Source of the DNA: a virus | Lineage: Duplodnaviria > Caudoviricetes | Length of the DNA stretch: 64,000 nucleotides | Virus record (IMG/VR): IMGVR_UViG_2824317532_000001 | Span: 32,001-96,000 of that record | Reading direction: 5' to 3' (one strand) | Shown here: piece after piece, positions 1 to 64,000 of the stretch | Numbering within the stretch: the first letter of the stretch is position 1 | Layout of the letters: the number at the start of each line of letters is the position of its first letter | The notes under the pieces: generated by a model | What the model was told of the DNA's origin: nothing | Seen by the model: only the letters and a program-made list of their open reading frames with translations | Database searches by the model: none | Made by a program: the position numbers and the translations under genes

Positions 1-1
1 G

Positions 2-700
2 GGCATCCGCAAGACCGTCGGCGAATACGTGTTCTCCGCCCTCTACCAGCAGCGGCCCAGCCCCGCCGAAGGCAACCTGTTCAAACGAATCTGGTGGCGC
101 TACTGGTCGCATGCCCCACAGACCGGCGCTAGCCCGCGCCTGGACCTCGGTGGCCGGATCTTCGACTTGCAGGACTGCTGGCGGTTCGCGACCGTCGACC
201 TCGCCAACTCGACGAAGACGTCCGGCGACTGGACGGTCATCTCCGCATGGGCGCGCAGCATCGACGGCGACCTGGTCCTACTTGACCGCACCCGGGCGAA
301 GATCGGCGAAATCGACCACTTCACCCACGCCCGGCCGCTCGTACAGCGCTGGCAGCTCGACACCCTGTACGTCGAACAATCCCAGTACGGCACCACACTG
401 GTCCGTGAAGCAACCAACGACCGAGTGCCGATCGCACCGCTGGTCGCTGACACCGACAAACTGAGCCGCGCCCTGCCCGCGTCGGCGTGGGCGTCGAACG
501 GCCGGATCTGGTTACCTGCCGGCGCCGACTGGATCAAAACGTGGGTGGACGAGTTCGCCGGGTTCCCGAACGCCGCCCACGACGACCAGGTAGACACACT
601 CGCCTACGCGGTTCGTGTCGCGGTGACAAAGTGGGCGCCACCGCCGCCTCGCCCACCGGACCAGTCATCGGGCGGAGACCCGCTGAACAGCCCGATGTGA
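2..700 (+). CDS. terL: Terminase large subunit, C-terminal nuclease part (5' truncated by window)
   Basis: ALYQQRPSP, TVDLA..GDWTV and FPNAAHDDQVD motifs; frame open from position 2; directly upstream of portal. Confidence 0.93.
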   Translation, partial: GIRKTVGEYVFSALYQQRPSPAEGNLFKRIWWRYWSHAPQTGASPRLDLGGRIFDLQDCWRFATVDLANSTKTSGDWTVISAWARSIDGDLVLLDRTRAKIGEIDHFTHARPLVQRWQLDTLYVEQSQYGTTLVREATNDRVPIAPLVADTDKLSRALPASAWASNGRIWLPAGADWIKTWVDEFAGFPNAAHDDQVDTLAYAVRVAVTKWAPPPPRPPDQSSGGDPLNSPM

Positions 701-727
701 TAGACGCTGGTGAGGTGGTGGTCTCCG

Positions 728-2821
728 GTGACCGCCCCAACCTCCGTGAAGGGCTTCGTCGATCCGTACACGCTCGGCACCGATTTCGGGTCCCTGTACG
801 TTGACCTGCTCGAGCACGTGCCCGACCTGACGTGGCCGCTGTCGGTTCCGGTGTACGCGAAGATGCGCCGCGATCCTCAGCTGACCGCCATCTTGCAGGG
901 CTGGACGTTGCAGTTGCGGCGCGCCCAGTGGCAGATCGACCCGGCCGGCTGCCGGCCCGAGGTGGTGTCGGCGGTCGCGGACGGGCTCGGGCTCGCGGTG
1001 GCGGGCGCGGACAAGCCGGGTGCGGCGCGGCTGCGTGGCGTTTCCTGGAGCGAGCATCTCCAGGCCGCGTTGCGTGCGCTGACGTTCGGGCACGCGGCGT
1101 TCGAGATGCAGGCGGACGTGTCCAGCGGCAAGGCACTGCTGTCGGGGCTGTGGGAGCGCCCGCAGTGGACGATCTCCCACATCCACGTGGACGGGAAGAC
1201 CGGCCTACTCGAGGGCATCACCCAGGACGCGGCAACCAACCTCGTTAGCCCGCAGATCAAGGCTGACCGGCTCGTCTGGTACGTCGCCGACCGGGAAGGC
1301 GCGAACTGGGCGGGCACCTCTCTACTGCGGCCCGCCTACGCTGCGTGGCTCATCAAGGAGGAGATGCGGCGCGTCCACGCCATCGCCAACCGAAGATGGG
1401 GCATGGGCGTCCCCGTCATGGAGGCGCTGCCCGGCACGAACCCGACCAGCGGGCAGATGACCGAAGCCATGCAGTTGGCTGCCGCCGCCCGATCCGGGGA
1501 ACAGGCCGGCGCGGCGACTCCGCCTGGCTTCACCCTCAAGATTCAGGGACTCTCGGGTAGTGTGCCGGACACGCTGTCGTTCATGCGCTGGCTCGATCAG
1601 CAGATGTCCCGCGCCGCCCTGATGGGCATGCTGGACCTCGGCGAGACACCGAACGGATCCCGCGCCCTTGGCGAAACGTTCGTCGACGCGTTCCTGCTTG
1701 CCCTCGAGGCGACCGCCGAAGCCGTCGCGGACACCGCCACCCGGCAGGCAGCGGCACGAATCGTCGACTGGAACTGGGGCGCCGACGAACCCGTCCCCCG
1801 CATCGTGGTGTCCGGCGTCGGTAGCCGGCGCGAAGTCACCGCTGAGGCGCTGCAAATGCTTCTCGCCTCCGGTGGGCTCGCCTCCGACCCTGGTCTCGAG
1901 GCGTGGATCCGTCGTGAATGGCGGCTGCCAGAACGTGAGGGTATGGCCCAGCCGAAGCCGACTGCGCCGGGCGTGGACCTGCCGGACAAGGACGAGAAGC
2001 CGCCCGCCGAACCCGAGCAAGAGGTTGCGGCGGCAGCCAAGCCTCGCCCGCGGTCGCGGCGCCGTACTCAGCAGCCGTCACTGTTCGACGACGACGACGG
2101 GGAATCTGACGCGGCCCGCATTCAGCAGCAGTGGGATCAGGCGAAAGCCCGGCTGCTGCGCCGCTGGCCGAAACTGGCGGCACCTTTGGTCGGCGAACTC
2201 GCCGACCAGGCGCAGGCCGCCGTAGAAGTCGGCGACCTGGGACTGCTCGGGCAGCTGCAGGCGTCCGCCGGTGTGGTCGCCGCGCTGGCGGTGCCGCTAC
2301 GAAAGTCGGGCACCGACCTGGCTGCGGAGGCTGCAGCCGGGGTGGTGGCGGAGGCCGCCGCCCAGGACACCGTCATCGACGTGCCGGCCGAGCCGGGCGC
2401 GGACCGGGTGCAGCAGCACGCGGACGCCGTCGCCCGCATCATCGCCGCCGGCTACGCCTCCGGTGCGGCCCGAACCAGCCTGCAACTCGCCGGAGCTGCG
2501 CCGCAGGAAGTCCGCAACGAGGTAGAGCGGCATCTCACCGAACTGGGAACCTCGGTGAACGGCCTGGTCGGCGACAACATCGGCAGCCTGCTCAGTGCCG
2601 CACAGTTCGCTGGCCGCCTCGCTGTCCTCGAGGAAAACCCGGCCACGGCATATCGGGCGAACGAGACGCCGGACCGGAACACCTGCGACCCCTGCAAGGC
2701 CATCAACGGGACCGAGTTTCAGACGCTGCGGGCCGCGCTCGCCGCCTACCCGCTGTCGGGCCAGCACGCCGCGTGCGAGGGGCGTTCACGCTGCCGCGGG
2801 TTCATCGTTCCGATCTTCTAG
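728..2821 (+). CDS. Portal protein (Mu gp29/DUF935-like) fused to MuF-like minor head domain
   Basis: VYAKMRRDPQL, ANWAGTSLLRPAY, GSRALGETF portal-type motifs; C-terminal NTCDPC...CEGRSRCRG; GTG 728 preferred over ORF start 710. Confidence 0.85.
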   Translation: MTAPTSVKGFVDPYTLGTDFGSLYVDLLEHVPDLTWPLSVPVYAKMRRDPQLTAILQGWTLQLRRAQWQIDPAGCRPEVVSAVADGLGLAVAGADKPGAARLRGVSWSEHLQAALRALTFGHAAFEMQADVSSGKALLSGLWERPQWTISHIHVDGKTGLLEGITQDAATNLVSPQIKADRLVWYVADREGANWAGTSLLRPAYAAWLIKEEMRRVHAIANRRWGMGVPVMEALPGTNPTSGQMTEAMQLAAAARSGEQAGAATPPGFTLKIQGLSGSVPDTLSFMRWLDQQMSRAALMGMLDLGETPNGSRALGETFVDAFLLALEATAEAVADTATRQAAARIVDWNWGADEPVPRIVVSGVGSRREVTAEALQMLLASGGLASDPGLEAWIRREWRLPEREGMAQPKPTAPGVDLPDKDEKPPAEPEQEVAAAAKPRPRSRRRTQQPSLFDDDDGESDAARIQQQWDQAKARLLRRWPKLAAPLVGELADQAQAAVEVGDLGLLGQLQASAGVVAALAVPLRKSGTDLAAEAAAGVVAEAAAQDTVIDVPAEPGADRVQQHADAVARIIAAGYASGAARTSLQLAGAAPQEVRNEVERHLTELGTSVNGLVGDNIGSLLSAAQFAGRLAVLEENPATAYRANETPDRNTCDPCKAINGTEFQTLRAALAAYPLSGQHAACEGRSRCRGFIVPIF

Positions 2822-2850
2822 CCGGTAGGACCGACTTCGGAAGGAGGTCG

Positions 2851-3063
2851 GTGGTGGAGCAGAAACCCAGTATCGGCCGCATCGTCCACTACGTGCAGTA
2901 CGAGGGCAACAAATGCCGCGCCGCGATCATCACCGACGTCGAAGACGACGGAACGGTTGGCCTGTACGTGATGACGCCGGACCGTGGTGCCCACAGCCAG
3001 AACGAATGCCCGTACGACGACGGCCACACCTATGGCACGTGGCACTGGCCGACGCGAACGTGA
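2851..3063 (+). CDS. Small phage protein (KPSIGRIVHY...GTWHWP type)
   Basis: AGGAGG SD before GTG; recurrent phage motif. Confidence 0.7.
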   Translation: MVEQKPSIGRIVHYVQYEGNKCRAAIITDVEDDGTVGLYVMTPDRGAHSQNECPYDDGHTYGTWHWPTRT

Positions 3064-3074
3064 GGCGGTGACCC

Positions 3075-5597
3075 ATGCCTGACGTGGAACTCGCCCGCCG
3101 TGAAGGCGTCGAGCTGGTCCGCACCGGCAGGTTCCAAACCCTCACCGGCTCGTGGAACCCGACACCGAAAGACATTCAGGCCGCCGTCGAGGCCATGGAC
3201 TGCCCGGCGATCCGAAAGCCGGTTATCCGGCTTGGGCACACCGACGATCGGTTCGTGCCTCGCGGCGACGGGGAGCCGGCACTCGGCTGGTTCGAGAACC
3301 TGCGTGCCGCTGACGGCGGGCACACGCTGGTCGCCGACCAGGTGACGCTGCCGTGGCTGCATTCGGTTCAGGCTGCCGCCTACCCATCGCGGTCGATCGA
3401 GGGCAACTACAACCATCGCTGTTCCGAAGGCCACCTGCACCCGTTCGTCATTCACACCGTCGCCCTGCTTGGTGTAACCCCGCCCGGGGTGCAGACGCTG
3501 CGGTCGTTGAACGACCTGCCAGAGATGCTCGGGGTCGCCGCAACCGGTGAGGTACCCGAGGGTGCCGAGCATGTGCAGGTGACGGTCCTGGCGGGCCGGC
3601 ACTCGTTCGACGAGTCGAAACATGCCCGCGACGACGACGGCAAGTTCACGTCCGGGTCCGGTGGCGGCGGTGGTGACGGATCGCCTGTTCAGCCTGCCCC
3701 AGCCTCCGGGCTGAAACGCAATGAGCGGCTCGCGAAACGCATCCCTCTCGGCAAGGGCGAAACGTATGTCGGCAGCGGCACCGTCCGTGACGGCGGGTTC
3801 GCGGTCGCCGCCGTGGACGGCCCGGACGGGCGCACCGTCCGGCTCGGTGTCGGCATCGACCCCGACGAGATCGGCCAGTGGTCCGGCGCCAACCGGGGCG
3901 GAACGGTCGTCCTCGACCAGGAACGTCTCGACCAAACCCGCGAGGCGATCGCCCAGCTCCTCGAAGCGGCAAAGACCGGAAAAGCCAAGGTCCGTGCCCT
4001 GCATAAGGAATGGGACCGGCTCGAAGCGGCCGAGAACAAACTCTTTGGCAAGTCGTCGATGTCGGAGTCCGACGAGAACAAGTTGGACGAGATCCGGGAA
4101 CAGCGGAAAGCCAACGAGGACGCGCTGGACAAGCTCGCCGACTTCGGTGTCCTCGAAGAGGGCGTGATTCACGCCGAGTGGGGTGACCTGCACCTGCAGG
4201 CGTACATGTCCGACGACAGCCCGCAGTTCAAGGTCGAGGTGAAAGCGAGCCGGGAAGCGCCGTCCCGGTTCGACGAGATCCTCGAAGTGCGACACCTGAC
4301 CAGGCTCGCAGCCCTACTGGAGAAGGCGGGCGCCGCGAAACCGGTGCAGGCCGCCGCCGCGCAGGTTCAGGCCGCCGCCGAGGTGCACACGGGCGCGATG
4401 GTGGCGCTCATCCCCACGCCCGAGGACGCGGCACGGCTGGCGGTCGAGGGCGGGGAACCGGCCGAGGAACTGCACGTCACGCTCGCTTACCTCGGTGAGG
4501 CTGCTGCCCTCGGCGCCCGCGGCAGGCAGGACGTCATCGACGGCGTCTCCACCGCAGCCAACGGTCTCCCCCAGTTCGAGGCCGAAGCGTTCGCGTTGAA
4601 CGTCTTCAACCCGCCGGGTGCGCAACGCGACGACGGCCAAGATCGGGACACCTGTCTGGTGCTCGGCTTGTCCGGGGACCCCATCGACGCCGTCCACGAC
4701 CTGGTGGCCGAAGCGCTACGTGAGGCGTTGTGGTCGATCGACGTCCCGCCGCAGCATCGCCCGTGGCACGCGCATATGACCTTGGAGTACACCGAGGATC
4801 TGTCGAAGCTGGCCAACCTGGTCGACCGGATCGGGCCGGTCCGGTTCGACCGGATCCGCGTGGCGTTCGGCGGCGAGCACATCGACATCCCGCTGATCGG
4901 CCCAGACGAAGACGACATGGTCGCGGCGAGTGCCGCGATCCGTGGCCGGATCCCGCCGATCCGGGAACGCCTGGCCCGGCTGGTGGCCGCGGCTGCACCC
5001 GCCGATCCCCCGCCGGAAGACCCGGCATCCAGTCTCCCGGCCGCCGAGCCGGAGCCCAACAAACAAGAGGAGGACCTCGTGTCCCTGAGCGATGAACTGC
5101 GCTCGCGGCTCGGCCTCGCCGACGGCGCCGAGGAGGTCGACGCTCTGGCGGCGATCGACGCGCTGAAGGCGGCGGCCGAGAAGAGCCCCGAGCCGACGGC
5201 GGAGATGATCCAGGCTTCGGCCAACGCGACGGCGAAGGCCGAGCAGGCGGAGGCGGAGAAGGACGAACTCCGCAAGGAGGTCAACGTCCTGGCTTCCCGC
5301 ATGGAGCAGGTCACCACCGAACTCGCGGCGGCGAAGGCCGAGCAGGCGGCAACGGTGAAGGCTTCCGTGCTGGATGACGCCATCAAGCAGGGCAAGATCA
5401 AGCCCGCGGACAAGGCGCAGTGGGAAACCGACTACGACGACGCCCCAGCCGCGATCACCCGGGTTCTCGCTTCCATCGCCCCCGGCACTGCGGTTCCCGT
5501 GATGGCGGCCGGGCACGCCGGGCCGGCCGAACCGACCAGCGGCGACAGCCTGGACGCCGAGTACGAGCGCCTCTTCGGCGAGAAGGCTGGTGCCTGA
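3075..5597 (+). CDS. Capsid maturation protease/scaffold polyprotein with internal 2H phosphoesterase domain
   Basis: N-term PVIRLGH/PALGW/YPSRSIE protease-like motifs; HVT (~4473) and HMT (~4773); C-term coiled coil plus AIKQGKIKPA scaffold motif. Confidence 0.82.
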   Translation: MPDVELARREGVELVRTGRFQTLTGSWNPTPKDIQAAVEAMDCPAIRKPVIRLGHTDDRFVPRGDGEPALGWFENLRAADGGHTLVADQVTLPWLHSVQAAAYPSRSIEGNYNHRCSEGHLHPFVIHTVALLGVTPPGVQTLRSLNDLPEMLGVAATGEVPEGAEHVQVTVLAGRHSFDESKHARDDDGKFTSGSGGGGGDGSPVQPAPASGLKRNERLAKRIPLGKGETYVGSGTVRDGGFAVAAVDGPDGRTVRLGVGIDPDEIGQWSGANRGGTVVLDQERLDQTREAIAQLLEAAKTGKAKVRALHKEWDRLEAAENKLFGKSSMSESDENKLDEIREQRKANEDALDKLADFGVLEEGVIHAEWGDLHLQAYMSDDSPQFKVEVKASREAPSRFDEILEVRHLTRLAALLEKAGAAKPVQAAAAQVQAAAEVHTGAMVALIPTPEDAARLAVEGGEPAEELHVTLAYLGEAAALGARGRQDVIDGVSTAANGLPQFEAEAFALNVFNPPGAQRDDGQDRDTCLVLGLSGDPIDAVHDLVAEALREALWSIDVPPQHRPWHAHMTLEYTEDLSKLANLVDRIGPVRFDRIRVAFGGEHIDIPLIGPDEDDMVAASAAIRGRIPPIRERLARLVAAAAPADPPPEDPASSLPAAEPEPNKQEEDLVSLSDELRSRLGLADGAEEVDALAAIDALKAAAEKSPEPTAEMIQASANATAKAEQAEAEKDELRKEVNVLASRMEQVTTELAAAKAEQAATVKASVLDDAIKQGKIKPADKAQWETDYDDAPAAITRVLASIAPGTAVPVMAAGHAGPAEPTSGDSLDAEYERLFGEKAGA
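5079..5597 (+). CDS. Nested in-frame scaffolding protein
   Basis: AGGAGG SD just upstream of in-frame GTG 5079; analogous to Mu I/Z and lambda C/Nu3. Confidence 0.6.
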   Translation: MSLSDELRSRLGLADGAEEVDALAAIDALKAAAEKSPEPTAEMIQASANATAKAEQAEAEKDELRKEVNVLASRMEQVTTELAAAKAEQAATVKASVLDDAIKQGKIKPADKAQWETDYDDAPAAITRVLASIAPGTAVPVMAAGHAGPAEPTSGDSLDAEYERLFGEKAGA

Positions 5598-5989
5598 TGG
5601 CTGACTACGCCCCCCTGTGGATGCCCGGTGACGTCATCACCGTCACCACCTCCGCCGCGGTGACCGGCGGCAAGTGCCTCGTCGTCTCTGGCAACGGAAC
5701 CGTCGCCATGTCGTCCGCGTCGTCGGTGAAGTGGGTCGGTGTCGCCGCCTGCGACATCGCCTCTGGTGCGGTCGGCCCGATGCACGGCCGCGGCCAGGTC
5801 CACACGTCGACCGCGGCGGGTGCGATCACTGCCGGGGATCAGCTGGTGACGGCCGCGTCGGGCAACGTGGCCGCGCTCGCGGCTGCCAGCACCGACACGG
5901 CGACCGACATCAACTCCGCCAGGTCGGTGATCGGTATCGCCCTGACGACCGCGGCGGACACGGCCACGGTCACCTGGATGGAGATCTAG
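5597..5989 (+). CDS. Head decoration/capsid cement protein (DUF2190-like)
   Basis: TGATG overlap; Ala/Gly/Thr-rich, IGIALTTA; between scaffold and capsid. Confidence 0.8.
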   Translation: MADYAPLWMPGDVITVTTSAAVTGGKCLVVSGNGTVAMSSASSVKWVGVAACDIASGAVGPMHGRGQVHTSTAAGAITAGDQLVTAASGNVAALAAASTDTATDINSARSVIGIALTTAADTATVTWMEI

Positions 5990-6020
5990 CAGCCCAGCTG
6001 CTTCCCCTCGCTCTTCTCTC

Positions 6021-6058
6021 AACCCCGTCACCTGCCGGTGCGGGGTTTTTTCATGCCC
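6021..6058 (+). terminator. Terminator-like hairpin with U tract followed by CATGCCC
   Basis: AACCCCG-TCACC-TGCC-GGTG-CGGGGTT-TTTT. Confidence 0.55.
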
Positions 6059-6085
6059 TGACACCGGGGCGGAAGGACTCAAGCC

Positions 6086-7024
6086 ATGCCTCTGCTGGCA
6101 TACCCGCCGGCCCCGGCGTCCCTGTCGGGTGACCTGCTCACCATCAACCGGATGCTGCAGAATCCTGCAGTCATCCAGCGGCGTCTCAAGATGCTCACCG
6201 ACATCGGGTTCATCGCCGACGAGCTGCTGCCGGCGAAGTACCGGACGTCGGGCGGCTCCGTCGCCTACGAGATCAACGACCAGCCGCTGTTCACCAACCG
6301 CAGCATCACCGCTGTGGCACCGGGCTCTGAGTACCCGCGGGCGCTCCCCCAGTCCGGTACCGCTGCGCTGGCCGCGGTGTCGAAGTGGGGTCAGGCCACC
6401 GAGCTGACCGACGAGCGGATCAAGCGGTCGCTGCCGATGGGTAGCGCGGTGGACTGGGCGCTGCGGATCGTCGTCAACACCATCATCCAGAAGATCGACC
6501 GGCTGGCGATCGCCGCGGTCGCGTCGGCGGTCACCGAGACCGTGGCGGCGGCCGCGGTGTGGACCGGTTCGTCCGCCGACATCCTCCTGGACCTGGAGAA
6601 GTCGAAGGCGGCAGTCGACGGGCAGGAGATGGGCTACAAGGCCGACACCCTGCTGATCGACAACACGCTGTACGCGTACCTCGCCGCCGACGACAAGATC
6701 GCCACCCTGCGGCGTCGGGAGTCCACCGACAACCCGGTGTACGGCGGCGTCATCGAGACGATCGCCGGTCTCAAGGTGCTCAAGACGCCGGTCGCGAACA
6801 TGCCCGGCGCTGCCAGCGCCGCGTGGGTCGTCGACAGCCGTGCCCTCGGCGGGCTGGCCGACGAGAACGAGCTCGACCCGGGCTACGCCTCGTCGGAGAA
6901 CGGCGTGCAGGTCCAGACCCGGCGGGTCGCCGAGCGGGACGCCTGGCACATGTGGGCGCGCCGGATCACCGTGCCGGTGGTCACGGACCCGCTCGCCGGC
7001 CGGAAGATCACGGGTACGTCGTGA
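6086..7024 (+). CDS. Major capsid protein
   Basis: 312 aa after decoration gene; VAPGSEYP, KWGQATELTDE typical of actinophage HK97-fold capsids. Confidence 0.88.
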   Translation: MPLLAYPPAPASLSGDLLTINRMLQNPAVIQRRLKMLTDIGFIADELLPAKYRTSGGSVAYEINDQPLFTNRSITAVAPGSEYPRALPQSGTAALAAVSKWGQATELTDERIKRSLPMGSAVDWALRIVVNTIIQKIDRLAIAAVASAVTETVAAAAVWTGSSADILLDLEKSKAAVDGQEMGYKADTLLIDNTLYAYLAADDKIATLRRRESTDNPVYGGVIETIAGLKVLKTPVANMPGAASAAWVVDSRALGGLADENELDPGYASSENGVQVQTRRVAERDAWHMWARRITVPVVTDPLAGRKITGTS

Positions 7025-7575
7025 TGACCGAATACCAGGTGGTGGGCGAATGCGCCCACGTCGAAACCGAAGAGCTGGGCGGCGCCAAGTCGCTGACCCT
7101 GCTGTACAAGGGATCCCGGCTGCCAGCCGGTGTCCCGGAGGCCCGGATCCGGCATCTGCTCGACGCCCACCTGATCGCACCTGTGGGTGAGGTGCCGATC
7201 GCCCCGAACTCCGCGGTACCGCAGGACCCCGAAACGGGCCTCGGCTCAGTGACCTCCGAGGTGCTGCGTGGAGAACCGGCCGAGGAGCAGTCTGTTTCAG
7301 GCTCGGACGCGTCGGACGCGGTGGCGAAGACTGTGGTCGAGGAGGGCTCGGTGGTGCAGGCGGCCGAGCAGCCCCGACAGGCGTCAACCGACACGGAGGC
7401 TGAGGCACGCCGTGCCGACGCTCGGGCGAAGCTGGCCGAGTCCGGTGGCGTCCCGGACGGACGTTCGTCGGACGCGGTGATGGTCGAGTTCCTCGTCGGC
7501 AAGGGCTACGACCGGGCCGAGGCGGAGAAGGCGGACCGGGCGCAGTTGAAGGCGCTCGTCGCTGCCGCCAAGTAG
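7024..7575 (+). CDS. Hypothetical head-associated protein
   Basis: TGATG coupling to capsid gene; GC3-rich codons. Confidence 0.7.
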   Translation: MTEYQVVGECAHVETEELGGAKSLTLLYKGSRLPAGVPEARIRHLLDAHLIAPVGEVPIAPNSAVPQDPETGLGSVTSEVLRGEPAEEQSVSGSDASDAVAKTVVEEGSVVQAAEQPRQASTDTEAEARRADARAKLAESGGVPDGRSSDAVMVEFLVGKGYDRAEAEKADRAQLKALVAAAK

Positions 7576-7716
7576 CAGCTTCGGCTGTGGTGCCCGCTGT
7601 GGGGCGGCTGCTGCACCTGTGTCCGCCCCACAGCAGGCCCCGTCGTGCCGACCACGCCAACACTTGATCTCTTCATGCCGCTTCGGGCGGCCACTTTCGG
7701 TGCCCGAGGAGGGCTC

Positions 7717-7836
7717 ATGAGCGAACAGCAGGAGGCTCCGGCTGAGCAGCCGCTGGGTGGGGTGCTGGTGATGACCGCGACCGCCGAGGTGATCCGCCCA
7801 GCCGTCGAGGGAGAACAGGAGAACGAGGAACCATGA
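7717..7836 (+). CDS. Small acidic protein
   Basis: GAGGAGG SD; ATGA overlap with next gene. Confidence 0.55.
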   Translation: MSEQQEAPAEQPLGGVLVMTATAEVIRPAVEGEQENEEP

Positions 7837-8213
7837 GCGTCGGGATCTCCACCACGCACTCGCACGCGGTACTGAACGTGCTGCGGGGCACGAACTACAC
7901 GGCCCCGGCGTCGGTGTGGCTGAAGCTGCACACGGGGGACCCGGCGTCGGCTGGGACGAGCAACGCCAGCGCGGAGACCACCCGCAAGCAGGTGACGTTC
8001 GGTTCCCCGTCAGCGGGCAGCAGCGTGGCGTCGGCGGTGTCGTGGACGTCTTGGTCGGCGGGCTCGGAGACGATCACCCACGTGTCGCTGTGGGATGCGT
8101 CGACCAGCGGCAACTTCCTGATGTCCGCTGCTCTCTCCGCGTCGAAGTCGGTGGCGAACGGGGACACGCTGAACGTGACGGTGACGGCGACGCAGGGCAC
8201 GCTGGCGGCCTGA
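7833..8213 (+). CDS. Virion structural protein (LKLHTGDP family)
   Basis: VWLKLHTGDP...ITHVSLWDASTSGNFL motif of phage fibre-associated proteins. Confidence 0.75.
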   Translation: MSVGISTTHSHAVLNVLRGTNYTAPASVWLKLHTGDPASAGTSNASAETTRKQVTFGSPSAGSSVASAVSWTSWSAGSETITHVSLWDASTSGNFLMSAALSASKSVANGDTLNVTVTATQGTLAA

Positions 8214-8233
8214 CGTGGCAGACGACGTACAAA

Positions 8234-9019
8234 TCACGGCACTCTAAGTTGGGCGCGCAGTCGTTCGACTTCTGCGAGCGCCATTTGCCACTCGTGGTAG
8301 AAGGTGCCGTATCCGGTAGTATCACCCGGCTCGTTCCGACCTCGGCGGTAGATTCGCAGGTTGGCGAGGTCGTTGTTGGTCTTGACGCCGTCCATGTGGT
8401 CGACCAACTCCCGAGAGCTGAGCGGACGACCAAGCGCAATCGCCACAACCATCCTGTGTTCGGTGACGAAGGTCAGAGATCCACGCATCGCGTCGTATAG
8501 TTCTCGGTGCTCGGGCGCGATGGCCTCGTGGGATAGGCGGATATACCCCTTGTTTGGGTCGATCTTGCGACCGAGGCCTAGAACCGTCCATTCCCGCTTG
8601 CGGGCGTTTGGGCTGCATGGCAGGCACGTGCCGGTGAATTTCCCGGACCGGACTCGTGCTGCGATCGGTCCGGGCGATGCGTGTCGTTTCTCGCCGCAGC
8701 CAGGGCAGGTAACAGCAACCTTGGTGAGGCGCTGACGGCCTGTATTGACGATGGCTGTGTCGTTCCAGTCAACGGCTGGGTGCTCTGGCCTGCCTGTTCG
8801 GCTGACCTTGCCCTTCTGTAGTAGTCGATCCCGGTAGCAGTAGCCGGTGAAGGTGCCGTTCTTGATCCGGTTTCGGACTTGCCCGGCGTATTCCATCCTG
8901 GGCTCTTTGCACCATGGGCAAGTCACCTTCACGTGGAGTCGACCTGCAACCCGTTCAGTCGTCCACCAGTCAACGGTGGAATGAAGCTTTTCGGCTTCCG
9001 GATTGAACCTCTTCGTCAC
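8234..9019 (-). CDS. Free-standing HNH endonuclease with Zn-ribbon N-terminus
   Basis: EHRMVVAIALGRPL..ELVDHMDGVKTNNDLANLRIY; CxxC pairs; antisense to late operon; lower GC. Confidence 0.88.
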   Translation of the reverse strand: MTKRFNPEAEKLHSTVDWWTTERVAGRLHVKVTCPWCKEPRMEYAGQVRNRIKNGTFTGYCYRDRLLQKGKVSRTGRPEHPAVDWNDTAIVNTGRQRLTKVAVTCPGCGEKRHASPGPIAARVRSGKFTGTCLPCSPNARKREWTVLGLGRKIDPNKGYIRLSHEAIAPEHRELYDAMRGSLTFVTEHRMVVAIALGRPLSSRELVDHMDGVKTNNDLANLRIYRRGRNEPGDTTGYGTFYHEWQMALAEVERLRAQLRVP

Positions 9020-9099
9020 TTATTAAAGGTACGTCGTTGCAACCAACGGCGCGTCGCTCAAATGGATGGTTGCAATCCATTCCGGAAAGGCTGGACGCC

Positions 9100-10125
9100 A
9101 TGGCCGACGACATTGTTTTACCCGGTACCGCAGCCGTTGTCGCAACCGACGACATCGGCTCCGGCCGACAGGTCCAGCTCGTCAAGCCCGCGTTCGGGGC
9201 AGACGGCAGCGCGACCATGGTGTCCGGTAGCAACCCGCTCCCAGTCGGCCCGCCCGCATACCAGCAGTGGTCAGGGTCGGTTACCGGCACAGGCACGCTA
9301 GTCGGCTCGTTTGACGTGTCGGGCGGCTACACCGCAATCATCATCACCGTCACTGGGACCTTCAGTGGCACCACGGTGCTACAGGGCTCATTCGACGGCA
9401 CTAACTGGACGACCGTGAGTCTCTCCGCGATGGGAGCGTCGACGGCAGGCGTTGCCTCCAACGGCGACTTCACACAGTCGAGCACACCCAACGGCTCGAA
9501 CGGCTACTACGTGCCCGTCTGGTTCCGTTACTACCAGTTCGTGTGTACTGCCTATACCAGCGGCACGCGCACGTATCAGGTTGCCCTTACCGCCGCTCCG
9601 CTGCATGCGATGCGGGTCAATGTCGCGAACTCGTCGCTGTCGGTCTCTTCCTCGGCGACCGGTACTACGACTCTGTCGGACGCCCAGGCCAATACGCCGT
9701 GGAGCACCGTGGGTTCGCTCGGGCTGGGCTTTAACGGTGCCACCTGGTCCCGGCAGCGACTGGCGAACATCTTCAAGTCGGTCACCGCGACAGCCTCGGG
9801 TGACACGGCGGTGTGGACGCCGACGTCGGGTAAGCGCTGGCAGTTGCTGCGCTTCCAGTTGTTCGCTACCGCTGATGCCGCGCAGTCGAGCGGCGGGGTG
9901 ATCACCGTTACGCTGCGGGACGTCACCACCTCCACCGGACTCGCCATCCCCGTCTACGTACCCGCTACCGGTGGGACCGCGCTGGGCGGCTGGTCGTCGG
10001 GCTGGATCGACGTCGGCCCGTACGGCGTCCGCGCGGCAGCGATCAACACCAACCTGAACGTGAACCTCAGCGCAGCGCTCACTGCTGGGGCGATTGGCGT
10101 GGTGGCGGCTGGCACGGAAGAATGA
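9100..10125 (+). CDS. Virion structural protein (beta-rich, Ser/Thr/Gly-rich)
   Basis: MADDIVLPGT..ATDDI start; composition and position. Confidence 0.7.
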   Translation: MADDIVLPGTAAVVATDDIGSGRQVQLVKPAFGADGSATMVSGSNPLPVGPPAYQQWSGSVTGTGTLVGSFDVSGGYTAIIITVTGTFSGTTVLQGSFDGTNWTTVSLSAMGASTAGVASNGDFTQSSTPNGSNGYYVPVWFRYYQFVCTAYTSGTRTYQVALTAAPLHAMRVNVANSSLSVSSSATGTTTLSDAQANTPWSTVGSLGLGFNGATWSRQRLANIFKSVTATASGDTAVWTPTSGKRWQLLRFQLFATADAAQSSGGVITVTLRDVTTSTGLAIPVYVPATGGTALGGWSSGWIDVGPYGVRAAAINTNLNVNLSAALTAGAIGVVAAGTEE

Positions 10126-10728
10126 TCAGGCAGCCTTCGACCGCCGGGGCTTGCGTTTCTTGAACGTGTCAATAAGCGCCACACTGTTGCGCCGAAGGTG
10201 AATCTCTGGCGCGGACTGCCCAGGGATGTCGTAGGCCCGGAACGGCATCCCTGTAGCCCTGCAAAGGGCTGACAAGGCTGTGGTTTCACGCGTCCGCACA
10301 ACAACATGCCCGTCGACAGTGACATAACCGTCGCTGTCGACCATCCCGGAGATGATCGCCAAGCATTCATCGGATGGGTAGCTGACGGTTCCTTCCCGGA
10401 GCGCCTGCCTATCTGCGATGAGTTGAGACACGAGCGGCTTGCTACGAATCCGCATGGTGAAACCGTTGAAGCAGTAGTCCTTCGGCAAGCCCTTGATGGT
10501 TGAGGTTGAAAAATTGGTTCGAGTTACAGGCCGATAGTTCACCGGCTTTTTGACAATTCTCGCAAGGGCCATTGTGAATCTGGACATGAAGACTTCATCC
10601 TTGCACTCCATTGAGATGGTGTATCGCGTGTAGTACTTTCCGTTCCAGCTTTTTTCGCGGGTCAGGAAAAGAGATGCGTCGCCCAGCGTCACGCCAAGAA
10701 TGTATGCATAGGGATTTTCTTCTAGCAC
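10126..10728 (-). CDS. Free-standing LAGLIDADG homing endonuclease (two motifs)
   Basis: YAYILGVTLGDAS and LAIISGMVDSDGYV; much lower GC than flanks. Confidence 0.85.
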   Translation of the reverse strand: MLEENPYAYILGVTLGDASLFLTREKSWNGKYYTRYTISMECKDEVFMSRFTMALARIVKKPVNYRPVTRTNFSTSTIKGLPKDYCFNGFTMRIRSKPLVSQLIADRQALREGTVSYPSDECLAIISGMVDSDGYVTVDGHVVVRTRETTALSALCRATGMPFRAYDIPGQSAPEIHLRRNSVALIDTFKKRKPRRSKAA

Positions 10729-10818
10729 GTATAAATTGTATCCGCTTTGGCCTCTGAACCTCAGTGCCTAATGGGGTGACAGGCACCTGATGCAAGCCAA
10801 GAGCGGGGAGGTGTGGGC

Positions 10819-12354
10819 GTGTCCCTGCTGCTGCTGTTCAATCAGGGTGGCGGCGGTAGCGGAGGCACCCACAACGCCGACGCCACCCTCACCGCCTCCG
10901 GCAGCCTCGCCGCGACAGCCACCCAGGACACGAGCACCACCGCCACCCTCGCCGCCACCGGAACACTGGCGGCCGCCGGCGAACGCACCCAGGCGGCGAC
11001 GGCAACGCTCAACGCGACCGGCGAGCTCACCAGCACCGGTGTTCGCGCCCAAGACACGACGGCCACGCTGGCGGCGACGGGCGCTCTGGCAGGCAGCGGC
11101 CTCCGCTCCACCGACGCCACCGCCACCCTGGCAGCAACCGGCACGCTCACCGCCGATGGTGAGATCCCTGGTCAGCTCCAGCATGTATTCACCGACCAGA
11201 CGCCGACCATCACCGACGCGTCGGACGGCACTCCTGGCATCACCTTCGGCACCACGATTCGGTCCGCAGTGGACGGCTACGTCACCGGCGTCCGCTGGTA
11301 CACCACCACCACGACCAGCGGCACCTACATCGGCGCGCTCTACGAGGTCACCGCCGCCGACGACCCCACCCCGGCCGGCACCGAACTAGCGCAGAAGACC
11401 CTGGTGGGCTCGCCAACGAGCAGCGGCTGGAACAGCATCACCTTCGACTCGCCGGTCCCGATCACCGCCGGCGTCCTCTACCGCGCCGCCGTCCACAGCA
11501 GCGCCGGCCGGTACGTGTACTCGGCCAACGTGCACAACAGCGACATCACCAACGGCGACCTGATCGCCGATGCCGCCGGTGACGACCCGGTCGGGCTTGG
11601 CACGCTCAGGCAGGCCACGTTCACGATCTCGGCCGGACTCGCCTACCCGGCCACCGGCGCCGGGAGCAACGGCAGCTACTTCGCCGACTGGGACTTCGTC
11701 GCCGACGCACTACCGGTCGAGGGCAGCGCCACCCTGGCCGCCACGGGCGGTCTCACAGCGGCCGGGGACCGTACCGCGGTCGCCACCGTCACTCTCTCCG
11801 GCAGCGGAAGCCTGGCAGCCGCCGCCGACCGCAGCCAGTTCGCCGACACCACACTCTCCGGCACCGGCACCCTCAACGCCACGGCGGCACTAGCTGCGGC
11901 CGATGCCGCCACGCTTTCGGCCTCAGGCGCGCTGGCTGCGACGGCGGCCCGGGAGACGTCCGACACTGCGACTCTGTCCGTTCAGGGCGCTCTCACTGCT
12001 GCCTCGACAGTCGAGCGGGTCACTCTGGCGACGTTCGCCGGCACTGCTGCCCTCGCCGCGATAGGCGAGGTAGCGAACGAGCAGGCGGCAACGCTGGCGG
12101 CGTCCGCCAGTCTCACCGCCTCCGCGACTATCGCGCACAGTACGGCCGGGACGTTCGCTGCCGTCGGATCTTTGACGGCGGAGGCCGGATCATCCGTGTC
12201 CGCGACAGCAGTGCTAGCCGGAACCGGAACCCTGTCCGCCGCTACGGTCACCCGGCGGCAGCCAGGCCGGTACACGACCGGCTCCACCCGGCCCCGAATC
12301 ACCGCAGGCTCGGTACGGGCCGGCACCTACCGGACGGGAGGCGTCGATGGGTAG
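10819..12354 (+). CDS. Virion fibre-like protein with DUF4082-like domain and ATLAATG repeats
   Basis: ITFGTTIRSAVDGYVTGVRWY; ~19-aa Ala/Thr repeats on both sides. Confidence 0.72.
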   Translation: MSLLLLFNQGGGGSGGTHNADATLTASGSLAATATQDTSTTATLAATGTLAAAGERTQAATATLNATGELTSTGVRAQDTTATLAATGALAGSGLRSTDATATLAATGTLTADGEIPGQLQHVFTDQTPTITDASDGTPGITFGTTIRSAVDGYVTGVRWYTTTTTSGTYIGALYEVTAADDPTPAGTELAQKTLVGSPTSSGWNSITFDSPVPITAGVLYRAAVHSSAGRYVYSANVHNSDITNGDLIADAAGDDPVGLGTLRQATFTISAGLAYPATGAGSNGSYFADWDFVADALPVEGSATLAATGGLTAAGDRTAVATVTLSGSGSLAAAADRSQFADTTLSGTGTLNATAALAAADAATLSASGALAATAARETSDTATLSVQGALTAASTVERVTLATFAGTAALAAIGEVANEQAATLAASASLTASATIAHSTAGTFAAVGSLTAEAGSSVSATAVLAGTGTLSAATVTRRQPGRYTTGSTRPRITAGSVRAGTYRTGGVDG

Positions 12355-13114
12355 CGACCTTGGAGTCGGTGACGCGGATCTGCCGTACATCACCGTGTTG
12401 CCGGCCGACACGGACACGGTGGCGACGCTAACCGCGACCGCCCCGGACGGCACCAGCACCGACGTTCCGGTCTCGGGTGGCGCGCTGGAGCCGGTAGCGG
12501 GCACGGATCCGGCCGAGTCACGGCAGACGTGGACCGCCGACGACCCGCTCGAATACACGCAGCCCGGCCGGTGGGTCCTCACCTGGACCGTCACGGGCAC
12601 CGGCGAAGGCGTCGAAGACGTCGAGGTCTTCGTGGTCGCCTCACCCACAGCGGGCGGGCCGACCTGGACACCGGGCCGGTCGCGGGTCGCGAACTACGTG
12701 CCCCATCGCACTCTCGTCCGGTCCGCTGCCAGCACCGTCACATCCGAAGACGAACACGCCTACACGTTCGATGAGACGACCACCCCCACCGGCCGGCAAG
12801 TCGACGCACTCATCGTCGACTCGGCAGCCTGGGTGTCGGCACGGGTCCCCAACCTGACCGCCACCCACCACGCACTCGCCCGTGCCGCCGCCGCACTCCT
12901 GAGCGCCGCCTGGGTGGAACGGTCCTGGCCGAACGACGACCAGTCTTTGCAGCGCGCCAACGACATGGAGCGCCGGGCCGATCTGTTGATGGCCGATCTG
13001 GTGTCGGCGTCGAACACGGAGACGGACTCCGGGGACTTCGGCCTGGACATCGCCTACCCGGTGTGGTCATTTCCAGTTGCCGACCCGCGCTACGACGACG
13101 CCAGCTACTGGTAG
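12347..13114 (+). CDS. Putative head-tail adaptor with N-terminal Ig-like domain
   Basis: Position; beta-rich N-terminus, helical C-terminus. Confidence 0.55.
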   Translation: MGSDLGVGDADLPYITVLPADTDTVATLTATAPDGTSTDVPVSGGALEPVAGTDPAESRQTWTADDPLEYTQPGRWVLTWTVTGTGEGVEDVEVFVVASPTAGGPTWTPGRSRVANYVPHRTLVRSAASTVTSEDEHAYTFDETTTPTGRQVDALIVDSAAWVSARVPNLTATHHALARAAAALLSAAWVERSWPNDDQSLQRANDMERRADLLMADLVSASNTETDSGDFGLDIAYPVWSFPVADPRYDDASYW

Positions 13115-13290
13115 CCGCCCGCCTCAACCTCCTGTCCGGCGATGGCCTCCGCCTGCAACGGCTCGAACGCGATCACGATGGCAAGCTGCTCGGCCCGATC
13201 CTCCGGGCTGTCCGGGTAATCAGGCATGGCCCGGCGGCGCTCGGCGGCGGCGGCCCGGAGTTCTCGCAGGCGTCGGCGCGGCTCAGTCAT
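13105..13290 (-). CDS. Hypothetical protein
   Basis: ATGA-coupled to upstream minus-strand gene. Confidence 0.5.
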   Translation of the reverse strand: MTEPRRRLRELRAAAAERRRAMPDYPDSPEDRAEQLAIVIAFEPLQAEAIAGQEVEAGGYQ

Positions 13291-13613
13291 TCAGGTAGCC
13301 GCCACTCGTCACGGAAGTCCGGGTGGCCGGCGAACGGCTGCACGAGATGTCGAATCGCGCGGGTTTCGCCAGCCTCCCACGAGTACTCATCGAGGATGGC
13401 CCGCTTCGCCGCGATGTCGGCCAGCACGTGGTCCGGATTCCACGCGGCGATATGCACCGCGTCGCCGGGTTCAAGCGGGCCGACGGTGCGGTGGTGGTAG
13501 CCGGGCGGTGTGACGTACTCACGGCTCCACACCCATAGCCCGGCAGTCGCCTGCTGGGCGATCTGCTCAGCCTCGTCGAGCCGCGCCCGGTAGAACTCGA
13601 TCAGGTCGTCCAC
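13287..13613 (-). CDS. DUF6221-like actinophage protein
   Basis: DLIEFYRARLDE...HIAAWNPDHVLADIAAKRAIL...FAGHPDFRDEW. Confidence 0.75.
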   Translation of the reverse strand: MDDLIEFYRARLDEAEQIAQQATAGLWVWSREYVTPPGYHHRTVGPLEPGDAVHIAAWNPDHVLADIAAKRAILDEYSWEAGETRAIRHLVQPFAGHPDFRDEWRLPE

Positions 13614-13698
13614 GTGTCTCCTCTACTTGGCAGCAGCTTCGCACTACTTCACACCCAACATCGCACAGGTGCGAGGTAGTGCGAAGCTCGCGGCAGGC

Positions 13699-13917
13699 TC
13701 ACTCGCCGTCGAGACCCGGATGGCCGAGTTCGTCGAACACCTCCGCCCGGATCGCCCGCCGCAGCGACCACAACTGGGCATTCGCGAGCTCCGCGTCGCC
13801 GCCATAGTGACGGGCGAGCGCACCGGTGACAACCAGCCACACGTCGAGGCCAATCGCCCAGCCTTCGGCTTCCAGCGCCTCGTCGTCGTAGCCCTCGGGC
13901 TGAGTCGGACCGGGCAT
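13699..13917 (-). CDS. Hypothetical protein
   Basis: AAGGAG SD; 72 aa. Confidence 0.55.
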   Translation of the reverse strand: MPGPTQPEGYDDEALEAEGWAIGLDVWLVVTGALARHYGGDAELANAQLWSLRRAIRAEVFDELGHPGLDGE

Positions 13918-14044
13918 GTCTTCTCCTTCGGTGCGGTCTTGAACTTCTCACCGACGAGCAGCGGGCGGCATCGCTCGTCGAGGTGTTCTGCTCTTCCGGA
14001 TCTTCACGTCGGCCGCGTCGAGCGAAGCGAGCGCGTGCAGTCGG

Positions 14045-14587
14045 TTACTGCGGATAGCTCATCTCCAGCCGCGCATGGTTGGCGTCGAGGCACCAGTCAC
14101 AGTTGCACCCAGCGATGCGGTAGATCGCGTCCTCCCACTCCTCCTTCCACTCGTGCCCAATGATGCAGCGATAGCGGATCGTGAGGTTGCCTTCGGCCCA
14201 TTCCATCCGTGTTGGCAGGTGCCCACGGTGCTTGCCGGTGACCGCGTAAGCGCACTTCCAGCACGAACCGCTGAAATGGGCTGGGTCAGTAGGTGGCCCG
14301 ATCACGACGGCGGCGAGTCTCCGCTTGTCGGAGTTGTAAGTGATGTTGTGAACCGGACGCTCGGTGACAATCGCGGACTTCTCGGCGGCCTCGACCTCCT
14401 TGCGGGTGTCGAAGTGCTCCACCTTGACCGTCATAACGTCCCGCCACCAGCCTTTGAGCTTGGCGTGGTCATACCAGCGGATTCCGGGGTCGCCGGTGAT
14501 GCCGATGTAGAGCAGGGCATCAGAGGCGTCGTAGAAGCGATAAAGCGTCTGATCCTGGTCGGCATCTTCTTGTGCAACGATGGTCAC
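14045..14587 (-). CDS. GIY-YIG nuclease family protein
   Basis: LYRFYD..LLYIGIT...R...EKSAIVTERPVHN; C-terminal Cys cluster. Confidence 0.85.
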   Translation of the reverse strand: MTIVAQEDADQDQTLYRFYDASDALLYIGITGDPGIRWYDHAKLKGWWRDVMTVKVEHFDTRKEVEAAEKSAIVTERPVHNITYNSDKRRLAAVVIGPPTDPAHFSGSCWKCAYAVTGKHRGHLPTRMEWAEGNLTIRYRCIIGHEWKEEWEDAIYRIAGCNCDWCLDANHARLEMSYPQ

Positions 14588-14728
14588 GGGTCGCCTCCCG
14601 ATAGGCGGTCAAGGGCCGGGATTACAGGAGCGCCAACTCCTGCCCGGCCCGTCTTAATTTGAGCCTTGATTATCTCACGCAAAGACGATCATTAACGCCC
14701 GCGTCACCCCGAACGGGAGGTGGCGACA

Positions 14729-15121
14729 ATGGCCTCCGTCCGCGTGACTTTCCGCCCCAACTCGCGCGGCGTGCGCCAGGCCGGGTCGTCCAACGCGATC
14801 TACCGTGAGCTGGAACGACGCGCCAACAAAGTCATCACCCTCGCCCAACAAATCGCCGCACCCCACCGCGACACCGGCGAATACCACAACTCATTCCGCA
14901 CCGAACGCACACGCATTCGCGGAATGGCAGCCGTACAAGTCGTGAACGACTCAGACCATGCCGTGATCTTGGAGAACGGGTCACGTCCCCACGTCATCGA
15001 ACCCAAAAACAAGAAGGCACTCGCCTGGCCCGGCGCACGACACCCGGTGCGGCGCGTCAACCACCCCGGCACGCCGGCGCTCCACGTCCTTAGACGCGCG
15101 CTGAGAGCAGCAGGTCGCTGA
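14729..15121 (+). CDS. Head-tail joining protein (HK97 gp10-like)
   Basis: APHRDTG..HAVILENGSRPHVI..VNHPGT. Confidence 0.8.
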   Translation: MASVRVTFRPNSRGVRQAGSSNAIYRELERRANKVITLAQQIAAPHRDTGEYHNSFRTERTRIRGMAAVQVVNDSDHAVILENGSRPHVIEPKNKKALAWPGARHPVRRVNHPGTPALHVLRRALRAAGR

Positions 15122-15510
15122 TGGCCGAGTACGCAGACCCCGAACTCATCATCAGCGAGTGGCTGGCTACCGTCACCGGGCTAAAGATCTGGTGCGATCC
15201 CAACCTGCCACCGAACCTCCGGTTTACGGCAGCGTTCAACCACCTGCAACGCGCGCCCGGCACCGACGACCTGGCGGTCAGCCTCGATGAGCCGCTGTTC
15301 GACGTCGACACCTACGCCGCCGAAGCCGCCCACGCCCGGAACGCCGCCCACACCATCTGGCAGGCGATGACGTTCCTGCTCCCCCGGCACACCTTCGCAA
15401 ACGGGATCTTTGTGAAGCGAGTGAAGGCGTCACCGCCCTGCTGGTCACCCGACCCGACGGTCTACCGGCGCACCGCCTCATACCGCGTGCTCCTGCACGG
15501 CGTCATCTAA
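15121..15510 (+). CDS. Tail terminator-like protein
   Basis: Position, size, FDVDTYA motif. Confidence 0.7.
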   Translation: MAEYADPELIISEWLATVTGLKIWCDPNLPPNLRFTAAFNHLQRAPGTDDLAVSLDEPLFDVDTYAAEAAHARNAAHTIWQAMTFLLPRHTFANGIFVKRVKASPPCWSPDPTVYRRTASYRVLLHGVI

Positions 15511-15579
15511 CCCACCAATACTTCCCCACTACCCGGACGGCGGCGCCGTGTCGGGCCTTTCTGCATGCCCGGAGGAACC

Positions 15580-16092
15580 ATGTCGCTGACCAGCCGAATC
15601 ACCATTGCCGCGTCCGCAATGCAGACCGCCGCCCTAGACCTGGGCTCCGCGTCCGCCCAGCTGGCCAAGAGCTACATGACGGACCTCACTGACGGTACGT
15701 CCGCCGGCCAGGCGAACCGGATCTTCCACGACACGCGCACGCTCGCCGCGAGTTCGTCTGAGGACATCGACCTGGCGGGTGTGCTCACTGACGCGTTCGG
15801 GTCCACCATCACGCTCGCCCGGGTCAAGGGCCTGATCATCGCGGCGGCAGCGGCGAACACCAACAACGTGCTCGTGGGTGGAGCCTCGGCGACGCAGTTC
15901 GTGTCCTGGAACGGCGGTGCCACGCACACGGTGACTGTCCGCCCGGGGGCGGTGTTCGCTCTGGTGGCCGGGTCCGCCGACGCGACCGGCTACGTGACGG
16001 CCGCCGGCTCTACCGACCTGTTGAAGATCGCGAACTCGTCGTCGGGCACGAGCGTCACCTACGACATCGTGGTCATCGGCTGCTCTGCCTGA
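15580..16092 (+). CDS. Virion structural protein
   Basis: GGAGG SD; DIDLAGVLTDAFG..ARVKGL family; beta-rich. Confidence 0.65.
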   Translation: MSLTSRITIAASAMQTAALDLGSASAQLAKSYMTDLTDGTSAGQANRIFHDTRTLAASSSEDIDLAGVLTDAFGSTITLARVKGLIIAAAAANTNNVLVGGASATQFVSWNGGATHTVTVRPGAVFALVAGSADATGYVTAAGSTDLLKIANSSSGTSVTYDIVVIGCSA

Positions 16093-16163
16093 TCCTTCTC
16101 GGCTTTCCGAATTCCCTACCCGGCGACCGCCGGGCCTTTGCCATGCCACAAGGAGGCTGACCC

Positions 16164-16724
16164 ATGGCGGTCGACATCACCCTGATCAGGGCGTACACCA
16201 ACGGGGCCGTATACACCACCAGCTCTTCGGCGGTCACCGCTACCGCACCGACCGACGCGGGCTCCTCGCTCGACCCCGATTTCCAGGAGGTCGGCGCGAT
16301 CTCCGAGGACGGCATCACCGAATCCACCAGCCAGGACCGGACCGATGTGTTCATCTGGCAGAACAACACACTCGCCCGTCGTATCCCCGGTCAGACGACC
16401 AAAACCTGGACCCTGGCAGCGAGTGAAACGAACCTGATGACGCTGGGGGTTCAGTTCGCGGGCTCGACCATCACCCAGACAGCCGAGGGTGTTTCGATCG
16501 AGGAGAAGGCACCCGGAACCGACATCCGTCAGTGGGTGCTGCACGGCATCGACGGCAGCGATCTGCAGCGCATCTACGTTCCGCTCGGTGAGGTGACCGA
16601 GCGGGGCGACGTGGTGTGGTCGGCGGCCGGGGTCACTGTCTACGAGTGGACCTTGAGCGCCTACGCCGACCCTTCGGGAAATTTCGCGTACCGGTACATC
16701 GCGTCAGACGCGCTTGCCCTCTGA
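16164..16724 (+). CDS. Major tail tube protein
   Basis: GAISEDGIT, GEVTERGDVV, YEWTLSAY; AAGGAGG SD. Confidence 0.88.
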   Translation: MAVDITLIRAYTNGAVYTTSSSAVTATAPTDAGSSLDPDFQEVGAISEDGITESTSQDRTDVFIWQNNTLARRIPGQTTKTWTLAASETNLMTLGVQFAGSTITQTAEGVSIEEKAPGTDIRQWVLHGIDGSDLQRIYVPLGEVTERGDVVWSAAGVTVYEWTLSAYADPSGNFAYRYIASDALAL

Positions 16725-16800
16725 CCCCCTATTCGACGTCGCCGGTCCCGCGCGGGTGACCGGCGGCGTCTCCTACCCGCGTACTCGCGCAAGGAGTGTC

Positions 16801-17163
16801 ATGACAGCAGTACAGATCATGCCCGGCGGGGAAGGCTCCGCCGGATACATCGCCACCCTCGCCGGTGTCAGCCTGCCCATCGACTCGTACGCCGCCGAAC
16901 CCGACGCCGAGGGCAGGCTGATCGTGTCGCTGGCCGTGTTCGCGGACAGCCTGCAGATCGGTGTGCCGCCGCGTCGTTCCGATCTGGAGTCCACGCGGCG
17001 CATGGAGACACCCAACCAGCCGCCGGTCAGCACGTGGGGCGACCCGCGCCAACCGGATCCGCGGGCGAACATTCCGGGCTGGCAGCCACCACCCGCGAGA
17101 GCGGATGCGGGCCGCGGGCAGACCGGCGAGTACCCGCCCGTGTCGCACCGGAGGGCACAGTGA
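16801..17163 (+). CDS. Hypothetical protein
   Basis: AAGGAG SD; GTGA overlap with chaperone gene. Confidence 0.6.
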   Translation: MTAVQIMPGGEGSAGYIATLAGVSLPIDSYAAEPDAEGRLIVSLAVFADSLQIGVPPRRSDLESTRRMETPNQPPVSTWGDPRQPDPRANIPGWQPPPARADAGRGQTGEYPPVSHRRAQ

Positions 17164-17651
17164 CCGAGTTCGCGCCGCCCCCCGGCCAGGGCTACGACCT
17201 ACAGCGCACCTACGCCGAAAACAAGCCCGATTTCTGGTTCCGGTGGGCCGACCGCTGGTGGCGGCTACCGAACATGCACATGCTCGACTTTGATATCCAA
17301 GTCGACGTCATGGGCTTCCAAGGCCGGGTGTCGGAAGACAACCCCGACGTCAACGCCTTGAAGGCGATGGTCAACGACCTGTTCGACCTCATCATGGACG
17401 CCGGACATGAAGGCCAGGCCTCCGACTGGCGGGCCGTGAAGCCCCGGCCGCTGCCGATGCTGATGGACCTGCTGTCCCAGTGGTCCGAACAATCTGGCGT
17501 CGATGAGGGGGAATCCTCGGCCTCCACCAGCTCCTCACCGAGCACGGGGAGGCCATCGAAGCGGACCTCGAAGCCGTCTACGGCATCCGGCTCGGCGCGG
17601 CGCTCTACGGCCCGACCGCGGGAGGCCGGCGCACTGCCCGCGAACTCCTAG
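17160..17651 (+). CDS. Tail assembly chaperone (G-like)
   Basis: Upstream of tape measure; contains G-GGG-GAA slippery site. Confidence 0.8.
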   Translation: MTEFAPPPGQGYDLQRTYAENKPDFWFRWADRWWRLPNMHMLDFDIQVDVMGFQGRVSEDNPDVNALKAMVNDLFDLIMDAGHEGQASDWRAVKPRPLPMLMDLLSQWSEQSGVDEGESSASTSSSPSTGRPSKRTSKPSTASGSARRSTARPREAGALPANS

Positions 17652-17914
17652 TCCGGATCAAATACTTGCCGTCCGGTGGCGCCTTGGACCGGGCACGGCG
17701 GGGTCCGATGGCTGAGTGGGGTGTCAATGAGTTCCTGCTTCGCCAGATCGATCTGCGCCTGGCGGGCGCGAACTGGCAGCGCGGCGGCGGTAAGGGGCAG
17801 AAACCGAAACCGGTCGAGCTACCGAAGCAGAAGGTGCCACGGACGAAACCGGCGGGCCCGGATGTCGCGCAGCGGCTGATGAATCTCGGACTGATCCCGC
17901 CTGGCGGTAGCTGA
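17507..17914 (+). CDS. Tail assembly chaperone -1 frameshift extension (T-like)
   Basis: -1 frame open from slippery site: GILGLHQLLTEHGEAIEADL...NWQRGGGKGQKPKP. Confidence 0.8.
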   Translation, partial: GGILGLHQLLTEHGEAIEADLEAVYGIRLGAALYGPTAGGRRTARELLVRIKYLPSGGALDRARRGPMAEWGVNEFLLRQIDLRLAGANWQRGGGKGQKPKPVELPKQKVPRTKPAGPDVAQRLMNLGLIPPGGS

Positions 17915-17931
17915 ATCAGCGGGTCGGGGGT

Positions 17932-20900
17932 GTGATGACATCCCCGGATTCGGTGGGCGAAGTCAGCGTAGAGGTTGTCGCCGATGCAGCGACGCTGGCG
18001 AAGGATCTGAAAGACAAAGTCGAGAAGGGGTTCAAGGACCTCGACCCGGCTAAGGGGCTCAAAGCCAAGCTCAAGGGGTCGAAGCCGATCCCGCTGCCGG
18101 TCGTGCCGGAGCCGGTGACGAAGGATTTGCCGGCCGACACTGAGGAGGAGGCGAAGAAGACTCGCACCCCGCGGGTGCCGGTCGGCTTGGATCCGCTGCT
18201 TGAGGCGTTCCAGCAAGAAGTGCAGCGGCAGATCAAGTCGCTGGCACGCACGATCAACGCCGAAATCCCGGTCGGCGCCGACACCGACGGGTTGCGCCGT
18301 GAACTCGCCGCCGAGCTGGCTGCGGTGGCGCAGCAGGCCAAAGCGAAGATTCCGGTCGAGGTCGACGACCGGGCAAAACTGGAAACCGAACTGCGGGCGT
18401 CCGTTGCTGCCCTGTCGGAGCGGGTCAAGGCTTCTATCAAGGTTGATCCGGACACGACCGGGCTCGGTGAGAAGGTCGAGGCTGCCGCCGACCGGGCGGT
18501 TGGCCGCGCCAAAGTCCGAGTCCCGGTCGATGTGGATGTTGACAAGGGCGGAGCCCTGTCCAAAATCCGCAGCCTGTTCTCGGGACTCGGTGGTGGGCTG
18601 CTCAACGGCCTAGACGCGGCGATCACCCGCACCGCGTCCAGCGCGGCTCAGATGGGCGGGGCACTCGTCGGCGCCCTCAGCTCGTCAACGGGGCCGCTCG
18701 GCACCATCATCGGCCTGCTCGGTGGGGCTGTCGCGGCGATGGCTGCGCTGGCAGCAGCGGCGGTGGCGGCAGTGCCGGCTATCACGGCGGTGGCGGGTGC
18801 GGCGGCGGCGATCCCTGGCGCTCTCGCGGGTGCGGGTGCCGCATTTGGGGCGCTGGCACTCGGGTTCAAGGGCATCTCGGAGGCGTTCAAGCCGAGCGGG
18901 GGCGGTGGCGGGGGTGGTGGCGGGGCGGGCAACCAGGGCAAGCAGATCGCTGCGGCCGCGCGTCAGGTGGAGGCTGCCCGGCGTGGGATCGCCGCCGCGA
19001 ACCGGCAGGTAGAGGCGTCCGAGCGGGCTTTGGCTGCCGCACACCGGGGGGTGGAGGCGGCGGAGCTGCGGCTGGTGGAGGCGCAGCGGCGTGCTCTGTC
19101 GGCGCAGCAGGCGATCGCCCGTGCCCGCGAGGAGGCGGCCGAGTCGATTGACGACTTGAACCGCAGTCTTCGTGGGGCCCGCCTGTCGGAGGAGGATGCT
19201 GCCCTCGGTGTCGAAGAGGCGCTGCGGGCCCTCAACGAGGCCAAACTGTCGGGCAACATTCCCGACATCAAGCGGGCGGATCTCGCCTACAGGCAGGCGC
19301 TGCAAACCCTCGACGAGGCCAAGGACACCACCAGCGACCTATCGGCGGAGACCGAGGAAGCCAACCGCAAGGGTGTTGAGGGCTCCGACCAGGTTCAAGA
19401 CGCACTCCAGGAGCAGCGGGACGCTTTGCAGGGTGTCCGGGATGCGCAGATCGGCATCATCGAGGCCAACGACAGCCTCGCCTCCGCGCAGGACGGTGTC
19501 GCCGCCGCGATGGACGGCGTCAAGTCGGCGGCGGACGGGCTGACGTCGGCGCAGGAGTCCCTGGCGCAGGCACAGCAGGGTGTCGCGGCGGGGGGCGGCG
19601 GCGTCGCCCGCGAGATCACGAGGCTGGCGCCGGCGGCGGCGAAGTTCGTGCAGGCGGTCAAGGACCTGAAACCGGCGTTCGAGGACTTGCGCCTGGACGT
19701 GCAGGAACGCCTGTTCCGTGACTTGGACAAGACGGTCACCAATCTGGGGTCGGAGTGGATTCCGCGGCTACACAAGAACCTCGGCGACTATGCGACCACG
19801 TTCAACGGCTTCTTCAAGGATCTCGGCACGTCGCTGACAGACCGAGAGTTCATGAAGGACATCTCGATCGGGTTGGAGGGCTTCCGCGTCGGCATGGACG
19901 CCGTCTTCGACTCGGTGTCGCAGAAACTGGTGCCCGCGCTCGGTGACTTGGTCGAGGCGTCAGCGCCGTTCCTCGAGGCGCTCGGTGAGGGCATCGCCAC
20001 GGTGGTCACGAAGTTCAGTGACTGGGTGCAGGCTGGCGAGGATTCCGACGCGTTGAAGGACTTCTTCGAACGTGCCACCGTCGCACTCGGTGAGATCGGC
20101 CGGATCGGTGGCTCCGTAGTCCGCATCATCGGCGGCATCATCGAGACGATCACTGGGGCGCAGGCGACGGATTCGTCACAGTCGCCGCTGGAAGCGTTCC
20201 GGCGCGGCCTGGACCGGGTCGCGGACTGGCTGAACAACCCGACCAACCAGGAACAGATCCGCAACCTGATTCGCGACATCGCCAACGCGGCGGTCGAGTT
20301 CGGTGAGGCTGCGACCGCAATCAACGACTTCCTGAAGAGGATCGGCGTCGGAGGTTCGGAGAAGGGCGGCTCGGTCGGCGCCGACATCGGCCGGGCAATA
20401 TTCGCTGGTCTGCTCGCGGGTCTAGGGGCGGCGTTCGAGGCGAATCTGAAATTTTTGCTGTCGCCGTTCACCAACTTCATCGACGCGGTGAAGACCACGT
20501 TCGGGATCAAGTCGCCTAGCACGGTGTTCGCGGAGATCGGCAAGGATCTGGTTCGCGGTCTCCTCAACGGGATCGGCGCGATGGTGGAGTCGCTACGGCA
20601 AAAGGCAGTCGGACTCAAGACGACGATCGGTAATGCCCTGTCGGGCGCCGGCTCGTGGCTGGTCCAGACCGGAAAGAACGCCGTCTCCGGGCTAGGCTCC
20701 GGGCTCTCGTCGCTGGGAACGTGGCTGCGCGAGAAGGCCACCGGCTTGAAGACGACGGTGACGGGCGCACTGTCGAACTCGATCAACTGGCTTTCTTCGA
20801 CAGGAAAGAATGTCGTGTACGGCCTGTGGAACGGGATCTCCAGCCTCAGCACCTGGCTGTGGAACAAGGTCACCAGCTTTGCCCGCAACTACGTCACCAA

Positions 20901-21255
20901 CGCCGTCAACTCGGCACTCGGCATCGAATCGCCGTCGAAGGTGATGGCGCAGGCCGGCGCCTACACCGCCCAAGGTTTCGCCCTCGGCATGGAGGGTGAG
21001 GCCGGCCGGGTCGAGGCGGCCGCAGACCGGATCGCAGCGGCAGCGTTGCCGCAGGTTCAGGATGCGGCGCTCGGCCTCGGCTGGGAGGCGGACGCCACGA
21101 TCGCGCAGAGTCTGTCGGTCGCCGACCAGCAGCGCATGCTGCTGGGCTGGAAGACCGGCGCCACGGGAGACCAACTGCTGGATGCGGTGGCCCGGCTGAT
21201 CGACATCTCCTATCAGGGGGATGTCGAGGCGGCGTTCACCCGCACCCGCCGATAA
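17932..21255 (+). CDS. Tape measure protein
   Basis: 1107 aa, Ala/Gly-rich helical; GIKSPS and GIESPSKV motifs. Confidence 0.92.
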   Translation: MMTSPDSVGEVSVEVVADAATLAKDLKDKVEKGFKDLDPAKGLKAKLKGSKPIPLPVVPEPVTKDLPADTEEEAKKTRTPRVPVGLDPLLEAFQQEVQRQIKSLARTINAEIPVGADTDGLRRELAAELAAVAQQAKAKIPVEVDDRAKLETELRASVAALSERVKASIKVDPDTTGLGEKVEAAADRAVGRAKVRVPVDVDVDKGGALSKIRSLFSGLGGGLLNGLDAAITRTASSAAQMGGALVGALSSSTGPLGTIIGLLGGAVAAMAALAAAAVAAVPAITAVAGAAAAIPGALAGAGAAFGALALGFKGISEAFKPSGGGGGGGGGAGNQGKQIAAAARQVEAARRGIAAANRQVEASERALAAAHRGVEAAELRLVEAQRRALSAQQAIARAREEAAESIDDLNRSLRGARLSEEDAALGVEEALRALNEAKLSGNIPDIKRADLAYRQALQTLDEAKDTTSDLSAETEEANRKGVEGSDQVQDALQEQRDALQGVRDAQIGIIEANDSLASAQDGVAAAMDGVKSAADGLTSAQESLAQAQQGVAAGGGGVAREITRLAPAAAKFVQAVKDLKPAFEDLRLDVQERLFRDLDKTVTNLGSEWIPRLHKNLGDYATTFNGFFKDLGTSLTDREFMKDISIGLEGFRVGMDAVFDSVSQKLVPALGDLVEASAPFLEALGEGIATVVTKFSDWVQAGEDSDALKDFFERATVALGEIGRIGGSVVRIIGGIIETITGAQATDSSQSPLEAFRRGLDRVADWLNNPTNQEQIRNLIRDIANAAVEFGEAATAINDFLKRIGVGGSEKGGSVGADIGRAIFAGLLAGLGAAFEANLKFLLSPFTNFIDAVKTTFGIKSPSTVFAEIGKDLVRGLLNGIGAMVESLRQKAVGLKTTIGNALSGAGSWLVQTGKNAVSGLGSGLSSLGTWLREKATGLKTTVTGALSNSINWLSSTGKNVVYGLWNGISSLSTWLWNKVTSFARNYVTNAVNSALGIESPSKVMAQAGAYTAQGFALGMEGEAGRVEAAADRIAAAALPQVQDAALGLGWEADATIAQSLSVADQQRMLLGWKTGATGDQLLDAVARLIDISYQGDVEAAFTRTRR

Positions 21256-21258
21256 GAC

Positions 21259-21293
21259 GCCGGGCGGGCAAAGCGGCATGCCTCCCGCCCGGC
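21259..21293 (+). terminator. Hairpin after tape measure gene
   Basis: GCCGGGCGGG...CCCGCCCGGC. Confidence 0.45.
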
Positions 21294-21351
21294 ACTCGGA
21301 TCCTATCCACCACAGGCTCGGCTCCTGCCCGAGTTCACCCGGCAGGAGGTC

Positions 21352-23136
21352 ATGTTGGCGCGCACCATCTACGGCGGTTCCGTCGATGACGTGGTCATCA
21401 CCCCAGTCACGATCGGCACCACCCAGGTCGCCGGCCTGCCCGCCTCGCAGAACTTCGAAGTCTGGAACTACGCCAACACCGAGCAGCTCACCGACATCCA
21501 AGACGGATCCGGTGTCGCCCTGCCGTCAGGGATCGTCGTCTCCTCGAGCGCCGGCGTCATCCCTCAGTTCAAAGCCCCCGACGACTACACCGGACCGATC
21601 CGGCTCAAACACGTCACCTCCGGCTTGTCGTGGGTGATGCAGCCGTCCGACGGCACCAGCGGTGGCGGCGGGTCGAGCTTGCCGAACACGTTGGTCGTCG
21701 CCTCGGCCGACTCGGGGATCCTCGATGCCGACTGGGTGTGCGACGGCACCGCCGACGATGTCCAGCTTCAAGCAGCCGTCACCGCGACCGCACTCGGCGG
21801 CACCGTCCAGCTCACCTCCGGAACGTTCAACCTCGCTGACGTAGTCGACGTGTGGGGCGCCGACGACGCCGACGTCGAAGGTGAGATCTACATTCGCGGG
21901 GCTGGCCCGTCGAACACCACCCTGGTCGTCGGCTCAGGTGTGGCCAGCGCGTTCAACCTCAGCAAGGCAGTGCGGGTACACATCTCCGACCTGGGCATCG
22001 AGGTCGGCGGCAGCTCGTCCGGCATCGTCGCCACCTATTCGGCGACACCTGCCGCCCTGTACCGGTCGGCGTGGTTCTCGAGTTTTGAGCGGTTGCAGGT
22101 GAAAGGCCCGTGGGACGGTAGCCACTCCGGCTGGGCGATCGACCTCGGCAACGTGTTCCGTGCCCGGATGGCCAACATGGAGGTCGGCGGTACCGGCAAT
22201 GGCATCAGGTTGTTGAACCAGACGTCGGAGTTCAACAGCGGTGACATGACCATCGACCGGTGTTTCGTCGAGGTGGTCGGCACGAACGCGGTCGCGTATT
22301 CGTGTGATTCGGCGGCAGGCAACCTCAACCAGGTGACCTGGATAACCTGCCACTCTATTGCGAATCCGGCCAACACTGGCACGGTGGCATGGAAGTTCAC
22401 CGGGACTACCGGTTCGACTAGCCACATCCGGTTGATCAACTGCAATGTTGAGCAGTTCGCCACCACGGTCTCAGCGGATGCGAATGCCAACGACCTGGAG
22501 ATCGACCTCGTACACGTCACACTGCGCAACGGGTCCACCCTGTTCAACAGTGCGGGCTCGAACAGCGTCTTTCGTTGCGGCTTGGCGTACATCGAACCGT
22601 CGGCAACCGTGTCGATCCTCACCGACAGCAACGGCTACGACGCCAAGCCATCGGTGTACGACCGGATCAACATCTACGCCGACACCGGCGCGACCGCGAA
22701 CGCCACGCCGGGCAACACGGCCGTGCTGCAACGCATCGTTCTCGACGGCGACTCCGCCACCTACGCGTCCACGCTTCGACGGCCGCCGGCACGGCCCGCC
22801 CCAACCCGGGCGATCACACTGTCGGATGCGGCGACGATCGCCACCGACGCCAGTCTGGGGAACCTGTTCGACTGCACGATCGCCGGGAACCGCACGCTCG
22901 GCGCGCCCACCAACCCACTCGACGGGCAGACCGTGGTATGGCGGCTCACCGCGTCCGGTGGTGCCCGTACTCCTACTCTCGCCTCAGGCGCGGGCGGATT
23001 CGTCGTTGCGACGGGTAGCCCGGCAGTGACGGTGGCGGCGATCGCGTCCGGATCCACCGCGGAAATCGCGGCCACCTATTCTTCGGCAAATAGCAGATGG
23101 CGAGTGAGCCGGTATTCAATCTTCGCGGCTAGCTAG
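21352..23136 (+). CDS. Tailspike-like minor tail protein with parallel beta-helix
   Basis: ADWVCDGTADDVQLQAA..GGTVQLTSGTF..IYIRGAG; C-terminal NRTLGAPTNP domain. Confidence 0.75.
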   Translation: MLARTIYGGSVDDVVITPVTIGTTQVAGLPASQNFEVWNYANTEQLTDIQDGSGVALPSGIVVSSSAGVIPQFKAPDDYTGPIRLKHVTSGLSWVMQPSDGTSGGGGSSLPNTLVVASADSGILDADWVCDGTADDVQLQAAVTATALGGTVQLTSGTFNLADVVDVWGADDADVEGEIYIRGAGPSNTTLVVGSGVASAFNLSKAVRVHISDLGIEVGGSSSGIVATYSATPAALYRSAWFSSFERLQVKGPWDGSHSGWAIDLGNVFRARMANMEVGGTGNGIRLLNQTSEFNSGDMTIDRCFVEVVGTNAVAYSCDSAAGNLNQVTWITCHSIANPANTGTVAWKFTGTTGSTSHIRLINCNVEQFATTVSADANANDLEIDLVHVTLRNGSTLFNSAGSNSVFRCGLAYIEPSATVSILTDSNGYDAKPSVYDRINIYADTGATANATPGNTAVLQRIVLDGDSATYASTLRRPPARPAPTRAITLSDAATIATDASLGNLFDCTIAGNRTLGAPTNPLDGQTVVWRLTASGGARTPTLASGAGGFVVATGSPAVTVAAIASGSTAEIAATYSSANSRWRVSRYSIFAAS

Positions 23137-23254
23137 AGCAATTCACTCCTGCGTGCAAGGTATAGCGCGCAAAAATCGATAGAATGAGATGGCCCCGGCG
23201 CGACTGCAATCGCCCGGGACCTGACGGAATAGCCTATCTCGGAGGTATCCCGTA

Positions 23255-23860
23255 ATGGGAGATCGTACCTGTCCCGTCGAGACCGACGGCAAGGCATGCG
23301 GCAAACCGTCCGCGCCGAAGGATTCCCGCCTATGGTGCTCGATGCACCGCAACCGGTGGTACAGGCACGGCGACGTGCACTACCTCGGCAAGCACGGCCT
23401 CGCCAAGACGGCAACTCCGGAGCAGCGCTTCTGGGCGAAGGTGGACGCCGACGGTGACTGCTGGGTCTGGACGGGCGCGATTGGGACCCACGGTTACGGA
23501 ATGTTCCGGAACGAGCATGGCAAGGCGGTTACTGCGCATCGTTACTCGTACGAGTCTTTGATTGGTCCCATTCCAGACGGACTCACCATCGACCATCTGT
23601 GTCGCAACCGCCCATGCATCAATCCGGATCACCTGGAACCTGTGACGCAGGCTGAAAACAACCGCCGCGTCCCCGTTGAAGTGCGTCGCCTCAGCGCGCG
23701 GGTGCCGAGGCCGCCGCGTACGACTTGCAAACACGGGCATCCGTTGTCGGGCGAAAATCTCTACGTGTCTCCCGGTGGCCACCGGGCCTGCCGAACCTGC
23801 GCCAAACGACGCGTCCTGGAGTTCTGCGCCCGAAAGCGGAATCAAGCGCAAGCAGCCTAG
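23255..23860 (+). CDS. HNH endonuclease
   Basis: RFWAKVD..CWVWTG..AHRYSYE..IDHLCRNRPCINPDHLEPVT..EN; own TAGAAT -10 at ~23180. Confidence 0.92.
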   Translation: MGDRTCPVETDGKACGKPSAPKDSRLWCSMHRNRWYRHGDVHYLGKHGLAKTATPEQRFWAKVDADGDCWVWTGAIGTHGYGMFRNEHGKAVTAHRYSYESLIGPIPDGLTIDHLCRNRPCINPDHLEPVTQAENNRRVPVEVRRLSARVPRPPRTTCKHGHPLSGENLYVSPGGHRACRTCAKRRVLEFCARKRNQAQAA

Positions 23861-23902
23861 GCCCTTGTCGGCACTAGCGACTTCTCTGTCAGGGGGTGGC
23901 TA

Positions 23903-26797
23903 GTGCCGGTTCTGCTGCCTGGCCTGCTCACCTCCCCCAGCCCAGGTACCACCGGCCTGTTTCCGGAAGAGGACCTGGAACTCACCTGCGAAGCAGCCTG
24001 GGGTGCCGACCTCGATGCAGAGCCCGACTCGTGGGAGTGGACGGACTTGTCGGATCGGGTCATCGACTCTCCGATCAGCATCACCCGCGGTGTGCTGGTC
24101 GGCGGCCGCACGTCGCGGGGTACGTCGGGCACGGTTGCGCTGCTCAACGAAGACGGCTGGCTGTCGCTGCATCATCCGGGGAGCCCGTGGTGGCCGCACG
24201 TGGACGCCGGCACGCCGGTGCGGATCTCGGTGCGGACCCGCACCGTGCCGTATCTGACTGACACGTTCACGCGCACCGTGGCGTCCGGCTGGGGCACGGC
24301 AGAGGCTGTCAGCGGTGAGGGCGGCACGAGCTGGCTCAACACCAGCGGCCTGTCCGTCGACGGGACCGCGGCGCAGATCTCGTGCGCGGTGTCGAACACC
24401 GTCTACACGTCCCGCATCTTCAAGCCCCACCGGGATGTGGACGTCACCTACGACGTCGCCTCCTCGGTAGTCACCACCGGCGGACCGTTGGCCACCGGGC
24501 CGACACTGCGGGCCAGCACCTCCAACGCCGACCACAGTTGGCCGCTGCTGGAGTTTCAGCCCGACGCCTCTCTACGGTGGGCGCTGTGGAGACGGCTCAG
24601 CGGCTCCTACACGCAGCTCGAAACCGCCACCATTCCCGGCCTCACCTACACAGTCGGCACCGTCATCCGGGTCCGATTCCTACTGATCGGCGCCCGGCTG
24701 CGGGCAAAAGCGTGGCTGGCCGCCGGGATCGAGCCGGGCGAGTGGACTCTCGACTACACGTTCACCGACGCCGCGTTGATCGCCGGAGGAAACTACTTCG
24801 GCATCGCGGCCTGGCCGATCTCGACGCTGAGTAATCCGCTGCCGGTCTCCGTGTCGATCGACAACCTCACGATCACCCAGCCCCGCTATCCGCGGATCGA
24901 GGGCTACATCGCCGACATCAAGGCCTCCTACCAGCCGGTCGACGACGAAACCACCCACTCGATCGCCGTGATCGACATCGGTGGGGTCGGAACCCGCCTT
25001 GAACTGCGGGACTCCGACGCGTGGTCGCCGATGCGGCGTTCCATCCAGTGGGGTGACGCCGATCCGGTCGCCTACTGGCATTGTGAGGACGCCGACCGTG
25101 CCACCCAGGCCGCGTCGGGGATCACCGGCCAGCCGGCGTTGCAGGTGACCGGCCCGGTGGTGTTCTCGTTCGACACTGGCGAACCCGAAGACACCCTCAT
25201 CAGCCGCTACGGATCCAAGAATTTGTGTTCTGTTGCGGCGGGCGCCCGCTTGTCGACCGCGTTCACGCCCAGCTCGGTGCAGAACGAGTGGACGGTCGGG
25301 ATCACCGCGCAGGTGATCGCCGCGCTGGTGCCGGTGTCCGAGATTCGCATGCTGGAATGGTCGACGCTCGGCACCTTCACCCGCTGGGCGCTCGTGTCCA
25401 CGGCAACGGGTCATGAGGTACGCGCCTACAACGACGTCGCCGGGACGTCGACCACAGCGTGTTCGACAGTGAACTCGGTGAATGCGCTGTGCGGCTTCGA
25501 CGTTCAGGCGGTCCAGGCCGGCGCCAACATCGACGTCACCCTGCTCCTGGACACGGTTGTCTACGCCGCCGGCAGCGTCGCCGGCACACTCGGGGCGCCG
25601 CATGCGATCGAAGTCAACCCGGACCGGGCCAATACCACCGGCTCCACCAGCGCGTTCGGCATCAGGTGGCTGGCCGGGCATGTGGTCATCCACGACACGG
25701 CTACCGCCTCCTCGCTGCCGTACTACTACGACGACGATCTCACCTTGTACCGGGCCGATCAGGGCTGGTATCGGGAGCCCACCCATTTGCGGGCGGATCG
25801 GGTCTCCCGGGAGGGCCGGGTACCGTTCCGGCTGGTCGCGGAGCCGGACGAGGTGACCCGGCTCAACAGCCAGCAGGAGGGAACCACCCCGGACCTATTG
25901 GTTGCCGCGGTGGAGGCCGAGTCGGGTGGGCTGCTGTACGAGGCAGGGTTCGGCTACGAGATGCTGCCCCGTGTCGCCCGCTACAACCGGGCCGTCGATC
26001 TGACCATCGACCTGGCTACCTACCGGCGCACTGGTGGCACGGATCCGGCCGAGGTTCTGCAACCACAGCTGCGGTTGAAGGAGCCGACGATCTGGACTGT
26101 TCAGCGGACCGGCGGTTCCCAGGCCATGTGGGCGGCGGACGCCGAGTACCGGAAGCGGCGCGGCAATCTGGCTGCCTCCAAAACCCTGGACCTGTTGGAG
26201 GACGGGGATCTGCTCGGGCACGCCCAGTGGCGCATCCACCTGGTCGAGGATGCCCGGGGCGCTCACTACCCGGGCGCGTCGATTGATTTGACCGCGAACC
26301 CCGATTTGATCGACGACTGGCTGCTGTGCGCCCCCGGTGCCCGGGTGCAGCGCATCAACCAGCCGCTTACTGCCGGGCTCGGCACGGTCGATCAGGTTGC
26401 GGAGGGTCTCTCGGAGACGCTCGGCCGCCGTACGTGGGTGGCGTCGATCGAGGGCGCGCCGGCTGAGGTGTGGGATGTGGGCCTGTACGACGACGCGTGG
26501 CTGGCCGATTCGGTGTCCACCACTCTGGTTGCTGATCAGCCGGCGACGTCGGTGGGTGCGGTGGAGTCGTGGCAGATCTCCACGGCTCTGCTCGGGGACG
26601 TGTGGGAGACGGTCGACGTCGGCTACGTCTGGGAGTCGAACGGTGAAGAAGTCACGGTGACAGCGATGGGCGCGGTCACCGGGTCCGGCCCCTACCTGCA
26701 AACCGCCACCGTGGAACGCGGGGCAAACGGCATTGTGAAGGCACACCGCGCCGGTGACCTGATTCAGTTGGCGGACCCCGCCACCTACTCACTCTGA
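23903..26797 (+). CDS. Large minor tail protein
   Basis: AWGADL..WEWTDLS..ISITRG; PVAYWHCED; TVERGANGIVKAH. Confidence 0.82.
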   Translation: MPVLLPGLLTSPSPGTTGLFPEEDLELTCEAAWGADLDAEPDSWEWTDLSDRVIDSPISITRGVLVGGRTSRGTSGTVALLNEDGWLSLHHPGSPWWPHVDAGTPVRISVRTRTVPYLTDTFTRTVASGWGTAEAVSGEGGTSWLNTSGLSVDGTAAQISCAVSNTVYTSRIFKPHRDVDVTYDVASSVVTTGGPLATGPTLRASTSNADHSWPLLEFQPDASLRWALWRRLSGSYTQLETATIPGLTYTVGTVIRVRFLLIGARLRAKAWLAAGIEPGEWTLDYTFTDAALIAGGNYFGIAAWPISTLSNPLPVSVSIDNLTITQPRYPRIEGYIADIKASYQPVDDETTHSIAVIDIGGVGTRLELRDSDAWSPMRRSIQWGDADPVAYWHCEDADRATQAASGITGQPALQVTGPVVFSFDTGEPEDTLISRYGSKNLCSVAAGARLSTAFTPSSVQNEWTVGITAQVIAALVPVSEIRMLEWSTLGTFTRWALVSTATGHEVRAYNDVAGTSTTACSTVNSVNALCGFDVQAVQAGANIDVTLLLDTVVYAAGSVAGTLGAPHAIEVNPDRANTTGSTSAFGIRWLAGHVVIHDTATASSLPYYYDDDLTLYRADQGWYREPTHLRADRVSREGRVPFRLVAEPDEVTRLNSQQEGTTPDLLVAAVEAESGGLLYEAGFGYEMLPRVARYNRAVDLTIDLATYRRTGGTDPAEVLQPQLRLKEPTIWTVQRTGGSQAMWAADAEYRKRRGNLAASKTLDLLEDGDLLGHAQWRIHLVEDARGAHYPGASIDLTANPDLIDDWLLCAPGARVQRINQPLTAGLGTVDQVAEGLSETLGRRTWVASIEGAPAEVWDVGLYDDAWLADSVSTTLVADQPATSVGAVESWQISTALLGDVWETVDVGYVWESNGEEVTVTAMGAVTGSGPYLQTATVERGANGIVKAHRAGDLIQLADPATYSL

Positions 26798-26810
26798 CAG
26801 GGGGTGGCGG

Positions 26811-27230
26811 GTGGCTGTCGCCGGGAAACGCATCCCCGCCAGCGAGATCAACGGACTGTTGGCGGGCTGGCAGACGTACAGCCCGCTGCTGTACTCGGCC
26901 ATGAGCACGACCAAATCCTCGATCACCCGCACGGTATCCGCAGCCCAGTACGTGGTTCGCGCCGGGCTGGTGAACGTCATGGTCGACGTGCTGGCCGGCG
27001 CCACCAGCTCGGGCGGGTGCGGGCTGCAGCTGCCGGTGTCGGCGTTGGCGTCGACTCCGCCGCTGCTCGGGCAGGCGATCATCACTGGTTCGGGGGCGCC
27101 GACGACACCGTTGGCGGCGATGGTGGTGTCGACCCTCGACACGATCGTGATCATGTTGCCGTCCACGTCGTTCCAGGACATCACCAGCGGCCAAAGGCTT
27201 CGGGTCAACCTCACCTACCGCAGCGTCTAG
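26811..27230 (+). CDS. Small tail protein
   Basis: AGKRIPASEIN..WQTYSP; last gene before lysin. Confidence 0.65.
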   Translation: MAVAGKRIPASEINGLLAGWQTYSPLLYSAMSTTKSSITRTVSAAQYVVRAGLVNVMVDVLAGATSSGGCGLQLPVSALASTPPLLGQAIITGSGAPTTPLAAMVVSTLDTIVIMLPSTSFQDITSGQRLRVNLTYRSV

Positions 27231-27243
27231 GAAAGGGGCGGCC

Positions 27244-28206
27244 GTGACCGCAGCGAAACCCCATCACCTCACCGCCCGCCGGCTGCTGCTTGACCACCTC
27301 GACGTGCATCCTGGTAAGACGGTCGGTAACGACCTCGACCCGCTGGAGTTGGGTCTGGTCGGCGACACTGCCCACCAGGCGGGCGGCGACTCCTACCATC
27401 TGGGCAAGGACAAGATCCGGGCGCGGGCGGGCCGGGACCGGTATTCGGTCGACGAGTCCCCGCGCGATCAGCGCGGCTTGAGCGACTACGCGTCGGCGAT
27501 GGACATCGGCACCTTCAAGGTCACCACAGGGCGCGGCGTGTTCGACCTGTACGACTTCAACGCCTGGCTCATCGCCCTGTGCAAGGCCGGGGATCCGGAC
27601 ACCGCCGACCTGCGGGAAGTCATCTACAGCCCGGACGGCCGGACGGTGAAGCGCTGGGATCGGCTCGGCCGGCGTATGAGCGGCGACACCTCGCACCTGA
27701 CCCACACCCACCTGTCGGAGCACCGCGACGCCGACGGGCATCGCATGGTGCGGCTGGCCACCCGCTGGCTGCAGCACATCGGCAAAATCCCCGAGGAGGA
27801 CGACGTGACGAAGGCCGAGTTCCTGGCCCTGCTCAAGGACAAGGACGTTCGGGTGGCACTGGCCAGCGCACTGCTGACCGCTGACGGGCTCATCCCCGGC
27901 CCGCCCGGATCGGTGAATGCGGACGGCACCCCGAACACCCACTGGACGCTCGCCTCCTACGCCCAGTGGACCTACCGGCACGCCGATTCCGCACGGCTGC
28001 TCGCCGACACCGCCCTCAAGGCGATCACCGCGCTGGCGCAGCAGGACCACATCGACGAGCAGGCCCTCGCCGCGGCGATCGCCCCGCTCGTCGCGCAGGG
28101 CGTGGTGGCGGCGCTGCCCGCGGACCGCGACGACATCACCACGGCCGAACTCGAACAGGCGCTGGCAGGTGTGTTCGCCCGACTCGGCCAGCAGTCAGGC
28201 GCGTAG
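27244..28206 (+). CDS. Endolysin (putative Zn peptidase)
   Basis: GLVGDTAH..SYH, ASAMDIG, REVIYSPDG, SHLTHTHLS; position after tail genes. Confidence 0.7.
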   Translation: MTAAKPHHLTARRLLLDHLDVHPGKTVGNDLDPLELGLVGDTAHQAGGDSYHLGKDKIRARAGRDRYSVDESPRDQRGLSDYASAMDIGTFKVTTGRGVFDLYDFNAWLIALCKAGDPDTADLREVIYSPDGRTVKRWDRLGRRMSGDTSHLTHTHLSEHRDADGHRMVRLATRWLQHIGKIPEEDDVTKAEFLALLKDKDVRVALASALLTADGLIPGPPGSVNADGTPNTHWTLASYAQWTYRHADSARLLADTALKAITALAQQDHIDEQALAAAIAPLVAQGVVAALPADRDDITTAELEQALAGVFARLGQQSGA

Positions 28207-28242
28207 CCGCCTTCCCACCACAACTACATACGGGGAGCCGCC

Positions 28243-28554
28243 GTGCACCACCACATCGATGCCGTGTCGCTGCTGTTCCAGGCCGCCAATACTGCAATCG
28301 TCACCGGGTATCTGTCGGTGCCGTTCCTGGTGCTGCCCTATCTGCCGCTGACGCGCATGGTGCGGCTGTTCGGCGCGGGATTCTTCGTGGGCTGCGCGGG
28401 CAGCCACACGTGGATGGCGGTCATGGGCCACGACGGCTGGCCGTGGATGCTGTGGCACGTCGCCCAGGCCGTATGCACCTGGGGGTTCATCCTCGCGTTC
28501 CGGCAGATGCTGCGCCGAGCCCAGCAGCGCCGTGGCGGTGGGGGCCCGCAGTGA
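28243..28554 (+). CDS. 3-TM membrane protein with ethylene-receptor-like YxSxP/CxxxH motifs
   Basis: Three hydrophobic segments; GYLSVP, FFVGCAGSH. Confidence 0.65.
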   Translation: MHHHIDAVSLLFQAANTAIVTGYLSVPFLVLPYLPLTRMVRLFGAGFFVGCAGSHTWMAVMGHDGWPWMLWHVAQAVCTWGFILAFRQMLRRAQQRRGGGGPQ

Positions 28555-29072
28555 CCGGCGAGGAAACGATCGACGCCCTCGCCCGAACCCTGGACGCCCT
28601 CGACGACCATCTGCGGTCGTCGGATGCGACGGCCCGCCGCTCGGAACGCAACCGGCTGTCGATGCTGCACCTCCACGCGCTGGCCGCCTGCTACATCGGC
28701 CCGCTGTTCACCCTGATCGGCGAGGAAAGCCGCCGCGGCGCCGCATGGGCGGTGATCCGGCTGATCCCGGGCAGCACCACCTCACTGGGTGTGCTCCTCA
28801 CCGCCGGTGGTGTGGTGCTCGGCGTGGCCACGTGGCGGCGGGCCCTCGTCTGGGAGATGGCAGGGCTGTGTGTGCTGCTGTCCTGGTATCTGATCGTGGC
28901 GGTGTCGTTCGGGCTCGGCGCGGCGGGCTGGTATCTGCGCTGGGACTGGGTGGACGGGTCCCGGCCTGCACCGTACGCCCACGGCATCTATCTACACCTG
29001 TTCACCATCATGATCGTGCATTTGGGGACGTTAGCGAAGATCCGCCGGGCTCGGCGGAAGGCAGCCCGATGA
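28551..29072 (+). CDS. Multi-TM membrane protein (lysis cassette)
   Basis: About four hydrophobic helices; GTGA/ATGA coupling. Confidence 0.7.
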   Translation: MTGEETIDALARTLDALDDHLRSSDATARRSERNRLSMLHLHALAACYIGPLFTLIGEESRRGAAWAVIRLIPGSTTSLGVLLTAGGVVLGVATWRRALVWEMAGLCVLLSWYLIVAVSFGLGAAGWYLRWDWVDGSRPAPYAHGIYLHLFTIMIVHLGTLAKIRRARRKAAR

Positions 29073-29560
29073 GATGGCTGTGGTGGGCCGGCGATGCCCC
29101 GGCTACTCCCCCGGCGTGGCAGACGTGGGCGCCGGCGTTGATCGGTGTGATTGTGGCGGCCGTGGTGGGTGCTGTGGGCACGATCGTGGTGAAGCGGCTG
29201 AACCGGCGTTTGGATGAGGCGACGACGGTGAAGACCGAGGCTGAGACCGGGAAGGCGCGCGCGGAGACCGTGTCGATCGAAGTCGCTACCGCCCGTGGGC
29301 TGCTCGCCGACGTGAAACAGATGATGACCGAGCAGCGGGAAGCCTACGAGCAGCAGATCGCCATGGCGCGCGGCCAGCAGGAGGCACAGATCCAGTCGGT
29401 GCGGGTTCAGCATCAGGCGGATATGCGCACCATGGAAGCCCGCCTGTCCGGGGTGGAGAAGGCGTTCCGTCGGCACGCCGAGTGGGACGATCAGGCCACG
29501 ACCGTTCTGCGGCGGGTGCATCCGGATTTCCCGGATCCGCCGCCGGTCACGTTCGACTGA
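29069..29560 (+). CDS. Single-TM coiled-coil lysis-associated protein
   Basis: N-terminal TM, coiled coil, PDFPDPPP tail. Confidence 0.7.
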   Translation: MRWLWWAGDAPATPPAWQTWAPALIGVIVAAVVGAVGTIVVKRLNRRLDEATTVKTEAETGKARAETVSIEVATARGLLADVKQMMTEQREAYEQQIAMARGQQEAQIQSVRVQHQADMRTMEARLSGVEKAFRRHAEWDDQATTVLRRVHPDFPDPPPVTFD

Positions 29561-29601
29561 ACATCCTTCACGCCTAGTCGTCGCGCAGCTAGAGTGTGCG
29601 C

Positions 29602-29805
29602 ATGACATCTAGCGTCAAGCTAATGGGTGCGCACGAAATCCGGGTCCGGCTCGGCGGCGTTTCCCGCCAGCGCGCCTACCAGATCACCCAACGCGCAGAC
29701 TTCCCCAAACCGGTCGCAGACCTGGAGCAGGGCAAAGTCTGGCTGGCCTCGGATGTCGAAGCCTGGGTGAAGGTCAAGCGCCCGCACCAGGACGACGAAG
29801 ACTAA
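29602..29805 (+). CDS. AlpA/excisionase-like DNA-binding protein
   Basis: LMGAHEI..GVSRQRAYQIT..DFPKPVA..KVW; TAGAGT-N6-ATG leaderless start. Confidence 0.8.
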   Translation: MTSSVKLMGAHEIRVRLGGVSRQRAYQITQRADFPKPVADLEQGKVWLASDVEAWVKVKRPHQDDED

Positions 29806-29987
29806 GCCGCTTCGACCAGCGTCTCGAACGCCGGTCCAAGGATTCGTTCCACCGTCGCGATCGCCGCTTTCTCGGCCACGACGGTGTTGGCATGCGACAC
29901 CCGATACCAGCGTTCCCGCCCGGACCTGACGACCTCTACCCGCCAGTAGCCGTCGGGTGTCTGCATCGCCGCCTCGACCCGCTTCAT
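29802..29987 (-). CDS. Hypothetical protein
   Basis: TAGCTT-N6-ATG leaderless start. Confidence 0.65.
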   Translation of the reverse strand: MKRVEAAMQTPDGYWRVEVVRSGRERWYRVSHANTVVAEKAAIATVERILGPAFETLVEAA

Positions 29988-30037
29988 GCCGCGAAGCTAC
30001 CCGCCCTGATCGCTCAAATCACGGGGCTGGCCTGGAA

Positions 30038-30280
30038 TTACGCGGCTGTAGTTTCCTGCGCCGGCTCGACCGCTGACCACAGGCCACGACTCAGCATTCG
30101 CTCCGCCCGGTCACACGCGCCCCGCTCGGTCCAGTACGCGTAGCCGCCGCGCCGGGAATGCCAGGCCACCCACCGGCCGTCGCCGGTCTCCCCCAGCCGC
30201 ACCGTGACCGGGCCCTGCCGCCACGCCCGGGTCCAGGTCACCGCCGCGAGCTCGTCTGCCGTCATGCGTTCCGCCCCCAT
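30038..30280 (-). CDS. Hypothetical protein
   Basis: TACGGT-N6-ATG leaderless start. Confidence 0.55.
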   Translation of the reverse strand: MGAERMTADELAAVTWTRAWRQGPVTVRLGETGDGRWVAWHSRRGGYAYWTERGACDRAERMLSRGLWSAVEPAQETTAA

Positions 30281-30411
30281 GTGCGCACCGTAACGGCGTC
30301 CGCGCATCTGGCGCACCAGCCACGCCCTGTGGAGCACAGCCGCACCCCACATATGCACCACAGATCACTACACCGCCCCGCAGATTCCTACACAGCCCGG
30401 GAGGGCCCGTC

Positions 30412-30756
30412 ATGAAGATCAGCCGCGAGCCCGCGCTGTACCTGACCCTGTTCGCGACGCTGGTACGGCTGCTCGCCGCGTTCTGGCTCGACCTGTCCGA
30501 CGGCCAACAGGCCGTTCTCAACGCGACCGCCACCGCGGTCGCGGGTCTCATCGTCGCCGTCTGGGTTCGCCGCGACGGGCAGGTCGCCGCCCTGCTCGGT
30601 GTCGTCCAAGCCGTGCTTGCCCTGGCGGTCGGGTTCGGCGCGGACCTGTCCGCGGAGTCGCAGGCGGTCATCATGTCGTTCGTCGGCACCGCCGCCGCAA
30701 TGTTCGTCCGCACGCAGGTCGACGCGAAAACGCCAGCCGTCGTACACGCCGACTAG
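30412..30756 (+). CDS. Holin-like protein
   Basis: MKISREPAL...FVRTQV; duplicated TM hairpin (LDLSDGQQA / ADLSAESQA). Confidence 0.75.
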   Translation: MKISREPALYLTLFATLVRLLAAFWLDLSDGQQAVLNATATAVAGLIVAVWVRRDGQVAALLGVVQAVLALAVGFGADLSAESQAVIMSFVGTAAAMFVRTQVDAKTPAVVHAD

Positions 30757-30927
30757 CCCCGTTCTCCAACGTTGCTCCAAGGTTCTCCAAGAACTTGGAG
30801 CTGCCACTGATCGGCGTCGGCCGGTCTCGCGCCCCCGCGAAGTCACACCCGGCCGAACGCCATTGCGCCCCATCCCGTGAGCTGCCCGCCAGCAGCCACG
30901 GGATGGGGCGTTTCTCTCGTACCCGAG

Positions 30928-31815
30928 CTAACGCCGCCAGACGTTGACCGTCGCCGTCTCCAGCGAATCAGCACCCTCCGGCCCCTTGACGTGACTAGCA
31001 ATCCACGTCGGGCGACGCAACGACCGCTGCGGGCCGTACGCCTGATCCCGCCAGTGCCCGCGGACGATCCACCGGTGCTTGTAGTGTCGGCCGGGCTGGT
31101 CGGGGTCGAGTGGAGGTTGCCCGGAGAGTCGGTACTGTCGGCGCAACTCCACGAGGGTCACCTCGGGATCACCGCGGCCAGCTCGGCCGTAAGCAGCCCG
31201 GATCTTGCGTTCGACCTCGACGGGAACCCGGTCGATGACCGTAGGCTGTTGCATGAGTGCCCACGCCGCAGCCAGGGTGGTCAGCACGGTCCTGTCCCGG
31301 TCCGGCAGCTCGCCCGGGTCCTGCCAATTGTCGTCAACGGCCAAACTCTGCCCGGCAATTGGTACCAGCGGCGGCACCGCAGTGGTGTCGATCCGGGCAC
31401 CGCGCTCGGCAAGCTGGTCTTCGAGCCGGCCGCGGGCCACATAGTAGGAGACCAGCAGCCCTTGCGGGTGCGGACCCCACGACACGGCATCCACGGGGAT
31501 CGGCACGTTCTCGTAGTCGAGGGTGCCAATGCCGCCGTCGAAGACCAGCAAACCATGAGTCGAGGGCCGATCTGCATCCGTCCACCGCACCTGCGGGATC
31601 GTTTCAGCGGCGCCGACGGACAACGCGGCCATCTCCGGCGCCACCCAATACAGATCGGCAACGCCGAGGCTGCGGGCAACGTGGTCGAGTTGGGCAGCCG
31701 TGTCGTCGCGCCCGGATCGGGCCAGACTCGCACGCAGCGCGCTGCCTGGGTCGGCAAGCAGGCGTTGCAGCCCGTCACGGACCTTTGGGAGGCGGGAGGC
31801 TGTCCAGTTACTCAC
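30928..31815 (-). CDS. Conserved hypothetical protein (VRGHWR family)
   Basis: HRWIVRGHWRDQAYGP...WIASHVKGP. Confidence 0.75.
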   Translation of the reverse strand: MSNWTASRLPKVRDGLQRLLADPGSALRASLARSGRDDTAAQLDHVARSLGVADLYWVAPEMAALSVGAAETIPQVRWTDADRPSTHGLLVFDGGIGTLDYENVPIPVDAVSWGPHPQGLLVSYYVARGRLEDQLAERGARIDTTAVPPLVPIAGQSLAVDDNWQDPGELPDRDRTVLTTLAAAWALMQQPTVIDRVPVEVERKIRAAYGRAGRGDPEVTLVELRRQYRLSGQPPLDPDQPGRHYKHRWIVRGHWRDQAYGPQRSLRRPTWIASHVKGPEGADSLETATVNVWRR

Positions 31816-32225
31816 GGCTGGCCGTCCGGGGCAGGGTACGCAATGCGCAGGCCTGGCACTTCAAGGGCGATCCGGGCGACGACTGCCCGGTGCCACGAGG
31901 CCGGGAACTCGACCTCAGGGTGGGCTGCGTGGTACTCGTGGTCGTTGCGGTACACCAGCACGCCCGGGTCGGGAATGCCGACGAGTTTCTCGACACATCC
32001 GCCGATGAACTCGCCGGTACGCCGCTCTATATCCTCCATGGCCAGTCGCACCCCGTCGGGGATCGGGTATTTTCCCTGCTCCCAGTGGCGCACGGTGCGG
32101 GCCGAGACTCCGAGGTGGCCGGCGAGCCAGTCGCCGGTGAGGCCGAGGTGTTCGCGGACGACCCGGAACTCCGCATCGGTCATGCGCTCGTCTTCCGGCA
32201 TGCCGGGCGGGTCGGTGTACTCCAC
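31812..32225 (-). CDS. XRE HTH regulator, DUF1870/Aca2-like
   Basis: MTDAEFRVVREHLGLT..LAGHLGVSARTVRHWEQGKYPIPDGV...WHRAVVARI. Confidence 0.75.
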   Translation of the reverse strand: MEYTDPPGMPEDERMTDAEFRVVREHLGLTGDWLAGHLGVSARTVRHWEQGKYPIPDGVRLAMEDIERRTGEFIGGCVEKLVGIPDPGVLVYRNDHEYHAAHPEVEFPASWHRAVVARIALEVPGLRIAYPAPDGQP

Positions 32226-32244
32226 GGTGTCTCCCTTTGGGTAA

Positions 32245-32280
32245 ACAGTGACCCCGGCCGAGACGGTCCGGGGTCACTGT
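32245..32280 (-). terminator. Hairpin between acidic gene and HTH gene
   Basis: ACAGTGACCCCGG...CCGGGGTCACTGT. Confidence 0.55.
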
Positions 32281-32293
32281 CGGATGGTTCTGG

Positions 32294-32602
32294 TCAGGCA
32301 GGCTCGACTTCGGCGTACATGGCGTTGTCGACGATGTCCCAGGCGGCGGTGCGGGTCCAGGCGTTCTTGGTGAGCATCTCGTCGGCCTCGTTGGCTGCCT
32401 TGGCGAGCTTGTCCTCGTCGTTCACCAGCACGGTCAGGTCGGCGGTGAAGATGATGTTGTCGCTCATCGCGTACTCGGCGGTTTCGTTGCCGGCGTCGTC
32501 GAGTCGGTAGCCGGTGATGGTGGCGGTGCCGATGCTGAGGTCGCAGACGTTATCCGCGACTACATCGGGGGCGGTGGCGATGCAGGCGAAGTGAGTGGTC
32601 AT
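32294..32602 (-). CDS. Small acidic protein, anti-defence (Acr-like) candidate
   Basis: GGAAGGA SD; 102 aa, Asp/Glu excess; first gene of unit. Confidence 0.65.
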   Translation of the reverse strand: MTTHFACIATAPDVVADNVCDLSIGTATITGYRLDDAGNETAEYAMSDNIIFTADLTVLVNDEDKLAKAANEADEMLTKNAWTRTAAWDIVDNAMYAEVEPA

Positions 32603-32660
32603 GGCCGGTTCCTTCCGGTGGGGTCTGGGGCTGTTTCCCCTGACCGCTGACACCACAGTA

Positions 32661-32679
32661 GCTTCCTAAAATAGGAAGC
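32661..32679. promoter_or_regulatory. Palindromic operator next to TACTGT -10 (minus strand)
   Basis: GCTTCCTA-AAA-TAGGAAGC. Confidence 0.7.
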
Positions 32680-32733
32680 GATAGGGGTTGTATCGAACGA
32701 AGGACCCCGCAGCCTCTCTCTGGTTTCGGAGCA

Positions 32734-33024
32734 CTACTCGTAGCCGGCCGCCAGCAACAGCCCGGTCAGCGCGTCTCGCAGCTCGGCGGTGTCGAGCAGC
32801 GCGATGTCTACGGAAACGCCGACCATGTGGGCGGCGTTGATGGTCAGCCACGTCGGCCCGTCACCGGTCTGGGTGAGACAGGCGGTGACTTCACCGCGGT
32901 CACCGATCCGGCGCCGGGCGCCCACCCGAAACCGCCGGGATCGGTGCCGCACCAGACGGCCAGCACCTTCGTCGTGTTCGCACCACGGCGGGTGCCCGGC
33001 ACGCTCGTTGCGGGGCCGGGTCAC
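32734..33024 (-). CDS. Hypothetical protein (HPPWC..H family)
   Basis: GTGA-coupled; HPPWCEH motif. Confidence 0.55.
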   Translation of the reverse strand: MTRPRNERAGHPPWCEHDEGAGRLVRHRSRRFRVGARRRIGDRGEVTACLTQTGDGPTWLTINAAHMVGVSVDIALLDTAELRDALTGLLLAAGYE

Positions 33025-33743
33025 CGTGACCGCCTCCACTGGAGACGCTTGCGGACCCGGGCTGCGGCTTTCCGGCGCCCGCGTCTGCGGATGGGGCAGC
33101 CCGCCCACACCCATACCGGCAGCACCAGGGACGCCACCACCACGGCGAGGGCCGTCTCCTGACGCCACTGCCCGTACACCAGCAGCGCGAGCCAGCCAGC
33201 CAGCAGCAACACCGCCTGTGCGACGCCGAGGCCGGTCAGATGCCGCCGCCGCGAACTCCATGGGCGCCGGACCTTCGGCTGACGCGTTGGCTGTACGGGT
33301 GCGGACTCCCACTCGAGCAGGCCCTCTCGCCGCCGCTCGTCAACGGGCACCCACCGCGGCCGACCCTCCCGGTCGTCGCGTTCATGGCGCTGGTCGACCA
33401 GCACCCACTTCGGCACGTGGCGGGGGTTGTCCTCGTTCAACAGCCAGTTCAGGCGAGGCCGCTCACCAGTCGGTGGCTCTTGAATGAACAGGCGTTCCAT
33501 CTCGTCGAGTTCGACGTCGGTACACAGGCCTTCCCACAGCACTCGCGGTGATCCGACGATCAGGTCGGCCCACGGCTGCGAGTCGCGGTGCTGGTTCTCC
33601 CGGCCCCGGCCACGTTGCCGAGTTTGGCCGACGTAGTCGTTGCGGACGATCTGCCCCGTGTCGTGGTCGATGACGTCGAGGCCGTAGACGACACCCCGGT
33701 AGCGGGCATCGGCGCGGCGTCGGGACGAGTAGGTCGCGGTCAT
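33021..33743 (-). CDS. GIY-YIG-like domain protein with C-terminal TM helices
   Basis: GVVYG...DYVGQTRQ..R..QH...E..FI...P.LN; two hydrophobic C-terminal segments. Confidence 0.6.
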   Translation of the reverse strand: MTATYSSRRRADARYRGVVYGLDVIDHDTGQIVRNDYVGQTRQRGRGRENQHRDSQPWADLIVGSPRVLWEGLCTDVELDEMERLFIQEPPTGERPRLNWLLNEDNPRHVPKWVLVDQRHERDDREGRPRWVPVDERRREGLLEWESAPVQPTRQPKVRRPWSSRRRHLTGLGVAQAVLLLAGWLALLVYGQWRQETALAVVVASLVLPVWVWAGCPIRRRGRRKAAARVRKRLQWRRSR

Positions 33744-33802
33744 TGAGGCACTTCCCCACCGGGCAGATCGCCGTACAGCGATCCGGCCGCTACCCTCGGC
33801 TC

Positions 33803-33997
33803 ATGTCCGATGCTGAGATCGCCCGGCAACTCCAGCGGCTCGTCGATGACGCCGAGAAACGAGACCGGGTCGCCGCCGAACGCCATGCTGCCCTCATCAA
33901 AGCCGTCACAGTCGGGTTCGCCGTGGTAGCCAAAGAGATCCGCGATGGGTTCACCCTGATGCAGCACACCATCATCGACGAGTTCCGGCAGCGCTGA
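33803..33997 (+). CDS. Small helical protein antisense within transfer operon
   Basis: TACCCT-N6-ATG; GC3-rich codons. Confidence 0.55.
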   Translation: MSDAEIARQLQRLVDDAEKRDRVAAERHAALIKAVTVGFAVVAKEIRDGFTLMQHTIIDEFRQR

Positions 33998-33999
33998 CG

Positions 34000-36351
34000 T
34001 CACGCCATCACCTCGTCCAGCACACCGATCTGCTCGGCCCCGGACTCGGTCAGCCAATAGCCGCCACGGCCATCGGTGTCGAGGATCTGCTCCCCCGCCA
34101 GCTTGTTGACCGCGTTGGTGCAGGCCCGAGTCTTGATGACGGATCGGACAGCGGCAGCCAGGTCGCCGAACTGGACCGGGTCGCGGTCGCCGTCGAGCCA
34201 CCGGTCGGCGAAGAACCGGAGTACCGCCTCCCGGCCGCCCGCGGGCGGGGTGGTGTCGCCGGGTGCGGAGTCCAGCAGGTTCGACGGGATTCCCGCACCG
34301 AGGATCTCGGCCGGGTCCATGTTGTCGAACGCTTCGAGCCGCTTCCACCGGTCCGCGTATAGCGGGCCTGCCGCTCCGAGCACGGCCGTTTCCAGGCTGA
34401 CGGTGTCACCCCTGGTCATGACGTCCCACAGGTCGCCGGCGTAATCCGATCGCATCCGCATGCGGGCGGTCGCCGAGTTGTAGCCGACCCCTGCAGCGGT
34501 GGTGCCGTCCTCCCATTCGGCCGGCAGGGCGGACGGGTCGCCGGGCATCTTCCCGCCGGGCCAGGCGGCGGGGCCGGTGAGCCGGTCGGCGGTGCGGAAC
34601 ACGGTGACGACGCCGGAGGCGAGCTGGGCGCGCAGCACACTGTCTTTGAGTTCGGACAGCAGCGGTGACTGCACCAACAGCCGCACCTTCACGTTGGCCT
34701 TACGCCCGGACTTGGCGAGCAGCGCCAACAGTTTGACGATCTCCTTGCCGACGTCGGGGTCGTTCATCGGCAGGTGCGCCTCGTCGATGGTGATCGACAG
34801 CAGGGGGAAGTCCGGGGAGACCTCCACGTATTTGACGCGCCGCTGCACCACTGTCCCGTCGGGCCGGGTCTCGGTGACCCGCATCCGTGTGATCAGCAGG
34901 TTGCGGGCGAGCATCACCGTCACGGCGGTGCGCAGCATGACGAGGATTTCCTCGTTCGTCGGCGCGAACCAGTCGACACCGTCGCGCACGTCACCGAGAG
35001 ACTGGCCCATCTGCGGGTCGCCGACCCACGACACCACCCGCCCGGACTTGCGTTCCAGGGCGAGGAGCAGGTTGACGTATTCGCTCTTGCCGGATCCGGT
35101 GCAGCCGGCGATGAGTTCCATGAGGGCGCCCCAGCCGGGCCGCCAGAACGGGTGCCGTCCGCGGTTGCCGTCTTCGAGGGTCATGGTTTCGGCGGTGCCA
35201 GTGGTGAGGTCGATGCCGTCGCCGTTCCAGCGGCTGCCGGTCGAGAGTGGGCTGGTCCGCTGGACGAGGATCATGGCCCGGTTCGCGTCGAGGGGATCCG
35301 CGATGATCGACACCATGGAGGTGCCGACCGAGTAGGCGCGGGCGATCTTCCGGACCGGTTCGGGCATGTCGAACTTCTCGGGATCCAGGTCCGAGTCGTC
35401 GTGCGCCACGATGATCGCCGACCAGCCACCGACCGACGCCTGAATGTTCTCGAGGCTGGTGCCGTGCAGCACCCGACCCTTCGCGGACACCTTCTCCCAG
35501 CGGGCGAGCACGTACTCGCGCAGCAGGTCTTCCTCGCTGGGCTGCGGCGTGTCGTCGTACAGGTCGTCCTCGTCGTCGAGCGGCACAGGCGGGCGGAGTG
35601 CCTGGGCGCGCCGGTCAGCCAGCCACCGCCGGTACGGGCGGGAGCCGACCACCCCGAGCCCGAACAACGCGGTGAGCGCGACTGCCGCATGGTCAGCGAA
35701 GCCGATCACGTCGGTTAGTTCGATCCACAGTCCGGCCGCTGCCGCCAGGTAGCCGGCGCCGCGCGCGCGGCGGGCAATGGTGTCACGGGTGAGTTCCTCG
35801 TCCGTCTCGGCCTGCCGGCGTAGCCAGGCACGGGTCATCCACCAGGACCCGGCCACGATGGCGGGGATCGCCGCGAACTGAGCGACCTCTCCCGCCAGTG
35901 ACAGGTCAGCGACGTCCGCCGCCACACCCGCCATCCCCACAAGGCTGGTAGCGGCGGCACTGTTCACAGACCCCGTGTGATCCCGGTACAGGCGCCCCCA
36001 CGGAATGGAGATGCGCCGGTCGCTGGTCTTGTGAAGGCGTACCCCGCAGATACCGCACAGCGGGCGTTCGATCTTCGACTTGGCGGAGAACCACTGCCCG
36101 CTGTCCGGGCACTCGGGGCACTCCCATTCCACGTGGGTGACCTCGCCGCTGTCGTTGACCGGCACCGGCTGCCGCCGTGCTTTCACGGTCTGCCCGTTCG
36201 GGCCGGCGTGGTGCCAGGAGAACGACACAGCGCCGGACGGCAGCAGCAGCTTGCCGTCCAGGTCACGCGACGCCTGACGGGCACGGCCCTGCTGCGGTGC
36301 GCCCGGAGGTCCGCCGTTCGGTAGCGGCACGGGCCGGTTCTCGGTCTTCAC
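34000..36351 (-). CDS. FtsK/SpoIIIE-family conjugative DNA translocase (TraB-like)
   Basis: TM block, Walker A IAGCTGSGKS, Walker B ITIDEAH, SGRKANV..Q, LRAQL, C-terminal wHTH-like; N-terminal CxxC pairs. Confidence 0.85.
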   Translation of the reverse strand: MKTENRPVPLPNGGPPGAPQQGRARQASRDLDGKLLLPSGAVSFSWHHAGPNGQTVKARRQPVPVNDSGEVTHVEWECPECPDSGQWFSAKSKIERPLCGICGVRLHKTSDRRISIPWGRLYRDHTGSVNSAAATSLVGMAGVAADVADLSLAGEVAQFAAIPAIVAGSWWMTRAWLRRQAETDEELTRDTIARRARGAGYLAAAAGLWIELTDVIGFADHAAVALTALFGLGVVGSRPYRRWLADRRAQALRPPVPLDDEDDLYDDTPQPSEEDLLREYVLARWEKVSAKGRVLHGTSLENIQASVGGWSAIIVAHDDSDLDPEKFDMPEPVRKIARAYSVGTSMVSIIADPLDANRAMILVQRTSPLSTGSRWNGDGIDLTTGTAETMTLEDGNRGRHPFWRPGWGALMELIAGCTGSGKSEYVNLLLALERKSGRVVSWVGDPQMGQSLGDVRDGVDWFAPTNEEILVMLRTAVTVMLARNLLITRMRVTETRPDGTVVQRRVKYVEVSPDFPLLSITIDEAHLPMNDPDVGKEIVKLLALLAKSGRKANVKVRLLVQSPLLSELKDSVLRAQLASGVVTVFRTADRLTGPAAWPGGKMPGDPSALPAEWEDGTTAAGVGYNSATARMRMRSDYAGDLWDVMTRGDTVSLETAVLGAAGPLYADRWKRLEAFDNMDPAEILGAGIPSNLLDSAPGDTTPPAGGREAVLRFFADRWLDGDRDPVQFGDLAAAVRSVIKTRACTNAVNKLAGEQILDTDGRGGYWLTESGAEQIGVLDEVMA

Positions 36352-36450
36352 GGAAAAACTCCAGGTGTGGTCGGGGTGGTGGTGCCGGGCTGGTGCCGCA
36401 ACCGCCAAACCAACAGAGGGTTCGGCGATCACGGGTGGAGTCCGGCAGGG

Positions 36451-37698
36451 TCAGCGGCCGTTCAGCACGGACCCGTCGGCGCCATTGAGCTGCGACTCCA
36501 GCTCCTGCAGCCGCCGCAGCTCCTCCTCGGCGGCCTGCACACCCTGCTTGGCGGCGCTGATCGCGTCGATCAGCGCCTTGATGTGGGTGGGCGACAGCAT
36601 GTCGCGGGCCACGGACATGCCGCCGACCGCGCAGTCGTCGACTCTCTTCGACATCAGGAACGCCTCGATTCGCTCCGCGGCGGCGCCGGCGGAGGTGATG
36701 GCCTCGTCGATGACGTCGAGGGAGGTGTCGATGCGGGTCAGGTCGTCGCCGAGCAGGCTGCACTCGTTGAGGGCGGATTCGACGTCGTGGGCGTCGCCGG
36801 TCGCGGCGGGCATGGTGTCGGTCATGGGGTTCTCCTCTTCGTCACGTGTCGTGCTGTGGTTGTCGACGGGCGGAGTGTGGCTGTGGGGGGCGGTGCAGGT
36901 AGGGCAGCCGGGCCGGCGGCAGTTCCGCCCGTGCCTGTGGTCTGCGGCGATCCGTTTCGTCACGCACCGGCTGCACAGGGCGGCGTCCGGGTCCGGGGTT
37001 GGCCCGCAGCCGGGGCAGTCGGCCGCGACGCGGTCGGGGATCGGCGTGGGCCGCCACATCGGACGCCCGCGGCCGCCGTGCACGGTGTCGATGTGCTGCT
37101 GGCCGGCGGCTGCTGCCGCGTCGTCGTCGGGGTAGCCGTCGCAGCCGATACCGCAGTCGTCGCAGTCCCAGCGGTGCAGCAGTTTCGTTGCCGATGGTTT
37201 GGGGGTGCCGGCCGGGTCGGTGAACTTCGGTTCGGTTGAGGCGTCACCTGCCGGTGCCGGTGTGGTTTCGGTGTCGCCGGGGTGTCGGGCGTCGCCGACC
37301 GGGCGGACCAGCATTTGAGCGAGCCGGGCGAGGCGTTCTTTCCACAGCGGTCGCACGCGGCGGGCCGGGCGCTGTTCCTCGGCGGCTGCCCGGTCCTCGT
37401 CGCGCTGGGCGTGCTTCTCGGTGCGCCGCCGGTCGTGGGCGGCGATCACGTCGGCGAGGGCGTCGCCCCAATAGACGCGGGCCACGTCGCCGATGGTCGG
37501 CTTGTCCTCACCGGGCCGGGGCCGCCGGTTCTCGGTCTTGGCCTGTTTCGCGGCGAGCCGCAGCTTCTCGGTTTCGGCACGTAGCCTGGCCTTGGTGAGG
37601 TGGGGCGGTTCCTGGCCTCTCATGAGGTGCACCAGGTCGCTGACCGGCCGGAAACCGGTGATCAGCGATGCCAGGAGCATGCAGACGATGAACTCCAC
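36451..37698 (-). CDS. Transfer-region protein with Zn-finger motifs and C-terminal helical domain
   Basis: Immediately upstream of TraB; several CxxC; internal SD+ATG at 36825. Confidence 0.65.
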   Translation of the reverse strand: MEFIVCMLLASLITGFRPVSDLVHLMRGQEPPHLTKARLRAETEKLRLAAKQAKTENRRPRPGEDKPTIGDVARVYWGDALADVIAAHDRRRTEKHAQRDEDRAAAEEQRPARRVRPLWKERLARLAQMLVRPVGDARHPGDTETTPAPAGDASTEPKFTDPAGTPKPSATKLLHRWDCDDCGIGCDGYPDDDAAAAAGQQHIDTVHGGRGRPMWRPTPIPDRVAADCPGCGPTPDPDAALCSRCVTKRIAADHRHGRNCRRPGCPTCTAPHSHTPPVDNHSTTRDEEENPMTDTMPAATGDAHDVESALNECSLLGDDLTRIDTSLDVIDEAITSAGAAAERIEAFLMSKRVDDCAVGGMSVARDMLSPTHIKALIDAISAAKQGVQAAEEELRRLQELESQLNGADGSVLNGR

Positions 37699-37701
37699 GG
37701 G

Positions 37702-38073
37702 CTACCGCCCACCGCGCGGCATCGCCTTGTGGGAGACGAGGAAACTGATGACGACCGCGGCCAGGGCCAGGCCGACGGTGGTCGTGCCGACCCAGTCGCC
37801 GAGGTTGCGATCGGCCCAGTCCCACAAGCTGGTCAATCCGTCGCTGATCTTCTCGGTGGCCTTGCCGTTCATGCCGACGATCAGCGACGGGACGACGAAC
37901 GCGCCGATGACGGCGTACTGGTTGGGGGTCTTGTCCTTGTAGATATCGATGCCGATGACAGTGAGAACGCCGAGGACGGCGATGACCTGCACGACGGTGG
38001 CGTAGCCAGCGCCGACGAGCCCGGCGCCGCCGATGATGGCGAGCACGAACCCGAACCAAGCGAGAACCTTCAT
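37702..38073 (-). CDS. Membrane protein (spread-like)
   Basis: About four TM helices; GAAAGGA SD. Confidence 0.65.
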   Translation of the reverse strand: MKVLAWFGFVLAIIGGAGLVGAGYATVVQVIAVLGVLTVIGIDIYKDKTPNQYAVIGAFVVPSLIVGMNGKATEKISDGLTSLWDWADRNLGDWVGTTTVGLALAAVVISFLVSHKAMPRGGR

Positions 38074-38098
38074 GACGTATGTGTCCTTTCCGGGGTGG

Positions 38099-38530
38099 TC
38101 AGTGGGTGACGAGGTAGATCAGGTAGATGGCGAACGTGCCGGTGCCGGTCAGCAGGATTCGGGCGGGGTGGATGAGCAGCCACTTGACGCCGTCGAGCGC
38201 CAGTGCGACCACGACGGCGACGGGCCGGTAGCAGTAGGCCCACGCCTGGTAGGGCTTCCACGGCTTGTCGAGGTGGGCGGTGTGGTCGGTGTGCCACACG
38301 GTCTTCGCCGACGGCGACTGCTCCTCGGTGATCCACGAGTCGGCGGCGTCGGTGTAGACGACCCTGGCCAGCCGGCGGACGGCGACAGCTCGGGGCATGC
38401 GGCGGGTGCGGCTGTCTGTGGGCGCGTCGGGGTGGATGCGCACCACCTTCGCCGGCGGGGTGAGTCGGGGGGCGGCGGGTGACACCGGGCGGGCCGGGAT
38501 CACCCCGTCGAACGCTTCACTGATCGACAT
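38099..38530 (-). CDS. Membrane protein (spread-like)
   Basis: GAGGAGG SD; C-terminal TM. Confidence 0.65.
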   Translation of the reverse strand: MSISEAFDGVIPARPVSPAAPRLTPPAKVVRIHPDAPTDSRTRRMPRAVAVRRLARVVYTDAADSWITEEQSPSAKTVWHTDHTAHLDKPWKPYQAWAYCYRPVAVVVALALDGVKWLLIHPARILLTGTGTFAIYLIYLVTH

Positions 38531-38714
38531 GGCGGTGCACCTCCTCAGGGTTGCATTTGCTGGTGACAGGCACTGCTGTGTAAGATCGCGCGCCCGCAGG
38601 CGTGCAGGCCTACAGGCCTGCGCTCGCCCTGTGCAGTCGGGTCGGGCACTGCCACAGCGACTGCTATGCCATGACTGCCATGCCCGGTCGCCGGTCCGTG
38701 CTGGCTTCGCGGGC

Positions 38715-38951
38715 TCACCGCGGGTTCCGCCGATCGGCTATTTCTGCGATCGCTTTCGCGAGTTCGTTGCGGCCGTGCTCGTCGAGTTCGTCACCGACTG
38801 CCTTCGCGAACTGGCAGGCCTGTTGGAGCCGCTGACGCCCGTTCGCCGCCTTGCGGATCTCTTCGGTGAAGAACGCCAACCGGCGCTGACCTCGGCGGGT
38901 ACGCCGTGCCGCCGAACGTTCTTCGGCGGTGGTTCCACGAACGGCTTTCAA
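38715..38951 (-). CDS. Small basic protein
   Basis: GAGGAG SD before TTG. Confidence 0.55.
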   Translation of the reverse strand: MKAVRGTTAEERSAARRTRRGQRRLAFFTEEIRKAANGRQRLQQACQFAKAVGDELDEHGRNELAKAIAEIADRRNPR

Positions 38952-39073
38952 GCGACTTCTCCTCAGTGTTTGCGCAGGTCAGGCCACAAGCGCGATGACG
39001 TAGACGAAGCCGATCACCATGACGGTGAGCACAATGAACGGAACACGCGGGCTCGCCCGGCGCGGCATGCGCT

Positions 39074-39430
39074 TCACCGGGCGTTCCCGGAAGGGGTGCG
39101 CAGCAGCACGACCGCGCCGATCACCATGGCCGCGAAGCTCGCGGTGATCGGGTATCCGACCAGGTCAGGACGGGTCATGGCGGTTTGCGCGAGTCCGGTG
39201 AGCGCGCCGGCGAGCACAATGAGCGACCCGGCGGTGTTGATGTGCTGGTCGGTCGCCGTCTCGGCCACGGGGGCGGCCCGCCGGTTCATCTCGGTATGAG
39301 CGGCACGCATCAGGGCGAGCGTCTGCTCGGCGGTGAGGTCCGGGAGTTCCGCCTTGTTGGAAGCGAGCAGCCCATGGCACTCGTCGAACACGACGATGAC
39401 GGGGGCCAAGTCGGTGGGGGTGGTGGTCAT
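39074..39430 (-). CDS. Membrane protein
   Basis: GAGGAG SD; two C-terminal TM. Confidence 0.6.
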   Translation of the reverse strand: MTTTPTDLAPVIVVFDECHGLLASNKAELPDLTAEQTLALMRAAHTEMNRRAAPVAETATDQHINTAGSLIVLAGALTGLAQTAMTRPDLVGYPITASFAAMVIGAVVLLRTPSGNAR

Positions 39431-39636
39431 CGGGTCTCCTCGGGGGTCTGGTGGTTATCGCGTTGGGCCACAGTCCTCATGCGGCGGTAGGTGGCGATGA
39501 CACCGAGGCTCGCAACGAGCCACACCCACGCCGCCTGGTTCGGAAACTCACCGGCGTACGCATCGCGGATCCCGATGACACCGGCGGCGATGGCTGTCAC
39601 CGCGAACAGCCGATGCACGATGCGAAGCCATCTCAT
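39427..39636 (-). CDS. Small 2-TM protein
   Basis: ATGA coupling at both ends. Confidence 0.55.
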   Translation of the reverse strand: MRWLRIVHRLFAVTAIAAGVIGIRDAYAGEFPNQAAWVWLVASLGVIATYRRMRTVAQRDNHQTPEETR

Positions 39637-41138
39637 TGGCCAACCGCCCACGGCTCACCGCTGTCATCGTCGGCACTGTCATCGGCTGCCTTATCGGTGG
39701 CCGCCTCACGCCACGCCGCGACGAGCCGTGGGATACGGGCCCCGTACCCGGCGCCGGTGGTCTTGCGGACCGCATAGTCCGACCACTCATGGTTCGGGTC
39801 GCTGTGCACGGCGAGCATGGCCTGAACTGCTTCTTCGTCGGTCATGAGCTGCTTGCTCGCCGCCGCTGATGCCACCTTCGATGAGGCATGTTTCGGCCCC
39901 TTCGATGAGCCGTTCTTGGGATGCCCATGGCGGTACTGGGCAAGGTTTGTCAGCTTCGCCGCGGCGAGCTTCGCGTTGAACTCGTCAGTGAGTTCCTTGG
40001 TGCGCTTGGCCAAAGCCTCATCGCGTTCGGTGTCCTTGGCGGCGATGATGTTCGCCTTCTCGGTCTCGTGGGCGGCGATGAGTGCCTCCCGGTCGGCGCC
40101 GGCCTGGTCGGTGAGTTCCCGCAATGAGGTGTCGGCGGTGACGCTCTTGGCGGTCGCCTCATCGAGGGCGGCGGTCGTCTCGGTGAGTTCGGTGTGCGCG
40201 GCGGTGAGTGCCTGCATGACATCGGCGATGCGGTTGTCCCGGTCGGCGATGGCATCGGCCTGCCGTTCGGTGATGGCACGAAGTTCGGTGGTGGCCGCAA
40301 CCAGTTGCCGGACGCGGGCGGCCGGGTTGATGCGCAGCCACCAGCCGGGCTGGTCGGTGGATTCGACGGCCCACCGGGTGCGGAGTTCGGTGTTGTAGCC
40401 CTCCCACGCCTGACGGGGGTCGGTGACGTAGTGGTCGATGGACCAGCGGCGGGCGAGGTAGGAGCGGATCGGGAATGAGCGGATCCGTTCGCCGGAGAAT
40501 GTGGCGCCGGCTTCGTCGACGCGGCCTTCGCGGAGTAGTTGGACGCGTTGTTCGCGGCGGGTGTGCAGGCCCCACAGCCAGGGGCTGAGTAGGGACAGCA
40601 TGCCGAACGCGACGGCGGCGGCGTTGATGCCGAGCGGGCCGGTGTCGTCGGCGAAGTGGGCGTAGTTGATGGCGGCGACACCGGCGGCGATGAGGTATGA
40701 CCAGCGGCGGAGCCGGGCGGCGGTGTTGGTGGCCTTCTTGAGCAGCGCGTCGTGGGCGTGCCAGCCGACGTAGACGGACACGGATTCGATGGCGAGCGCG
40801 ATGACGAGGGCGAGGACGACCTTGCCGAGGGTGGGCCAGGTGTGGGGTGCGACTTCTTCGTAGAAGAACGCGACCTGGCCGTAGACGGCGGCGCCGTTGA
40901 CCAGCAGCAAGGGCGCGTACATGAGCCGTTTGCCGAGGTCGGTTTTCGAGGGCCGGCGGGTGAGTGCGTAGACGGCGAGGCCAGTGACCAGGGCGGCGAG
41001 GATCGCGCAGGTGATGGTGACTGCGGGGCTGCCCGCGGCCTGGTTCCAGGCAGCGTCGTACCAGCTCGGGTCTGCGGCGGGTTGTGGGGTGCCGGAGACG
41101 GAGCCGGTGTCGGGGCGCAGCACGGCGGTCAAGGACAT
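39633..41138 (-). CDS. Spread-like membrane protein (SpdB/DUF2637-like) with coiled coil
   Basis: Several TM (ALAIESVS, AAINYAH, FGMLSLLSPWLW), coiled coil, C-terminal HTH-like; TACGTT-N6-ATG. Confidence 0.7.
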   Translation of the reverse strand: MSLTAVLRPDTGSVSGTPQPAADPSWYDAAWNQAAGSPAVTITCAILAALVTGLAVYALTRRPSKTDLGKRLMYAPLLLVNGAAVYGQVAFFYEEVAPHTWPTLGKVVLALVIALAIESVSVYVGWHAHDALLKKATNTAARLRRWSYLIAAGVAAINYAHFADDTGPLGINAAAVAFGMLSLLSPWLWGLHTRREQRVQLLREGRVDEAGATFSGERIRSFPIRSYLARRWSIDHYVTDPRQAWEGYNTELRTRWAVESTDQPGWWLRINPAARVRQLVAATTELRAITERQADAIADRDNRIADVMQALTAAHTELTETTAALDEATAKSVTADTSLRELTDQAGADREALIAAHETEKANIIAAKDTERDEALAKRTKELTDEFNAKLAAAKLTNLAQYRHGHPKNGSSKGPKHASSKVASAAASKQLMTDEEAVQAMLAVHSDPNHEWSDYAVRKTTGAGYGARIPRLVAAWREAATDKAADDSADDDSGEPWAVGQ

Positions 41139-41206
41139 GTAAGCAACGTACCACGCAACTTCATAGGTTGCTAGCAACAAATTAGAAGTTGCTTTAAGGT
41201 CGTTGC
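41139..41206. promoter_or_regulatory. Divergent leaderless promoters with GCAAC/GTTGC repeats
   Basis: Six GCAAC/GTTGC copies; TANNNT-N6-ATG in both directions. Confidence 0.7.
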
Positions 41207-41509
41207 ATGACCACGACACGCCAGCGGGGCTCAGTACCCCTTATGCAGCGGATCCGGTCCGCGCGCCTGCCCTCCCCCGAGGAGCGATTGGCCATCAGGA
41301 AAAGGGCACGCGTTAGCCGAGAAGACATCGCACGCGAACTCCGGGCACAGGGCATCGCCGTGACAGAGGGCGCCGTCAAGTGGTGGGAGAAGCCGAAGGC
41401 CGAAGGCGGAGTAGACCCTCGACCGGACAAGGCGATTTTGTACCGGCGGCTGCTCGAACAGCTGCAAGCGGAGACCGCCAAGACGCGGACCGCTCAACCC
41501 TCCGCATAA
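41207..41509 (+). CDS. XRE-family HTH regulator
   Basis: LPSPEERLAIRKRARVSREDIA...AVKWWE. Confidence 0.8.
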   Translation: MTTTRQRGSVPLMQRIRSARLPSPEERLAIRKRARVSREDIARELRAQGIAVTEGAVKWWEKPKAEGGVDPRPDKAILYRRLLEQLQAETAKTRTAQPSA

Positions 41510-41620
41510 GGACGGCCGCGGTGCACGAACACCACGGCCGTCTCGCCATACCCCGCCCTTGACTACGGAGCTGACTCCCTTGACGTTAGACCACGTTCCT
41601 GAGGCGCCGGGAGGTACCGG

Positions 41621-43468
41621 ATGACGGTCCCCCACCAGGACCAGCGCCACAAGACCCGTAACGGGCATCCCGCCGCCGCCCAGTCGCCTGGACCCGGCAA
41701 TCTCGCCGCGTTGCGGGTTCACGAGCAGACGGTTCTGGGCTGGCTCCTGTCGCCGGCCAACCATGCCGAGGCGGAGGAGCGAGTTCGCGACCTCAGCATC
41801 CGGCATCTTGTTGAGCCTGCCCACCGCGAGATCTTCGGCAGCATCCTGGCGCATGTCGGTGCCCCGAATCTGGCGCTGCTTGTCACCGCAGACCTGGCGA
41901 CGGCGGATGCTCACCGTTCGGTGAAGGCGCTGCCAGGTGGGATTGCCGCATACCTGTCCGACTGCAAGGACTACGCCGACCTTTACGGCACACGGGAGTT
42001 CGCTTTCCACGTGCGGCAGGTGAAGGACGCCTACGTGCGCCGGCGGCGGCTGGAGCTCCACTCTCAGGCCGCGCGGGCTCTCGAGGAGGACAACCTCCAG
42101 GCGTACGACGCCGCGTTGGCGAACATGCAGCATCTCGACGCGGATGCGGAACCTGCTGAGGATCCCGGAAGCGCACGCGACCGGGCACTGCAGCGGGCCA
42201 TCGGCGATGCGGCTGCTGGTCGGTATTTGGCGATGCTGGCGGAGGAGATTCTTCGAACCCGGGCGCGGCGCGAGGCCCGCCAGTTCGTGGACGCCGAACT
42301 GGCTGACGTGTCACCGCTCGAGTTGCCCGTCTCGCTGACTGATCTTCTCGGCGAGGACGATGAACAGGACTCGTGGCGGATGTCCGGGTTGTGGCCGTCC
42401 GGTGCTCGGATCTTGTTGGCCGCGGGCGCGAAGTCGGGCAAGACGACGACGGTGGGGAACGTGGTGCGTTGCCTGGCCGACGGTGACCGGTTTCTGGGGA
42501 TCGCCGACGTCGAGCCGGTGGCGCCGGGCCGGACTGTGGCGGTGCTGGATTACGAGATGCCCCGTGCGAAGGTGAGGGGCTGGTTACGTGACCAGCGGAT
42601 CCGGAACACCGATGCGGTGCTGGTGTGGACGGAGCGAGGCAGGGCGGGGCGCTTTGATACTCGCGATCGGGCGGCACGAGTGCTGTGGGTGGAGCGTTTA
42701 CGGACGGCGAACGTGTCGGTGTGGGTCATCGACTGCCTGTCGCCGGTGCTGTCGGCGTTGGGTATCGATGAGAACAACAACACCGAGGTCGGTGCTGTTC
42801 TCGACGGGATCAACACGATCGCTGCTGAGGCCGGCATTGATGATGTCCTGCTGATTCATCACATGGGGCATGGGGCGGAGCGGTCTCGTGGCGCGTCGCG
42901 GTTGATTGGCTGGCCGGATGTGAATTGGAAGTTGACTCGGCAGCGGGATGAGAAGGATCCGTCGGCGGAGCCGGATCCGAATGCGACCCGGTATTTCTCG
43001 GCGTACGGCCGGGATGTGGATGTTCGTGAGGGTCGGTTGGTGTTCGAGTCGGAGTCGCGGCATCTGACGTACATGGAGGGCGGCCGGAAGCAGGACGATG
43101 ACACGGTCGCGCTGGGCAAGTTGTTGGTGTTTGTGCGGGATCATCCTGGGCTCGGGACTCGTGGCTTGCAGGAGGGCGCTGCGGCGCTGCTGGGGAGCAG
43201 GGATACGGTGCGGAAGGCGTTGAAGGCGGCGACGGCCAAGGGTTACGTCGTTGCGGCGGATGCTCCGCGTAACGGCTTGCAGCACACGATCTCGGCGTTG
43301 GGCCGGGGACAGATCTTGGCGTTGTCGTCGGTTCCGGTGAGTGACGCGGAGTTCCTTGCCGGTCCGCGGGGGAACGTGGTGTGCGACTGCGGCTACTACA
43401 TCACTTCGGCGGCGTTCGAGGCTGGCGCTCGGTCGTGCATCGAGTGTTTGAAGGCGGTGCCGGCGTGA
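41621..43468 (+). CDS. Replication helicase: DnaB-N-like plus RecA-family (AAA_25/RepA) domain
   Basis: EQTVLG..L, PAHREIF; AGAKSGKTT; VIDCL; LLIHH..RSRGAS; C-terminal CDC..CIEC. Confidence 0.85.
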   Translation: MTVPHQDQRHKTRNGHPAAAQSPGPGNLAALRVHEQTVLGWLLSPANHAEAEERVRDLSIRHLVEPAHREIFGSILAHVGAPNLALLVTADLATADAHRSVKALPGGIAAYLSDCKDYADLYGTREFAFHVRQVKDAYVRRRRLELHSQAARALEEDNLQAYDAALANMQHLDADAEPAEDPGSARDRALQRAIGDAAAGRYLAMLAEEILRTRARREARQFVDAELADVSPLELPVSLTDLLGEDDEQDSWRMSGLWPSGARILLAAGAKSGKTTTVGNVVRCLADGDRFLGIADVEPVAPGRTVAVLDYEMPRAKVRGWLRDQRIRNTDAVLVWTERGRAGRFDTRDRAARVLWVERLRTANVSVWVIDCLSPVLSALGIDENNNTEVGAVLDGINTIAAEAGIDDVLLIHHMGHGAERSRGASRLIGWPDVNWKLTRQRDEKDPSAEPDPNATRYFSAYGRDVDVREGRLVFESESRHLTYMEGGRKQDDDTVALGKLLVFVRDHPGLGTRGLQEGAAALLGSRDTVRKALKAATAKGYVVAADAPRNGLQHTISALGRGQILALSSVPVSDAEFLAGPRGNVVCDCGYYITSAAFEAGARSCIECLKAVPA

Positions 43469-43480
43469 CTGGAACGGGTC

Positions 43481-43718
43481 GAGTGTGCGGAGTGTGCGGG
43501 AGTGTGCGGCTTGATCGTCCGCACACTCGATTTCGCAGTGATGATTTTGAATTTTCGCAGCTCAACCCAGTGTGCGGGAGTGTGCGGAGATCAAAAACAG
43601 GCGAAAAGCGGCCTTGACCTGCGAAAACGCCGTCGAGCGAGTGTGCGGCGGCTTAAGAAAGCCGCACGCTCGCACACTCACTCGCCTAAACGATCTCCGC
43701 ACAGTCGTCCGCACACTC
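43481..43718. repeat. Iterated AGTGTGCGG 9-mers, putative origin
   Basis: Six forward and about five reverse (CCGCACACT, some imperfect) copies around an AT-richer core, directly after Rep helicase. Confidence 0.7.
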
Positions 43719-44092
43719 ATCCATCGATGAAGAAGATCCGAAACGGAGGGCAGCCAAGACGACAATCCAGACCGAGGCAGTCCGGGCACGGCGAATGCCC
43801 TCGCCGACCGGAAGGTCGCACTACGCCGCCCGATTCGCCCGCGACCAACCCATCACCGATGGTCCTACTTAACGGCAGTTCAGCCGAGTTCGCAGATGAA
43901 GGAAGCCTGACCATGCCGAACAAGTCTCAGATCCGACACCAAACAAGTAGCCGCATCGATACCTTTCGTAATGGCAGCGGCTCCGACGAGGAGGAACCGA
44001 CGGTGACCACAACCACCCCACCTCCAAGCGGGCACTTGCCGGTATCAGACGGAGGATCGCGTATCACCCGCCTCGACCACTACCTTGCGCCG

Positions 44093-44545
44093 ATGACCAC
44101 CACCGCCAACTCCGTCATCAAAGCCATAGAGTCCCGCCGCCCCGACCAGACCGGCACCCGCCTGAACCTGCTGCTCTTCCTCTGCCAGGGACACTTCCTG
44201 GCAGGCACCGGCGCACCTCTATTCGCCGAACCCATCTACGCCACCCCCGCCGGCGTCCACATCGACGCCGACCCCGACGAACCCGCCGCCGACATGAACA
44301 ACCGGCAACTCGGCTTTGTCGGCTACACCCTGCACCGGTACGCCGACATGACCGATGCCGACCTGCTGTCGCTGGTCCAGGTGTCCAGCGCCTGGCAACT
44401 TGCCGCCCGTGCCGAGGATGACCCCCGCATCGAGTGGGCGTGGCTCACCGATTGGTTCCGGCGCCCCGCCGAACGGCATGGCAAACCGACCGCCGAGGAA
44501 ACCGCCGATTTCGCGGCACGGCGAAAGGCACGCACCGGGGGCTGA
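44093..44545 (+). CDS. Panacea (DUF4065/SocA/GepA-like) antitoxin
   Basis: TANSVIKAI...RLNLLLFLCQGHFLA.TGAPLFAEPIYA..AGV; TACCTT-N6-ATG. Confidence 0.72.
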   Translation: MTTTANSVIKAIESRRPDQTGTRLNLLLFLCQGHFLAGTGAPLFAEPIYATPAGVHIDADPDEPAADMNNRQLGFVGYTLHRYADMTDADLLSLVQVSSAWQLAARAEDDPRIEWAWLTDWFRRPAERHGKPTAEETADFAARRKARTGG

Positions 44546-44563
44546 CCGCCCGAAGGAGCACGC

Positions 44564-44878
44564 ATGCCCGACTGGCCCGACAAGTGGAAGCTGGACAACT
44601 TCCCGGAGGCTCTGCACACGTGGACCATCGCCGCGGAGCCTCCGCCGGAGGTCCTCGCCGAGGTGGAACGCTGGCATCACAGCCGCCAGGACGACCCGTA
44701 CGGCGACACCGACCCTTTCGCCGAAGAGGGCATGTTCGACGACTACTTCGGGTTGCGGGCCAGGGTGTACGACCTGTATCGAAGGCCGGTGCAGGTCGAT
44801 GGCCGGCCCGTGGTCTGCTACTACGAGGTGCAGGAGAACGAGCATCGTGTTGTTTTCTCGCACTTCGGTGTGATTTAG
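44564..44878 (+). CDS. Putative toxin partner of Panacea protein
   Basis: GAAGGAG SD; adjacent; RelE-like size and C-terminal strands. Confidence 0.55.
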   Translation: MPDWPDKWKLDNFPEALHTWTIAAEPPPEVLAEVERWHHSRQDDPYGDTDPFAEEGMFDDYFGLRARVYDLYRRPVQVDGRPVVCYYEVQENEHRVVFSHFGVI

Positions 44879-44937
44879 GTTAGGTGCGGGTCGAGCAGTG
44901 CTGTTGGCGGCTGGTGGCGCCGCGTACGCTGGTTCTC

Positions 44938-45288
44938 GTGACTTCCCGGGCAGCACCGTCTACGGCGTGGCAGAGCAGGCCAGGCCGACGTGCGCTCGTC
45001 GCCGCCAACCTGAGCGTGCTGCGGGGGCCGACGTCGGGAACTGTCGTCCTACCGAACCGGCTGGTGTGGGCGCCGGATCCGGCGGGCCGTTTCGACCTGG
45101 ACGACCCTTTCGACCGGTTGCGGGTGTACGAGATTGTGCTCCGTGAGGCGGTTCAGGAAGCCGAGCTGCGTACGTGGCTAAACGGCACGCTGCTGACCGC
45201 ATTGTGGCCACACCTGTACCTGCCTCGTGGTGTACGGCAGGCGTGGGAGACCAGCCACCCGCAGTTGGCGGCCGTACCAGCACAGTGA
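44938..45288 (+). CDS. Putative antitoxin upstream of AbiEii
   Basis: LRGPTSGTVVLP..L.W, YEIVLREA, LWPHLYLP..VRQAWE; GTGA-coupled to toxin. Confidence 0.7.
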   Translation: MTSRAAPSTAWQSRPGRRALVAANLSVLRGPTSGTVVLPNRLVWAPDPAGRFDLDDPFDRLRVYEIVLREAVQEAELRTWLNGTLLTALWPHLYLPRGVRQAWETSHPQLAAVPAQ

Positions 45289-45938
45289 CGATCGAATCCG
45301 TAGACGCCTTCCATCTACAGGTTGCCCGGACCGCGCTGGCAGTCGCCAACCGGTACGGGTTCGCGCTCGGCGGCGGTCTGGCGCTGATCCTGCACGGCAT
45401 CGTGTCCCGGCCGACCGAGGACGTCGACGTGTTCGGTGAGGAGGGCTGCAGCGTGGTCGGCGCCGCGGCCGCGGTGACGGCGGCCCTGCAGGATGCGGGC
45501 ATCCGGGTCGAGCCGGTGGACATGAGTTCGGAGGTCGTTGACCTCGACTATCTGATGGCCGAACTGGTCGCCTACCGGCCCGATGGTCGGGCGGTGCGGT
45601 TGAGTTTCGGTCATCTGTCCCGCACCCGGCAGCCTGTGCTGTTGGACATCGGCCCGGTGATGGCCGTTGACGACCTGATCGCGTGGAAGGTCGCCGCGCT
45701 GGTAAACAGGGCTGAGGTTCGTGACTTCGTGGATGTGGCGGCGTTCCTCGCCGACCGGTCCCCCAGCACGCTGTTGGCGTTGGCGCGGACGGTCGATCCG
45801 GGCCTGTTCGAGGAAGATGTTGCTGCGGCGGGACGCAGGCTGGATCAGACTCCGGATCGGGCGTTCGCCGCCTACGGGCTCGACGCCCGCCAGGTGGCGC
45901 AGATGCGGGCCCGCTTCCATGACTGGCCTCGCAGCTAG
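45285..45938 (+). CDS. AbiEii/AbiGii-family nucleotidyltransferase toxin
   Basis: FALGGGLAL..HG..SRPTEDVDVF; K..AL..R...RDFVDV. Confidence 0.88.
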   Translation: MTIESVDAFHLQVARTALAVANRYGFALGGGLALILHGIVSRPTEDVDVFGEEGCSVVGAAAAVTAALQDAGIRVEPVDMSSEVVDLDYLMAELVAYRPDGRAVRLSFGHLSRTRQPVLLDIGPVMAVDDLIAWKVAALVNRAEVRDFVDVAAFLADRSPSTLLALARTVDPGLFEEDVAAAGRRLDQTPDRAFAAYGLDARQVAQMRARFHDWPRS

Positions 45939-46174
45939 CCTCGGCGGCCGTATCCCCGGCGCCGACCGCCAGGTGAGTGATCAGTAGGCACCCGCGGGTG
46001 AACGCCGACATTCACCCCGATAGGGCATTGCTCATCCGTTTGTCGTTCGTTGCCGCCGTAACGGCCCATCGTCGTCGATGAGTGTGTCGGCGTTGGAGTG
46101 GTGCGGCTGGGTTTCGTGGACTGGGGCCCGGCCGCATTCCAGTCCACTCCCCCGGTCCGTGGAGCCGATTCCGC

Positions 46175-46795
46175 ATGTCGCATCAGCAGTCCTCATACCC
46201 GCCGGCCACCGGAGACCCGTACAGCGCACCTCCGCCGCCAAAGAAGAAGCGCTGGCCGTGGATCGTTGCCGGTGTCGTCGTTGTCGGGATCCTCGGCTGT
46301 GTCGGCCTGTTCACGTTGGTCCTCGGCGGCACCGCAAAGGTGGTCAGCGATGCTGCCACCGAGATGGATGACAACAACAAGGGCAAGAACGCTGCCGCTG
46401 GTGAGCTCGGCAAGCCCGCCAAGGACGGCAAGTTCGAGTTCACGGTCACCGGCATGAAATGCGGCGCCAAAAAGGTGGGCGGCCAGTTCAACGAGGTCCG
46501 CGCCCAGGGCGAGTTCTGCCAGGTCAGTGTGACGGTGAAGAACGTCGGCACCTCGGCGGAGATTTTCGACAGCAACTCACAGAAGGCCTACGACGAGGCC
46601 GGCACCGAATATTCCGTCGACTCTGCCGCGGAACTGGCGGTGAACGACGACAACCAGACGTGGCTGGAGAACATCAACCCCGGAAACAAGATCAAGGGTG
46701 TGCTGGTGTTCGACGTACCCGCCGGCACGAAACCCGCGACGATCGTCGTTCATGAGTCGATGTTCACCGCAGGCGTTCGAGTGCCCCTGGCATAG
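46175..46795 (+). CDS. DUF4352 membrane-anchored protein (Mpr-like)
   Basis: PPPPKKKRWPW+TM; DGKFEFTV, AQGEFCQV, INPGN..GVLVFDVP. Confidence 0.85.
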   Translation: MSHQQSSYPPATGDPYSAPPPPKKKRWPWIVAGVVVVGILGCVGLFTLVLGGTAKVVSDAATEMDDNNKGKNAAAGELGKPAKDGKFEFTVTGMKCGAKKVGGQFNEVRAQGEFCQVSVTVKNVGTSAEIFDSNSQKAYDEAGTEYSVDSAAELAVNDDNQTWLENINPGNKIKGVLVFDVPAGTKPATIVVHESMFTAGVRVPLA

Positions 46796-46803
46796 CGGAA
46801 ACC

Positions 46804-46839
46804 AAGACGGCCCGCGCCATCACCGGCGCGGGCCGTCTT
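46804..46839. terminator. Bidirectional terminator
   Basis: AAGACGGCCCGCGCC...GGCGCGGGCCGTCTT between convergent genes. Confidence 0.7.
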
Positions 46840-46850
46840 CCGTCGTTCGT

Positions 46851-47393
46851 TCAGTGCTGCGAGGTGGCAGCCTCCCTGTTCGCAGCTGCGATAGCGAGCG
46901 CCCGCCAACGCAGAGCTTGCTCCACCTCCGGCTCGTCCTCGACGAGCTCGTACCGCACCGGCCGGCCCTGCTCGTCGTGGTACATCACCATGAGGCGCTG
47001 ATCGTCGAACAGCCACCAATCTTGAGGGCCGATCGCCGGAATGATGCCCTCCGCCTCGGCGACACTGCGAGTCAGGTACTGCACCGTTTCACCGGATTCA
47101 CGGTTCCAGCGGTCCATCCACCGCATCCACTGCTGGTAGTCGGTAGGTGGCGTGTCGACGACCCGAACTCGGCCGATCGTTTTGCCGCTCGAGGTCTGCT
47201 GCCGCACCTGGGCCATCCACTCCCCGAGCTCCTTGTTCTCGGTCGGCGGGATCGGCCGCCCTGCCAGCCACGCCTGCCACTGATCCTGCTCGTAGGTCAC
47301 GTCGTACGCGGCCTGCTGTTCCCACCGCCAGGCAGACCGTTGGTAGCCGGCGAGTTGGGCCCAGAATTCGTCGTTGGTGATAGTGCGGCGCAC
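46851..47393 (-). CDS. DUF6879-like protein
   Basis: SAWRWE, GRVRVVDTPPTDYQQW, DWWLFDD. Confidence 0.8.
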   Translation of the reverse strand: MRRTITNDEFWAQLAGYQRSAWRWEQQAAYDVTYEQDQWQAWLAGRPIPPTENKELGEWMAQVRQQTSSGKTIGRVRVVDTPPTDYQQWMRWMDRWNRESGETVQYLTRSVAEAEGIIPAIGPQDWWLFDDQRLMVMYHDEQGRPVRYELVEDEPEVEQALRWRALAIAAANREAATSQH

Positions 47394-47402
47394 AGCGATC
47401 TC

Positions 47403-48245
47403 CTAGGCGGGAAGGTGATTGATGGCGTCGAGGATGAGGTGGCGGGCGTCTTCGCCGGTGACGGCGTCCTGCCAGTAGCGAGCGAACAGGGCTTCGAGGA
47501 TCTCCACCTTGTCCGCCAAATGTTCCTCGTCGGTGACGGCGGTTTCGATACATGCCTCGTCGTCGAAGATTTCGAACGATGATTCGGTGTTGCTGTTTAC
47601 CGGCCGGGACAGGGACGGGTAGATGGCGAGGGTGACGTTGTCGAGGCCGATGGCGGAGCTGAGGTGGAACAGTTGGGCTCGCATGATTGAGGTCGGGAAT
47701 CGGCGTCGCCGGAGCACGGGCTCGTCGATGAGGAACGTGAACTGCTTGTCGGGGTCGGTGAGGAAGCGAACCGACTCCTGCCGTTTGCGGACGGCGGCGG
47801 CCACGTCGTTGACGCTGCCATGTTTGTCGTGGTGCTCCTGCAGGATGGCCCGCATGTAGTCGGGGGTTTGCAGGTAGCGCGGGATGAACGTCATCTCGAA
47901 GAACGTGAACCGCTTGGTGCGGGCTGCGCGTTTGGTGTAGTCGTCCTGGATGGGCTCCTGGCCATGGGCTGCGCGTTTGCTGTAGGTGTCGCGGCTGGCT
48001 TCGGCTTCGGCGGCCATGTGGATGAGTTGGTCGCGGAGGCGTTCGTTCATGCCGGTGGCCTGCGCCCAGGCGGTGATTTCGTCGGCGGTGGGGATCTGTC
48101 GGCCGCGTTCGATCTTGGAGACCTTGAACTTGCCGGTGCTGGCTGCCCAGCCGAGCATCTCGGCGAGTTCGGTGCCGGTGAATCGTGCGTTTTCGCGGGC
48201 GGCTTTGAGCCTGCCGCCGATGGGGTCACGTTCTTCGGTGGTCAT
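47403..48245 (-). CDS. XRE HTH + DUF5753 regulator
   Basis: KVSKIERGRQIPT; IPRYLQTPDY, FLIDEPVL, AVTGEDAR. Confidence 0.88.
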   Translation of the reverse strand: MTTEERDPIGGRLKAARENARFTGTELAEMLGWAASTGKFKVSKIERGRQIPTADEITAWAQATGMNERLRDQLIHMAAEAEASRDTYSKRAAHGQEPIQDDYTKRAARTKRFTFFEMTFIPRYLQTPDYMRAILQEHHDKHGSVNDVAAAVRKRQESVRFLTDPDKQFTFLIDEPVLRRRRFPTSIMRAQLFHLSSAIGLDNVTLAIYPSLSRPVNSNTESSFEIFDDEACIETAVTDEEHLADKVEILEALFARYWQDAVTGEDARHLILDAINHLPA

Positions 48246-48352
48246 GTGTTCTCTCTTCTCTCCGGGCGGTGGACTGCCAGGTCGAATCCCAGGGAAAAGA
48301 TCATGGTGTGCATGGTGCGCCGACCTTTCGGACGGTTGCTGCTACATGAGCT

Positions 48353-48387
48353 AAGCCCCGGACCCCGTTCGCTCGGGTCCGGGGCTT
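48353..48387. terminator. Hairpin
   Basis: AAGCCCCGGACCC...GGGTCCGGGGCTT. Confidence 0.6.
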
Positions 48388-48403
48388 CGGTGTTGTTCGG
48401 GTG

Positions 48404-48625
48404 TTACTGGCCTCGCCGGGCGTTCACCATGTCGGCGATCTGCTCAGCGAGTGTGTAGGGGATCTCGATGCCGCTTTCATTGGCGGCGACGTTGACCATC
48501 TGGGCGGCGGCGTCGGTGCCGAGGGTGTAGCCCTGCACGACGAGGCTGTCGCGGTCGGTGGCATAGACGGCGGGGCAGTTGCCGCCGCCGGAGTTCTTCC
48601 ACGTGAACAGGTGGGTGAGTTGCAT
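48404..48625 (-). CDS. Small protein typical of DUF5753/DUF6879 cassettes
   Basis: SGGGNCPAVYATD...VVQGY. Confidence 0.75.
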   Translation of the reverse strand: MQLTHLFTWKNSGGGNCPAVYATDRDSLVVQGYTLGTDAAAQMVNVAANESGIEIPYTLAEQIADMVNARRGQ

Positions 48626-48639
48626 GGTCTCGCCTTCCG

Positions 48640-48810
48640 CTGGGTTGCTTACGGCTTGAGCAACTTTGCTTGATGGTCGCATCAGGTTGGGCCGAAACAC
48701 AACGACCCCGGCCCTCTTTACGGAGAGTCCGGGGTTGTTGGTGCTGGGATTCCAACCTGGCATCACTGATGCTAGCAAATGTTGCTTGAGTTGCTTGACT
48801 GAGTTGCTCG
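48640..48810. promoter_or_regulatory. Divergent control region with GTTGCT repeats and hairpin
   Basis: GTTGCT/AGCAAC at ~48644, 48659, 48781, 48790, 48803; hairpin ~48700-48738. Confidence 0.6.
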
Positions 48811-48912
48811 CAGGGTGCACGGTGGAGGTAGGCATTCAGCCGCCTTCTCCCGGCCGGGGTTGGCGTGACAGAGACTCCCCTGCCCCGGCCGGAATACCTC
48901 CTGGAGGATCCC

Positions 48913-49209
48913 GTGCCTAGTGCGACTCTCACCCGCACCTGCCCCGCCTACTGCGCACGCATCCACGACGAACAGCCCGACGAGGTCGTCGCCCACGAAA
49001 CCCCCGTCGTTGGCATCCCCGCCCTCGGCAGCCGCCCGCTGCGACTGCAGATGTCACAGGCCGACTGCGACCCGGCGCCACGGCTGCACGTCGGCAGTTA
49101 CGACCTGGACCTCTACAACGCTGAGCGGCTTCTCGCCGAACTGCATATGAAGGTCACGATCATGCGGGAGGCGCAGGCGCGTCTCCACGCCAGCCTGACG
49201 GTCGCCTGA
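48913..49209 (+). CDS. DUF6907-like protein
   Basis: GGAGG SD; CPAYC..H...H motif. Confidence 0.6.
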   Translation: MPSATLTRTCPAYCARIHDEQPDEVVAHETPVVGIPALGSRPLRLQMSQADCDPAPRLHVGSYDLDLYNAERLLAELHMKVTIMREAQARLHASLTVA

Positions 49210-49595
49210 TGACCGGCACCGACCGCGAGCGGCTCGACACCGCGCTCGCGAACCTCCGCGGCCAGGGTGTCGCCGTTGTCGTCGACCTGTCCGGCTCGTC
49301 GGGGGTCCGCGACTGGGACCACGCCGACTATCTGAAAGCCGCCGCTACGGCGGGTACCGGCCGGTGGGTCGGCACGCATGTTGGCTGCGACGAGCATCGC
49401 GGGGCCTACTGGGACGCCGACGGCACCCTCCGGTACGGACACACCAACAAGCCGGTGACGGAGGTGTGGCTGCACCACAGCCATCCGGAGGTTGCCCGGC
49501 TGCTGGTCGACGCGCTGGCAGCCGCCGGGCTCGCCGTGTCGTGGGACGGCAACCCTGACAGCAGTGTCCTGCTCGCCCTGGCCGGTGGCCGATGA
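49209..49595 (+). CDS. Hypothetical protein
   Basis: TGATG coupling; AGLAVSWDG motif. Confidence 0.65.
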   Translation: MTGTDRERLDTALANLRGQGVAVVVDLSGSSGVRDWDHADYLKAAATAGTGRWVGTHVGCDEHRGAYWDADGTLRYGHTNKPVTEVWLHHSHPEVARLLVDALAAAGLAVSWDGNPDSSVLLALAGGR

Positions 49596-49810
49596 TCGCG
49601 CTCGCCAGCACCCAGCGTTACCTGATCGACGGCGCCGTCCGCGACACGCTCACCTACCAGGACGGTGTGTTCCGGCTCGACGGCGTGCTGCTGCCCGAGC
49701 CGGACGCCCAGCAGGCGCGTGCGCTCGTGTTCGCCGGCCTGCTGGCCGTGAACCGCACGGACGTCCAGCCCACCACTACTGGCCGGGCTGCCGCCGGACT
49801 CCCCCACTGA
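49592..49810 (+). CDS. Hypothetical protein
   Basis: ATGA coupling. Confidence 0.55.
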   Translation: MIALASTQRYLIDGAVRDTLTYQDGVFRLDGVLLPEPDAQQARALVFAGLLAVNRTDVQPTTTGRAAAGLPH

Positions 49811-49851
49811 CCTTTCCCACTGACGCACGACCCGTATCCGAGGAGGACCAC

Positions 49852-50055
49852 ATGTCCACCACCGTGTACGCCCCGCCCACCGGCGGCTTCGACGACTTCC
49901 GGCAGTGGCAGATCGAGCTGGACACCAGTCGGCCGGCGCTGTCCGAGCCCCGGCTCCCCCATCACCCGTCCCGCGCCGCACTGCGCCGCGACGCCGACTC
50001 GCAGATCGCGGAGGGTGTCGCTGACTGGCTGCGCACCCACAGCAAGGGGGCGTGA
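49852..50055 (+). CDS. Hypothetical protein
   Basis: GAGGAGG SD. Confidence 0.55.
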   Translation: MSTTVYAPPTGGFDDFRQWQIELDTSRPALSEPRLPHHPSRAALRRDADSQIAEGVADWLRTHSKGA

Positions 50056-50285
50056 TGGCTACCTATTCGTGGGCGCTGATCCGTGACGGCCAGCCGGTCG
50101 CCGACGGTACCGAGTTTCACAGCGGGTTCGAGACGCCGGAGGAGTACGGGCGTTTCCAGGCCGCCCGGCCGCGGCCGTTCCCGGTGGACGAGGTTCACGT
50201 CTGGGCGGGTGACGTGCCGGCCGGTGAGCCGGTTCGGGTACGCCGGCACCCGCGGCGCCGGGCCCTGGCCGGAGCGGTGTCGTGA
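50055..50285 (+). CDS. Hypothetical protein
   Basis: TGATG coupling. Confidence 0.55.
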   Translation: MATYSWALIRDGQPVADGTEFHSGFETPEEYGRFQAARPRPFPVDEVHVWAGDVPAGEPVRVRRHPRRRALAGAVS

Positions 50286-50442
50286 CCGCCCAGGCCGCCC
50301 GCCTGATGCGGGCGCGTCGTGCCCGCCGCCTGCCGACCGCGCATGACGGGTTCGGCTACTCGCGGGACATGTCCGACCCGGAGCCCATGGCGGTACCCGC
50401 TGGGGTCGAGTTGGTCTGTCTGGACTCCCGCGGCGGCGCCCG

Positions 50443-50769
50443 ATGACCGTCACGACCGCTCCCGCATTGACGTTCGCTGACATTCCCGGACAGCGCGCCT
50501 GGTACCGGGTCGACGACGTGTTCGACCCCGCCACCCGCATCCACATCGACGTGCCCTACCTGCATCACGACCTGGACTGCCGGTGGCCGGTGTATGACGA
50601 CTACCGGGTCGTCACCCGTGGTGGTGCCAGCATCGTGGAGCAGGAGCCGTTCTTCGACGGCTGCGACTCGTGGGGTGATTCGTCGTGCCCCGACGCCCCG
50701 TTCGGGCATCGCCGGCCCGTACCGGTCTGCCCCGCATGTGCGCCCGCCCTCACCGGCCGGAGCCTGTGA
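50443..50769 (+). CDS. Hypothetical Cys-rich protein
   Basis: GC3-rich ORF in coupled string. Confidence 0.55.
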   Translation: MTVTTAPALTFADIPGQRAWYRVDDVFDPATRIHIDVPYLHHDLDCRWPVYDDYRVVTRGGASIVEQEPFFDGCDSWGDSSCPDAPFGHRRPVPVCPACAPALTGRSL

Positions 50770-50942
50770 TGGCGCCGCTGCCCGAGCCGACACCGCGGTC
50801 GTCCTGGCCGGACGACGAGCACGCCACCTGCCCTCCCCCGTGCGGCGGACTGATGTCGGTGACCTCGTCCGGTGAGCTGCGCTGCGACGAGTGCGGCCTG
50901 CGCGCCGCCGACGCCTCCGTGCGGCAGGAGGTTCAGTGGTGA
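50769..50942 (+). CDS. Small Zn-ribbon protein
   Basis: CPPPC...CDEC; coupled at both ends. Confidence 0.5.
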   Translation: MAPLPEPTPRSSWPDDEHATCPPPCGGLMSVTSSGELRCDECGLRAADASVRQEVQW

Positions 50943-51190
50943 CCGGCGCTGAACTGATCGTCGCCGCCGAGGCGCTGCACGCTTCCACTGTTCAGCCGTC
51001 CGACGATCCGACGCCCGGCCTGATCCACCAGGCCGTCGTTGGCGCCGTCACTGCGTACGGGGTCGACGGCTGCGCGGCACGGCTTGCCCAGCGGTACGGC
51101 GACCACCCCACCGAGACAGCGGCCCGCATGCGGTGGTGCCTGGCAACTGTCCGAGCCGTCTACCCGGCCGTCACTGCCAGCACGGTCTGA
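50939..51190 (+). CDS. Conserved actinobacterial hypothetical protein
   Basis: GCAARLAQRYGDHPTETAARMRW motif. Confidence 0.65.
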   Translation: MTGAELIVAAEALHASTVQPSDDPTPGLIHQAVVGAVTAYGVDGCAARLAQRYGDHPTETAARMRWCLATVRAVYPAVTASTV

Positions 51191-51269
51191 CCGGCCACCC
51201 GGCCACCAGCACCAACCGATCTAGCCCCCTGGATCGGTTGGTGCTGGTGGTCCGGCGGCCGGTCAGACC
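51184..51269. repeat. Long imperfect inverted repeat (~40-bp arms)
   Basis: GGTCTGACCGGCC..CCACCAGCACCAACCGATC / GATCGGTTGGTGCTGGTGG..GGCCGGTCAGACC. Confidence 0.8.
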
Positions 51270-51295
51270 CCCTGGACGCCGAGAAACGAGGACCG

Positions 51296-51595
51296 ATGTT
51301 CGGCATCACCCGCGACAACAGCCCCCAACCCGCCGGCCCGGCGGTGCCGCCCCTGCACTACCAGCACTGCCGCGAAGACGTTAACGCCTACTACCAACAG
51401 TTCGGCGACAAGTACGACTACGACAAGAAGCTCGCGCTGGGCGTCGTGGACGCCGCCGAAGCCGCCGGCGTGTCCGTATGGAAGGCCCTTCCCACCGAAG
51501 ACGGCTTCACCTACGAGTCGCGCCTCCGACTGGCCGCCGTGTGGAAGAAGGCAGGCCGCGGCCCGGCCGCCGACCGTGAGGAGTTCTACGCGTGA
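51296..51595 (+). CDS. Hypothetical protein
   Basis: GAGG SD; GC3-rich. Confidence 0.6.
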   Translation: MFGITRDNSPQPAGPAVPPLHYQHCREDVNAYYQQFGDKYDYDKKLALGVVDAAEAAGVSVWKALPTEDGFTYESRLRLAAVWKKAGRGPAADREEFYA

Positions 51596-51801
51596 GCATC
51601 GACTACACCGGTGGCGTGGCCGGGCGGGATCCGATCGGCAAGACGATGGTCGAGTCGTTCCTCGCCCAGCATCCGAACGAGTCCGACGAGCAGATCCACG
51701 CCCGTATGTGCCGGGCGTGGAACAGTGTTCCCGGCTCCGGCGAGATGCCGATTCCGGTCGACGAGATCGCCCACTGGCGGGCCGGATGGACGGCGCGGTG
51801 A
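51592..51801 (+). CDS. Hypothetical protein
   Basis: GTGA coupling. Confidence 0.55.
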   Translation: MSIDYTGGVAGRDPIGKTMVESFLAQHPNESDEQIHARMCRAWNSVPGSGEMPIPVDEIAHWRAGWTAR

Positions 51802-52073
51802 ACGAGCCCGACAACCTGACCGGCTGGGTCGATCGGCTCGGCGGCACATGGGTTCGGGTCGACGACTGCCCGGCGCCGTCGTACGCCATCTTTGCTGGCA
51901 GTTCGTGGTATCCCCGCACCGATGGCCCCGGCTTCGATCCGCAGGTCCATGACGGTATCGGCCAGCCTCGGTCCTGGGATCAAGTCGAGTACGACTTCGC
52001 GCCGCTCACCCCGGCAAGCCCGGAGTTGACGGCGGAGACGATCGCGCTGGTGCGGCGGGCCGTATCCGAGTAG
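51798..52073 (+). CDS. Hypothetical protein
   Basis: GTGA coupling. Confidence 0.55.
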   Translation: MNEPDNLTGWVDRLGGTWVRVDDCPAPSYAIFAGSSWYPRTDGPGFDPQVHDGIGQPRSWDQVEYDFAPLTPASPELTAETIALVRRAVSE

Positions 52074-52277
52074 TGCCCGGCGGGTCGTAACAGACGAGAC
52101 GGGCGGCCCGCAGCAGTGAGACGCCGGGCCGCCCAACGATTCCTATCGGAGGAACCATGTTCAACGGTAAACGACGCTGGCGGCGGCAGCCGGTTCCGGT
52201 GCTCGACACCGCCGCCCAGGCGCTGGCCGAACTGCTGGCCGAGTCCGCACGCAAGCACGATGATCGGGAGCCGTTCC

Positions 52278-52818
52278 GTGGCTGACCTGCCCGCTGACCT
52301 GTTGATCGTGCGGCACGCCGACGACACGACCACCACCTACGAGGACGTGCGCTACTGCCTGTGGCGTGACGGCGTGACCGTCTACCAGCATGGCGAGGAG
52401 ATTCACCACGGCGATGTTGTCGAGGTGCGGGCCGAGCGGGCGGCGGTGCCGGCGTGAGCGCACGCGTCGGGACGCTCGACTACTACCTCGGCATGGACGC
52501 GGCCGAGCTGGACTTGCTGGAGCAGCGGGTCCAGGCTGAGCCCGCTGTTGGCTGGGTGGCGGAGACGGCGAAACAGCGGCTCCTCGACCGGATCGCCGCC
52601 GTGCGGGAGATGCGCGGCGAGCAGGTGGCCGGCTGATGGCGCGGGTGCTGGTGGTGTCGGATGACGGCGCGACCGTGATCCAGGTTCGTGACGCGGACCG
52701 CCCGGACGGTGAACCGTGGGCGGAAGGCGTGTGCCCGTGCGGTGAAGTCATCTCCGACCGCGGGCATTTCGAGGACACCGTGCAGGCGTGCGAGATCCAT
52801 CTGGACGAGCAGCACTGA
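52278..52818 (+). other. Three coupled ~60-aa ORFs (52278-52457, 52454-52636, 52636-52818)
   Basis: GTGA/TGATG overlaps; followed by hairpin. Confidence 0.55.
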
Positions 52819-52819
52819 C

Positions 52820-52849
52820 AGCGCCCCGCCGAGATGTTGGCGGGGCGCT
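52820..52849. terminator. Bidirectional terminator
   Basis: AGCGCCCCGCC...GGCGGGGCGCT between convergent genes. Confidence 0.65.
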
Positions 52850-52851
52850 CG

Positions 52852-53064
52852 CTATTTCATCGGCTTGCCGAGGTGTCGGTAGATCGTCTTTCGAGCCAGG
52901 TCGGCGGCCTCAGCAATTCGGTTGATTGGAACCCTTAGCCGCCCAGCCTCGACGATCAGTCTGTCGATCTGCTCCTCGATGGCTTGCCGTTGAGCGGCGA
53001 GGTTGACCAAGGCGAGCAGCACCTTTTGCTGTTCGTCGTCGGGCTCGAAGGGTGGACGCGGCAC
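52852..53064 (-). CDS. Small HTH DNA-binding protein
   Basis: VPINRIAEAADLARKTIYRHL; TAGCCT-N6-GTG. Confidence 0.75.
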   Translation of the reverse strand: MPRPPFEPDDEQQKVLLALVNLAAQRQAIEEQIDRLIVEAGRLRVPINRIAEAADLARKTIYRHLGKPMK

Positions 53065-53092
53065 ACGATCAGGCTATCGGTTCCTGTTCCCC

Positions 53093-53120
53093 TTGACCCA
53101 GTAACCTCGCCTGTTAGTGT
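53093..53120 (+). promoter_or_regulatory. SigA-like promoter
   Basis: TTGACC-N16-TAGTGT; CAGTAAC direct repeat at ~53099 and ~53132. Confidence 0.55.
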
Positions 53121-53153
53121 TTACATGTACTCAGTAACGAGCCAGAGGCGACC

Positions 53154-53417
53154 ATGAGCGACTCACTTGACCGACAGGACGCATCAGGCTCCATGCCGCT
53201 GTCGATCTGTCACAACGGCCGGGTCCTCGCTTTGGTACCTGCGCACCTCGTCAACGACTTCGGAGCCGATGCGCGCCCAGCGCCCGCGTTGTGGGAGCAC
53301 ATCACTCGGGTCGCCGCGCTCCATTGGCTGAGCCCGGACGACACCGAACTCCTGCTGCCCTGCCACCTACACCCGGCGTTCTCCGCAGTCGACTGCCTCG
53401 ACTGCGAACCCGCCTGA
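53154..53417 (+). CDS. Hypothetical protein
   Basis: First ORF after promoter. Confidence 0.55.
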   Translation: MSDSLDRQDASGSMPLSICHNGRVLALVPAHLVNDFGADARPAPALWEHITRVAALHWLSPDDTELLLPCHLHPAFSAVDCLDCEPA

Positions 53418-53432
53418 TCTGAAAGGAACCAC

Positions 53433-53693
53433 ATGCCTCACAGCGAGCAGGCCACCGCCGTCCTCACCGCGAACGAGCCGAAGGACGGCACCGTCCTTCT
53501 CGTGCGCAGCGGCGATGAATGGAAGGTCATTGAGCGCGACGACGCACTCTCCCGCGACTACGACCCACAGGACCACTGGTTCGATGTCACCACCGAAGCG
53601 ATCGGCGACTCGGACCCGATGGCACTGCACCAGCACGTCAAGTACGCCGACGCCGTGTACGCGCTGGGCGAGAAGCTGGCCGAGTTCCGGTGA
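53433..53693 (+). CDS. Hypothetical protein
   Basis: GAAAGGA SD. Confidence 0.6.
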   Translation: MPHSEQATAVLTANEPKDGTVLLVRSGDEWKVIERDDALSRDYDPQDHWFDVTTEAIGDSDPMALHQHVKYADAVYALGEKLAEFR

Positions 53694-54082
53694 GCTACGA
53701 CGTTCGTTTCACCGGCGAGATCGGCATCCATCCGCCCATCCCCGCCGACGATGTCATCGCCGCCGGGTTCCACGCCCCTGGCCGATTCGGTGACAAGGAC
53801 GTGGCCGTAACGGTCATCGAAACGCCGATCGACGGGGTGCCCGGCGCCTACCGGCGGCAGGTGACTGCGATTGCCGCTTGTATGGGTTCGTACACCGCCT
53901 ACAAGGCTGTCGAGCATGTGCAGGAGATCGTGTCCCGTTGGGGTGAGGGCCGTACGTTTACCGGCTATCTGCAGGGCTGGGGTGAGGAACCCGGCGACGT
54001 GTTCCGAATCGTCATCCGTGACGGCCGGGCAGTGGAGGTCCAGCCTCGGATCGTGTGGCCGGACGGATCGGAGGGCGTCTGA
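53690..54082 (+). CDS. Conserved actinophage hypothetical protein
   Basis: FTGEI.IHPP...GEEPGDVFRIVIRDGRA..V.PRIVWPD. Confidence 0.65.
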   Translation: MSYDVRFTGEIGIHPPIPADDVIAAGFHAPGRFGDKDVAVTVIETPIDGVPGAYRRQVTAIAACMGSYTAYKAVEHVQEIVSRWGEGRTFTGYLQGWGEEPGDVFRIVIRDGRAVEVQPRIVWPDGSEGV

Positions 54083-54324
54083 TGATCGTGGACATCATCA
54101 CCAAGACCGTCCGGATCCCGGCCAGCGAACACCACGCTGGCTTCCACTCCGTTGACGTCACCCTGATCTGGGAATGCCCAACCTGCGGCGGGCCGAGAGG
54201 CGAGGTCTTCGACACCCTCTCCTACGACGGATCACGTCGGCTCAACGTGCACGGATGGAAGAACCCATGCGGACACATCGACTACTACCGCGCCGTACGC
54301 CGCGAGGCAGGTATCGGCCAATGA
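54082..54324 (+). CDS. Zn-ribbon protein
   Basis: CPTCGGPRGE...W.NPCGHID.Y. Confidence 0.65.
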   Translation: MIVDIITKTVRIPASEHHAGFHSVDVTLIWECPTCGGPRGEVFDTLSYDGSRRLNVHGWKNPCGHIDYYRAVRREAGIGQ

Positions 54325-54635
54325 CTGCCATCACCCTGGACCTGGTGCTCGCCGTGCACGCGGCTGCCGACCTGGGCGGTGACACCGGTCTAACGGTCGA
54401 CTCGATCGCCGCGATGACCAACCTCGCCGTTGAGGACGCCGAGCAGGCGCTGGAATCCGGTGCCCGCCGCGGCATCGTGTCCCGTCTCGGCGACGGCCGC
54501 TGGATTGCCTGGCCGATCTGCCCCACCTGCGGGTACGGCGCCGACGACCGGCATCACTCCACCGACCATCCGCAGCCGGGCGTCTGTGAGACGCACCCGG
54601 TGGACTACTGCGCCGGCTACCCGCTCCCCCGCTGA
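54321..54635 (+). CDS. Hypothetical wHTH/Zn-finger-like protein
   Basis: ATGA coupling; CPTCG. Confidence 0.55.
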   Translation: MTAITLDLVLAVHAAADLGGDTGLTVDSIAAMTNLAVEDAEQALESGARRGIVSRLGDGRWIAWPICPTCGYGADDRHHSTDHPQPGVCETHPVDYCAGYPLPR

Positions 54636-54648
54636 CTTGGAGGCCACT

Positions 54649-54975
54649 ATGCCCCGCACCATCGATTCGATGCTCGCCGCGCACCGCGTGGCCACCGAGC
54701 GCCGTAACAACGGCCAGCCCGTCTGGGACGAGACCGTCGACCTGGCCGACCTGTTCCACAACACCGACCTGTCCCAGGCCGAGCGGTACGCCCGCATCGC
54801 CGACCGGATCAAGCGTTCGCGCTGGTACCAGAACCGGGACGCGGACGGTTTCGACGAGTTCGGGGAGGCCGTCGAGAACCTAGCGGTCGCTTCCGGGCCG
54901 GACGAGTTCGACGGCTGGTTCGACGAGATTTACGACCAGGCTGACCGCGACCGGGTTTGGATCAAGACCCGATGA
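54649..54975 (+). CDS. Hypothetical acidic protein
   Basis: GGAGG SD; EFDGWFDEIYDQADRDRVWI. Confidence 0.65.
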   Translation: MPRTIDSMLAAHRVATERRNNGQPVWDETVDLADLFHNTDLSQAERYARIADRIKRSRWYQNRDADGFDEFGEAVENLAVASGPDEFDGWFDEIYDQADRDRVWIKTR

Positions 54976-55214
54976 TCGCCTACTTCACCGTCGACAGCGA
55001 CGGCCGCCTGCCCCGCCAGGACGGCACCATCAGGGTCGACGGCCAGGACTACCTACTTCCGATGAAGGCACAGGTGGGTGGTTTCCTGGCCCCACGCCGC
55101 ATCCTGGAAGGGCTGCAGGCTGCCGGCTGGAAACCGGCCACCGACTACTACTCCGATTTGGACGTGGACGGACCTGGGTCGATCCGGGTGGTTCCGCTGG
55201 ACGGCGACGCCTGA
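54972..55214 (+). CDS. Hypothetical protein
   Basis: ATGA coupling. Confidence 0.55.
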   Translation: MIAYFTVDSDGRLPRQDGTIRVDGQDYLLPMKAQVGGFLAPRRILEGLQAAGWKPATDYYSDLDVDGPGSIRVVPLDGDA

Positions 55215-55492
55215 TGGCTGCTCAACACATGGTCACCGAACACGCCGTGTGTGCCCTGCCCGGCGACCACCGGGATTGGCGACACCTGGTCATCCGGGTC
55301 CAGCGTCGGGGCGCCACCGATCGGTGGCTGGTGACCTGGGGCGCCTACTACTTGACCGCCGACGGCGACTGGTATCCGTCCATGTCTCGGGCGGTCGAGT
55401 ACGACGAGGACGAGGCCCTGATCGCCGCCGACATGGTGTCTAAGACGGTCGACGTGAATGGTCTGACCGCCGCCGACCTGCTCAACCGTTGA
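55214..55492 (+). CDS. Hypothetical protein
   Basis: TGATG coupling; VCALP...VDVNGLTA. Confidence 0.6.
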   Translation: MAAQHMVTEHAVCALPGDHRDWRHLVIRVQRRGATDRWLVTWGAYYLTADGDWYPSMSRAVEYDEDEALIAADMVSKTVDVNGLTAADLLNR

Positions 55493-55502
55493 GGAGCCCG
55501 CA

Positions 55503-55898
55503 ATGTTGACTGAAAGCCACACCACCAGACCCGCCGACAACGGCACCTACCACTACTGGGAGGTTCGCGGCCCGTACGGCGCCGTCTCCCTGTCGCTGCT
55601 GCATTCCCGGGCCGCCGGGTTCACGTCGCTGGCCCGAATGAGCCCTGCCCTGGCCGGCAACCTGGCGCCCACTGAGTCCGGGCACTGGGTGTTCAACGTG
55701 ATTGGCGAGCACCGCCCGAACGGGCCCGAGTCAGGCTGGTCGTGCTCGGTGCACGGCGATACCTGTGATGAGGACGCGATCGTCACCGATCTGGCCTGGC
55801 CGATCTGGGAGCGGCTGCGTGACGGCGGTGTCACCGACCGGGCGGTGTACGCCGAGTTGGAGGCGCTCGCCGGCCGGGTGTTCGAGGTGGCGGCGTGA
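55503..55898 (+). CDS. Hypothetical protein
   Basis: GAGGAG SD. Confidence 0.6.
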   Translation: MLTESHTTRPADNGTYHYWEVRGPYGAVSLSLLHSRAAGFTSLARMSPALAGNLAPTESGHWVFNVIGEHRPNGPESGWSCSVHGDTCDEDAIVTDLAWPIWERLRDGGVTDRAVYAELEALAGRVFEVAA

Positions 55899-56070
55899 CT
55901 GCGGTGCCCTTCGCTGTCGAGTGGGTGTTCCTCGACGAGTCCACCCCGCGCCAGATCCACACCAGCACTGTCACCGCGGTTGACGCCGACGATGCGCGGA
56001 TGACGCTGCTGGGTTCCATACCTGAGGACCGGGTGTCGGTCCTCAGGGTTTCTGCCGAGGAGGACCAGCA

Positions 56071-56532
56071 GTGAGCACCGACCACGGCCCGTACATTGCC
56101 GCCGTTCAGGAGGCGCTGATTCATGCCGGGTTCGAGACCCTGAACGAGCACGCCGAGGACGAGGATCCGCGCGGCGGTGGCATCCAGCTCGACCCCCGGT
56201 CGCCGGCTGCGGCGGACTGGTTTGCGAACTGGGATGAGGTGTGGCTGGGCTGGAACGAGGACCGCGGCTGGGCGCTGGTCTGCACCGAGGAATTAGCCGG
56301 CGGCGAGCCGAAGACGTTCACGTTCGACTCGCACCTGCCGCGGCTGGCGGCGCCGGTGTCGGTCGTGCGCATGGCGTGCGGGCACGCTGGCGTGTCCGTG
56401 CAGGCCATCGATGCCCTGCCGGAGCCGGCCATCCCGGACGCCGACTTCCCCGGCCACAGCTTCCTGGACGACGATCCCGTGTTCGAGCAGGCGCTGGCCC
56501 GCTACCGGGAGCCGTCGTGCCCACGGTCCTGA
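56071..56532 (+). CDS. DUF6292-like protein
   Basis: HGPYIAAV..AL, LGWNEDRGW. Confidence 0.6.
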   Translation: MSTDHGPYIAAVQEALIHAGFETLNEHAEDEDPRGGGIQLDPRSPAAADWFANWDEVWLGWNEDRGWALVCTEELAGGEPKTFTFDSHLPRLAAPVSVVRMACGHAGVSVQAIDALPEPAIPDADFPGHSFLDDDPVFEQALARYREPSCPRS

Positions 56533-56707
56533 TCCGCTGGCACACCCCGTCGGCATTGACGATCTACGCCGACGGTAAGCCGATCGGGTCAGCGTCCGAC
56601 GACTCCGATTTTCCCGACGAGCCGCCGCTGTCGACGCCGCTGGTTGCCGCGGTCGTGGCGGAGGATGTGGCCCGCGCTTTGGGCGCCGACGTCAAGGTGC
56701 AGCGGCC

Positions 56708-56983
56708 GTGAGCGCCCGTGACATCACCGCTGACACGGTGCTCGCCGCGATCGCGGCCGGCGCTTCCACCCGCACAGATCTGGCCGCCCGGTTTCAGGTG
56801 CTGTCGACGTCCCGGTTCCTGACGGATGCGCTCGCCGAGCTGGGTGTGGTCGAGGACGCGCACGGCCGGCTGTCTGCGCCTGCCCTTCCGTGCCCGACGT
56901 GCGGCTTAAGGCCGTGGGATGCGCCCGACCTGACGCCAGGCGAGTTCGTGTGTACCTGCAACGACACCTTCGAGGAGATCTGA
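56708..56983 (+). CDS. Hypothetical protein
   Basis: GTGA coupling; CPTC..CTC. Confidence 0.5.
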   Translation: MSARDITADTVLAAIAAGASTRTDLAARFQVLSTSRFLTDALAELGVVEDAHGRLSAPALPCPTCGLRPWDAPDLTPGEFVCTCNDTFEEI

Positions 56984-57192
56984 TGACCTCTGTTCCGCAG
57001 TACGTGATCCTGCACCGTCGGGATCGCGGCAGCGAGGCTACTGAGCAACTGTTCAGCGTGTGGCCCGAAACCGACCGGGCGCAGGCCGTCGAACACGCGG
57101 CCGAACTGCAGTCCGATGCCAACAACCTGTACGGCCGGCCCCGTGACACGTATCGGGTCGCGCGGCTCGCATTCCTGGACGAGGAGAACTGA
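56983..57192 (+). CDS. Hypothetical protein
   Basis: GAGGAG SD; TGATG coupling. Confidence 0.55.
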   Translation: MTSVPQYVILHRRDRGSEATEQLFSVWPETDRAQAVEHAAELQSDANNLYGRPRDTYRVARLAFLDEEN

Positions 57193-57708
57193 ACCATGGG
57201 ACATGACGATCGACTGGAACTAATGGCGGCGGACCACGACCGGTTCCGGGCCGCACTGGTGCAGATCATTCTGGTGGCGGATGGTGGGGCCGAGGCGCCG
57301 CACACCGCGCTGGAGAACATTCGGGCCGAGGCCAACAAGGCGCTCGCCGAGGCGGGTGCGCAGTGACCGCCACGATGACGCCGCCCGCGTCCACCACGAT
57401 GCCGCAGTCGCAGGATCCGCGGGTGTTGCGGGAGATCCTGGACGACCCGAACCTGTCCGGCTGGCACGAGGCCGCCCATCTCGCGCTGGAGGACCTGGAG
57501 CAGCGGATCGGCCGGCACGTCCGCCACGGGCTAGGTGCCTGATGGGCGACGAGACGCCTGCTCTGACGGTGGTCGGCATGGGTCTGTTCCCGCTGCCGGG
57601 TGAGAAGAAGCGGCGTCAGCGGGCGGTTGCGGAGGCTCGGGAGCTTCTCCGCCAAGTGGCGGAGATCGAGCAGCGGAGTAGCGGGCACACGAGAGTTGAG
57701 GGTGAGCA

Positions 57709-57915
57709 GTGACCGGCGAGCCGCAGGAGACGTACTACGTCGAGTATCCGTGTGGGAAGTACTGCAAGGTCGAGATCGATCTGGCGGAGGCTCACGGCGG
57801 GTTCACGCACCGGCAGATGCGTGCCGCGGCGGACGTCCAGCATGCGGAGCGGCACGAGTTGGAGTCGACGCCGGTGCTGGCCCGGGTTTCTGCGGAGTTC
57901 CGGGCTCCGGCGTAG
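57709..57915 (+). CDS. Hypothetical protein
   Basis: GTGA coupling; CGKYC. Confidence 0.5.
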   Translation: MTGEPQETYYVEYPCGKYCKVEIDLAEAHGGFTHRQMRAAADVQHAERHELESTPVLARVSAEFRAPA

Positions 57916-57947
57916 GCTCACCCCACCCGTGTGATCTTGGAGGCGTC

Positions 57948-58424
57948 ATGCAGTTGGTCGACGTACTGGACCTGCTCCAACGGCTGTTCGTTGCCGCGCA
58001 GCATCCGGACGTTGCCGACGTGCGCCTCTACGGGGAAGGCACCCCGCAGTCGCCGGCCGGGGTTGCGGTGAAGGACACGCGGGGCGGTTCCACCTACCTG
58101 TGGGGCACCACCTGGCGGGGCGAAACCCCGGTCGACCTGCCGGAGGTGCTGCCGCCGCCGAAGCTCGGCGCCCAGCGGATCGCCGTGCTGGCGGTCAAGC
58201 TGCTCGATGCTGCCCGCCCGGCCGAGTTGAAGGCGTGGCGTTTGGTCGCGCTGCCGGATCTCGGCCCGACGGATGCTCGTGGTGTCGCGCCGGCCGGGGT
58301 CGGCCTGGTCGCCGCGGACGGCAGCCGGTTCCTGTTGCGGGCGACGCATGGTGGTTCGCAGACCGGTGACCCTGCCGAGGATCCGCACCCGGAGTGGCGG
58401 GTGCCGGAAGCACTGGCCATCTGA
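57948..58424 (+). CDS. Hypothetical protein
   Basis: GGAGG SD; followed by terminator. Confidence 0.6.
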   Translation: MQLVDVLDLLQRLFVAAQHPDVADVRLYGEGTPQSPAGVAVKDTRGGSTYLWGTTWRGETPVDLPEVLPPPKLGAQRIAVLAVKLLDAARPAELKAWRLVALPDLGPTDARGVAPAGVGLVAADGSRFLLRATHGGSQTGDPAEDPHPEWRVPEALAI

Positions 58425-58431
58425 CCTGACA

Positions 58432-58466
58432 AAAAGGCCCTGTGCTGTTACGGCACGGGGCCTTTT
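58432..58466. terminator. Bidirectional intrinsic terminator
   Basis: AAAAGGCCCTGTGC...GCACGGGGCCTTTT. Confidence 0.75.
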
Positions 58467-58576
58467 CCGCTGCTCAGCAGCGAATGTGACGCCGAATATA
58501 ACGCACATCGGGTCCGTCAGCGCCAACAGGAAGCGATCTAGCTTCGCCTCATGGAAACGATCACCCCGAGCGCCGT

Positions 58577-60631
58577 TTGAGCAGCGACCGCGACCCACGT
58601 CGACGCTTCAGTAACCGGCAACGCAACCTGCTCTACATCTCCTCCGACGGCACCTGCGAAGAATGCGGCAACCCGCTGCCGCCCGGATGGCATGCCGACC
58701 ACAAAAAGGCCCACACCCACGGCGGGGCCACCGAACTCGTCAACGGCCAAGCGCTCTGCGCTGGCTGCAACCTGCGCAAAGGAGCCCAGCCCATGGCCTA
58801 CGCCGACACATTCAAACCCCGCCCGTTCCAAGGCGAGGTCGTCAAAAGCGTCCTCGACGGTTTCTCCTCTGACCGGAAAACCACCGTCGTCCTCGCCAGC
58901 CCCGGCTCCGGCAAAACCCTCACCTACCAGGCCGTCGCCACCTACCTGTACCGGGAAGGCCTCATCGACTACGCCGCCGTGTTCGTACCCCGCCTCGTTC
59001 TTGCCCGCCAGTGCGAAGTGTCATGGCTGCACCGCCTCGACCAGCCCGAACCGAACGGCAACATCTTCGGCGGCGACCATCGGCTGTTCGACTCCCGAAG
59101 CCGTCTGTCTGCGTTCCGGCACGTCCCGAACCGGCTGCCGCTTATCCCGCCGGGTGAACGCGGCGTCGGCATGGTCACCACCTATTCGGCGTTGGTGAAG
59201 TCTCCCGACATCTACATCGACCATTGGGCCGCCAAGAACAAAGGCCGGTTCCTGCTGGTCGCCGACGAAGCCCAGTTCTGTGGAACGTCCGGCGACGACG
59301 ACGAGACCGGTGGAACCGCGGCCGGCCGGTGGATGCGGGAGATGCACGAGTACGCCGCCCACACGCTGCTGCTGACCGGAACGCCGTACCGTTCCGACGG
59401 CCAGCCGCTGATCCTCGCCGACTACGAACCGGAGGACGAGGAAGGGAAACGCAAACTCGTTCACCATGCCGAGGCCGGCTATGCCACGGGCATCGCGGAG
59501 GGCTATCTGCGGCGCTTCGAAGCGACGATGATCGACGCCCGGGTGCGGTACAAGTACGTCGACAACACCGTCAACGAGTACGACCTGTCTCTCAGTGGCG
59601 CAGACCTGCGGGAAGTCATGTGTAAGCCCGACGTGTGGAAGCCGATCGCGGACGAGGTTGTTGCCGCGGTGCGGGAGAAGCAGCGCTTGCACCGCTCGTA
59701 TCGCGGTCTGATCTCGTGCATGCAGCAGAGCGAGGCCAAGGCGGTGGAGGCGTACCTGCGTCGCCAGTACCCAGACCTCAAGGTGATGATCTCCGTTTCC
59801 GGTGATGGCGAGGAGGCCGAACGGTCGCTGCGCAACTTCAAGTCCCAGGCCGCCGACGTGCTGGTCACGGTCCGTAAGGCGTTCATCGGCTATGACTGCC
59901 CCGAGATCACGGTGGTGGGGGTGCTCACCAACTACCGCGACTGGGGGCACTTGTCGCAGTTGGTGGGCCGAGGGTTGCGCATGTGGAAGGGCGCCGAACG
60001 GCGGGGCCAGTCGTGTCGTGTGATCTGCCCCGACGACCCTGAGATGACGAGGTTCATCGAGTTCATGCGTGGCGAGTCGGAGCAGGGGCTGCGGGAGCGT
60101 GCGCGCCGTGAGGCCGACGCGGACCGGGAAGCGGGCGCAAGCCGCACCCGAGAGGACGAACTCGGCTGGGTCGAGTCGGCGCACGCTACCCAGGTCAGGG
60201 CTGTCGGTAACGATTCGGAGGTGGACGCCGATGAGTTGATGCTGATTCGGGCGATCAAGCACGACATCGACTCGGTGGAGGACGTGACGAAGCTGAAGGA
60301 GTTCGCCGAGAAGTTGGGGCTGCGACTGTCGGAGATGGCCGCCACACGCGCCGATGTTCCTGAACAGGCTCTGCCGGTGTCGACGGCGGCACCACTGACC
60401 GAGCAGGAGCAGATCAAGGCAATCAACCGGGAGACCAGTAAGGCCATCACGTCGTATCTGGCGCGGCGGGGCATGGACCCGAAGCACCCGCAGTTCCGGG
60501 CGAACGTGAAGCGGGTGACGGCGTCCGTGAACGCGGCGGCGGGCTGCTATGCCGATGACGTGTGGACCGTTGAGCAGGCGTTGAAGAGGTTGAACACGGC
60601 CCGCTCGCTGCCTGAGGAGGCGATCGTGTGA
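58577..60631 (+). CDS. HNH nuclease fused to SF2 (ResIII-like) helicase
   Basis: CEECG..WHADH..H..GG....NGQALCAGCN; PRPFQ, ASPGSGKT, VADEAQ, LTGTPYRSD, QLVGRGLR. Confidence 0.88.
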   Translation: MSSDRDPRRRFSNRQRNLLYISSDGTCEECGNPLPPGWHADHKKAHTHGGATELVNGQALCAGCNLRKGAQPMAYADTFKPRPFQGEVVKSVLDGFSSDRKTTVVLASPGSGKTLTYQAVATYLYREGLIDYAAVFVPRLVLARQCEVSWLHRLDQPEPNGNIFGGDHRLFDSRSRLSAFRHVPNRLPLIPPGERGVGMVTTYSALVKSPDIYIDHWAAKNKGRFLLVADEAQFCGTSGDDDETGGTAAGRWMREMHEYAAHTLLLTGTPYRSDGQPLILADYEPEDEEGKRKLVHHAEAGYATGIAEGYLRRFEATMIDARVRYKYVDNTVNEYDLSLSGADLREVMCKPDVWKPIADEVVAAVREKQRLHRSYRGLISCMQQSEAKAVEAYLRRQYPDLKVMISVSGDGEEAERSLRNFKSQAADVLVTVRKAFIGYDCPEITVVGVLTNYRDWGHLSQLVGRGLRMWKGAERRGQSCRVICPDDPEMTRFIEFMRGESEQGLRERARREADADREAGASRTREDELGWVESAHATQVRAVGNDSEVDADELMLIRAIKHDIDSVEDVTKLKEFAEKLGLRLSEMAATRADVPEQALPVSTAAPLTEQEQIKAINRETSKAITSYLARRGMDPKHPQFRANVKRVTASVNAAAGCYADDVWTVEQALKRLNTARSLPEEAIV

Positions 60632-61278
60632 CCGGTATGCGTGAGGTGTCGATGCCTGAACTGACCGATGAGCAGCGCCGGGTGCACCGGGCAGGGGAGG
60701 CGCTGCATCGCGATGGAGCGTCGCCGGCCGGGGCGCTGGATCTCCTTGCGGCGATTGTCGAAGACCGCACGTGGGAGCGGATGTGTGACGCGAAGGGGGT
60801 GTCGTTCGCGGGCCGGTTCCGGGACTTCGTTGAAGCGCGAAAGCCGTTTGGTCTGGGCTTCGATCCGGACCAGCTGCCGAAGGTCCTTGGCCTGCGTCAT
60901 CCCCACGAGGCGGTTCCAAAGGTTGCCTACCGCATAGCTGCAATGCGAGATCAGGTGAAGACGTTGCTCCTGTCGGAGATTCCCATTGCCTCGTCCAGGG
61001 GAGGAGATCGACGCTCTGACTACCTTCAAAACAGTGCCACTGTTTTGAAACGAGAAACAGCTGATCACATTCTTTCCAGACTCAAGTCATCCGCTCCTGA
61101 GATGGCCGCTCGCGTAATCTCGGGCGAATTGACCGCCAATGCCGCCGCGCATCAGTTGGGTTGGCGTCGCCCACGCATCGTCGTGTCTTCCCCTGAGCGG
61201 GTGGCTGAGGCGCTGCGCCGCACCATGGATCCGGACGACATCAAGCGGTTGGCCGCAATTCTCGGTGGTGATGAGTGA
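60628..61278 (+). CDS. Hypothetical protein with RGGDRRS motif and C-terminal helical domain
   Basis: GTGA-coupled to helicase. Confidence 0.75.
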   Translation: MTGMREVSMPELTDEQRRVHRAGEALHRDGASPAGALDLLAAIVEDRTWERMCDAKGVSFAGRFRDFVEARKPFGLGFDPDQLPKVLGLRHPHEAVPKVAYRIAAMRDQVKTLLLSEIPIASSRGGDRRSDYLQNSATVLKRETADHILSRLKSSAPEMAARVISGELTANAAAHQLGWRRPRIVVSSPERVAEALRRTMDPDDIKRLAAILGGDE

Positions 61279-61514
61279 CTGTGCACCGCGGCACCAGTCG
61301 CCGATACGCCTTGAATCGCCTTGAGCGCGACGCGCCGGAGTTGTATCAGCAGGTGGTGCAAAAGAAGATGACAGCGCATGCTGCCATGGTTCAGGCCGGC
61401 TTCCGCCCACCAACATTTACGGTCCGTGCGGACTCGGCGGAACAGGTGGCTGAGACCTTGAAGCGGCGCCTTCCGCCGGAGATGGTGGCCGAGCTGGCGG
61501 CGAAGCTGGCCTGA
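61275..61514 (+). CDS. Small protein paralogous to C-terminus of upstream gene
   Basis: RLERDAPELYQQVV..KMTAHAA vs RLKSSAPEMAARVI..ELTANAA. Confidence 0.75.
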   Translation: MTVHRGTSRRYALNRLERDAPELYQQVVQKKMTAHAAMVQAGFRPPTFTVRADSAEQVAETLKRRLPPEMVAELAAKLA

Positions 61515-61586
61515 GCGCAGTAGGCCCTGGGTTTCGGTCCGGGGCTCTCTGCTGCCCATTCCATGATCATGCGCTACAGTCACGTC

Positions 61587-61602
61587 TAGAACATCCGTTC
61601 GA
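61587..61602. promoter_or_regulatory. LexA (SOS) box
   Basis: TAGAAC-ATCC-GTTCGA vs actinobacterial TCGAAC-N4-GTTCGA; TACAGT -10 at 61575. Confidence 0.75.
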
Positions 61603-61677
61603 GTCGGCCCGCGAACCGGCTGGTCAACGACGTGTCGCCTCTTCCCCGGCGGCCAGCACTGGCACGGGGAGCACAGC

Positions 61678-62520
61678 ATGGCGCCATGGAACGGCGGTCT
61701 CATCGGCGACGTAGACGACGTCCACGCCGCTCTCGCACGCGTCAACCAGCAGGCCCAGACTCGCGGCACCACCGCCCTGCTGACCCAGCCGGTCACCACC
61801 GGCGACGACATCACCCCCGCCACCACCCAACTGCTGCCGTGCGATCCGCAGATCCTGCCGCTGCTGCCGTGGACCGGCCTGCGCCGCGGCACCACGATCG
61901 CGGCGGTCGGTTCGACCAGCCTGCTCATCACCCTGCTCGCCGCCGCCATGCGCGACACCGGCAGTTGGGCTGCGGTTGTCGGGAAACCCGAGTTCGGGTG
62001 CCTCGCCGCCGCAGAGGCCGGCGTGCCCCTCGACCGGCTCGCCCTCGTGCCGGAGCCCGGCCCGGACTGGCCGACCATCGTCGCCTCCCTGCTCGACGGC
62101 ATCGACCTGGTCGCCGTTCAACCTCCGCCCGGCACCAGCGACACGGTCATGAAGGCTCTGTCGGCGCGGGCCCGACAGAAAGGCGCCGTCCTCATCCCCA
62201 CTCGCGCTTGGACGGGCGCCGAAGTCGTCCTCGAGGTGACCGGCCGCCGCTGGCACGGACTCCGTGACGGCGGCGGCCGCCTCCGCGACAGCCAGATCGA
62301 CGTGCGGGCGGCCGGGCGCGGTAGGGCTGTCCGGCCGAAAACGGCCACCCTTGCTGTCGGTGACACCCGCCCGCCGATCCAGATTCCGGCGTCGCCCGTC
62401 GATGCCGGGCCGCCGCCAGCGGCGGGCAACGCCCTGTGGGAGCGTGTGGAACCGTTACCGCCGCCTGCCGACCTGTGGGCGGGCATGCGTGTCCCCGTCA
62501 CGGGCCGGCGGCTGAGTTAG
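61678..62520 (+). CDS. ImuA'-like RecA-family protein (Rv3395c-like)
   Basis: LLP..GLRRGT, GSTSLL, WAAVVG.P..G.LAAAEAG..LDRLALVPEPG, LLDGIDLV, LSARARQKGAVL. Confidence 0.82.
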   Translation: MAPWNGGLIGDVDDVHAALARVNQQAQTRGTTALLTQPVTTGDDITPATTQLLPCDPQILPLLPWTGLRRGTTIAAVGSTSLLITLLAAAMRDTGSWAAVVGKPEFGCLAAAEAGVPLDRLALVPEPGPDWPTIVASLLDGIDLVAVQPPPGTSDTVMKALSARARQKGAVLIPTRAWTGAEVVLEVTGRRWHGLRDGGGRLRDSQIDVRAAGRGRAVRPKTATLAVGDTRPPIQIPASPVDAGPPPAAGNALWERVEPLPPPADLWAGMRVPVTGRRLS

Positions 62521-62521
62521 G

Positions 62522-62842
62522 TCAGCCCTGGAGCGGCCATCGTGCAGGGCGGGGCCGACGCATGCGGGGGTCGGTGGTCATGTCGGCGAGCCGGATGGTG
62601 AGGGCGTCTCGTAGGTTGTCGCAGGTGCGGCAGATCGGCTCGTCGCAGTCGGTGTGGTGGTCGTCGGCGATCCGGACCAGCAGCGCGGTGAGGTTGCCGT
62701 TCAAATAGCCTTCGGCGTAGCCGGGTTTGCCGTGGATGCGGTTGCGGAGTTCGGCGACGGTGGTGTCGGTGACGCCGTAGCGTGCGGCGGATTCGGTGAC
62801 GGCAGTGACTGCCATCTGGATGACCTCGGCTGATGTCGGCAT
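62522..62842 (-). CDS. Hypothetical protein
   Basis: AGGAGG SD; H..DCDEPICRTC. Confidence 0.65.
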   Translation of the reverse strand: MPTSAEVIQMAVTAVTESAARYGVTDTTVAELRNRIHGKPGYAEGYLNGNLTALLVRIADDHHTDCDEPICRTCDNLRDALTIRLADMTTDPRMRRPRPARWPLQG

Positions 62843-63133
62843 CGTTGCCTCCTGTAGCGTCAGGTGATCGTGGTGGGACGGAACGTTACGCCCGCGTAAG
62901 GGGTGCCTCCATGGGCCTTTCTGACCGCGATCGATCATTCTGGGTGATGTGGTGTGGCCGGTCGGAGGATCCCGTCGGGTAACAACGCCGTTCCGGGGAT
63001 TACCGCCACCCGATCGAACCGCCGATCGGGGCCGTTCGGGCAGCAGAAACCCGCCGTGTGCCTACGCGTCACGGCGGGCTGGGTGGCTCGATGCTGGTGT
63101 GGTCCGCCCCGTTCCCCGTGCCGGGGCGGGCAC

Positions 63134-63379
63134 CTACGCTGTCGCGCTGCGGATCTGGTCGAGGCTGATCCAGCCTTCCCGCAGCAGCCAGCCGATCACG
63201 AAGTCGTTCTCCGGCTCCATCCCGGCACCGATCTTGCAGGTGACCGGATAGCCGGGACACGCGCACTGGTCCTCGTGGATCCCGGCCCGGTACTCGACGG
63301 CCATCCGCTCGACCAGGGCGTCGATGTCGGCGGCGGCATGCTCCAGGTCGAACGTGTCCCTCAGCGGCAGGTAGCCCAT
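63134..63379 (-). CDS. Hypothetical protein
   Basis: TGATG coupling. Confidence 0.55.
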   Translation of the reverse strand: MGYLPLRDTFDLEHAAADIDALVERMAVEYRAGIHEDQCACPGYPVTCKIGAGMEPENDFVIGWLLREGWISLDQIRSATA

Positions 63380-63612
63380 CAGACGTTCTCCTCGCCGTTC
63401 TTACCCTCGATCCAGGCAAGAACGGCGTCGGGCGTCTTGCCCCACGCGGTACAACCGCACGAGCACACCCGGTCCAGTCCGGGCACGCTGCCGTAGTGCC
63501 GCCACACGGGGTGCCCGCAGCGCTGGTTGGTACAGGTGACCGAGTCGTCCTCGGCGGCGTAGTGCTGCTCCCACAGGTCCAGGCTGGGATCGTCTGAGCG
63601 GTCGACGCGCAT
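63379..63612 (-). CDS. Small Cys-rich protein
   Basis: CTNQRCGH...CSCGC; GAGGAG SD. Confidence 0.55.
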   Translation of the reverse strand: MRVDRSDDPSLDLWEQHYAAEDDSVTCTNQRCGHPVWRHYGSVPGLDRVCSCGCTAWGKTPDAVLAWIEGKNGEENV

Positions 63613-63797
63613 CAGGGAATCTCCTCGTCGATGCTCATCCCCCACAGTTGGCCGCGGTGCCAGCCGCCGGGCTGGAAGTTGTCGGGATGGTCGGCGATCT
63701 CCCACGGTGGGCCGCCGGCGAGGCGGTCGCGTTCTTCCATGGCGGCGACTTCGGCGAGGGTTTCGTCGGAGATGAGCAGCTGCGGGTTGTCGTTCAT
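63612..63797 (-). CDS. Hypothetical protein
   Basis: GAGGAG SD; TGATG coupling. Confidence 0.55.
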   Translation of the reverse strand: MNDNPQLLISDETLAEVAAMEERDRLAGGPPWEIADHPDNFQPGGWHRGQLWGMSIDEEIP

Positions 63798-63847
63798 GCG
63801 GGTTCTCCTCGGGTGGGGCCGGGCGACCGGAGCCGCCCGGCAGGCGG

Positions 63848-64000
63848 TCAGTTGGCGGCGATGGAGCGAATGCGGTCGAGTACGGCTTGCCCGTCGGCGG
63901 CCAACTGTTCCGGGGTCGGGTCCGGTGCGGGGTATTCCAGGTCTGCATGTGCGGCATCCTCTCCGAACATGGGGGCACACGGCTGACACGGTTCCGGCCG
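63848..64000 (-). CDS. Partial hypothetical protein (runs off window)
   Basis: Open frame from 64000 to TGA at 63848. Confidence 0.45.
   Translation of the reverse strand, partial: RPEPCQPCAPMFGEDAAHADLEYPAPDPTPEQLAADGQAVLDRIRSIAAN

Follow-up and report, generated by a model that had tools for sequence, protein, structure and literature searches.

Class I holins, such as S105 of phage lambda, have three membrane helices, an N-out/C-in orientation, and a basic cytoplasmic tail, and the holin gene lies beside the endolysin gene. The available sections of two reports on actinobacterial phages describe lysis cassettes with several holin-like membrane genes whose products act jointly, among them a one-helix N-out/C-in protein that is needed for efficient lysis (PMC13056207; PMC9671378). 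Such sets, exemplified by LysF1a/LysF1b of the F1-cluster mycobacteriophages and by the cassettes of Gordonia phages, place several small membrane genes beside the lysin, and no conserved Cys/His site is reported for them in those sections (PMC13056207; PMC9671378).

Ethylene receptors are the second described system with which the locus can be compared. The membrane domain of ETR1 holds Cu(I) through Cys65 and His69, and its Asp25 is coupled to Lys91 on helix 3, according to the available part of a study in which Cu(I) binding was assayed by BCA competition (PMC10266040). The same part reports that, among 1,221 ethylene-binding domains, position 25 is occupied by Asp in 93.55% and by Asn in 3.67%, and that ETR1 D25N is still a functional receptor with reduced ethylene affinity (PMC10266040). 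The reduction is put at about 100-fold in the portion of a second study available to us (PMC11971883). Seven residues of ETR1 are given as required for ethylene binding in the accessible portion of a third report, and binding of 14C-ethylene by AzoEtr1 was assayed there in yeast or Pichia (PMC11819568). Moreover, cation passage through OsERS1/2, two ethylene receptors of rice, is reported not to depend on Cys65 in the available sections of one study (PMC13261662).

The window, by which we mean the entire 64,000-nucleotide stretch of DNA analyzed here, is part of a siphovirus-type prophage whose host genus is the soil bacterium Actinoplanes, and an identical stretch is carried by a 205-kb contig titled Actinoplanes campanulatus JCM 3059 (L002). 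A PHROG scan located the tape measure protein gene at 17932-21255 and a gene for a 964-aa tail-region protein at 23903..26797 on the + strand (phrog_5313, E 1.6e-85), and 3′ of the tail genes lie four + strand genes in the order P0003, P0001, P0002, P0004. The 964-aa protein, homologs of which are encoded 5′ of the last three genes in prophages L003-L006, places the cassette at the end of the structural genes. P0003 (27244..28206, +) encodes a 320-aa protein of no named family that indirect indications mark as a probable endolysin. After a gap of 36 nt follows P0001 (28243..28554, +), which begins with GTG and encodes a 103-aa three-helix membrane protein with a divergent ETR1_N-type domain; the gap contains a ribosome-binding site, read from the sequence as GGGGAG (28232..28237, +), 5 nt 5′ of the GTG. 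P0002 (28551..29072, +) encodes 173 aa with an N-terminal cytoplasmic helix, four predicted membrane helices, and a basic C-terminus, and P0004 (29069..29560, +) encodes 163 aa with one N-terminal membrane helix followed by a coiled coil. The stop codon of P0001 overlaps the GTG start of P0002 (GTGA), and the stop codon of P0002 overlaps the ATG start of P0004 (ATGA). We conclude that P0001 is translationally coupled to P0002 and P0004, as had been claimed for two further membrane genes when the DNA was read from sequence only. A promoter and terminator scan of the cassette, which does not model actinobacterial promoters, returned 0 sites, and the 2.9-kb region compared as DNA with GenBank phages gave no match. 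Genes for AlpA-like and HTH regulators were observed in the part of the window 3′ of the trio. Like the LysF1a/LysF1b and Gordonia sets, the trio thus comprises several small membrane genes beside a lysin gene, here a probable one; no sequence relation of those sets to P0001 was found, and they contain no ETR1_N domain.

P0001 contains the strings NTAIVTGYLSVP, LFGAGFFVGCAGSH, and WHVAQAV, each found exactly as quoted by the sequence-only reading. An AlphaFold2 model built on 18 sequences (mean pLDDT 83.4) has helices at residues 7-29, 38-61, and 66-98, in agreement with the three transmembrane helices claimed earlier, and the chain ends 5 residues past helix 3 without an output domain, such that the description of the protein as stand-alone also holds. 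The first loop (R38, R41) and the tail, RRAQQRRGGGG, are basic, whereas the second loop is acidic, from which we infer an orientation in the cytoplasmic membrane with the N-terminus outside and the C-terminus inside. The conserved residues are distributed over all three helices: N16 and Y23 on helix 1, C51 and H55 on helix 2, and H72 and Q75 on helix 3. When counted along the modeled helices, Asn16, Cys51, His55, His72, and Gln75 are each 6-10 residues from the outer helix end, and their similar depth suggests that all five lie in the outer half of the bilayer, where they could meet.

A word-indexed protein search returned 18 proteins of 102-113 aa, the window's own among them, and the 17 non-self homologs are 55-82% identical to P0001. 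The alignment of P0001 with these 17 has 30 invariant columns, including N16, Y23, P27, C51, H55, W68, H72, and Q75. Invariance of N16, Y23, P27, C51, H55, H72, and Q75 across 17 homologs is conservation beyond chance, and we conclude that the P0001 gene is real and under constraint. A profile of the 18 close homologs retrieved 110 proteins at E ≤ 1e-3 from among 1.84 billion representative proteins, and 103 of the 110 are no longer than 172 aa. When P0001 and the 110 relatives were re-aligned to the profile, Asn16 was present in 90 of the 111 sequences (Asp in 1), Tyr23 in 107, Cys51 in 101, His55 in 104, His72 in 99, and Gln75 in 102. In a set of 109 sequences, reached by leaving out P0074 (2,497 aa, matched only in a late fragment) and P0129 (a 50-aa fragment), the complete N-Y-C-H-H-Q set is kept in 83. 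Of the 109, 101 retain both Cys51 and His55, 5 have lost both, 3 have His alone, and 0 have Cys alone, such that the Cys/His conservation among homologs named earlier as a check was indeed found. Position 72 is Asp in 7 of the 19 sequences that lack Asn16 and in 0 of the 90 that have it, and the occurrence of Asp72 only where Asn16 is absent hints at contact between positions 16 and 72, with the reservation that the sequences are related and the counts are not independent.

Only the phage-type family has His72 and Gln75 on helix 3. The same set of Asn, CxxTH, and HxxQ also stands at the head of P0117 (a PAS-GAF-GGDEF-HD protein of 1,082 aa), P0126 (a hybrid kinase), P0127 (a PAS kinase), and P0099 (a HisKA fragment), and these four are the only proteins among the profile matches that carry outputs. 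The branch is therefore used both alone and as a sensor input.

Whether the family belongs with the ethylene receptors depends on whether P0001 alone or the whole family is compared. P0001 by itself matched nothing in Pfam at E ≤ 1, ETR1_N (PF25487) included; it lies below the curated PF25487 cut-off of 27 bits and so falls outside the family as Pfam delimits it. No ETR1_N match was obtained for the copies in prophages L003-L006 either, and a six-frame PF25487 search of those genomes at E ≤ 10 found large sensor genes only and did not pick up the P0001 copies. When the scanned set was P0001 plus 102 short relatives (seven long proteins and the 50-aa fragment being left out), however, 47 of the 103 members matched ETR1_N weakly at E ≤ 1, with a best E of 5.4e-7, and the next commonest Pfam family was matched by 3 of 103. 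Eight of 10 members picked by length matched ETR1_N at 11.8-23.8 bits, all under the 27-bit cut-off, and their matches were co-linear over positions 2-96 of the 97 in the profile. ETR1_N was also the top match of the homolog on viral contig L001 (53% identical to P0001; 17.3 bits), and the more distant proteins of L019 and L022 scored 18.0 and 21.5 bits. The nearest ESM Atlas clusters to P0001 consist of 107-138-aa proteins with ETR1_N on 37%, 53%, and 64% of members, and their commonest labeled taxon is Uroviricota; some related clusters are already auto-named [quoted passage not shown]

Profile-profile alignment supported the same relationship. A PF25487 search of 401 genomes from the phylum of L003's genome gave 19 with a match at E ≤ 0.01 and 5 over the cut-off, and the over-cut-off proteins include L024 (102.7 bits) and L025 (98.8 bits). 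The hhalign reference comprised six over-cut-off proteins of 27-103 bits: L024, L025, L007, L026, L027, and gp065 of the Maribacter phage Molly_1. Against this reference the 109-sequence family aligned over helices 1-2 with 96.7% probability (E 4.3e-10), and the 18 close homologs aligned over all three helices with 81.4% (E 1.2e-5, 82 columns). Against 72 N-domains of Actinoplanes kinases the values were 94.1% for the family and 57.3% for the close set; the large profiles aligned over helices 1-2 only. Asn16 was aligned to the Asp of L024 and to the Asn of L025, L007, and L027, consistent with the earlier claim that Asn takes the position of ETR1 Asp25, and Tyr23, Cys51, and His55 were in register with the Tyr, Cys, and His of ETR1_N proteins in both hhalign and hmmsearch alignments. 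Structural comparison gave no match: Foldseek with the P0001 model found nothing at E ≤ 0.001 in PDB or BFVD, and the best hit of a PDB sequence profile search (E 0.61) was taken as noise. An NCBIfam HgcA hit of P0001 at E 0.11 was also treated as noise. The earlier description of the domain as ethylene-receptor-like therefore stands in the sense of a distant relative recognized through family profiles (hhalign 81-97%), and the likeness does not emerge from P0001 alone, for which both Pfam and Foldseek were null; the lack of a profile match, named beforehand as refuting, thus holds for P0001 alone but not for its family. We conclude from these alignments that P0001 sits in a divergent branch of the ETR1_N superfamily without being a Pfam member by threshold.

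The genes that flank P0001 bear on its role. P0003 matched no family in Pfam, PHROG, or NCBIfam, and among the matches listed its homologs are annotated "hypothetical" throughout. The N-terminal domain of P0003 holds invariant His/Asp residues and the C-terminal part is helical, and H44, H52, D87, H151, H154, and H156 are invariant in 40 sequences. Four of the 120 homologs listed (498-550 aa) are fused to PF01183 Glyco_hydro_25, a GH25 muramidase domain. The N-domain was modeled at pLDDT above 90, and its best structural match, under the noise bar of the tool, was 9flh_AA, the zinc-bound C-terminal domain of pneumococcal VldE, which we take to be a peptidoglycan endopeptidase; the values (Z 6.5, rmsd 3.3, 98/107 aligned) are within the stated noise. 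Foldseek with the P0003 model found no match in PDB. P0003 is thus a probable lysin. The sequence-only reading had placed P0001 directly after an endolysin, and the adjacency is exact whereas the identity of the enzyme, which matches no named family, is only probable; the lysis-cassette setting was borne out insofar as P0001 lies in a late membrane-gene module beside this probable lysin.

P0002 matched only phrog_2272, weakly and without known function, and its nearest Atlas clusters are unnamed phage proteins; homologs lie 3′ of the P0001 homolog in L001, L003-L006, and L023. P0004 has a C-terminal P-D/E-P-P-P motif and a weak match to phrog_1397. Homologs of P0004 are present in L001, L003-L006, and L023, where the L023 counterpart weakly matches phrog_2658 (hol-like) and phrog_1350 (holin), and proteins of the same build are present in L016, L019, and L022. 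A further membrane protein gene lies 850 bp 3′ of the trio (30412..30756, +); its 114-aa product gives a full-length match to PHROG family 9752, "holin" (E 2e-27). A 70%-identical copy directly follows the trio in L023, and none was found in the other 9 loci searched.

On this evidence we favor, at a probability of roughly 55%, the reading that P0001 is a divergent, output-less metal-site protein of the ETR1_N superfamily that takes part, together with P0002 and P0004, in the membrane step of lysis, either as a component or as a regulator. The assignment to lysis draws on the start/stop overlaps with two membrane genes, on the adjacency to the lysin, and on the multi-holin cassettes of actinobacterial phages. 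P0001 would be produced together with the probable lysin, the four-helix P0002, and the one-helix coiled-coil P0004. Asn16, Cys51, His55, His72, and Gln75 would most likely form a buried metal site, for which Cu(I) is the first candidate by analogy with ETR1, and Cys51, His55, and His72, backed by Asn16 and Gln75, could plausibly coordinate Cu(I) as three ligands. ETR1 has no equivalent of the third of these, His72, which might fill the place where ethylene binds, and we therefore favor a metal site that is fixed or responds to redox state over one that senses gas. P0001 would then most likely act in the membrane step of host lysis in a holin-like or antiholin-like manner, and it is less likely to be a hormone receptor than a component or regulator of lysis.

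The alternative that survives best, although we consider it unlikely, is that P0001 is itself a holin or pinholin, an N-out/C-in former of a pore or ion leak in which the polar residues serve packing or pore lining and no metal is held. The protein is small, with three helices and a basic C-terminus, and follows a probable lysin; moreover, 9 of the 10 other loci yielded no PHROG-9752 holin, and there the trio may need to supply the holin function. Cation passage by OsERS1/2, independent of Cys65 in the available sections of that report (PMC13261662), makes an ion-leak role for such a domain conceivable. Against a holin, no Pfam or PHROG holin family matched P0001 (PHROGs null at E ≤ 0.1), PF23778 Phage_holin_2 was matched by only 2 of 103 relatives with a best E of 0.0062, the holin entries in the BFVD search with the P0001 model were at E about 1, and no homology to holins of the lambda S105 type was detected. 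Cys, both His, and Gln are nearly invariant, and Cys and His are lost jointly; this is the conservation typical of a ligand site and would contrast with that of ordinary holins. Unlike holins of the S105 type, the P0001 family also heads sensor kinases and diguanylate cyclases, the same motif set being found at the head of P0117, P0126, P0127, and P0099. Finally, the separate PHROG-9752 "holin" in the window means that P0001 need not be the pore former.

Comparison of loci indicated that the module is conserved. All five close loci retain the trio P0001-P0002-P0004: one is a viral contig (L001), and the others are prophages of Actinoplanes or Paractinoplanes (L003-L006). IMG/VR scans with three other subfamilies yielded five further distinct contigs. 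In L023 the order is unchanged, with homologs of P0002 (37% identity, E 4e-37) and of P0004 (25%, E 2e-12); L019 and L022 have a different four-helix protein followed by a one-helix coiled-coil protein; L016 has a four-helix gene 5′ of the ETR1_N-like gene and a one-helix coiled-coil gene 3′ of it; and L018 has neither partner gene. The order of three-helix, four-helix, and one-helix coiled-coil protein is thus found in 8 of the 10 non-self loci (L001, L003-L006, L019, L022, and L023), mostly behind genes for tail proteins or lysins. 5′ of the trio, L003 encodes at the place of P0003 a PG_binding_1 protein that matches six endolysin PHROGs, L016 and L023 encode a tail protein, and L004 and L005 encode a member of phrog_32486, of unknown function. 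The position expected of a small membrane protein beside an endolysin fits in the window, where P0003 is only a probable lysin, and L018 and L019 have no lysin neighbor.

The same loci bear on a second alternative, that the trio is an accessory module expressed in lysogeny and separate from lysis, with a role in the exclusion of superinfecting phages, the handling of copper, or sensing at the envelope. The L019 module is placed among head genes, behind that for the major head protein, and adjoins no lysin gene; the AlpA-like and HTH regulators lie 3′ of the trio in the window; the relatives of the domain are sensor inputs of host kinases; and the end of the late region is where many such genes sit. 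Against this possibility, which we regard as improbable, the trio shares its strand with the tail and lysin genes, from which only 36 nt separate it, no promoter-like site was found by a scan that does not cover actinobacterial promoters, and lysin or tail neighbors occur in the window, L003, L016, and L023, as does an endolysin neighbor in Molly_1.

The Molly_1 case came from a search with the L025 domain as the query, which matched 8 Maribacter phage records. Gene product gp065 of the cultured Maribacter phage Molly_1 (NC_062751.1), annotated as a hypothetical protein, matches ETR1_N at 60.9 bits over residues 36-125; its helix 1 carries Asn and its helix 2 CxxxH. Its gene overlaps the preceding gp064, which encodes a one-helix coiled-coil protein, tail genes lie upstream, and the annotated endolysin gene gp066 begins 4 nt after it. 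Like P0001, gp065 is a phage ETR1_N-type protein whose gene overlaps a membrane gene and lies near a lysin gene after tail genes. Unlike P0001, it is 289 aa long, extends 160 aa at the C-terminus, qualifies clearly as a Pfam member, lies upstream rather than downstream of the lysin gene, belongs to a phage of a flavobacterial host, and has no four-helix partner that we could see. We conclude that the same association of ETR1_N and lysin is present in a different phage lineage and host phylum.

A third alternative is that P0001 works as a sensor of gas or another small ligand, in which ethylene or a different ligand of Cu(I) would be signaled to P0002 and P0004 and so gate lysis. P0001 shares with the domain of ETR1/ERS1, SynEtr1, and AzoEtr1 the three membrane helices, the helix 1 pattern [D/N]-x2-I-x3-Y, and the helix 2 pattern C-x3-H, and Cys, His, Tyr, and Pro are held in common with the ethylene-binding helices. 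Asn16 in place of Asp25 is itself compatible with reception, as natural Asn25 variants make up 3.67% of the 1,221 domains and ETR1-D25N is functional in the available part of that study (PMC10266040). Moreover, sensor kinases of the Actinoplanes hosts have ETR1_N inputs in which this Asn also occurs. These hybrid kinases (the L007 open reading frame and 73 homologs) share with P0001 the host genus, the Asn variant, the Tyr, and CxxxH, and align with the phage family at 94.1% over helices 1-2; unlike P0001, they are 630-1040 aa long with PAS, kinase, and receiver domains, pass the Pfam cut-off at 33.4 bits, and lack H-x2-Q on helix 3.

Several differences argue against reception of ethylene, and we consider a working gas sensor very unlikely. 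The D25N substitution lowers ethylene affinity about 100-fold, as stated in the available portion of the report (PMC11971883). In contrast to the ETR1-type receptors, P0001 has no kinase, GAF, or other output. By way of general differences from those receptors, P0001 is phage encoded and adjoins probable lysis genes, and the loop between helices 1 and 2 is 5-6 residues shorter in the phage family than in ETR1_N proteins. Helix 3 differs as well: the phage family conserves H-x2-Q-A...W-x-F and has no conserved Lys, and no counterpart of Lys91, the partner of Asp25 in ETR1, was found in P0001. The sole alignment that spans helix 3, of low confidence, sets His72 and Gln75 opposite Ser and Thr of L024. 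The idea that His72 is the counterpart of Lys91 was dropped, as that alignment places it two turns farther along. The extra conserved His72 could fill the coordination position that ethylene would need. That the likeness to ETR1 is convergent or due to chance, as a generic three-helix bundle with CxxxH whose profile scores are inflated by hydrophobic helices and which by itself has neither a Pfam nor a Foldseek match, is hardly credible, as ETR1_N is by far the commonest Pfam family (47 versus 3 of 103), its matches are co-linear over the whole model, the N/D, Y, C, and H register is identical in hhalign and hmmsearch alignments, and the Atlas neighbors agree with ETR1_N.

P0001 and 6 of 7 further relatives had no PHROG match, and the seventh matched weakly a group of unknown function. 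Six members, each from another subfamily, found nothing as tblastn queries against 50,697 phage records, under a low-complexity filter that may hide membrane proteins. No paper on phage ETR1_N-type proteins was found, and the supplementary alignments of PMC10266040, with 1,221 sequences, might include them.

The family widens the range of the ETR1_N superfamily by a branch marked Asn...CxxTH...HxxQ, which consists mostly of orphan phage and prophage proteins and occasionally serves as the input of a kinase or diguanylate cyclase. The ethylene-binding domain has no matching entry in the PDB copy searched (E ≥ 0.6 in the profile search; Foldseek null), and a natural stand-alone relative of 100 residues with an intact Cys/His site would be a handy object for structure determination and copper chemistry. 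If the role in lysis is true, a cofactor-bearing protein of the sensor type would be added to the phage lysis machinery, and the idea that the timing of lysis can read the chemical state of the membrane would become testable. A bolder version, which we put forward as a long shot, is that phages adopted a copper-bearing ethylene-receptor domain, free of its kinase, to set the lysis clock through a switch gated by a ligand or by redox state, in which the Cu(I) site (Cys51, His55, and His72) would respond to copper, to oxygen or redox state, or to a small unsaturated gas at the membrane and then free or block the four-helix and one-helix partners. Were that so, these 100-residue proteins would be the minimal natural form of the ethylene-binding domain, and the ion-channel activity reported for the domain would be linked to a holin-like function.

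The ETR1_N-like domain occurs both in fused proteins and in short ones. Two close members of the family of the 103-aa ETR1_N-like protein P0001, namely P0033 (364 aa) and P0034 (301 aa), carry a C-terminal extension of 200-260 aa in which no Pfam match was found, and they are a fused form of the P0001-family protein. In Actinoplanes, an ETR1_N domain lies at the N terminus of hybrid sensor kinases of approximately 650 aa and is followed by PAS, kinase, and receiver domains. One such open reading frame (L007, 1-1827, minus strand) matched ETR1_N at 33.4 bits and has 73 homologs (P0133-P0205), for which the precomputed Pfam lists do not include PF25487. Asn replaces Asp25 in the ETR1_N domain of the Actinoplanes kinases. 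Moreover, the open frames of four actinobacterial loci (L026-L029) encode short proteins of 185-266 aa with an ETR1_N-like domain (24.7-32 bits) and a C-terminal helix similar to the HisKA_3 phospho-acceptor box. The box has Asn or Asp at the His position (e.g., ...ALEINDNIVQGL), and these proteins lack a kinase domain.

The four-helix partner in the viral contig L019 (4293-4838, plus strand), where the module lies immediately after the major head gene, matched phrog_4026, annotated "minor tail protein" (E 1.3e-16). That label is probably wrong because the protein has four membrane helices. The one-helix coiled-coil partners in the window (29069-29560) and in loci L001, L003, L016, and L023 end in a shared proline motif (versions include DFPDPPPVTFD, EWPDPPPISLD, TYPEPPRLPENLE, and KLPPPPILTG), outside which their sequences have diverged.

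Downstream of the window's membrane-gene trio, a 114-aa membrane protein (30412-30756, plus strand) matched PHROG 9752, "holin" (E 2e-27). Between it and the trio lie an AlpA-like gene (29596-29805) and two short open reading frames on the reverse strand; in L023, a homolog with 70% identity directly follows the trio. Farther downstream, a 137-aa protein (31812-32225, minus strand) matched HTH_31 (E 1.1e-7) and Aca2/YdiL-like proteins (E 1.6e-4), and this prophage gene may be anti-CRISPR-associated or have a regulatory role.

The gene directly upstream of P0001 encodes P0003 (27244-28206, plus strand), a member of an unnamed protein family. Its 215 matches, all labeled "hypothetical," come from Micromonosporaceae and from phages infecting these bacteria, Micromonospora phage pMLP1 among them. 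H44, H52, D87, H151, H154, and H156 are invariant across 40 sequences, and a GH25 muramidase fusion was present in 4 of 120 members among the matches listed. P0003 is a candidate for a new endolysin catalytic domain.

Follow-up and report, generated by a model that had tools for sequence, protein, structure and literature searches.

The repressor Aca2 acts on both transcription and translation, binding an inverted repeat in the promoter for the former and 2 hairpins in the 5′ untranslated region (UTR) for the latter, and the same report (PMC13551039; NAR 2026, citing Nature 2024) already gives a name to Aca2 operons bearing an "actino" RNA motif. The anti-CRISPR protein AcrVA2 carries 2 conserved residues, H286 and R288, that are required for its function; its relatives, among them the plasmid fertility inhibitor FinQ, are described as occurring mostly in bacteria that lack Cas12a (bioRxiv 10.1101/2022.11.29.518452). 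Here, we analyzed a window of 64,000 nucleotides from a siphovirus-like prophage of Actinoplanes, in which an operon adjoining the lysis genes runs along the minus strand from a small acidic gene, ORF A, through an aca2-type helix-turn-helix (HTH) gene to ORF C, which encodes an AcrVA2-like protein (Table 1). We consider it probable that this locus represents the actinobacterial version of the published acr-aca2 operon type, with its cargo under the control of Aca2. The architecture is already in print, and the new part is the candidate cargo proteins: ORF A and ORF C can reasonably be regarded as candidate inhibitors of bacterial defenses, a role that ORF A would hold by association.

Table 1. 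Features of the operon and its surroundings (positions in the window).
Feature	Position	Strand	Details
Holin gene	30412-30756	+	phrog_9752, E 2e-27
Terminator-like hairpin, common to the convergent operon and holin gene	30866-30910		14-nt perfect arms
ORF C, AcrVA2-like, 295 aa	30928-31815	-	GTG start overlaps HTH stop (GTGA), translationally coupled to aca2
aca2-type HTH repressor gene, 137 aa	31812-32225	-	Aca2/YdiL-like C-terminal domain; Pfam, family profile
GC-rich hairpin between cargo gene and aca2	32245-32280	-	13-nt perfect arms, 32245-32257 and 32268-32280
ORF A, acidic cargo, 102 aa	32294-32602	-	family Fam1 (name used here); candidate anti-defense protein
Start codon of ORF A	32600-32602	-	
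Leader RNA motif, two hairpins	32600-32650	-	covariance model R1, RNAalifold
Hairpin 2, CCGG-AAGGAA-CCGG	32605-32618	-	Shine-Dalgarno in loop
Hairpin 1, GGUC-A-GGGG/CCCC-A-GACC	32622-32645	-	4+4 bp around A.A mismatch
-10 box TACTGT (TAnnnT type)	32655-32660	-	abuts palindrome; 43-locus alignment
Palindromic operator GCTTCCTA-TTT-TAGGAAGC	32661-32679	-	fills -35/-10 spacer; single window match, conservation
-35 position, TATCGC	32678-32683	-	relatives TTGnnn, mostly TTGCGC

A sequence-only reading of the same DNA had described a palindromic operator against a TACTGT -10 box, a stem in the 5′ UTR, a 102-aa acidic ORF with a hairpin after it, and an Aca2-like HTH gene. All of these features are indeed present on the minus strand, where that reading had placed them or close by, and the comparison with relatives described below bears out the operator, the 5′-UTR stem and the kinship of the HTH protein. 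The layout of promoter, palindrome, and two-hairpin leader is repeated in 43 nonidentical loci, and it is because of this recurrence that a case for more than chance can be made; the window's own copy alone would be insufficient.

Judged by its sequence, the 137-aa HTH protein is a member of the Aca2 family. The Pfam scan finds HTH_31 (E 1.1e-7), and the Aca2_YdiL model (PF08965) gives 22.3 bits, 1.5 bits short of its gathering cut-off of 23.8. A profile of 32 HTH relatives matches the Aca2 chains 8w35, 7vjo, and 7b5j (E 2.6e-12 to 4.3e-11) and likewise 7ezy; the Aca2 matches span the HTH as well as the dimerization domain, with the best one, 8w35_A (E 2.6e-12), pairing positions 15-108 of 139 with 4-98 of 120. 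The HTH protein has 674 relatives, PF08965 being found on many among the 120 matches listed and, in a precomputed table, on relatives at 73-90% identity. Identity of the HTH protein among loci is 70-90%.

The operator is distinctive within the window: a search for CTTCCTANNNTAGGAAG with up to 2 mismatches returns the palindrome as the only match, with 0.07 expected by chance and a match in 7 of 100 shuffled windows, and there is no second operator copy within the window. Among relatives, the 2 half-sites change together, yielding operators of the TTCCTA, TTCCAG, CCCTA, and TTCCGG types, and the operator type tracks residues 41, 47, and 52 in the recognition helix of the HTH protein. The combination of N/D41, a residue other than histidine at position 47, and R52 accompanies 5 of 5 CCCTA-type operators and 0 of 39 TTCC-type operators (Fisher p 9e-7, a figure that ignores the kinship of the loci). 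The 5 CCCTA loci are scattered over the HTH tree, whose well-supported branches cannot be reconciled with fewer than 3 changes. This co-variation suggests that the HTH protein recognizes the operator.

Conservation also delineates the putative promoter of the operon. A TTGnnn element is found 17-18 nt upstream of TAnnnT, with the palindrome within the spacer, in 42 of the 43 aligned loci, and in all 43 the distance from TAnnnT to the first leader hairpin downstream is 10-14 nt. The sole exception to the former rule is the window's own copy, which has TATCGC at the -35 position and no TTG. Because the -35 element is degenerate and a simple sigma-70 consensus scan called no promoter at the operon, the window copy may be weakly expressed or decaying. 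The damage to the -35 element had been missed in the sequence-only reading, as had the earlier publication of this kind of operon and its actinobacterial RNA leader (PMC13551039).

Hairpin 1 of the leader, which reads GGTCAGGGG-AAACAG-CCCCAGACC as DNA, is the stem noticed earlier, and the leader stems display compensatory changes. Hairpin 2 was absent from that description. The covariance model R1 scores the leader at 65.2 bits (E 6.4e-13), the sole strong match in the window; the next match (9.3 bits, E 1.7) does not amount to a second copy. In the RNAalifold consensus, 5 of the 12 pairs show compensatory changes, 98% of cells are paired, and the observed covariation was reached in 0 of 500 shuffles. 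The folding energy of the leader itself is unremarkable (z -0.76, with 42 of 200 shuffles folding equally well). The R1 model was found in 57 of the 72 loci derived from the HTH search and, additionally, upstream of gp86 of Streptomyces phage Gilgamesh, and 6 related loci possess extra leader copies between cargo genes. A search of Rfam with the region 30000-34000 (E up to 1) matched no family. The leader appears to correspond to the published "actino-motif."

The hairpin between the cargo gene and aca2 is highly stable (-34.5 kcal/mol, z -4.5), and a long-stemmed GC-rich hairpin of other sequence occupies the same position in most of the related loci inspected. It is possible that this element functions as a partial terminator or a stabilizer of transcript ends. 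The terminator-like hairpin at the far end of the operon reaches -48.7 kcal/mol (z -6.8).

ORF A encodes a strongly acidic protein (19 D+E versus 5 K+R, pI 4.05) from a family of 269 cluster representatives. Its fold, predicted with confidence, consists of a beta-sheet and one helix, and a comparison with solved structures, including those of anti-CRISPR and DNA-mimic proteins, gave no match; no ArdA or Ocr chain is among the best 50 of 48,161 solved chains. A lead toward ArdA was provided by a single Atlas row automatically named ArdA (76 residues, TM 0.58), which falls short of the level at which a family can be named. This identity was borne out neither by the solved-structure search nor by Pfam, which revealed no ArdA domain in the 49 longer family members scanned. 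An NCBIfam scan was likewise without a match for ORF A. The tblastn search of phages with ORF A retrieved only Thermobifida phage P318, in which the ORF A domain is embedded in a 387-aa protein, with no HTH gene downstream and no leader.

The sequence-only reading had proposed looking for variable genes upstream of the HTH homologs, and such genes are what the related loci contain. In most loci, aca2 is preceded on the same strand by a gene whose end lies 56-90 nt away, and the product of the gene adjacent to aca2 has a pI of 4.1-4.6 in 41 of the 46 parsed loci; in 3 further loci the adjacent cargo is acidic too, and in 2 it is fused to the HTH. BLAST clustering sorts the proteins of this slot into 8 groups of short and 2 of longer acidic proteins, so that the slot holds about 10 sequence-unrelated families, with ORF A in one of them. 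There are also natural proteins in which the ORF A domain is joined with an Aca2 domain or an HTH domain (proteins P0126, P0188, P0177, and P0193; loci L068 and L069). Our literature search found no characterized anti-defense protein from an actinomycete phage. Most likely, ORF A would inhibit a host defense or a competing mobile element.

ORF C displays the three-domain fold of AcrVA2, at 8% identity in the structural alignment. The sequence-only reading had seen a coupled "VRGHWR-family gene"; the coupling through GTGA is there, but the AcrVA2-like identity had escaped it. A search of PDB sequences with the ORF C profile (E up to 10) returned no AcrVA2 chain, the Pfam scan gave no match for ORF C or 4 of its homologs, and NCBIfam gave none for ORF C. 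PF26125.1 (AcrVA2-like) is assigned in the precomputed table to many ORF C homologs, including one at 84% identity (P0274), and PF26125 is present on 27-46% of the members of the nearest Atlas clusters. The family has a C-terminal G-H-W-R motif in which, across 31 homologs, H254 is invariant and R256 nearly so; the 2 residues share the H-x-R spacing of H286 and R288 in AcrVA2, the comparison being one of spacing. ORF C lies directly downstream of the HTH gene in 11 of 72 loci. A link between Fam1 and the AcrVA2-like neighbor was considered and set aside, the enrichment being too weak: by hand count, the Fam1 domain is present in about 6 of the 9 distinct loci that have ORF C as the next gene and in about 13 of the remaining loci.

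By analogy, ORF C would most likely work like AcrVA2, which recognizes the N-terminal peptide of its target and lowers the mRNA; silencing would take place at the level of the mRNA or the nascent peptide. Its target is probably different from that of AcrVA2, because AcrVA2 relatives reside mostly in Cas12a-free bacteria; given this distribution and the inclusion of FinQ among the relatives, the fold of ORF C is no proof of an anti-CRISPR role.

We envisage that, upon activation of the phage DNA, a housekeeping-type promoter would fire and the genes for ORF A, Aca2, and the AcrVA2-like protein would be transcribed. A dimer of the Aca2-type protein on the palindrome, within the spacer between the -35 and -10 elements, would then switch transcription off. 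By analogy with Aca2 of phage ZF40, the repressor would also bind both leader hairpins, and since hairpin 2 would present the ribosome-binding site, occupation of this hairpin would block translation of the cargo. The strong intergenic hairpin probably lets only some transcripts pass, so that the cargo would be made before the repressor.

Three other explanations of the locus deserve consideration. The cargo could serve conflicts between mobile elements or the protection of the lysogen, with ORF A and the AcrVA2-like protein kept low by Aca2 and blocking incoming phages or plasmids, much as FinQ acts against F transfer. Consistent with this, the prophage carries other conflict genes nearby, namely, an AbiEii gene (45174-45938) and genes for a DUF6879 protein and an HTH_31/DUF5753 regulator (46851-48245); steady low expression in a lysogen would suit tight autorepression; and FinQ, a member of the AcrVA2 family, is described as reducing the mRNA of transfer genes from a rival plasmid (bioRxiv 10.1101/2022.11.29.518452). 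However, Streptomyces phage Gilgamesh (the sole match in a nucleotide search of phage records, aligning over the HTH gene only) has this operon together with the leader, and its record shows no integrase near the operon; furthermore, the characterized cargo of Aca2 operons, as described in PMC13551039, is anti-CRISPR. Neither observation is decisive, and we consider this explanation unlikely.

The strong acidity of the cargo and the natural fusions of the ORF A domain to Aca2 or HTH domains would also be compatible with a self-contained circuit that has no outside target: the acidic protein would bind the HTH surface of Aca2, either by mimicking DNA or as an anti-repressor, and so time the switch. 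We regard this as very unlikely: about 10 unrelated families beside HTH proteins that are 70-90% identical are hard to reconcile with a specific partner, and there are Acr-Aca fusions, AcrIF24 among them (PMC9638941), that do have targets outside the pair. It is more improbable still that the operon serves in abortive infection or as a toxin-antitoxin pair, the HTH protein being a HigA/Xre-type antitoxin and a neighbor the toxin. The HTH profile does match HigA-2 antitoxins weakly (E 0.001), and there are weak matches to Xre-like and MqsA-type models as well, but the HigA-2 matches cover the HTH part only and fall short of the two-domain matches to Aca2 by 9 orders of magnitude; nor is there a conserved cognate toxin, the upstream gene being drawn from about 10 families and ORF C being directly next in 11 of the 72 loci. 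The Aca2-controlled cargo operon is, in our opinion, the preferable reading, and we extend it only tentatively, to a conjecture that could well fail: the ORF A family and the roughly 10 other acidic families of the slot would be actinomycete defense inhibitors with new folds, the hairpin would be an attenuator securing a high ratio of cargo to repressor, and the AcrVA2-like protein would silence a target other than Cas12a by the same mRNA-destroying route.

Actinomycetes are the main producers of antibiotics, and their restriction, BREX/Pgl, and CRISPR barriers hinder both phage work and genetic engineering. The conserved Aca2 control region flags its cargo and could thus be used to select and rank a small number of candidates for inhibiting these barriers, the ORF A family among them. 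An AcrVA2-type protein under Aca2 control in an actinomycete would help to test whether the AcrVA2 family silences other targets. Finally, the change from S41/H47/K52 to N/D41, a non-histidine residue 47, and R52, together with that from TTCC to CCCTA half-sites, may offer a specificity pair for orthogonal repressors.

Ocr and ArdA are acidic DNA-mimic anti-restriction proteins, to which ORF A is comparable by functional analogy only: it is small, strongly acidic, and encoded where early expression is expected, whereas its predicted fold of a beta-sheet with one helix, and the lack of an ArdA domain in the 49 longer family members, set it apart. Akin to the fused Acr-Aca protein AcrIF24 (PMC9638941), certain ORF A relatives combine their domain with that of Aca2 or another HTH in a single chain, although the cargo and repressor in the window are separate genes. 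As for AcrVA2 of Moraxella bovoculi (PDB 7ci1, 7ci2) and FinQ, the AcrVA2-like domain PF26125 is found on close homologs of ORF C, and the C-terminal H-x-R of the family has the spacing seen in AcrVA2; ORF C differs from AcrVA2 in its very low identity, the lack of a sequence-profile link, and its actinomycete host.

The closest resemblance is to acrIF8-aca2 of Pectobacterium phage ZF40 (PDB 7b5j, 7vjo-7vjq, 8w35) and to the actino-motif class. Unlike in these systems, the cargo here is not a known Acr, and the repressor has an extra conserved N-terminal stretch, EYTDPPGMPEDERM. The operon further contains a hairpin between the cargo gene and aca2 and a coupled AcrVA2-like gene, whereas the main text of PMC13551039 mentions neither a terminator nor AcrVA2. 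Shared features are a two-domain repressor encoded 3′ of a small cargo gene, a promoter that contains an inverted repeat, and a leader of two hairpins that begins close behind the likely transcription start and has the ribosome-binding site in hairpin 2. Variable cargo and, in 6 related loci, extra leader copies between cargo genes also agree with the description in PMC13551039.

The window (67% G+C) holds a siphovirus-like prophage, with the portal, protease, major head protein and tape measure genes on the plus strand and the holin gene (30412-30756) as the last of this structural series. Facing the holin is a convergent block of minus-strand genes, the final three of which form the operon under study; this comprises a small acidic cargo gene (ORF A), an HTH gene (aca2) and a coupled gene (ORF C). 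All elements listed by the sequence-only reading (palindrome, TACTGT, leader stem, acidic ORF, hairpin, HTH and coupled gene) are present on the minus strand.

Elements of the operon and its flanking signals in the window
Feature	Position	Strand	Basis
-35 position, TATCGC	32678-32683	-	sequence reading
Perfect palindrome GCTTCCTA-TTT-TAGGAAGC	32661-32679	-	sequence reading
TACTGT (-10)	32655-32660	-	sequence reading
Leader, two hairpins	32605-32645	-	sequence reading
ORF A, 102 aa, pI 4.05	32294-32602	-	
13-bp hairpin between ORF A and HTH gene	32245-32280	-	
HTH gene	31812-32225	-	
ORF C, GTG start overlapping HTH stop codon	30928-31815	-	
14-bp hairpin after ORF C	30866-30910		

Several other prophage genes deserve mention. 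Immediately upstream of the operon promoter, a 96-aa gene (32734-33024, minus strand) weakly matches DUF6907 (E 0.0021, below cut-off). The same leftward block encodes an 810-aa protein (34000-36432, minus strand) that weakly resembles FtsK/SpoIIIE (E 0.023 in Pfam and 0.0022 for phrog_1358), a DNA-translocase-like gene of a type found on actinomycete conjugative elements, here within a tailed prophage. An AbiEii nucleotidyltransferase toxin domain (45174-45938, plus strand; E 5e-12) and a DUF6879 protein adjoining an HTH_31/DUF5753 regulator (46851-47393 and 47403-48245, both minus strand) are probably defence or toxin-antitoxin genes carried by the prophage. Within the structural module, a GIY-YIG domain gene on the opposite strand (14045-14587, minus strand) is likely a homing endonuclease. 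A protein of 840 aa (3075-5597, plus strand) matches head-maturation proteases and, at residues 424-617, also PHROG 'RNA ligase' entries.

Judging from profile comparisons, the HTH protein is a member of the Aca2 family. In Pfam, it matches HTH_31 (E 1.1e-7) and, over residues 15-107, Aca2_YdiL at 22.3 bits (cut-off 23.8). Of 717 candidates from a word-indexed search, 674 qualify as relatives at E<=1e-3; the 120 matches listed are 73-100% identical, many carry PF08965, and they come from Streptomyces, Actinoplanes, Salinispora, Amycolatopsis and others. A profile of 32 relatives matches crystal structures of Aca2 (8w35, 7vjo and 7b5j; E 2.6e-12 to 4.3e-11) at profile positions 15-108, a stretch that takes in the HTH as well as the C-terminal dimerisation domain, which bears out the resemblance to Aca2 proposed earlier; HigA-type antitoxins reach only E 0.001, restricted to the HTH part.

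Chance alone would give 0.07 matches to the palindrome pattern in the window. Across related loci, both half-sites shift together, yielding the operator types TTCCTA (30 loci), TTCCAG (7), CCCTA (5), TTCCGG (1) and TTCCGT (1). All five CCCTA loci combine N or D at residue 41 of the recognition helix with a non-His residue 47 and R52, a combination seen in 0 of the 39 others (Fisher p 9e-7, with no correction for relatedness). These five do not group together on a maximum-likelihood tree of the 44 HTHs but lie scattered, which requires 5 changes; at least 3 are forced by the well-supported branches alone. At the sequence level, this co-variation ties the HTH protein to the palindrome, whether it arose by convergence or by exchange of a helix-plus-operator module.

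For the promoter and leader, we compared 42 genomic and 30 viral loci fetched around HTH relatives (numbered with the prefix L), picking leaders by regular expression; L030, in which the first hairpin is duplicated, was set aside together with 3 chance matches and 9 identical copies, leaving 43 non-identical regions for alignment. TTGnnn, a 17-18-nt spacer and TAnnnT occur in 42 of these, and in all 43 the first hairpin follows the TAnnnT box at a distance of 10-14 nt. Only the window's own copy lacks TTG at -35, and a consensus promoter scan detected no promoter there; given its TATCGC hexamer, expression of the operon in this prophage may be weak, or the operon may be in decay.

For the leader, RNAalifold predicts a pair of hairpins with 12 base pairs in total, of which 5 show compensatory changes. 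In the MAFFT alignment, used unfitted, 98% of cells are paired, falling to 57-63% when partners are slid by one column, and the observed covariation was reached by 0 of 500 shuffles. G-U pairs occur at three positions, favouring an RNA over a DNA site. Taken alone, the window leader has a folding energy no better than that of shuffled sequence (z -0.76); a covariance model scores it at 65.2 bits. The model matches 57 of the 72 loci, as well as a site upstream of gp86 of Streptomyces phage Gilgamesh. Among the 15 loci without a match, L041, L066 and L071 have too little upstream DNA, L044 is itself a doubtful match, and the remainder have HTHs at most 63% identical. Six loci carry second, internal copies between cargo genes of the same operon (L053, 3356-3405; L055, 3585-3635; L074, 1832-1881 and 3602-3651; L019, 3507-3559; L052, 2769-2816; L009, 3398-3445).

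The genes between leader and aca2 are variable, as the sequence-only reading had suggested checking: by BLAST clustering (E<1e-4), cargo proteins of <=130 aa form 8 groups (13, 12 and 3 members and five singletons), longer ones add 2 further acidic groups, and certain longer ones are fusions of two groups. The gene adjoining aca2 has a pI of 4.1-4.6 in 41 of 46 parsed loci, and cargo is likewise acidic in L030, L043 and L074, which the script mis-parsed; in L068 (3389-4384) and L069 (3398-4387) it is fused to the HTH. In 10 of the 46 loci (L009, L019, L021, L026, L028, L043, L052, L053, L055 and L056), a basic first gene (167-176 aa, pI 9.5-10.3, starting MNTT) follows the leader, ahead of the acidic gene; the L026 protein weakly matches HTH_17 (E 0.0012, below cut-off). 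None of 15 cargo representatives matched Pfam above its cut-off. In most of the loci inspected, judged by eye and uncounted, a strong GC-rich hairpin of varying sequence separates the last cargo gene from the ribosome-binding site of aca2 (-34.5 kcal/mol, z -4.5 in the window); we infer that it acts either as a partial terminator or by stabilising the 3' end of the cargo transcript.

ORF A falls into the cargo group with 12 members. A word-indexed search found two near-length relatives only, and a 15-member profile retrieved 269 cluster representatives (E<=1e-3), free-standing or as domains of longer proteins. Among 49 longer family proteins scanned, C-terminal Aca2_YdiL occurs in 2 and HTH_31 in 2; these chains (P0126, P0188, P0177 and P0193 among the protein relatives) look like true fusions of an ORF A-type domain to an Aca2 or HTH domain. 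The AlphaFold model (pLDDT 90.2) is a beta-sheet with one helix, with two BFVD matches at E<=0.001, both unnamed entries. In Thermobifida phage P318, orf41 (L001, 3638-4801; 387 aa, acidic) unites within a single chain a 'TTSYG.W' cargo domain, a domain of the ORF A type and one additional region; neither an Aca2 gene nor a leader was found nearby.

ORF C is an AcrVA2-like protein. Its PHROG match is phrog_15934 (unknown function; E 5.9e-44), and the Pfam copy used gave none; among its 287 relatives, many have a precomputed assignment to PF26125, named AcrVA2-like in the Atlas, where it marks 27-46% of members of the clusters nearest ORF C (score 0.98). With a model from 31 homologues (pLDDT 85.8), Foldseek ranked the three AcrVA2 chains on top (best E 1.7e-3). 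Identity to AcrVA2 is only 8%, and no sequence profile linking the two was found. The family has a C-terminal G-H-W-R motif, with G-H-W invariant and R nearly so; in AcrVA2, C-terminal H286 and R288 are reported to be conserved and required, and its relatives, FinQ among them, to be common on mobile elements without Cas12a (10.1101/2022.11.29.518452). An ORF C-like gene directly follows aca2 in 11 of the 72 loci.

Collectively, these results support the overall interpretation of the sequence-only reading, strengthened by the operator-helix co-variation and the AcrVA2-like neighbour and tempered by the damaged -35 hexamer; the window copy's own signals (palindrome chance, leader folding and promoter scan) are modest. 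Full-text literature searches combining Aca2 with Streptomyces or actinobacteria turned up no study of this type of cargo, and AcrVA2, terminator and acidic have 0 occurrences in the main text of PMC13551039, although its supplement and the Nature 2024 paper may cover these. PMC13551039 (NAR 2026) describes transcriptional repression by Aca2 at an inverted repeat that overlaps the promoter, two RNA motifs named "actino" and "proteo" (attributed there to Nature 2024), motif copies also between genes inside operons, and a majority of Aca-regulated genes without known function. By these features, the architecture of the window operon is of a known kind.

Follow-up and report, generated by a model that had tools for sequence, protein, structure and literature searches.

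Does the cluster of three overlapping genes at positions 58577-61514 of the window, the 64,000-nucleotide stretch analysed here, form an antiphage system of three parts, or does it serve the DNA metabolism of the mobile elements that carry it? The locus sits within mobile-element DNA of an Actinoplanes genome, and the ORF list of the window places three reading frames on the plus strand (58577-60631, 60628-61278 and 61275-61514), with 4-nt GTGA overlaps at both junctions. The initial annotation had described these frames as the coupled genes of a self-contained operon, preceded by a terminator, driven by their own promoter and with no methyltransferase nearby. The frames and their couplings are real, and the terminator is supported by a strong G+C-rich hairpin within 58424-58478 on the plus strand, a stretch that contains the inverted repeat I1 and folds as RNA with a dG of -29.2 kcal/mol and a z of -4.9 (0 of 200 shuffles were equally stable). 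This terminator-like hairpin closes the preceding plus-strand gene, whose stop lies at 58424, and precedes the cassette; it is absent from the output of the consensus terminator scan because its T-run is short. The promoter was not borne out, with 0 sigma-70-like sites in 57500-62000. The scanned ORFs of the window (28-64 kb) include no methyltransferase, as claimed, and no tRNA genes were found within the window. A repeat search of 57900-61750 returned short two-copy families only, with no iteron-like, origin-marking repeats in or beside the cassette.

The first gene (58577-60631, plus strand) encodes a 684-aa protein, and its description as an HNH-helicase fusion with a DEAQ box stands. Pfam places an HNH zinc-finger nuclease (PF01844) at residues 27-70 (nt 58655-58786; 33.9 bits against a cut-off of 21.4) and the SF2 N-lobe model ResIII (PF04851) above its cut-off as well (34.2 bits against 22.5), with Helicase_C (19.8 bits, cut-off 23.5) and DEAD below theirs; the PHROG family phrog_16, 'DNA helicase', matches at E 4.8e-27. 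On these profile matches, the protein is a member of the HNH endonuclease superfamily (PF01844) and a ResIII-type SF2 helicase. Its helicase core spans about residues 79-473 and is followed by a conserved helical C-terminal extension (about residues 500-684). GSGKT and DEAQ motifs are present in the translation and are invariant across 16 homologues. In the same homologues, the HNH residues C27, C30, D41, H42, N56, C61, C64 and N65 show conservation of at least 90%, and the helicase residues G110, K113, T114, D230, E231, Q233 and T267-T269, together with Q461, R465 and R468, are invariant or nearly so. Such motif conservation suggests that both the nuclease and the ATPase are catalytically competent.

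Directly 3' of the helicase gene lies the gene for the 216-aa partner, p216 (60628-61278, plus strand). Its AF2 model (pLDDT 76.7) makes a domain layout visible: a helical N-domain (residues 14-116, nt 60667-60975), a disordered linker with pLDDT below 50 (residues 121-139), and a five-helix C-domain (residues 145-213, nt 61060-61266). The RGGDRRS element recognised in the initial annotation occupies residues 123-129, within the linker. Among homologues, the partner combines a conserved helical N-domain and a disordered Gly/Arg linker with a swappable C-terminus, which is either a 75-aa five-helix domain or a ~300-aa alternative, a DUF6192-like region. Short partners of 199-219 aa (n=7) contain both the N-domain and the C-domain, and long partners of 422-492 aa (n=19) have retained the N-domain, at E values of about 1e-32 to 1e-39, without the C-domain.

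None of the 108 p216 homologues is informatively named and nearly all are called 'hypothetical protein'; one bears the JGI label 'MerR regulator'. p216 has no Pfam, PADLOC, PHROG or NCBIfam match, and the partner domains have neither a PDB match nor an annotated relative. Foldseek searches of the PDB with the p216 and p79 models (p79 being the product of the third gene) returned nothing at E <=0.001; VIA-align wide aligned only the N-domain of p216, with Z <=5.9, to unrelated helical repeats, and reached at best Z 3.1 for p79; and when PDB sequences were searched by profile, neither the C-domain alignment nor that of p216 found a match with E below 0.18. A helix-turn-helix-like pattern of the partner, V..GE(L/I)S.NAAA..G.R, read off the alignments, is one weak lead. 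Likenesses to ParB-type HTH clusters (ESM Atlas structure rows, TM 0.26-0.38), to DUF3102 (ESM Atlas feature score 0.82) and to pNOB8 ParB-N (Z 2.5) all lie below the respective tool's bar, and ParB or HTH Pfam models match none of the partners (E up to 0.1, 0.05 and 0.001). The idea of an 'NAAAG' element shared with the helicases was dropped, as the C-domain HMM found nothing there.

The association between these two genes is conserved. In 25 of 26 other helicase loci, comprising phage PIS 136, one IMG/VR contig and 23 actinobacterial genomes, a p216 homologue begins within about 100 nt 3' of the helicase gene; the exception (L022) has a truncated helicase. A survey that started from the partner covered 52 viral contigs with a GC content of 0.47-0.71, 48 of them assessable (at least 1 kb of sequence upstream): a helicase core is encoded immediately 5' of the partner gene and on its strand in 40 of the 48, only the HNH/N-terminal part matches in three, and nothing matches in five. 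At six loci (L042, L046, L057, L062, L070 and L079) the HNH is encoded by a separate adjacent ORF. Across 50,697 deposited phage genomes, PIS 136 is the sole match to the four protein queries at the thresholds used, and full-length plasmid matches number 11, all from Streptomyces. The conserved unit is therefore two genes, an HNH-SF2 helicase followed by its partner (25/26 and 40/48), and co-occurrence elsewhere, which had been proposed as a check, holds for this pair and fails for p79, which accompanies it at none of the other loci examined. The openly accessible literature that was searched yielded no description of the pair, and the helicase and its 216-aa partner make up a real, conserved module that is apparently undescribed.

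The third gene (61275-61514, plus strand) encodes a 79-aa protein, p79, a free-standing partner C-domain. The initial annotation had read it as a repeat of the p216 C-terminal domain. The homology holds, residues 11-79 of p79 being 41% identical to residues 147-213 of p216 (E 2e-13); the implied copying from the neighbour does not, since the two fall into different clades. In a domain tree of 145 tips, p79 sits in a clade of seven (support 0.89) and does not join p216 until the midpoint root; PIS 136 is among the tips closest to p79 in patristic distance, and p79 is 58% identical to the C-terminus of the PIS 136 partner, PIS_094. Judged by identity and tree position, p79 differs in ancestry from the p216 C-domain and belongs to a PIS 136-type adaptor lineage. 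Its sole close stand-alone relative is a 77-aa entry that is 99% identical, and otherwise its nearest relatives are the C-termini of 190-200-aa partners (about 60% identity). No second C-domain copy occurs in any of the 52 viral partner loci or the 26 other helicase loci; the window alone has one among 79 loci (window + 26 + 52, with L002 and L028 coming from one contig). Hence p79 is a one-off local add-on outside the conserved module, and the claim of a three-gene system falls. It was most likely left behind or captured through recombination between related cassettes. Decay into a mere remnant is not borne out, its departures from the conserved columns (4 of 18) equalling those of its clade, and the idea of a -1 frameshift fusing p216 to p79 was set aside, as no slippery heptamer was seen in the junction. 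If made, p79 could add another DNA specificity or act as a competitor at DNA sites.

The genomic surroundings indicate what the pair may be for. At loci with the short partner form, the pair follows ERF and SSB and precedes DnaB (L018), or stands beside a DUF3799 nuclease and a phage zinc finger (L006), DUF5131 and a methylase (L013), or a methylase and RusA (L024). Neighbours across 24 viral loci include RecT (three loci), ERF, PDDEXK/DUF3799 (three loci), YqaJ, Prim-Pol+AAA_25, AAA_25, PolA, RepB primase, HTH_36 (two loci), DUF1376 and methylases. Grouped by class, the phage neighbours of the pair are RecT/ERF, exonucleases, SSB, primase-helicases, initiators and methylases. The long form is found with a TrwC relaxase, ParA and ParB (L008), with DUF4192, SSB and ParB_N (L026), and on Streptomyces plasmids including SAP1; at one locus (L020), TniQ and a Mu-type transposase lie right behind the pair. 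Conflict-type neighbours appear at some genomic loci, namely Mrr_cat with a DEAD helicase (L010), an AbiEii-type AAA_21 ATPase (L012), MazG_C (L019) and NUDIX with HATPase_c_2. In the window itself, the pair lies about 10-13 kb downstream of AbiEii (45174-45938) and a DUF6879/HTH-DUF5753 pair. Neighbourhoods are otherwise non-conserved and mobile-cassette-like. Overall, the pair is set in replication/recombination modules of phages and in the backbones of plasmids or ICEs, not in defence islands.

Given these neighbourhoods, a DNA-processing role is favoured over defence. Our main reading, to which we assign a probability of about 0.5, is an adaptor-guided nuclease-helicase that serves the DNA replication or recombination of the mobile elements themselves. 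Here the first gene would supply a motor-nuclease, with a zinc-finger HNH, an ATP-driven SF2 helicase of ResIII/RadD/UvrB-like type and the helical C-terminal extension, and the second, translationally coupled to it, would supply the adaptor. We infer that the adaptor N-domain docks physically onto the helicase and that the exchangeable C-terminal module, joined to it by the flexible Gly/Arg linker (GGDRRS), binds DNA and picks the site where the motor-nuclease acts. The substrates may be replication or recombination intermediates, or specific sites, which the module would nick or cleave and unwind, leaving DNA that phage recombinases and replisomes, or the replication and transfer functions of plasmids, could then use. 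This logic would be comparable to that of an EndoVII-type nuclease partnered by a branch-migration helicase. Some carrier phages encode a resolvase of their own (RusA in L024), and in these a role as resolvase would be superfluous. Fusing a nuclease to a helicase is typical of defence systems as well, a point against reading the pair as part of replication or recombination. Of the undescribed defence or DNA-processing system that had been proposed for the locus, the undescribed module stands, and DNA processing is favoured over defence.

A nuclease joined to a helicase is a common core of antiphage systems, and the pair could instead act in defence or exclusion on phages, plasmids and islands, with the adaptor sensing or binding foreign DNA or protein and licensing the HNH-helicase to break down the DNA of the invader or of the host. 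The conflict-type neighbours, the mobile-cassette-like settings, AbiEii and the DUF6879/HTH-DUF5753 pair upstream in the window, and a swappable C-terminal module that recalls specificity swapping are all consistent with such a role. We nevertheless consider it unlikely: no PADLOC model fits (PbeA at 22.7 bits and DinG at 21.2 bits are both partial matches), the phage pair sits on the same strand among recombinase, SSB and replisome genes rather than in moron positions, viral contigs carry it widely (40 of 48 assessable partner loci), and it has neither a methylase nor an immunity-type gene as a consistent companion. Quite unlikely, too, is a new class of adaptor-programmed nuclease-helicase for conflict between elements, in which the N-domain would plug into the helicase, interchangeable C-modules would retarget it to other DNA sites or structures, and p79, a free specificity domain with foreign origins, would modulate the targeting or steer it elsewhere; if true, this would be a natural case of specificity-cassette exchange in a helicase-nuclease weapon.

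Two further explanations appear improbable to us. One concerns p79, which in a three-gene system might serve as a decoy or regulator of p216, through a C-domain heterodimer or competition for DNA sites. Its frame is intact and its start is coupled by the GTGA overlap, its AF2 model is confident (pLDDT 88.6, five helices), it retains 14 of the 18 conserved columns, and the database matches include proteins of 73-135 aa in which this domain stands alone. Against this, the second copy occurs in one of 79 loci, p79 has no close stand-alone relative except the 99%-identical entry, its lineage is unlike that of p216 and so not that of a regulator born by duplication of its neighbour, and many of the short database forms resemble truncated gene calls of the 200-aa partner family. 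In the other, the pair would serve DNA transfer or end processing in conjugative and linear replicons, by analogy with TtrA, and phages would have acquired it secondarily. Nine of the 11 Streptomyces plasmid matches lie <=15.1 kb from the record end (7 of 9 when counted independently, as two pairs of these records are the same plasmid or lineage), and SAP1, the plasmid whose topology was checked, is linear. The TrwC relaxase at L008 and the TniQ and Mu-type transposase at L020 also point towards transfer, and TtrA is, by published accounts, a subtelomeric DEAD-box helicase needed for conjugation (PMC8743542; bioRxiv 10.1101/2024.11.13.623437). The cassette helicase is not TtrA, however, and the short-partner form resides overwhelmingly within phage replication modules.

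The pair is common yet unnamed: there are at least 276 helicase homologues, the small C-domain is widespread with 3196 cluster representatives, and it is carried by Streptomyces linear plasmids, SAP1 among them, and by dozens of contigs from uncultured phages. With the partner defined, two domains that lack a Pfam model could be named, and the work would clarify an accessory step in the DNA metabolism of actinophages and plasmids or, alternatively, uncover a new mechanism of exclusion. As a tool, too, an adaptor-guided HNH-helicase could be of interest. For annotation, the lesson is that the unit consists of two genes and that the third gene at this locus is a local add-on.

No system in PADLOC-DB v2.0.0, whose coverage ends in 2023, fits the pair; the best matches of the helicase, PbeA (22.7 bits, residues 76-236 only) and type IV DinG (21.2 bits), are partial, and p216, p79 and p280 match 0 PADLOC families, in agreement with the novelty that the initial annotation had expected such a search to support. 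Its view that the locus is not a standard type III restriction-modification system also holds, as at 25 of 26 loci the gene that follows the helicase encodes the adaptor, there is no coupled Mod methyltransferase, and none is found among the scanned ORFs at 28-64 kb. The likeness to type III Res lies in the ResIII helicase domain and in the union of nuclease and helicase in one protein; the nuclease is an N-terminal HNH here and a C-terminal PD-(D/E)xK there. Of the named proteins, RadD (YejH) and UvrB come closest in sequence to the helicase core (NCBIfam RadD on residues 265-473, E 4.5e-9; PDB RadD 6jde and UvrB chains, E about 2e-4). Membership in RadD (NF053632) was rejected, the match being partial and scoring 35.1 bits against an equivalog cut-off of 720, and RadD has no HNH, no such C-terminal extension and no coupled partner gene.

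TtrA resembles the cassette protein in being an SF2 helicase of Streptomyces linear plasmids that often lies near their ends, and it is described as carrying HA domains (bioRxiv 10.1101/2024.11.13.623437). An 885-aa, end-proximal, inward-facing helicase of SAP1, which is probably TtrA judging from its position and from PMC8743542, matches the cassette helicase at only 28.5 bits. TtrA lacks an HNH, and Pfam finds no HA domain in the cassette helicase, so we rejected identity with TtrA.

Motors coupled to nucleases are known from archaeal XPB-Bax1, from T4 UvsW with EndoVII and from eukaryotic ZRANB3, an SNF2 motor with an HNH. The similarity of the HNH domain to EndoVII is weak (PF02945, E 0.0026; PDB 1e7d, E 0.0036), and the module differs from all three in having its nuclease N-terminal and in cis, together with a separate, modular, non-catalytic partner. 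What they share is a logic rather than demonstrated sequence membership: an SF2 motor paired with a structure-cutting nuclease that handles forks, bubbles and branched DNA.

The conserved unit at this locus is a pair of genes rather than the three-gene system proposed in the initial annotation: a two-gene nuclease-helicase/adaptor module that is real, widespread and unnamed, and carried by actinobacterial phages and plasmids. The cassette itself is much as it had been described. Three plus-strand ORFs encode a 684-aa HNH-SF2 helicase (58577-60631), its 216-aa partner p216 (60628-61278) and the 79-aa p79 (61275-61514), with a GTGA overlap at both gene junctions. In the first protein, the HNH and ResIII/SF2 domains both exceed Pfam cut-offs and the motifs GSGKT and DEAQ are present; p216 holds RGGDRRS. 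In agreement with the terminator reported ahead of the cassette, the stretch 58424-58478 when folded holds a strong hairpin (dG -29.2 kcal/mol, z -4.9); a promoter of its own was not confirmed, as a scan of 57500-62000 returned no sigma-70-like site. The earlier observation is correct and its interpretation partly right.

Of 8000 candidates scored, at least 276 are homologues of the helicase at E 0.001 or better, most of them 600-700 aa long and actinobacterial, and a 16-member alignment shows its nuclease and ATPase motif residues to be conserved. We examined 26 other helicase loci, comprising phage PIS 136 (Saccharomonospora host), one IMG/VR contig and 24 genomes. A p216 homologue starts no more than about 100 nt downstream of the helicase in 25 of them, the sole exception being a locus (L022) with a truncated helicase; p79 accompanies none, and almost no gene clusters besides the pair are common to these neighbourhoods. 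The reverse search, with a 40-member partner alignment, yielded 52 viral contigs (G+C 0.47-0.71), four of which have less than 1 kb upstream and were not judged. The helicase core lies directly upstream of the partner, on the same strand, in 40 of the 48 assessable contigs, the independent count being somewhat lower since three groups of viral loci with identical match values are probably near-duplicates. A large ORF matching the HNH/N-terminal part only was found in three contigs, and nothing matched upstream in the other five, where the partner match is confined to the C-domain. Six loci encode HNH in an adjacent ORF of its own. One helicase ORF of ~1236 aa (L049, 1174-4884) has a gap in its profile match, possibly an intein or insertion, and a 714-aa ORF with a LAGLIDADG domain lies close to the pair in L002 (11465-13609), which is the same contig as L028.

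An AlphaFold2 model of p216 (30 homologues; mean pLDDT 76.7) divides into a helical N-domain (residues 14-116), a linker, disordered and holding RGGDRRS (121-139), and a five-helix C-domain (145-213). Short partners (n = 7, 199-219 aa) have both domains, whereas long partners (n = 19, 422-492 aa) have retained the N-domain (E about 1e-32 to 1e-39) but not the C-domain. On sequence comparison, the N-domain is the constant part travelling with the helicase, and the partner C-terminus is exchangeable. For the extended C-terminal region of the long partners, a likeness to DUF6192 clusters appears in the ESM Atlas only (score 0.96), and Pfam gives no match at E 0.05 or better, so this likeness is a lead only.

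Run against 1.84 billion proteins, a C-domain profile built from seven sequences retrieved 3196 cluster representatives with E no higher than 0.001, 996 of them reaching 1e-10 or better. In most of the 146 best new matches the domain forms the C-terminus of a 180-230-aa protein, and the p216-type N-domain HMM recognises 67 of the 146 as well; C-domain proteins of 73-135 aa occur, several of them resembling truncated gene calls. No family library searched recognises the domain (Pfam on 79 and PHROGs on 84 of the best matches): Pfam returned only HNH on the chimeric P0238 and one sub-cut-off TFIIS_M match on P0340, and PHROGs gave HNH or weak matches only. P0238, a 227-aa metagenomic protein in which HNH and the helicase start run straight into the partner C-domain, resembles a deletion chimera of the pair. 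Structure and profile searches of the PDB found no match to either partner domain, the BFVD matches are uncharacterised phage proteins only (best E 1.4e-6), and the Atlas cluster matches are unnamed and for the most part viral. The motif conserved across the domain, R-L-K-R-D-x-P-x-L-x(3)-V-x(2)-G-E-L-S-x-N-A-A-A-x(3)-G-x-R, resembles a helix-turn-helix, from which we infer DNA binding by the C-domain.

p79 comprises the entire C-domain and no other part. It does repeat the C-terminal domain of its neighbour p216, as had been noted, though the two share only 41% identity across 69 residues (E 2e-13); the partner C-termini of PIS 136 and of L024, another short-partner locus, are closer, at 58% and 45% identity, and the best database relatives of p79 are the C-termini of 190-200-aa partners (~60% identity). 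In a midpoint-rooted FastTree phylogeny of 145 domain sequences, whose deep branches are weak for so short a domain, p79 falls in a clade of seven (support 0.89), its nearest relatives by patristic distance including PIS 136, and p216 in a separate clade of about 60. The two join only at the midpoint root, 3.39 apart versus 0.75-1.2 to their nearest neighbours. A second C-domain copy occurs in none of the 52 viral and none of the 26 helicase loci, and the sole close stand-alone relative is a 77-aa entry 99% identical to p79. The p79 gene is a lineage-foreign, one-off add-on, and the three-gene decoy model, in which the free domain would act on the larger partner, is improbable. The most economical origin is recombination between two related cassettes, with a PIS 136-type C-domain left or captured behind a p216-type partner. 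Decay of p79 is not supported, since its departures from well-conserved columns (4 of 18) equal those of its clade.

A genome scan assigns the window to a 205-kb contig of Actinoplanes campanulatus. The window has a high G+C content (about 0.63-0.70), contains no tRNA genes and is a mosaic of mobile-element genes. Its phage late region (29 to about 31 kb) encodes a terminase large-subunit C-domain, a Mu-type portal, capsid and tail tube proteins, a holin and an 840-aa protease/LigT fusion (3075-5597, plus strand; 2'-5' RNA ligase/LigT phosphoesterase at residues 462-586, Mu-like prophage protease I at 659-829). Homing-endonuclease-like ORFs are inserted in the structural gene region (GIY-YIG, 14045-14587, minus; HNH_3, 23255-23860, plus). 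From about 31.8 to 48.2 kb genes lie chiefly on the minus strand, and this stretch includes an 810-aa protein with a weak plasmid TraB-like match (34000-36432, minus; 35.6 bits) and a 615-aa AAA_25 protein (41621-43468, plus); a GntR/UTRA regulator lies immediately beyond the window end (L003, 14615-15340). These three genes suggest that conjugative-element genes may be interleaved with phage genes. The cassette is preceded, at a distance of about 10-13 kb, by an AbiEii-type nucleotidyltransferase toxin gene (45174-45938, plus) and a DUF6879 and HTH_31/DUF5753 gene pair (46851-47393 and 47403-48245, both minus); a row of small plus-strand genes, mostly encoding actinobacterial DUFs, occupies 48.9-58.4 kb. 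Downstream of the cassette, after a gap of 164 nt, comes a lone ImuA'-like gene (61678-62520, plus; NF058630, E 7e-49, 165.5 bits where the cut-off is 65); it is not followed by an ORF of imuB size, and at other loci the pair has no ImuA'-like neighbour.

Short-partner pairs are located in phage early regions. The gene order in L018 is ERF, SSB, pair, DnaB; in L006 the pair is flanked by a DUF3799 nuclease upstream and a phage zinc finger downstream; the neighbours are DUF5131 and an N6/N4 methylase in L013, and Dam and RusA in L024. In PIS 136 the pair is preceded by a methylase and Pol III epsilon and followed by a phage-type endonuclease. A Pfam scan of 134 ORFs flanking the pair at 24 viral loci found RecT at three loci, ERF at one, PDDEXK/DUF3799 at three and YqaJ at one, Prim-Pol+AAA_25, AAA_25, PolA and RepB primase, together with HTH_36 (two loci), DUF1376 and methylases (three loci). 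A family with no Pfam match follows the partner at three short-partner loci (L006 9540-10877, L018 5051-6016, L024 9585-9989), its L006 member having an IscB-like HNH stretch (E 1.8e-8). Plasmids, ICE-like elements and islands carry the long-partner pairs, which lie beside a relaxase with ParA and ParB (L008), DUF4192, SSB and ParB_N (L026), TniQ and a Mu-type transposase (L020), or, at four loci, NUDIX and HATPase_c_2. On the linear plasmid SAP1 (L080, 9001-12399), an endonuclease VII-domain gene adjoins the pair on the opposite strand.

Across all contexts the recurring annotated neighbours are the element's replication, recombination and maintenance genes, and a role in replication or recombination is therefore favoured. 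The pair probably functions in DNA metabolism, and we put at roughly 0.5 the probability that it would act as an adaptor-guided nicking and unwinding machine serving one of these processes. A defence or exclusion system ranks second and is unlikely; PADLOC, one of the checks proposed earlier, lists the pair in no system. A transfer or end function is more doubtful still. Speaking for it, the 11 full-length PLSDB matches to the long-partner pair, all from Streptomyces and including SAP1, lie within 15.1 kb of a record end in nine cases (7/9 with duplicate lineages merged); against it, the short-partner pairs sit in phage replication modules.

A literature search found the pair nowhere described. 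Among 50,697 deposited phage genomes, PIS 136 alone matches the helicase or p216 (E 1e-5 and 1e-2); two divergent viral helicases used as queries also gave PIS 136 as the only strong, near-full-length match, one of them adding two weak partial matches (55-57 bits). TtrA was rejected, the helicase scoring only 28.5 bits against the end-proximal helicase of SAP1, presumed to be TtrA by its position. In keeping with the initial argument against type III RM, the helicase does not qualify as a Res subunit: it lacks a coupled Mod gene and carries its nuclease, an HNH, at the N-terminus. Its core comes closest to repair helicases of the RadD and UvrB type, but far below family cut-offs. Possible functional analogues are XPB-Bax1, UvsW with EndoVII, and ZRANB3.
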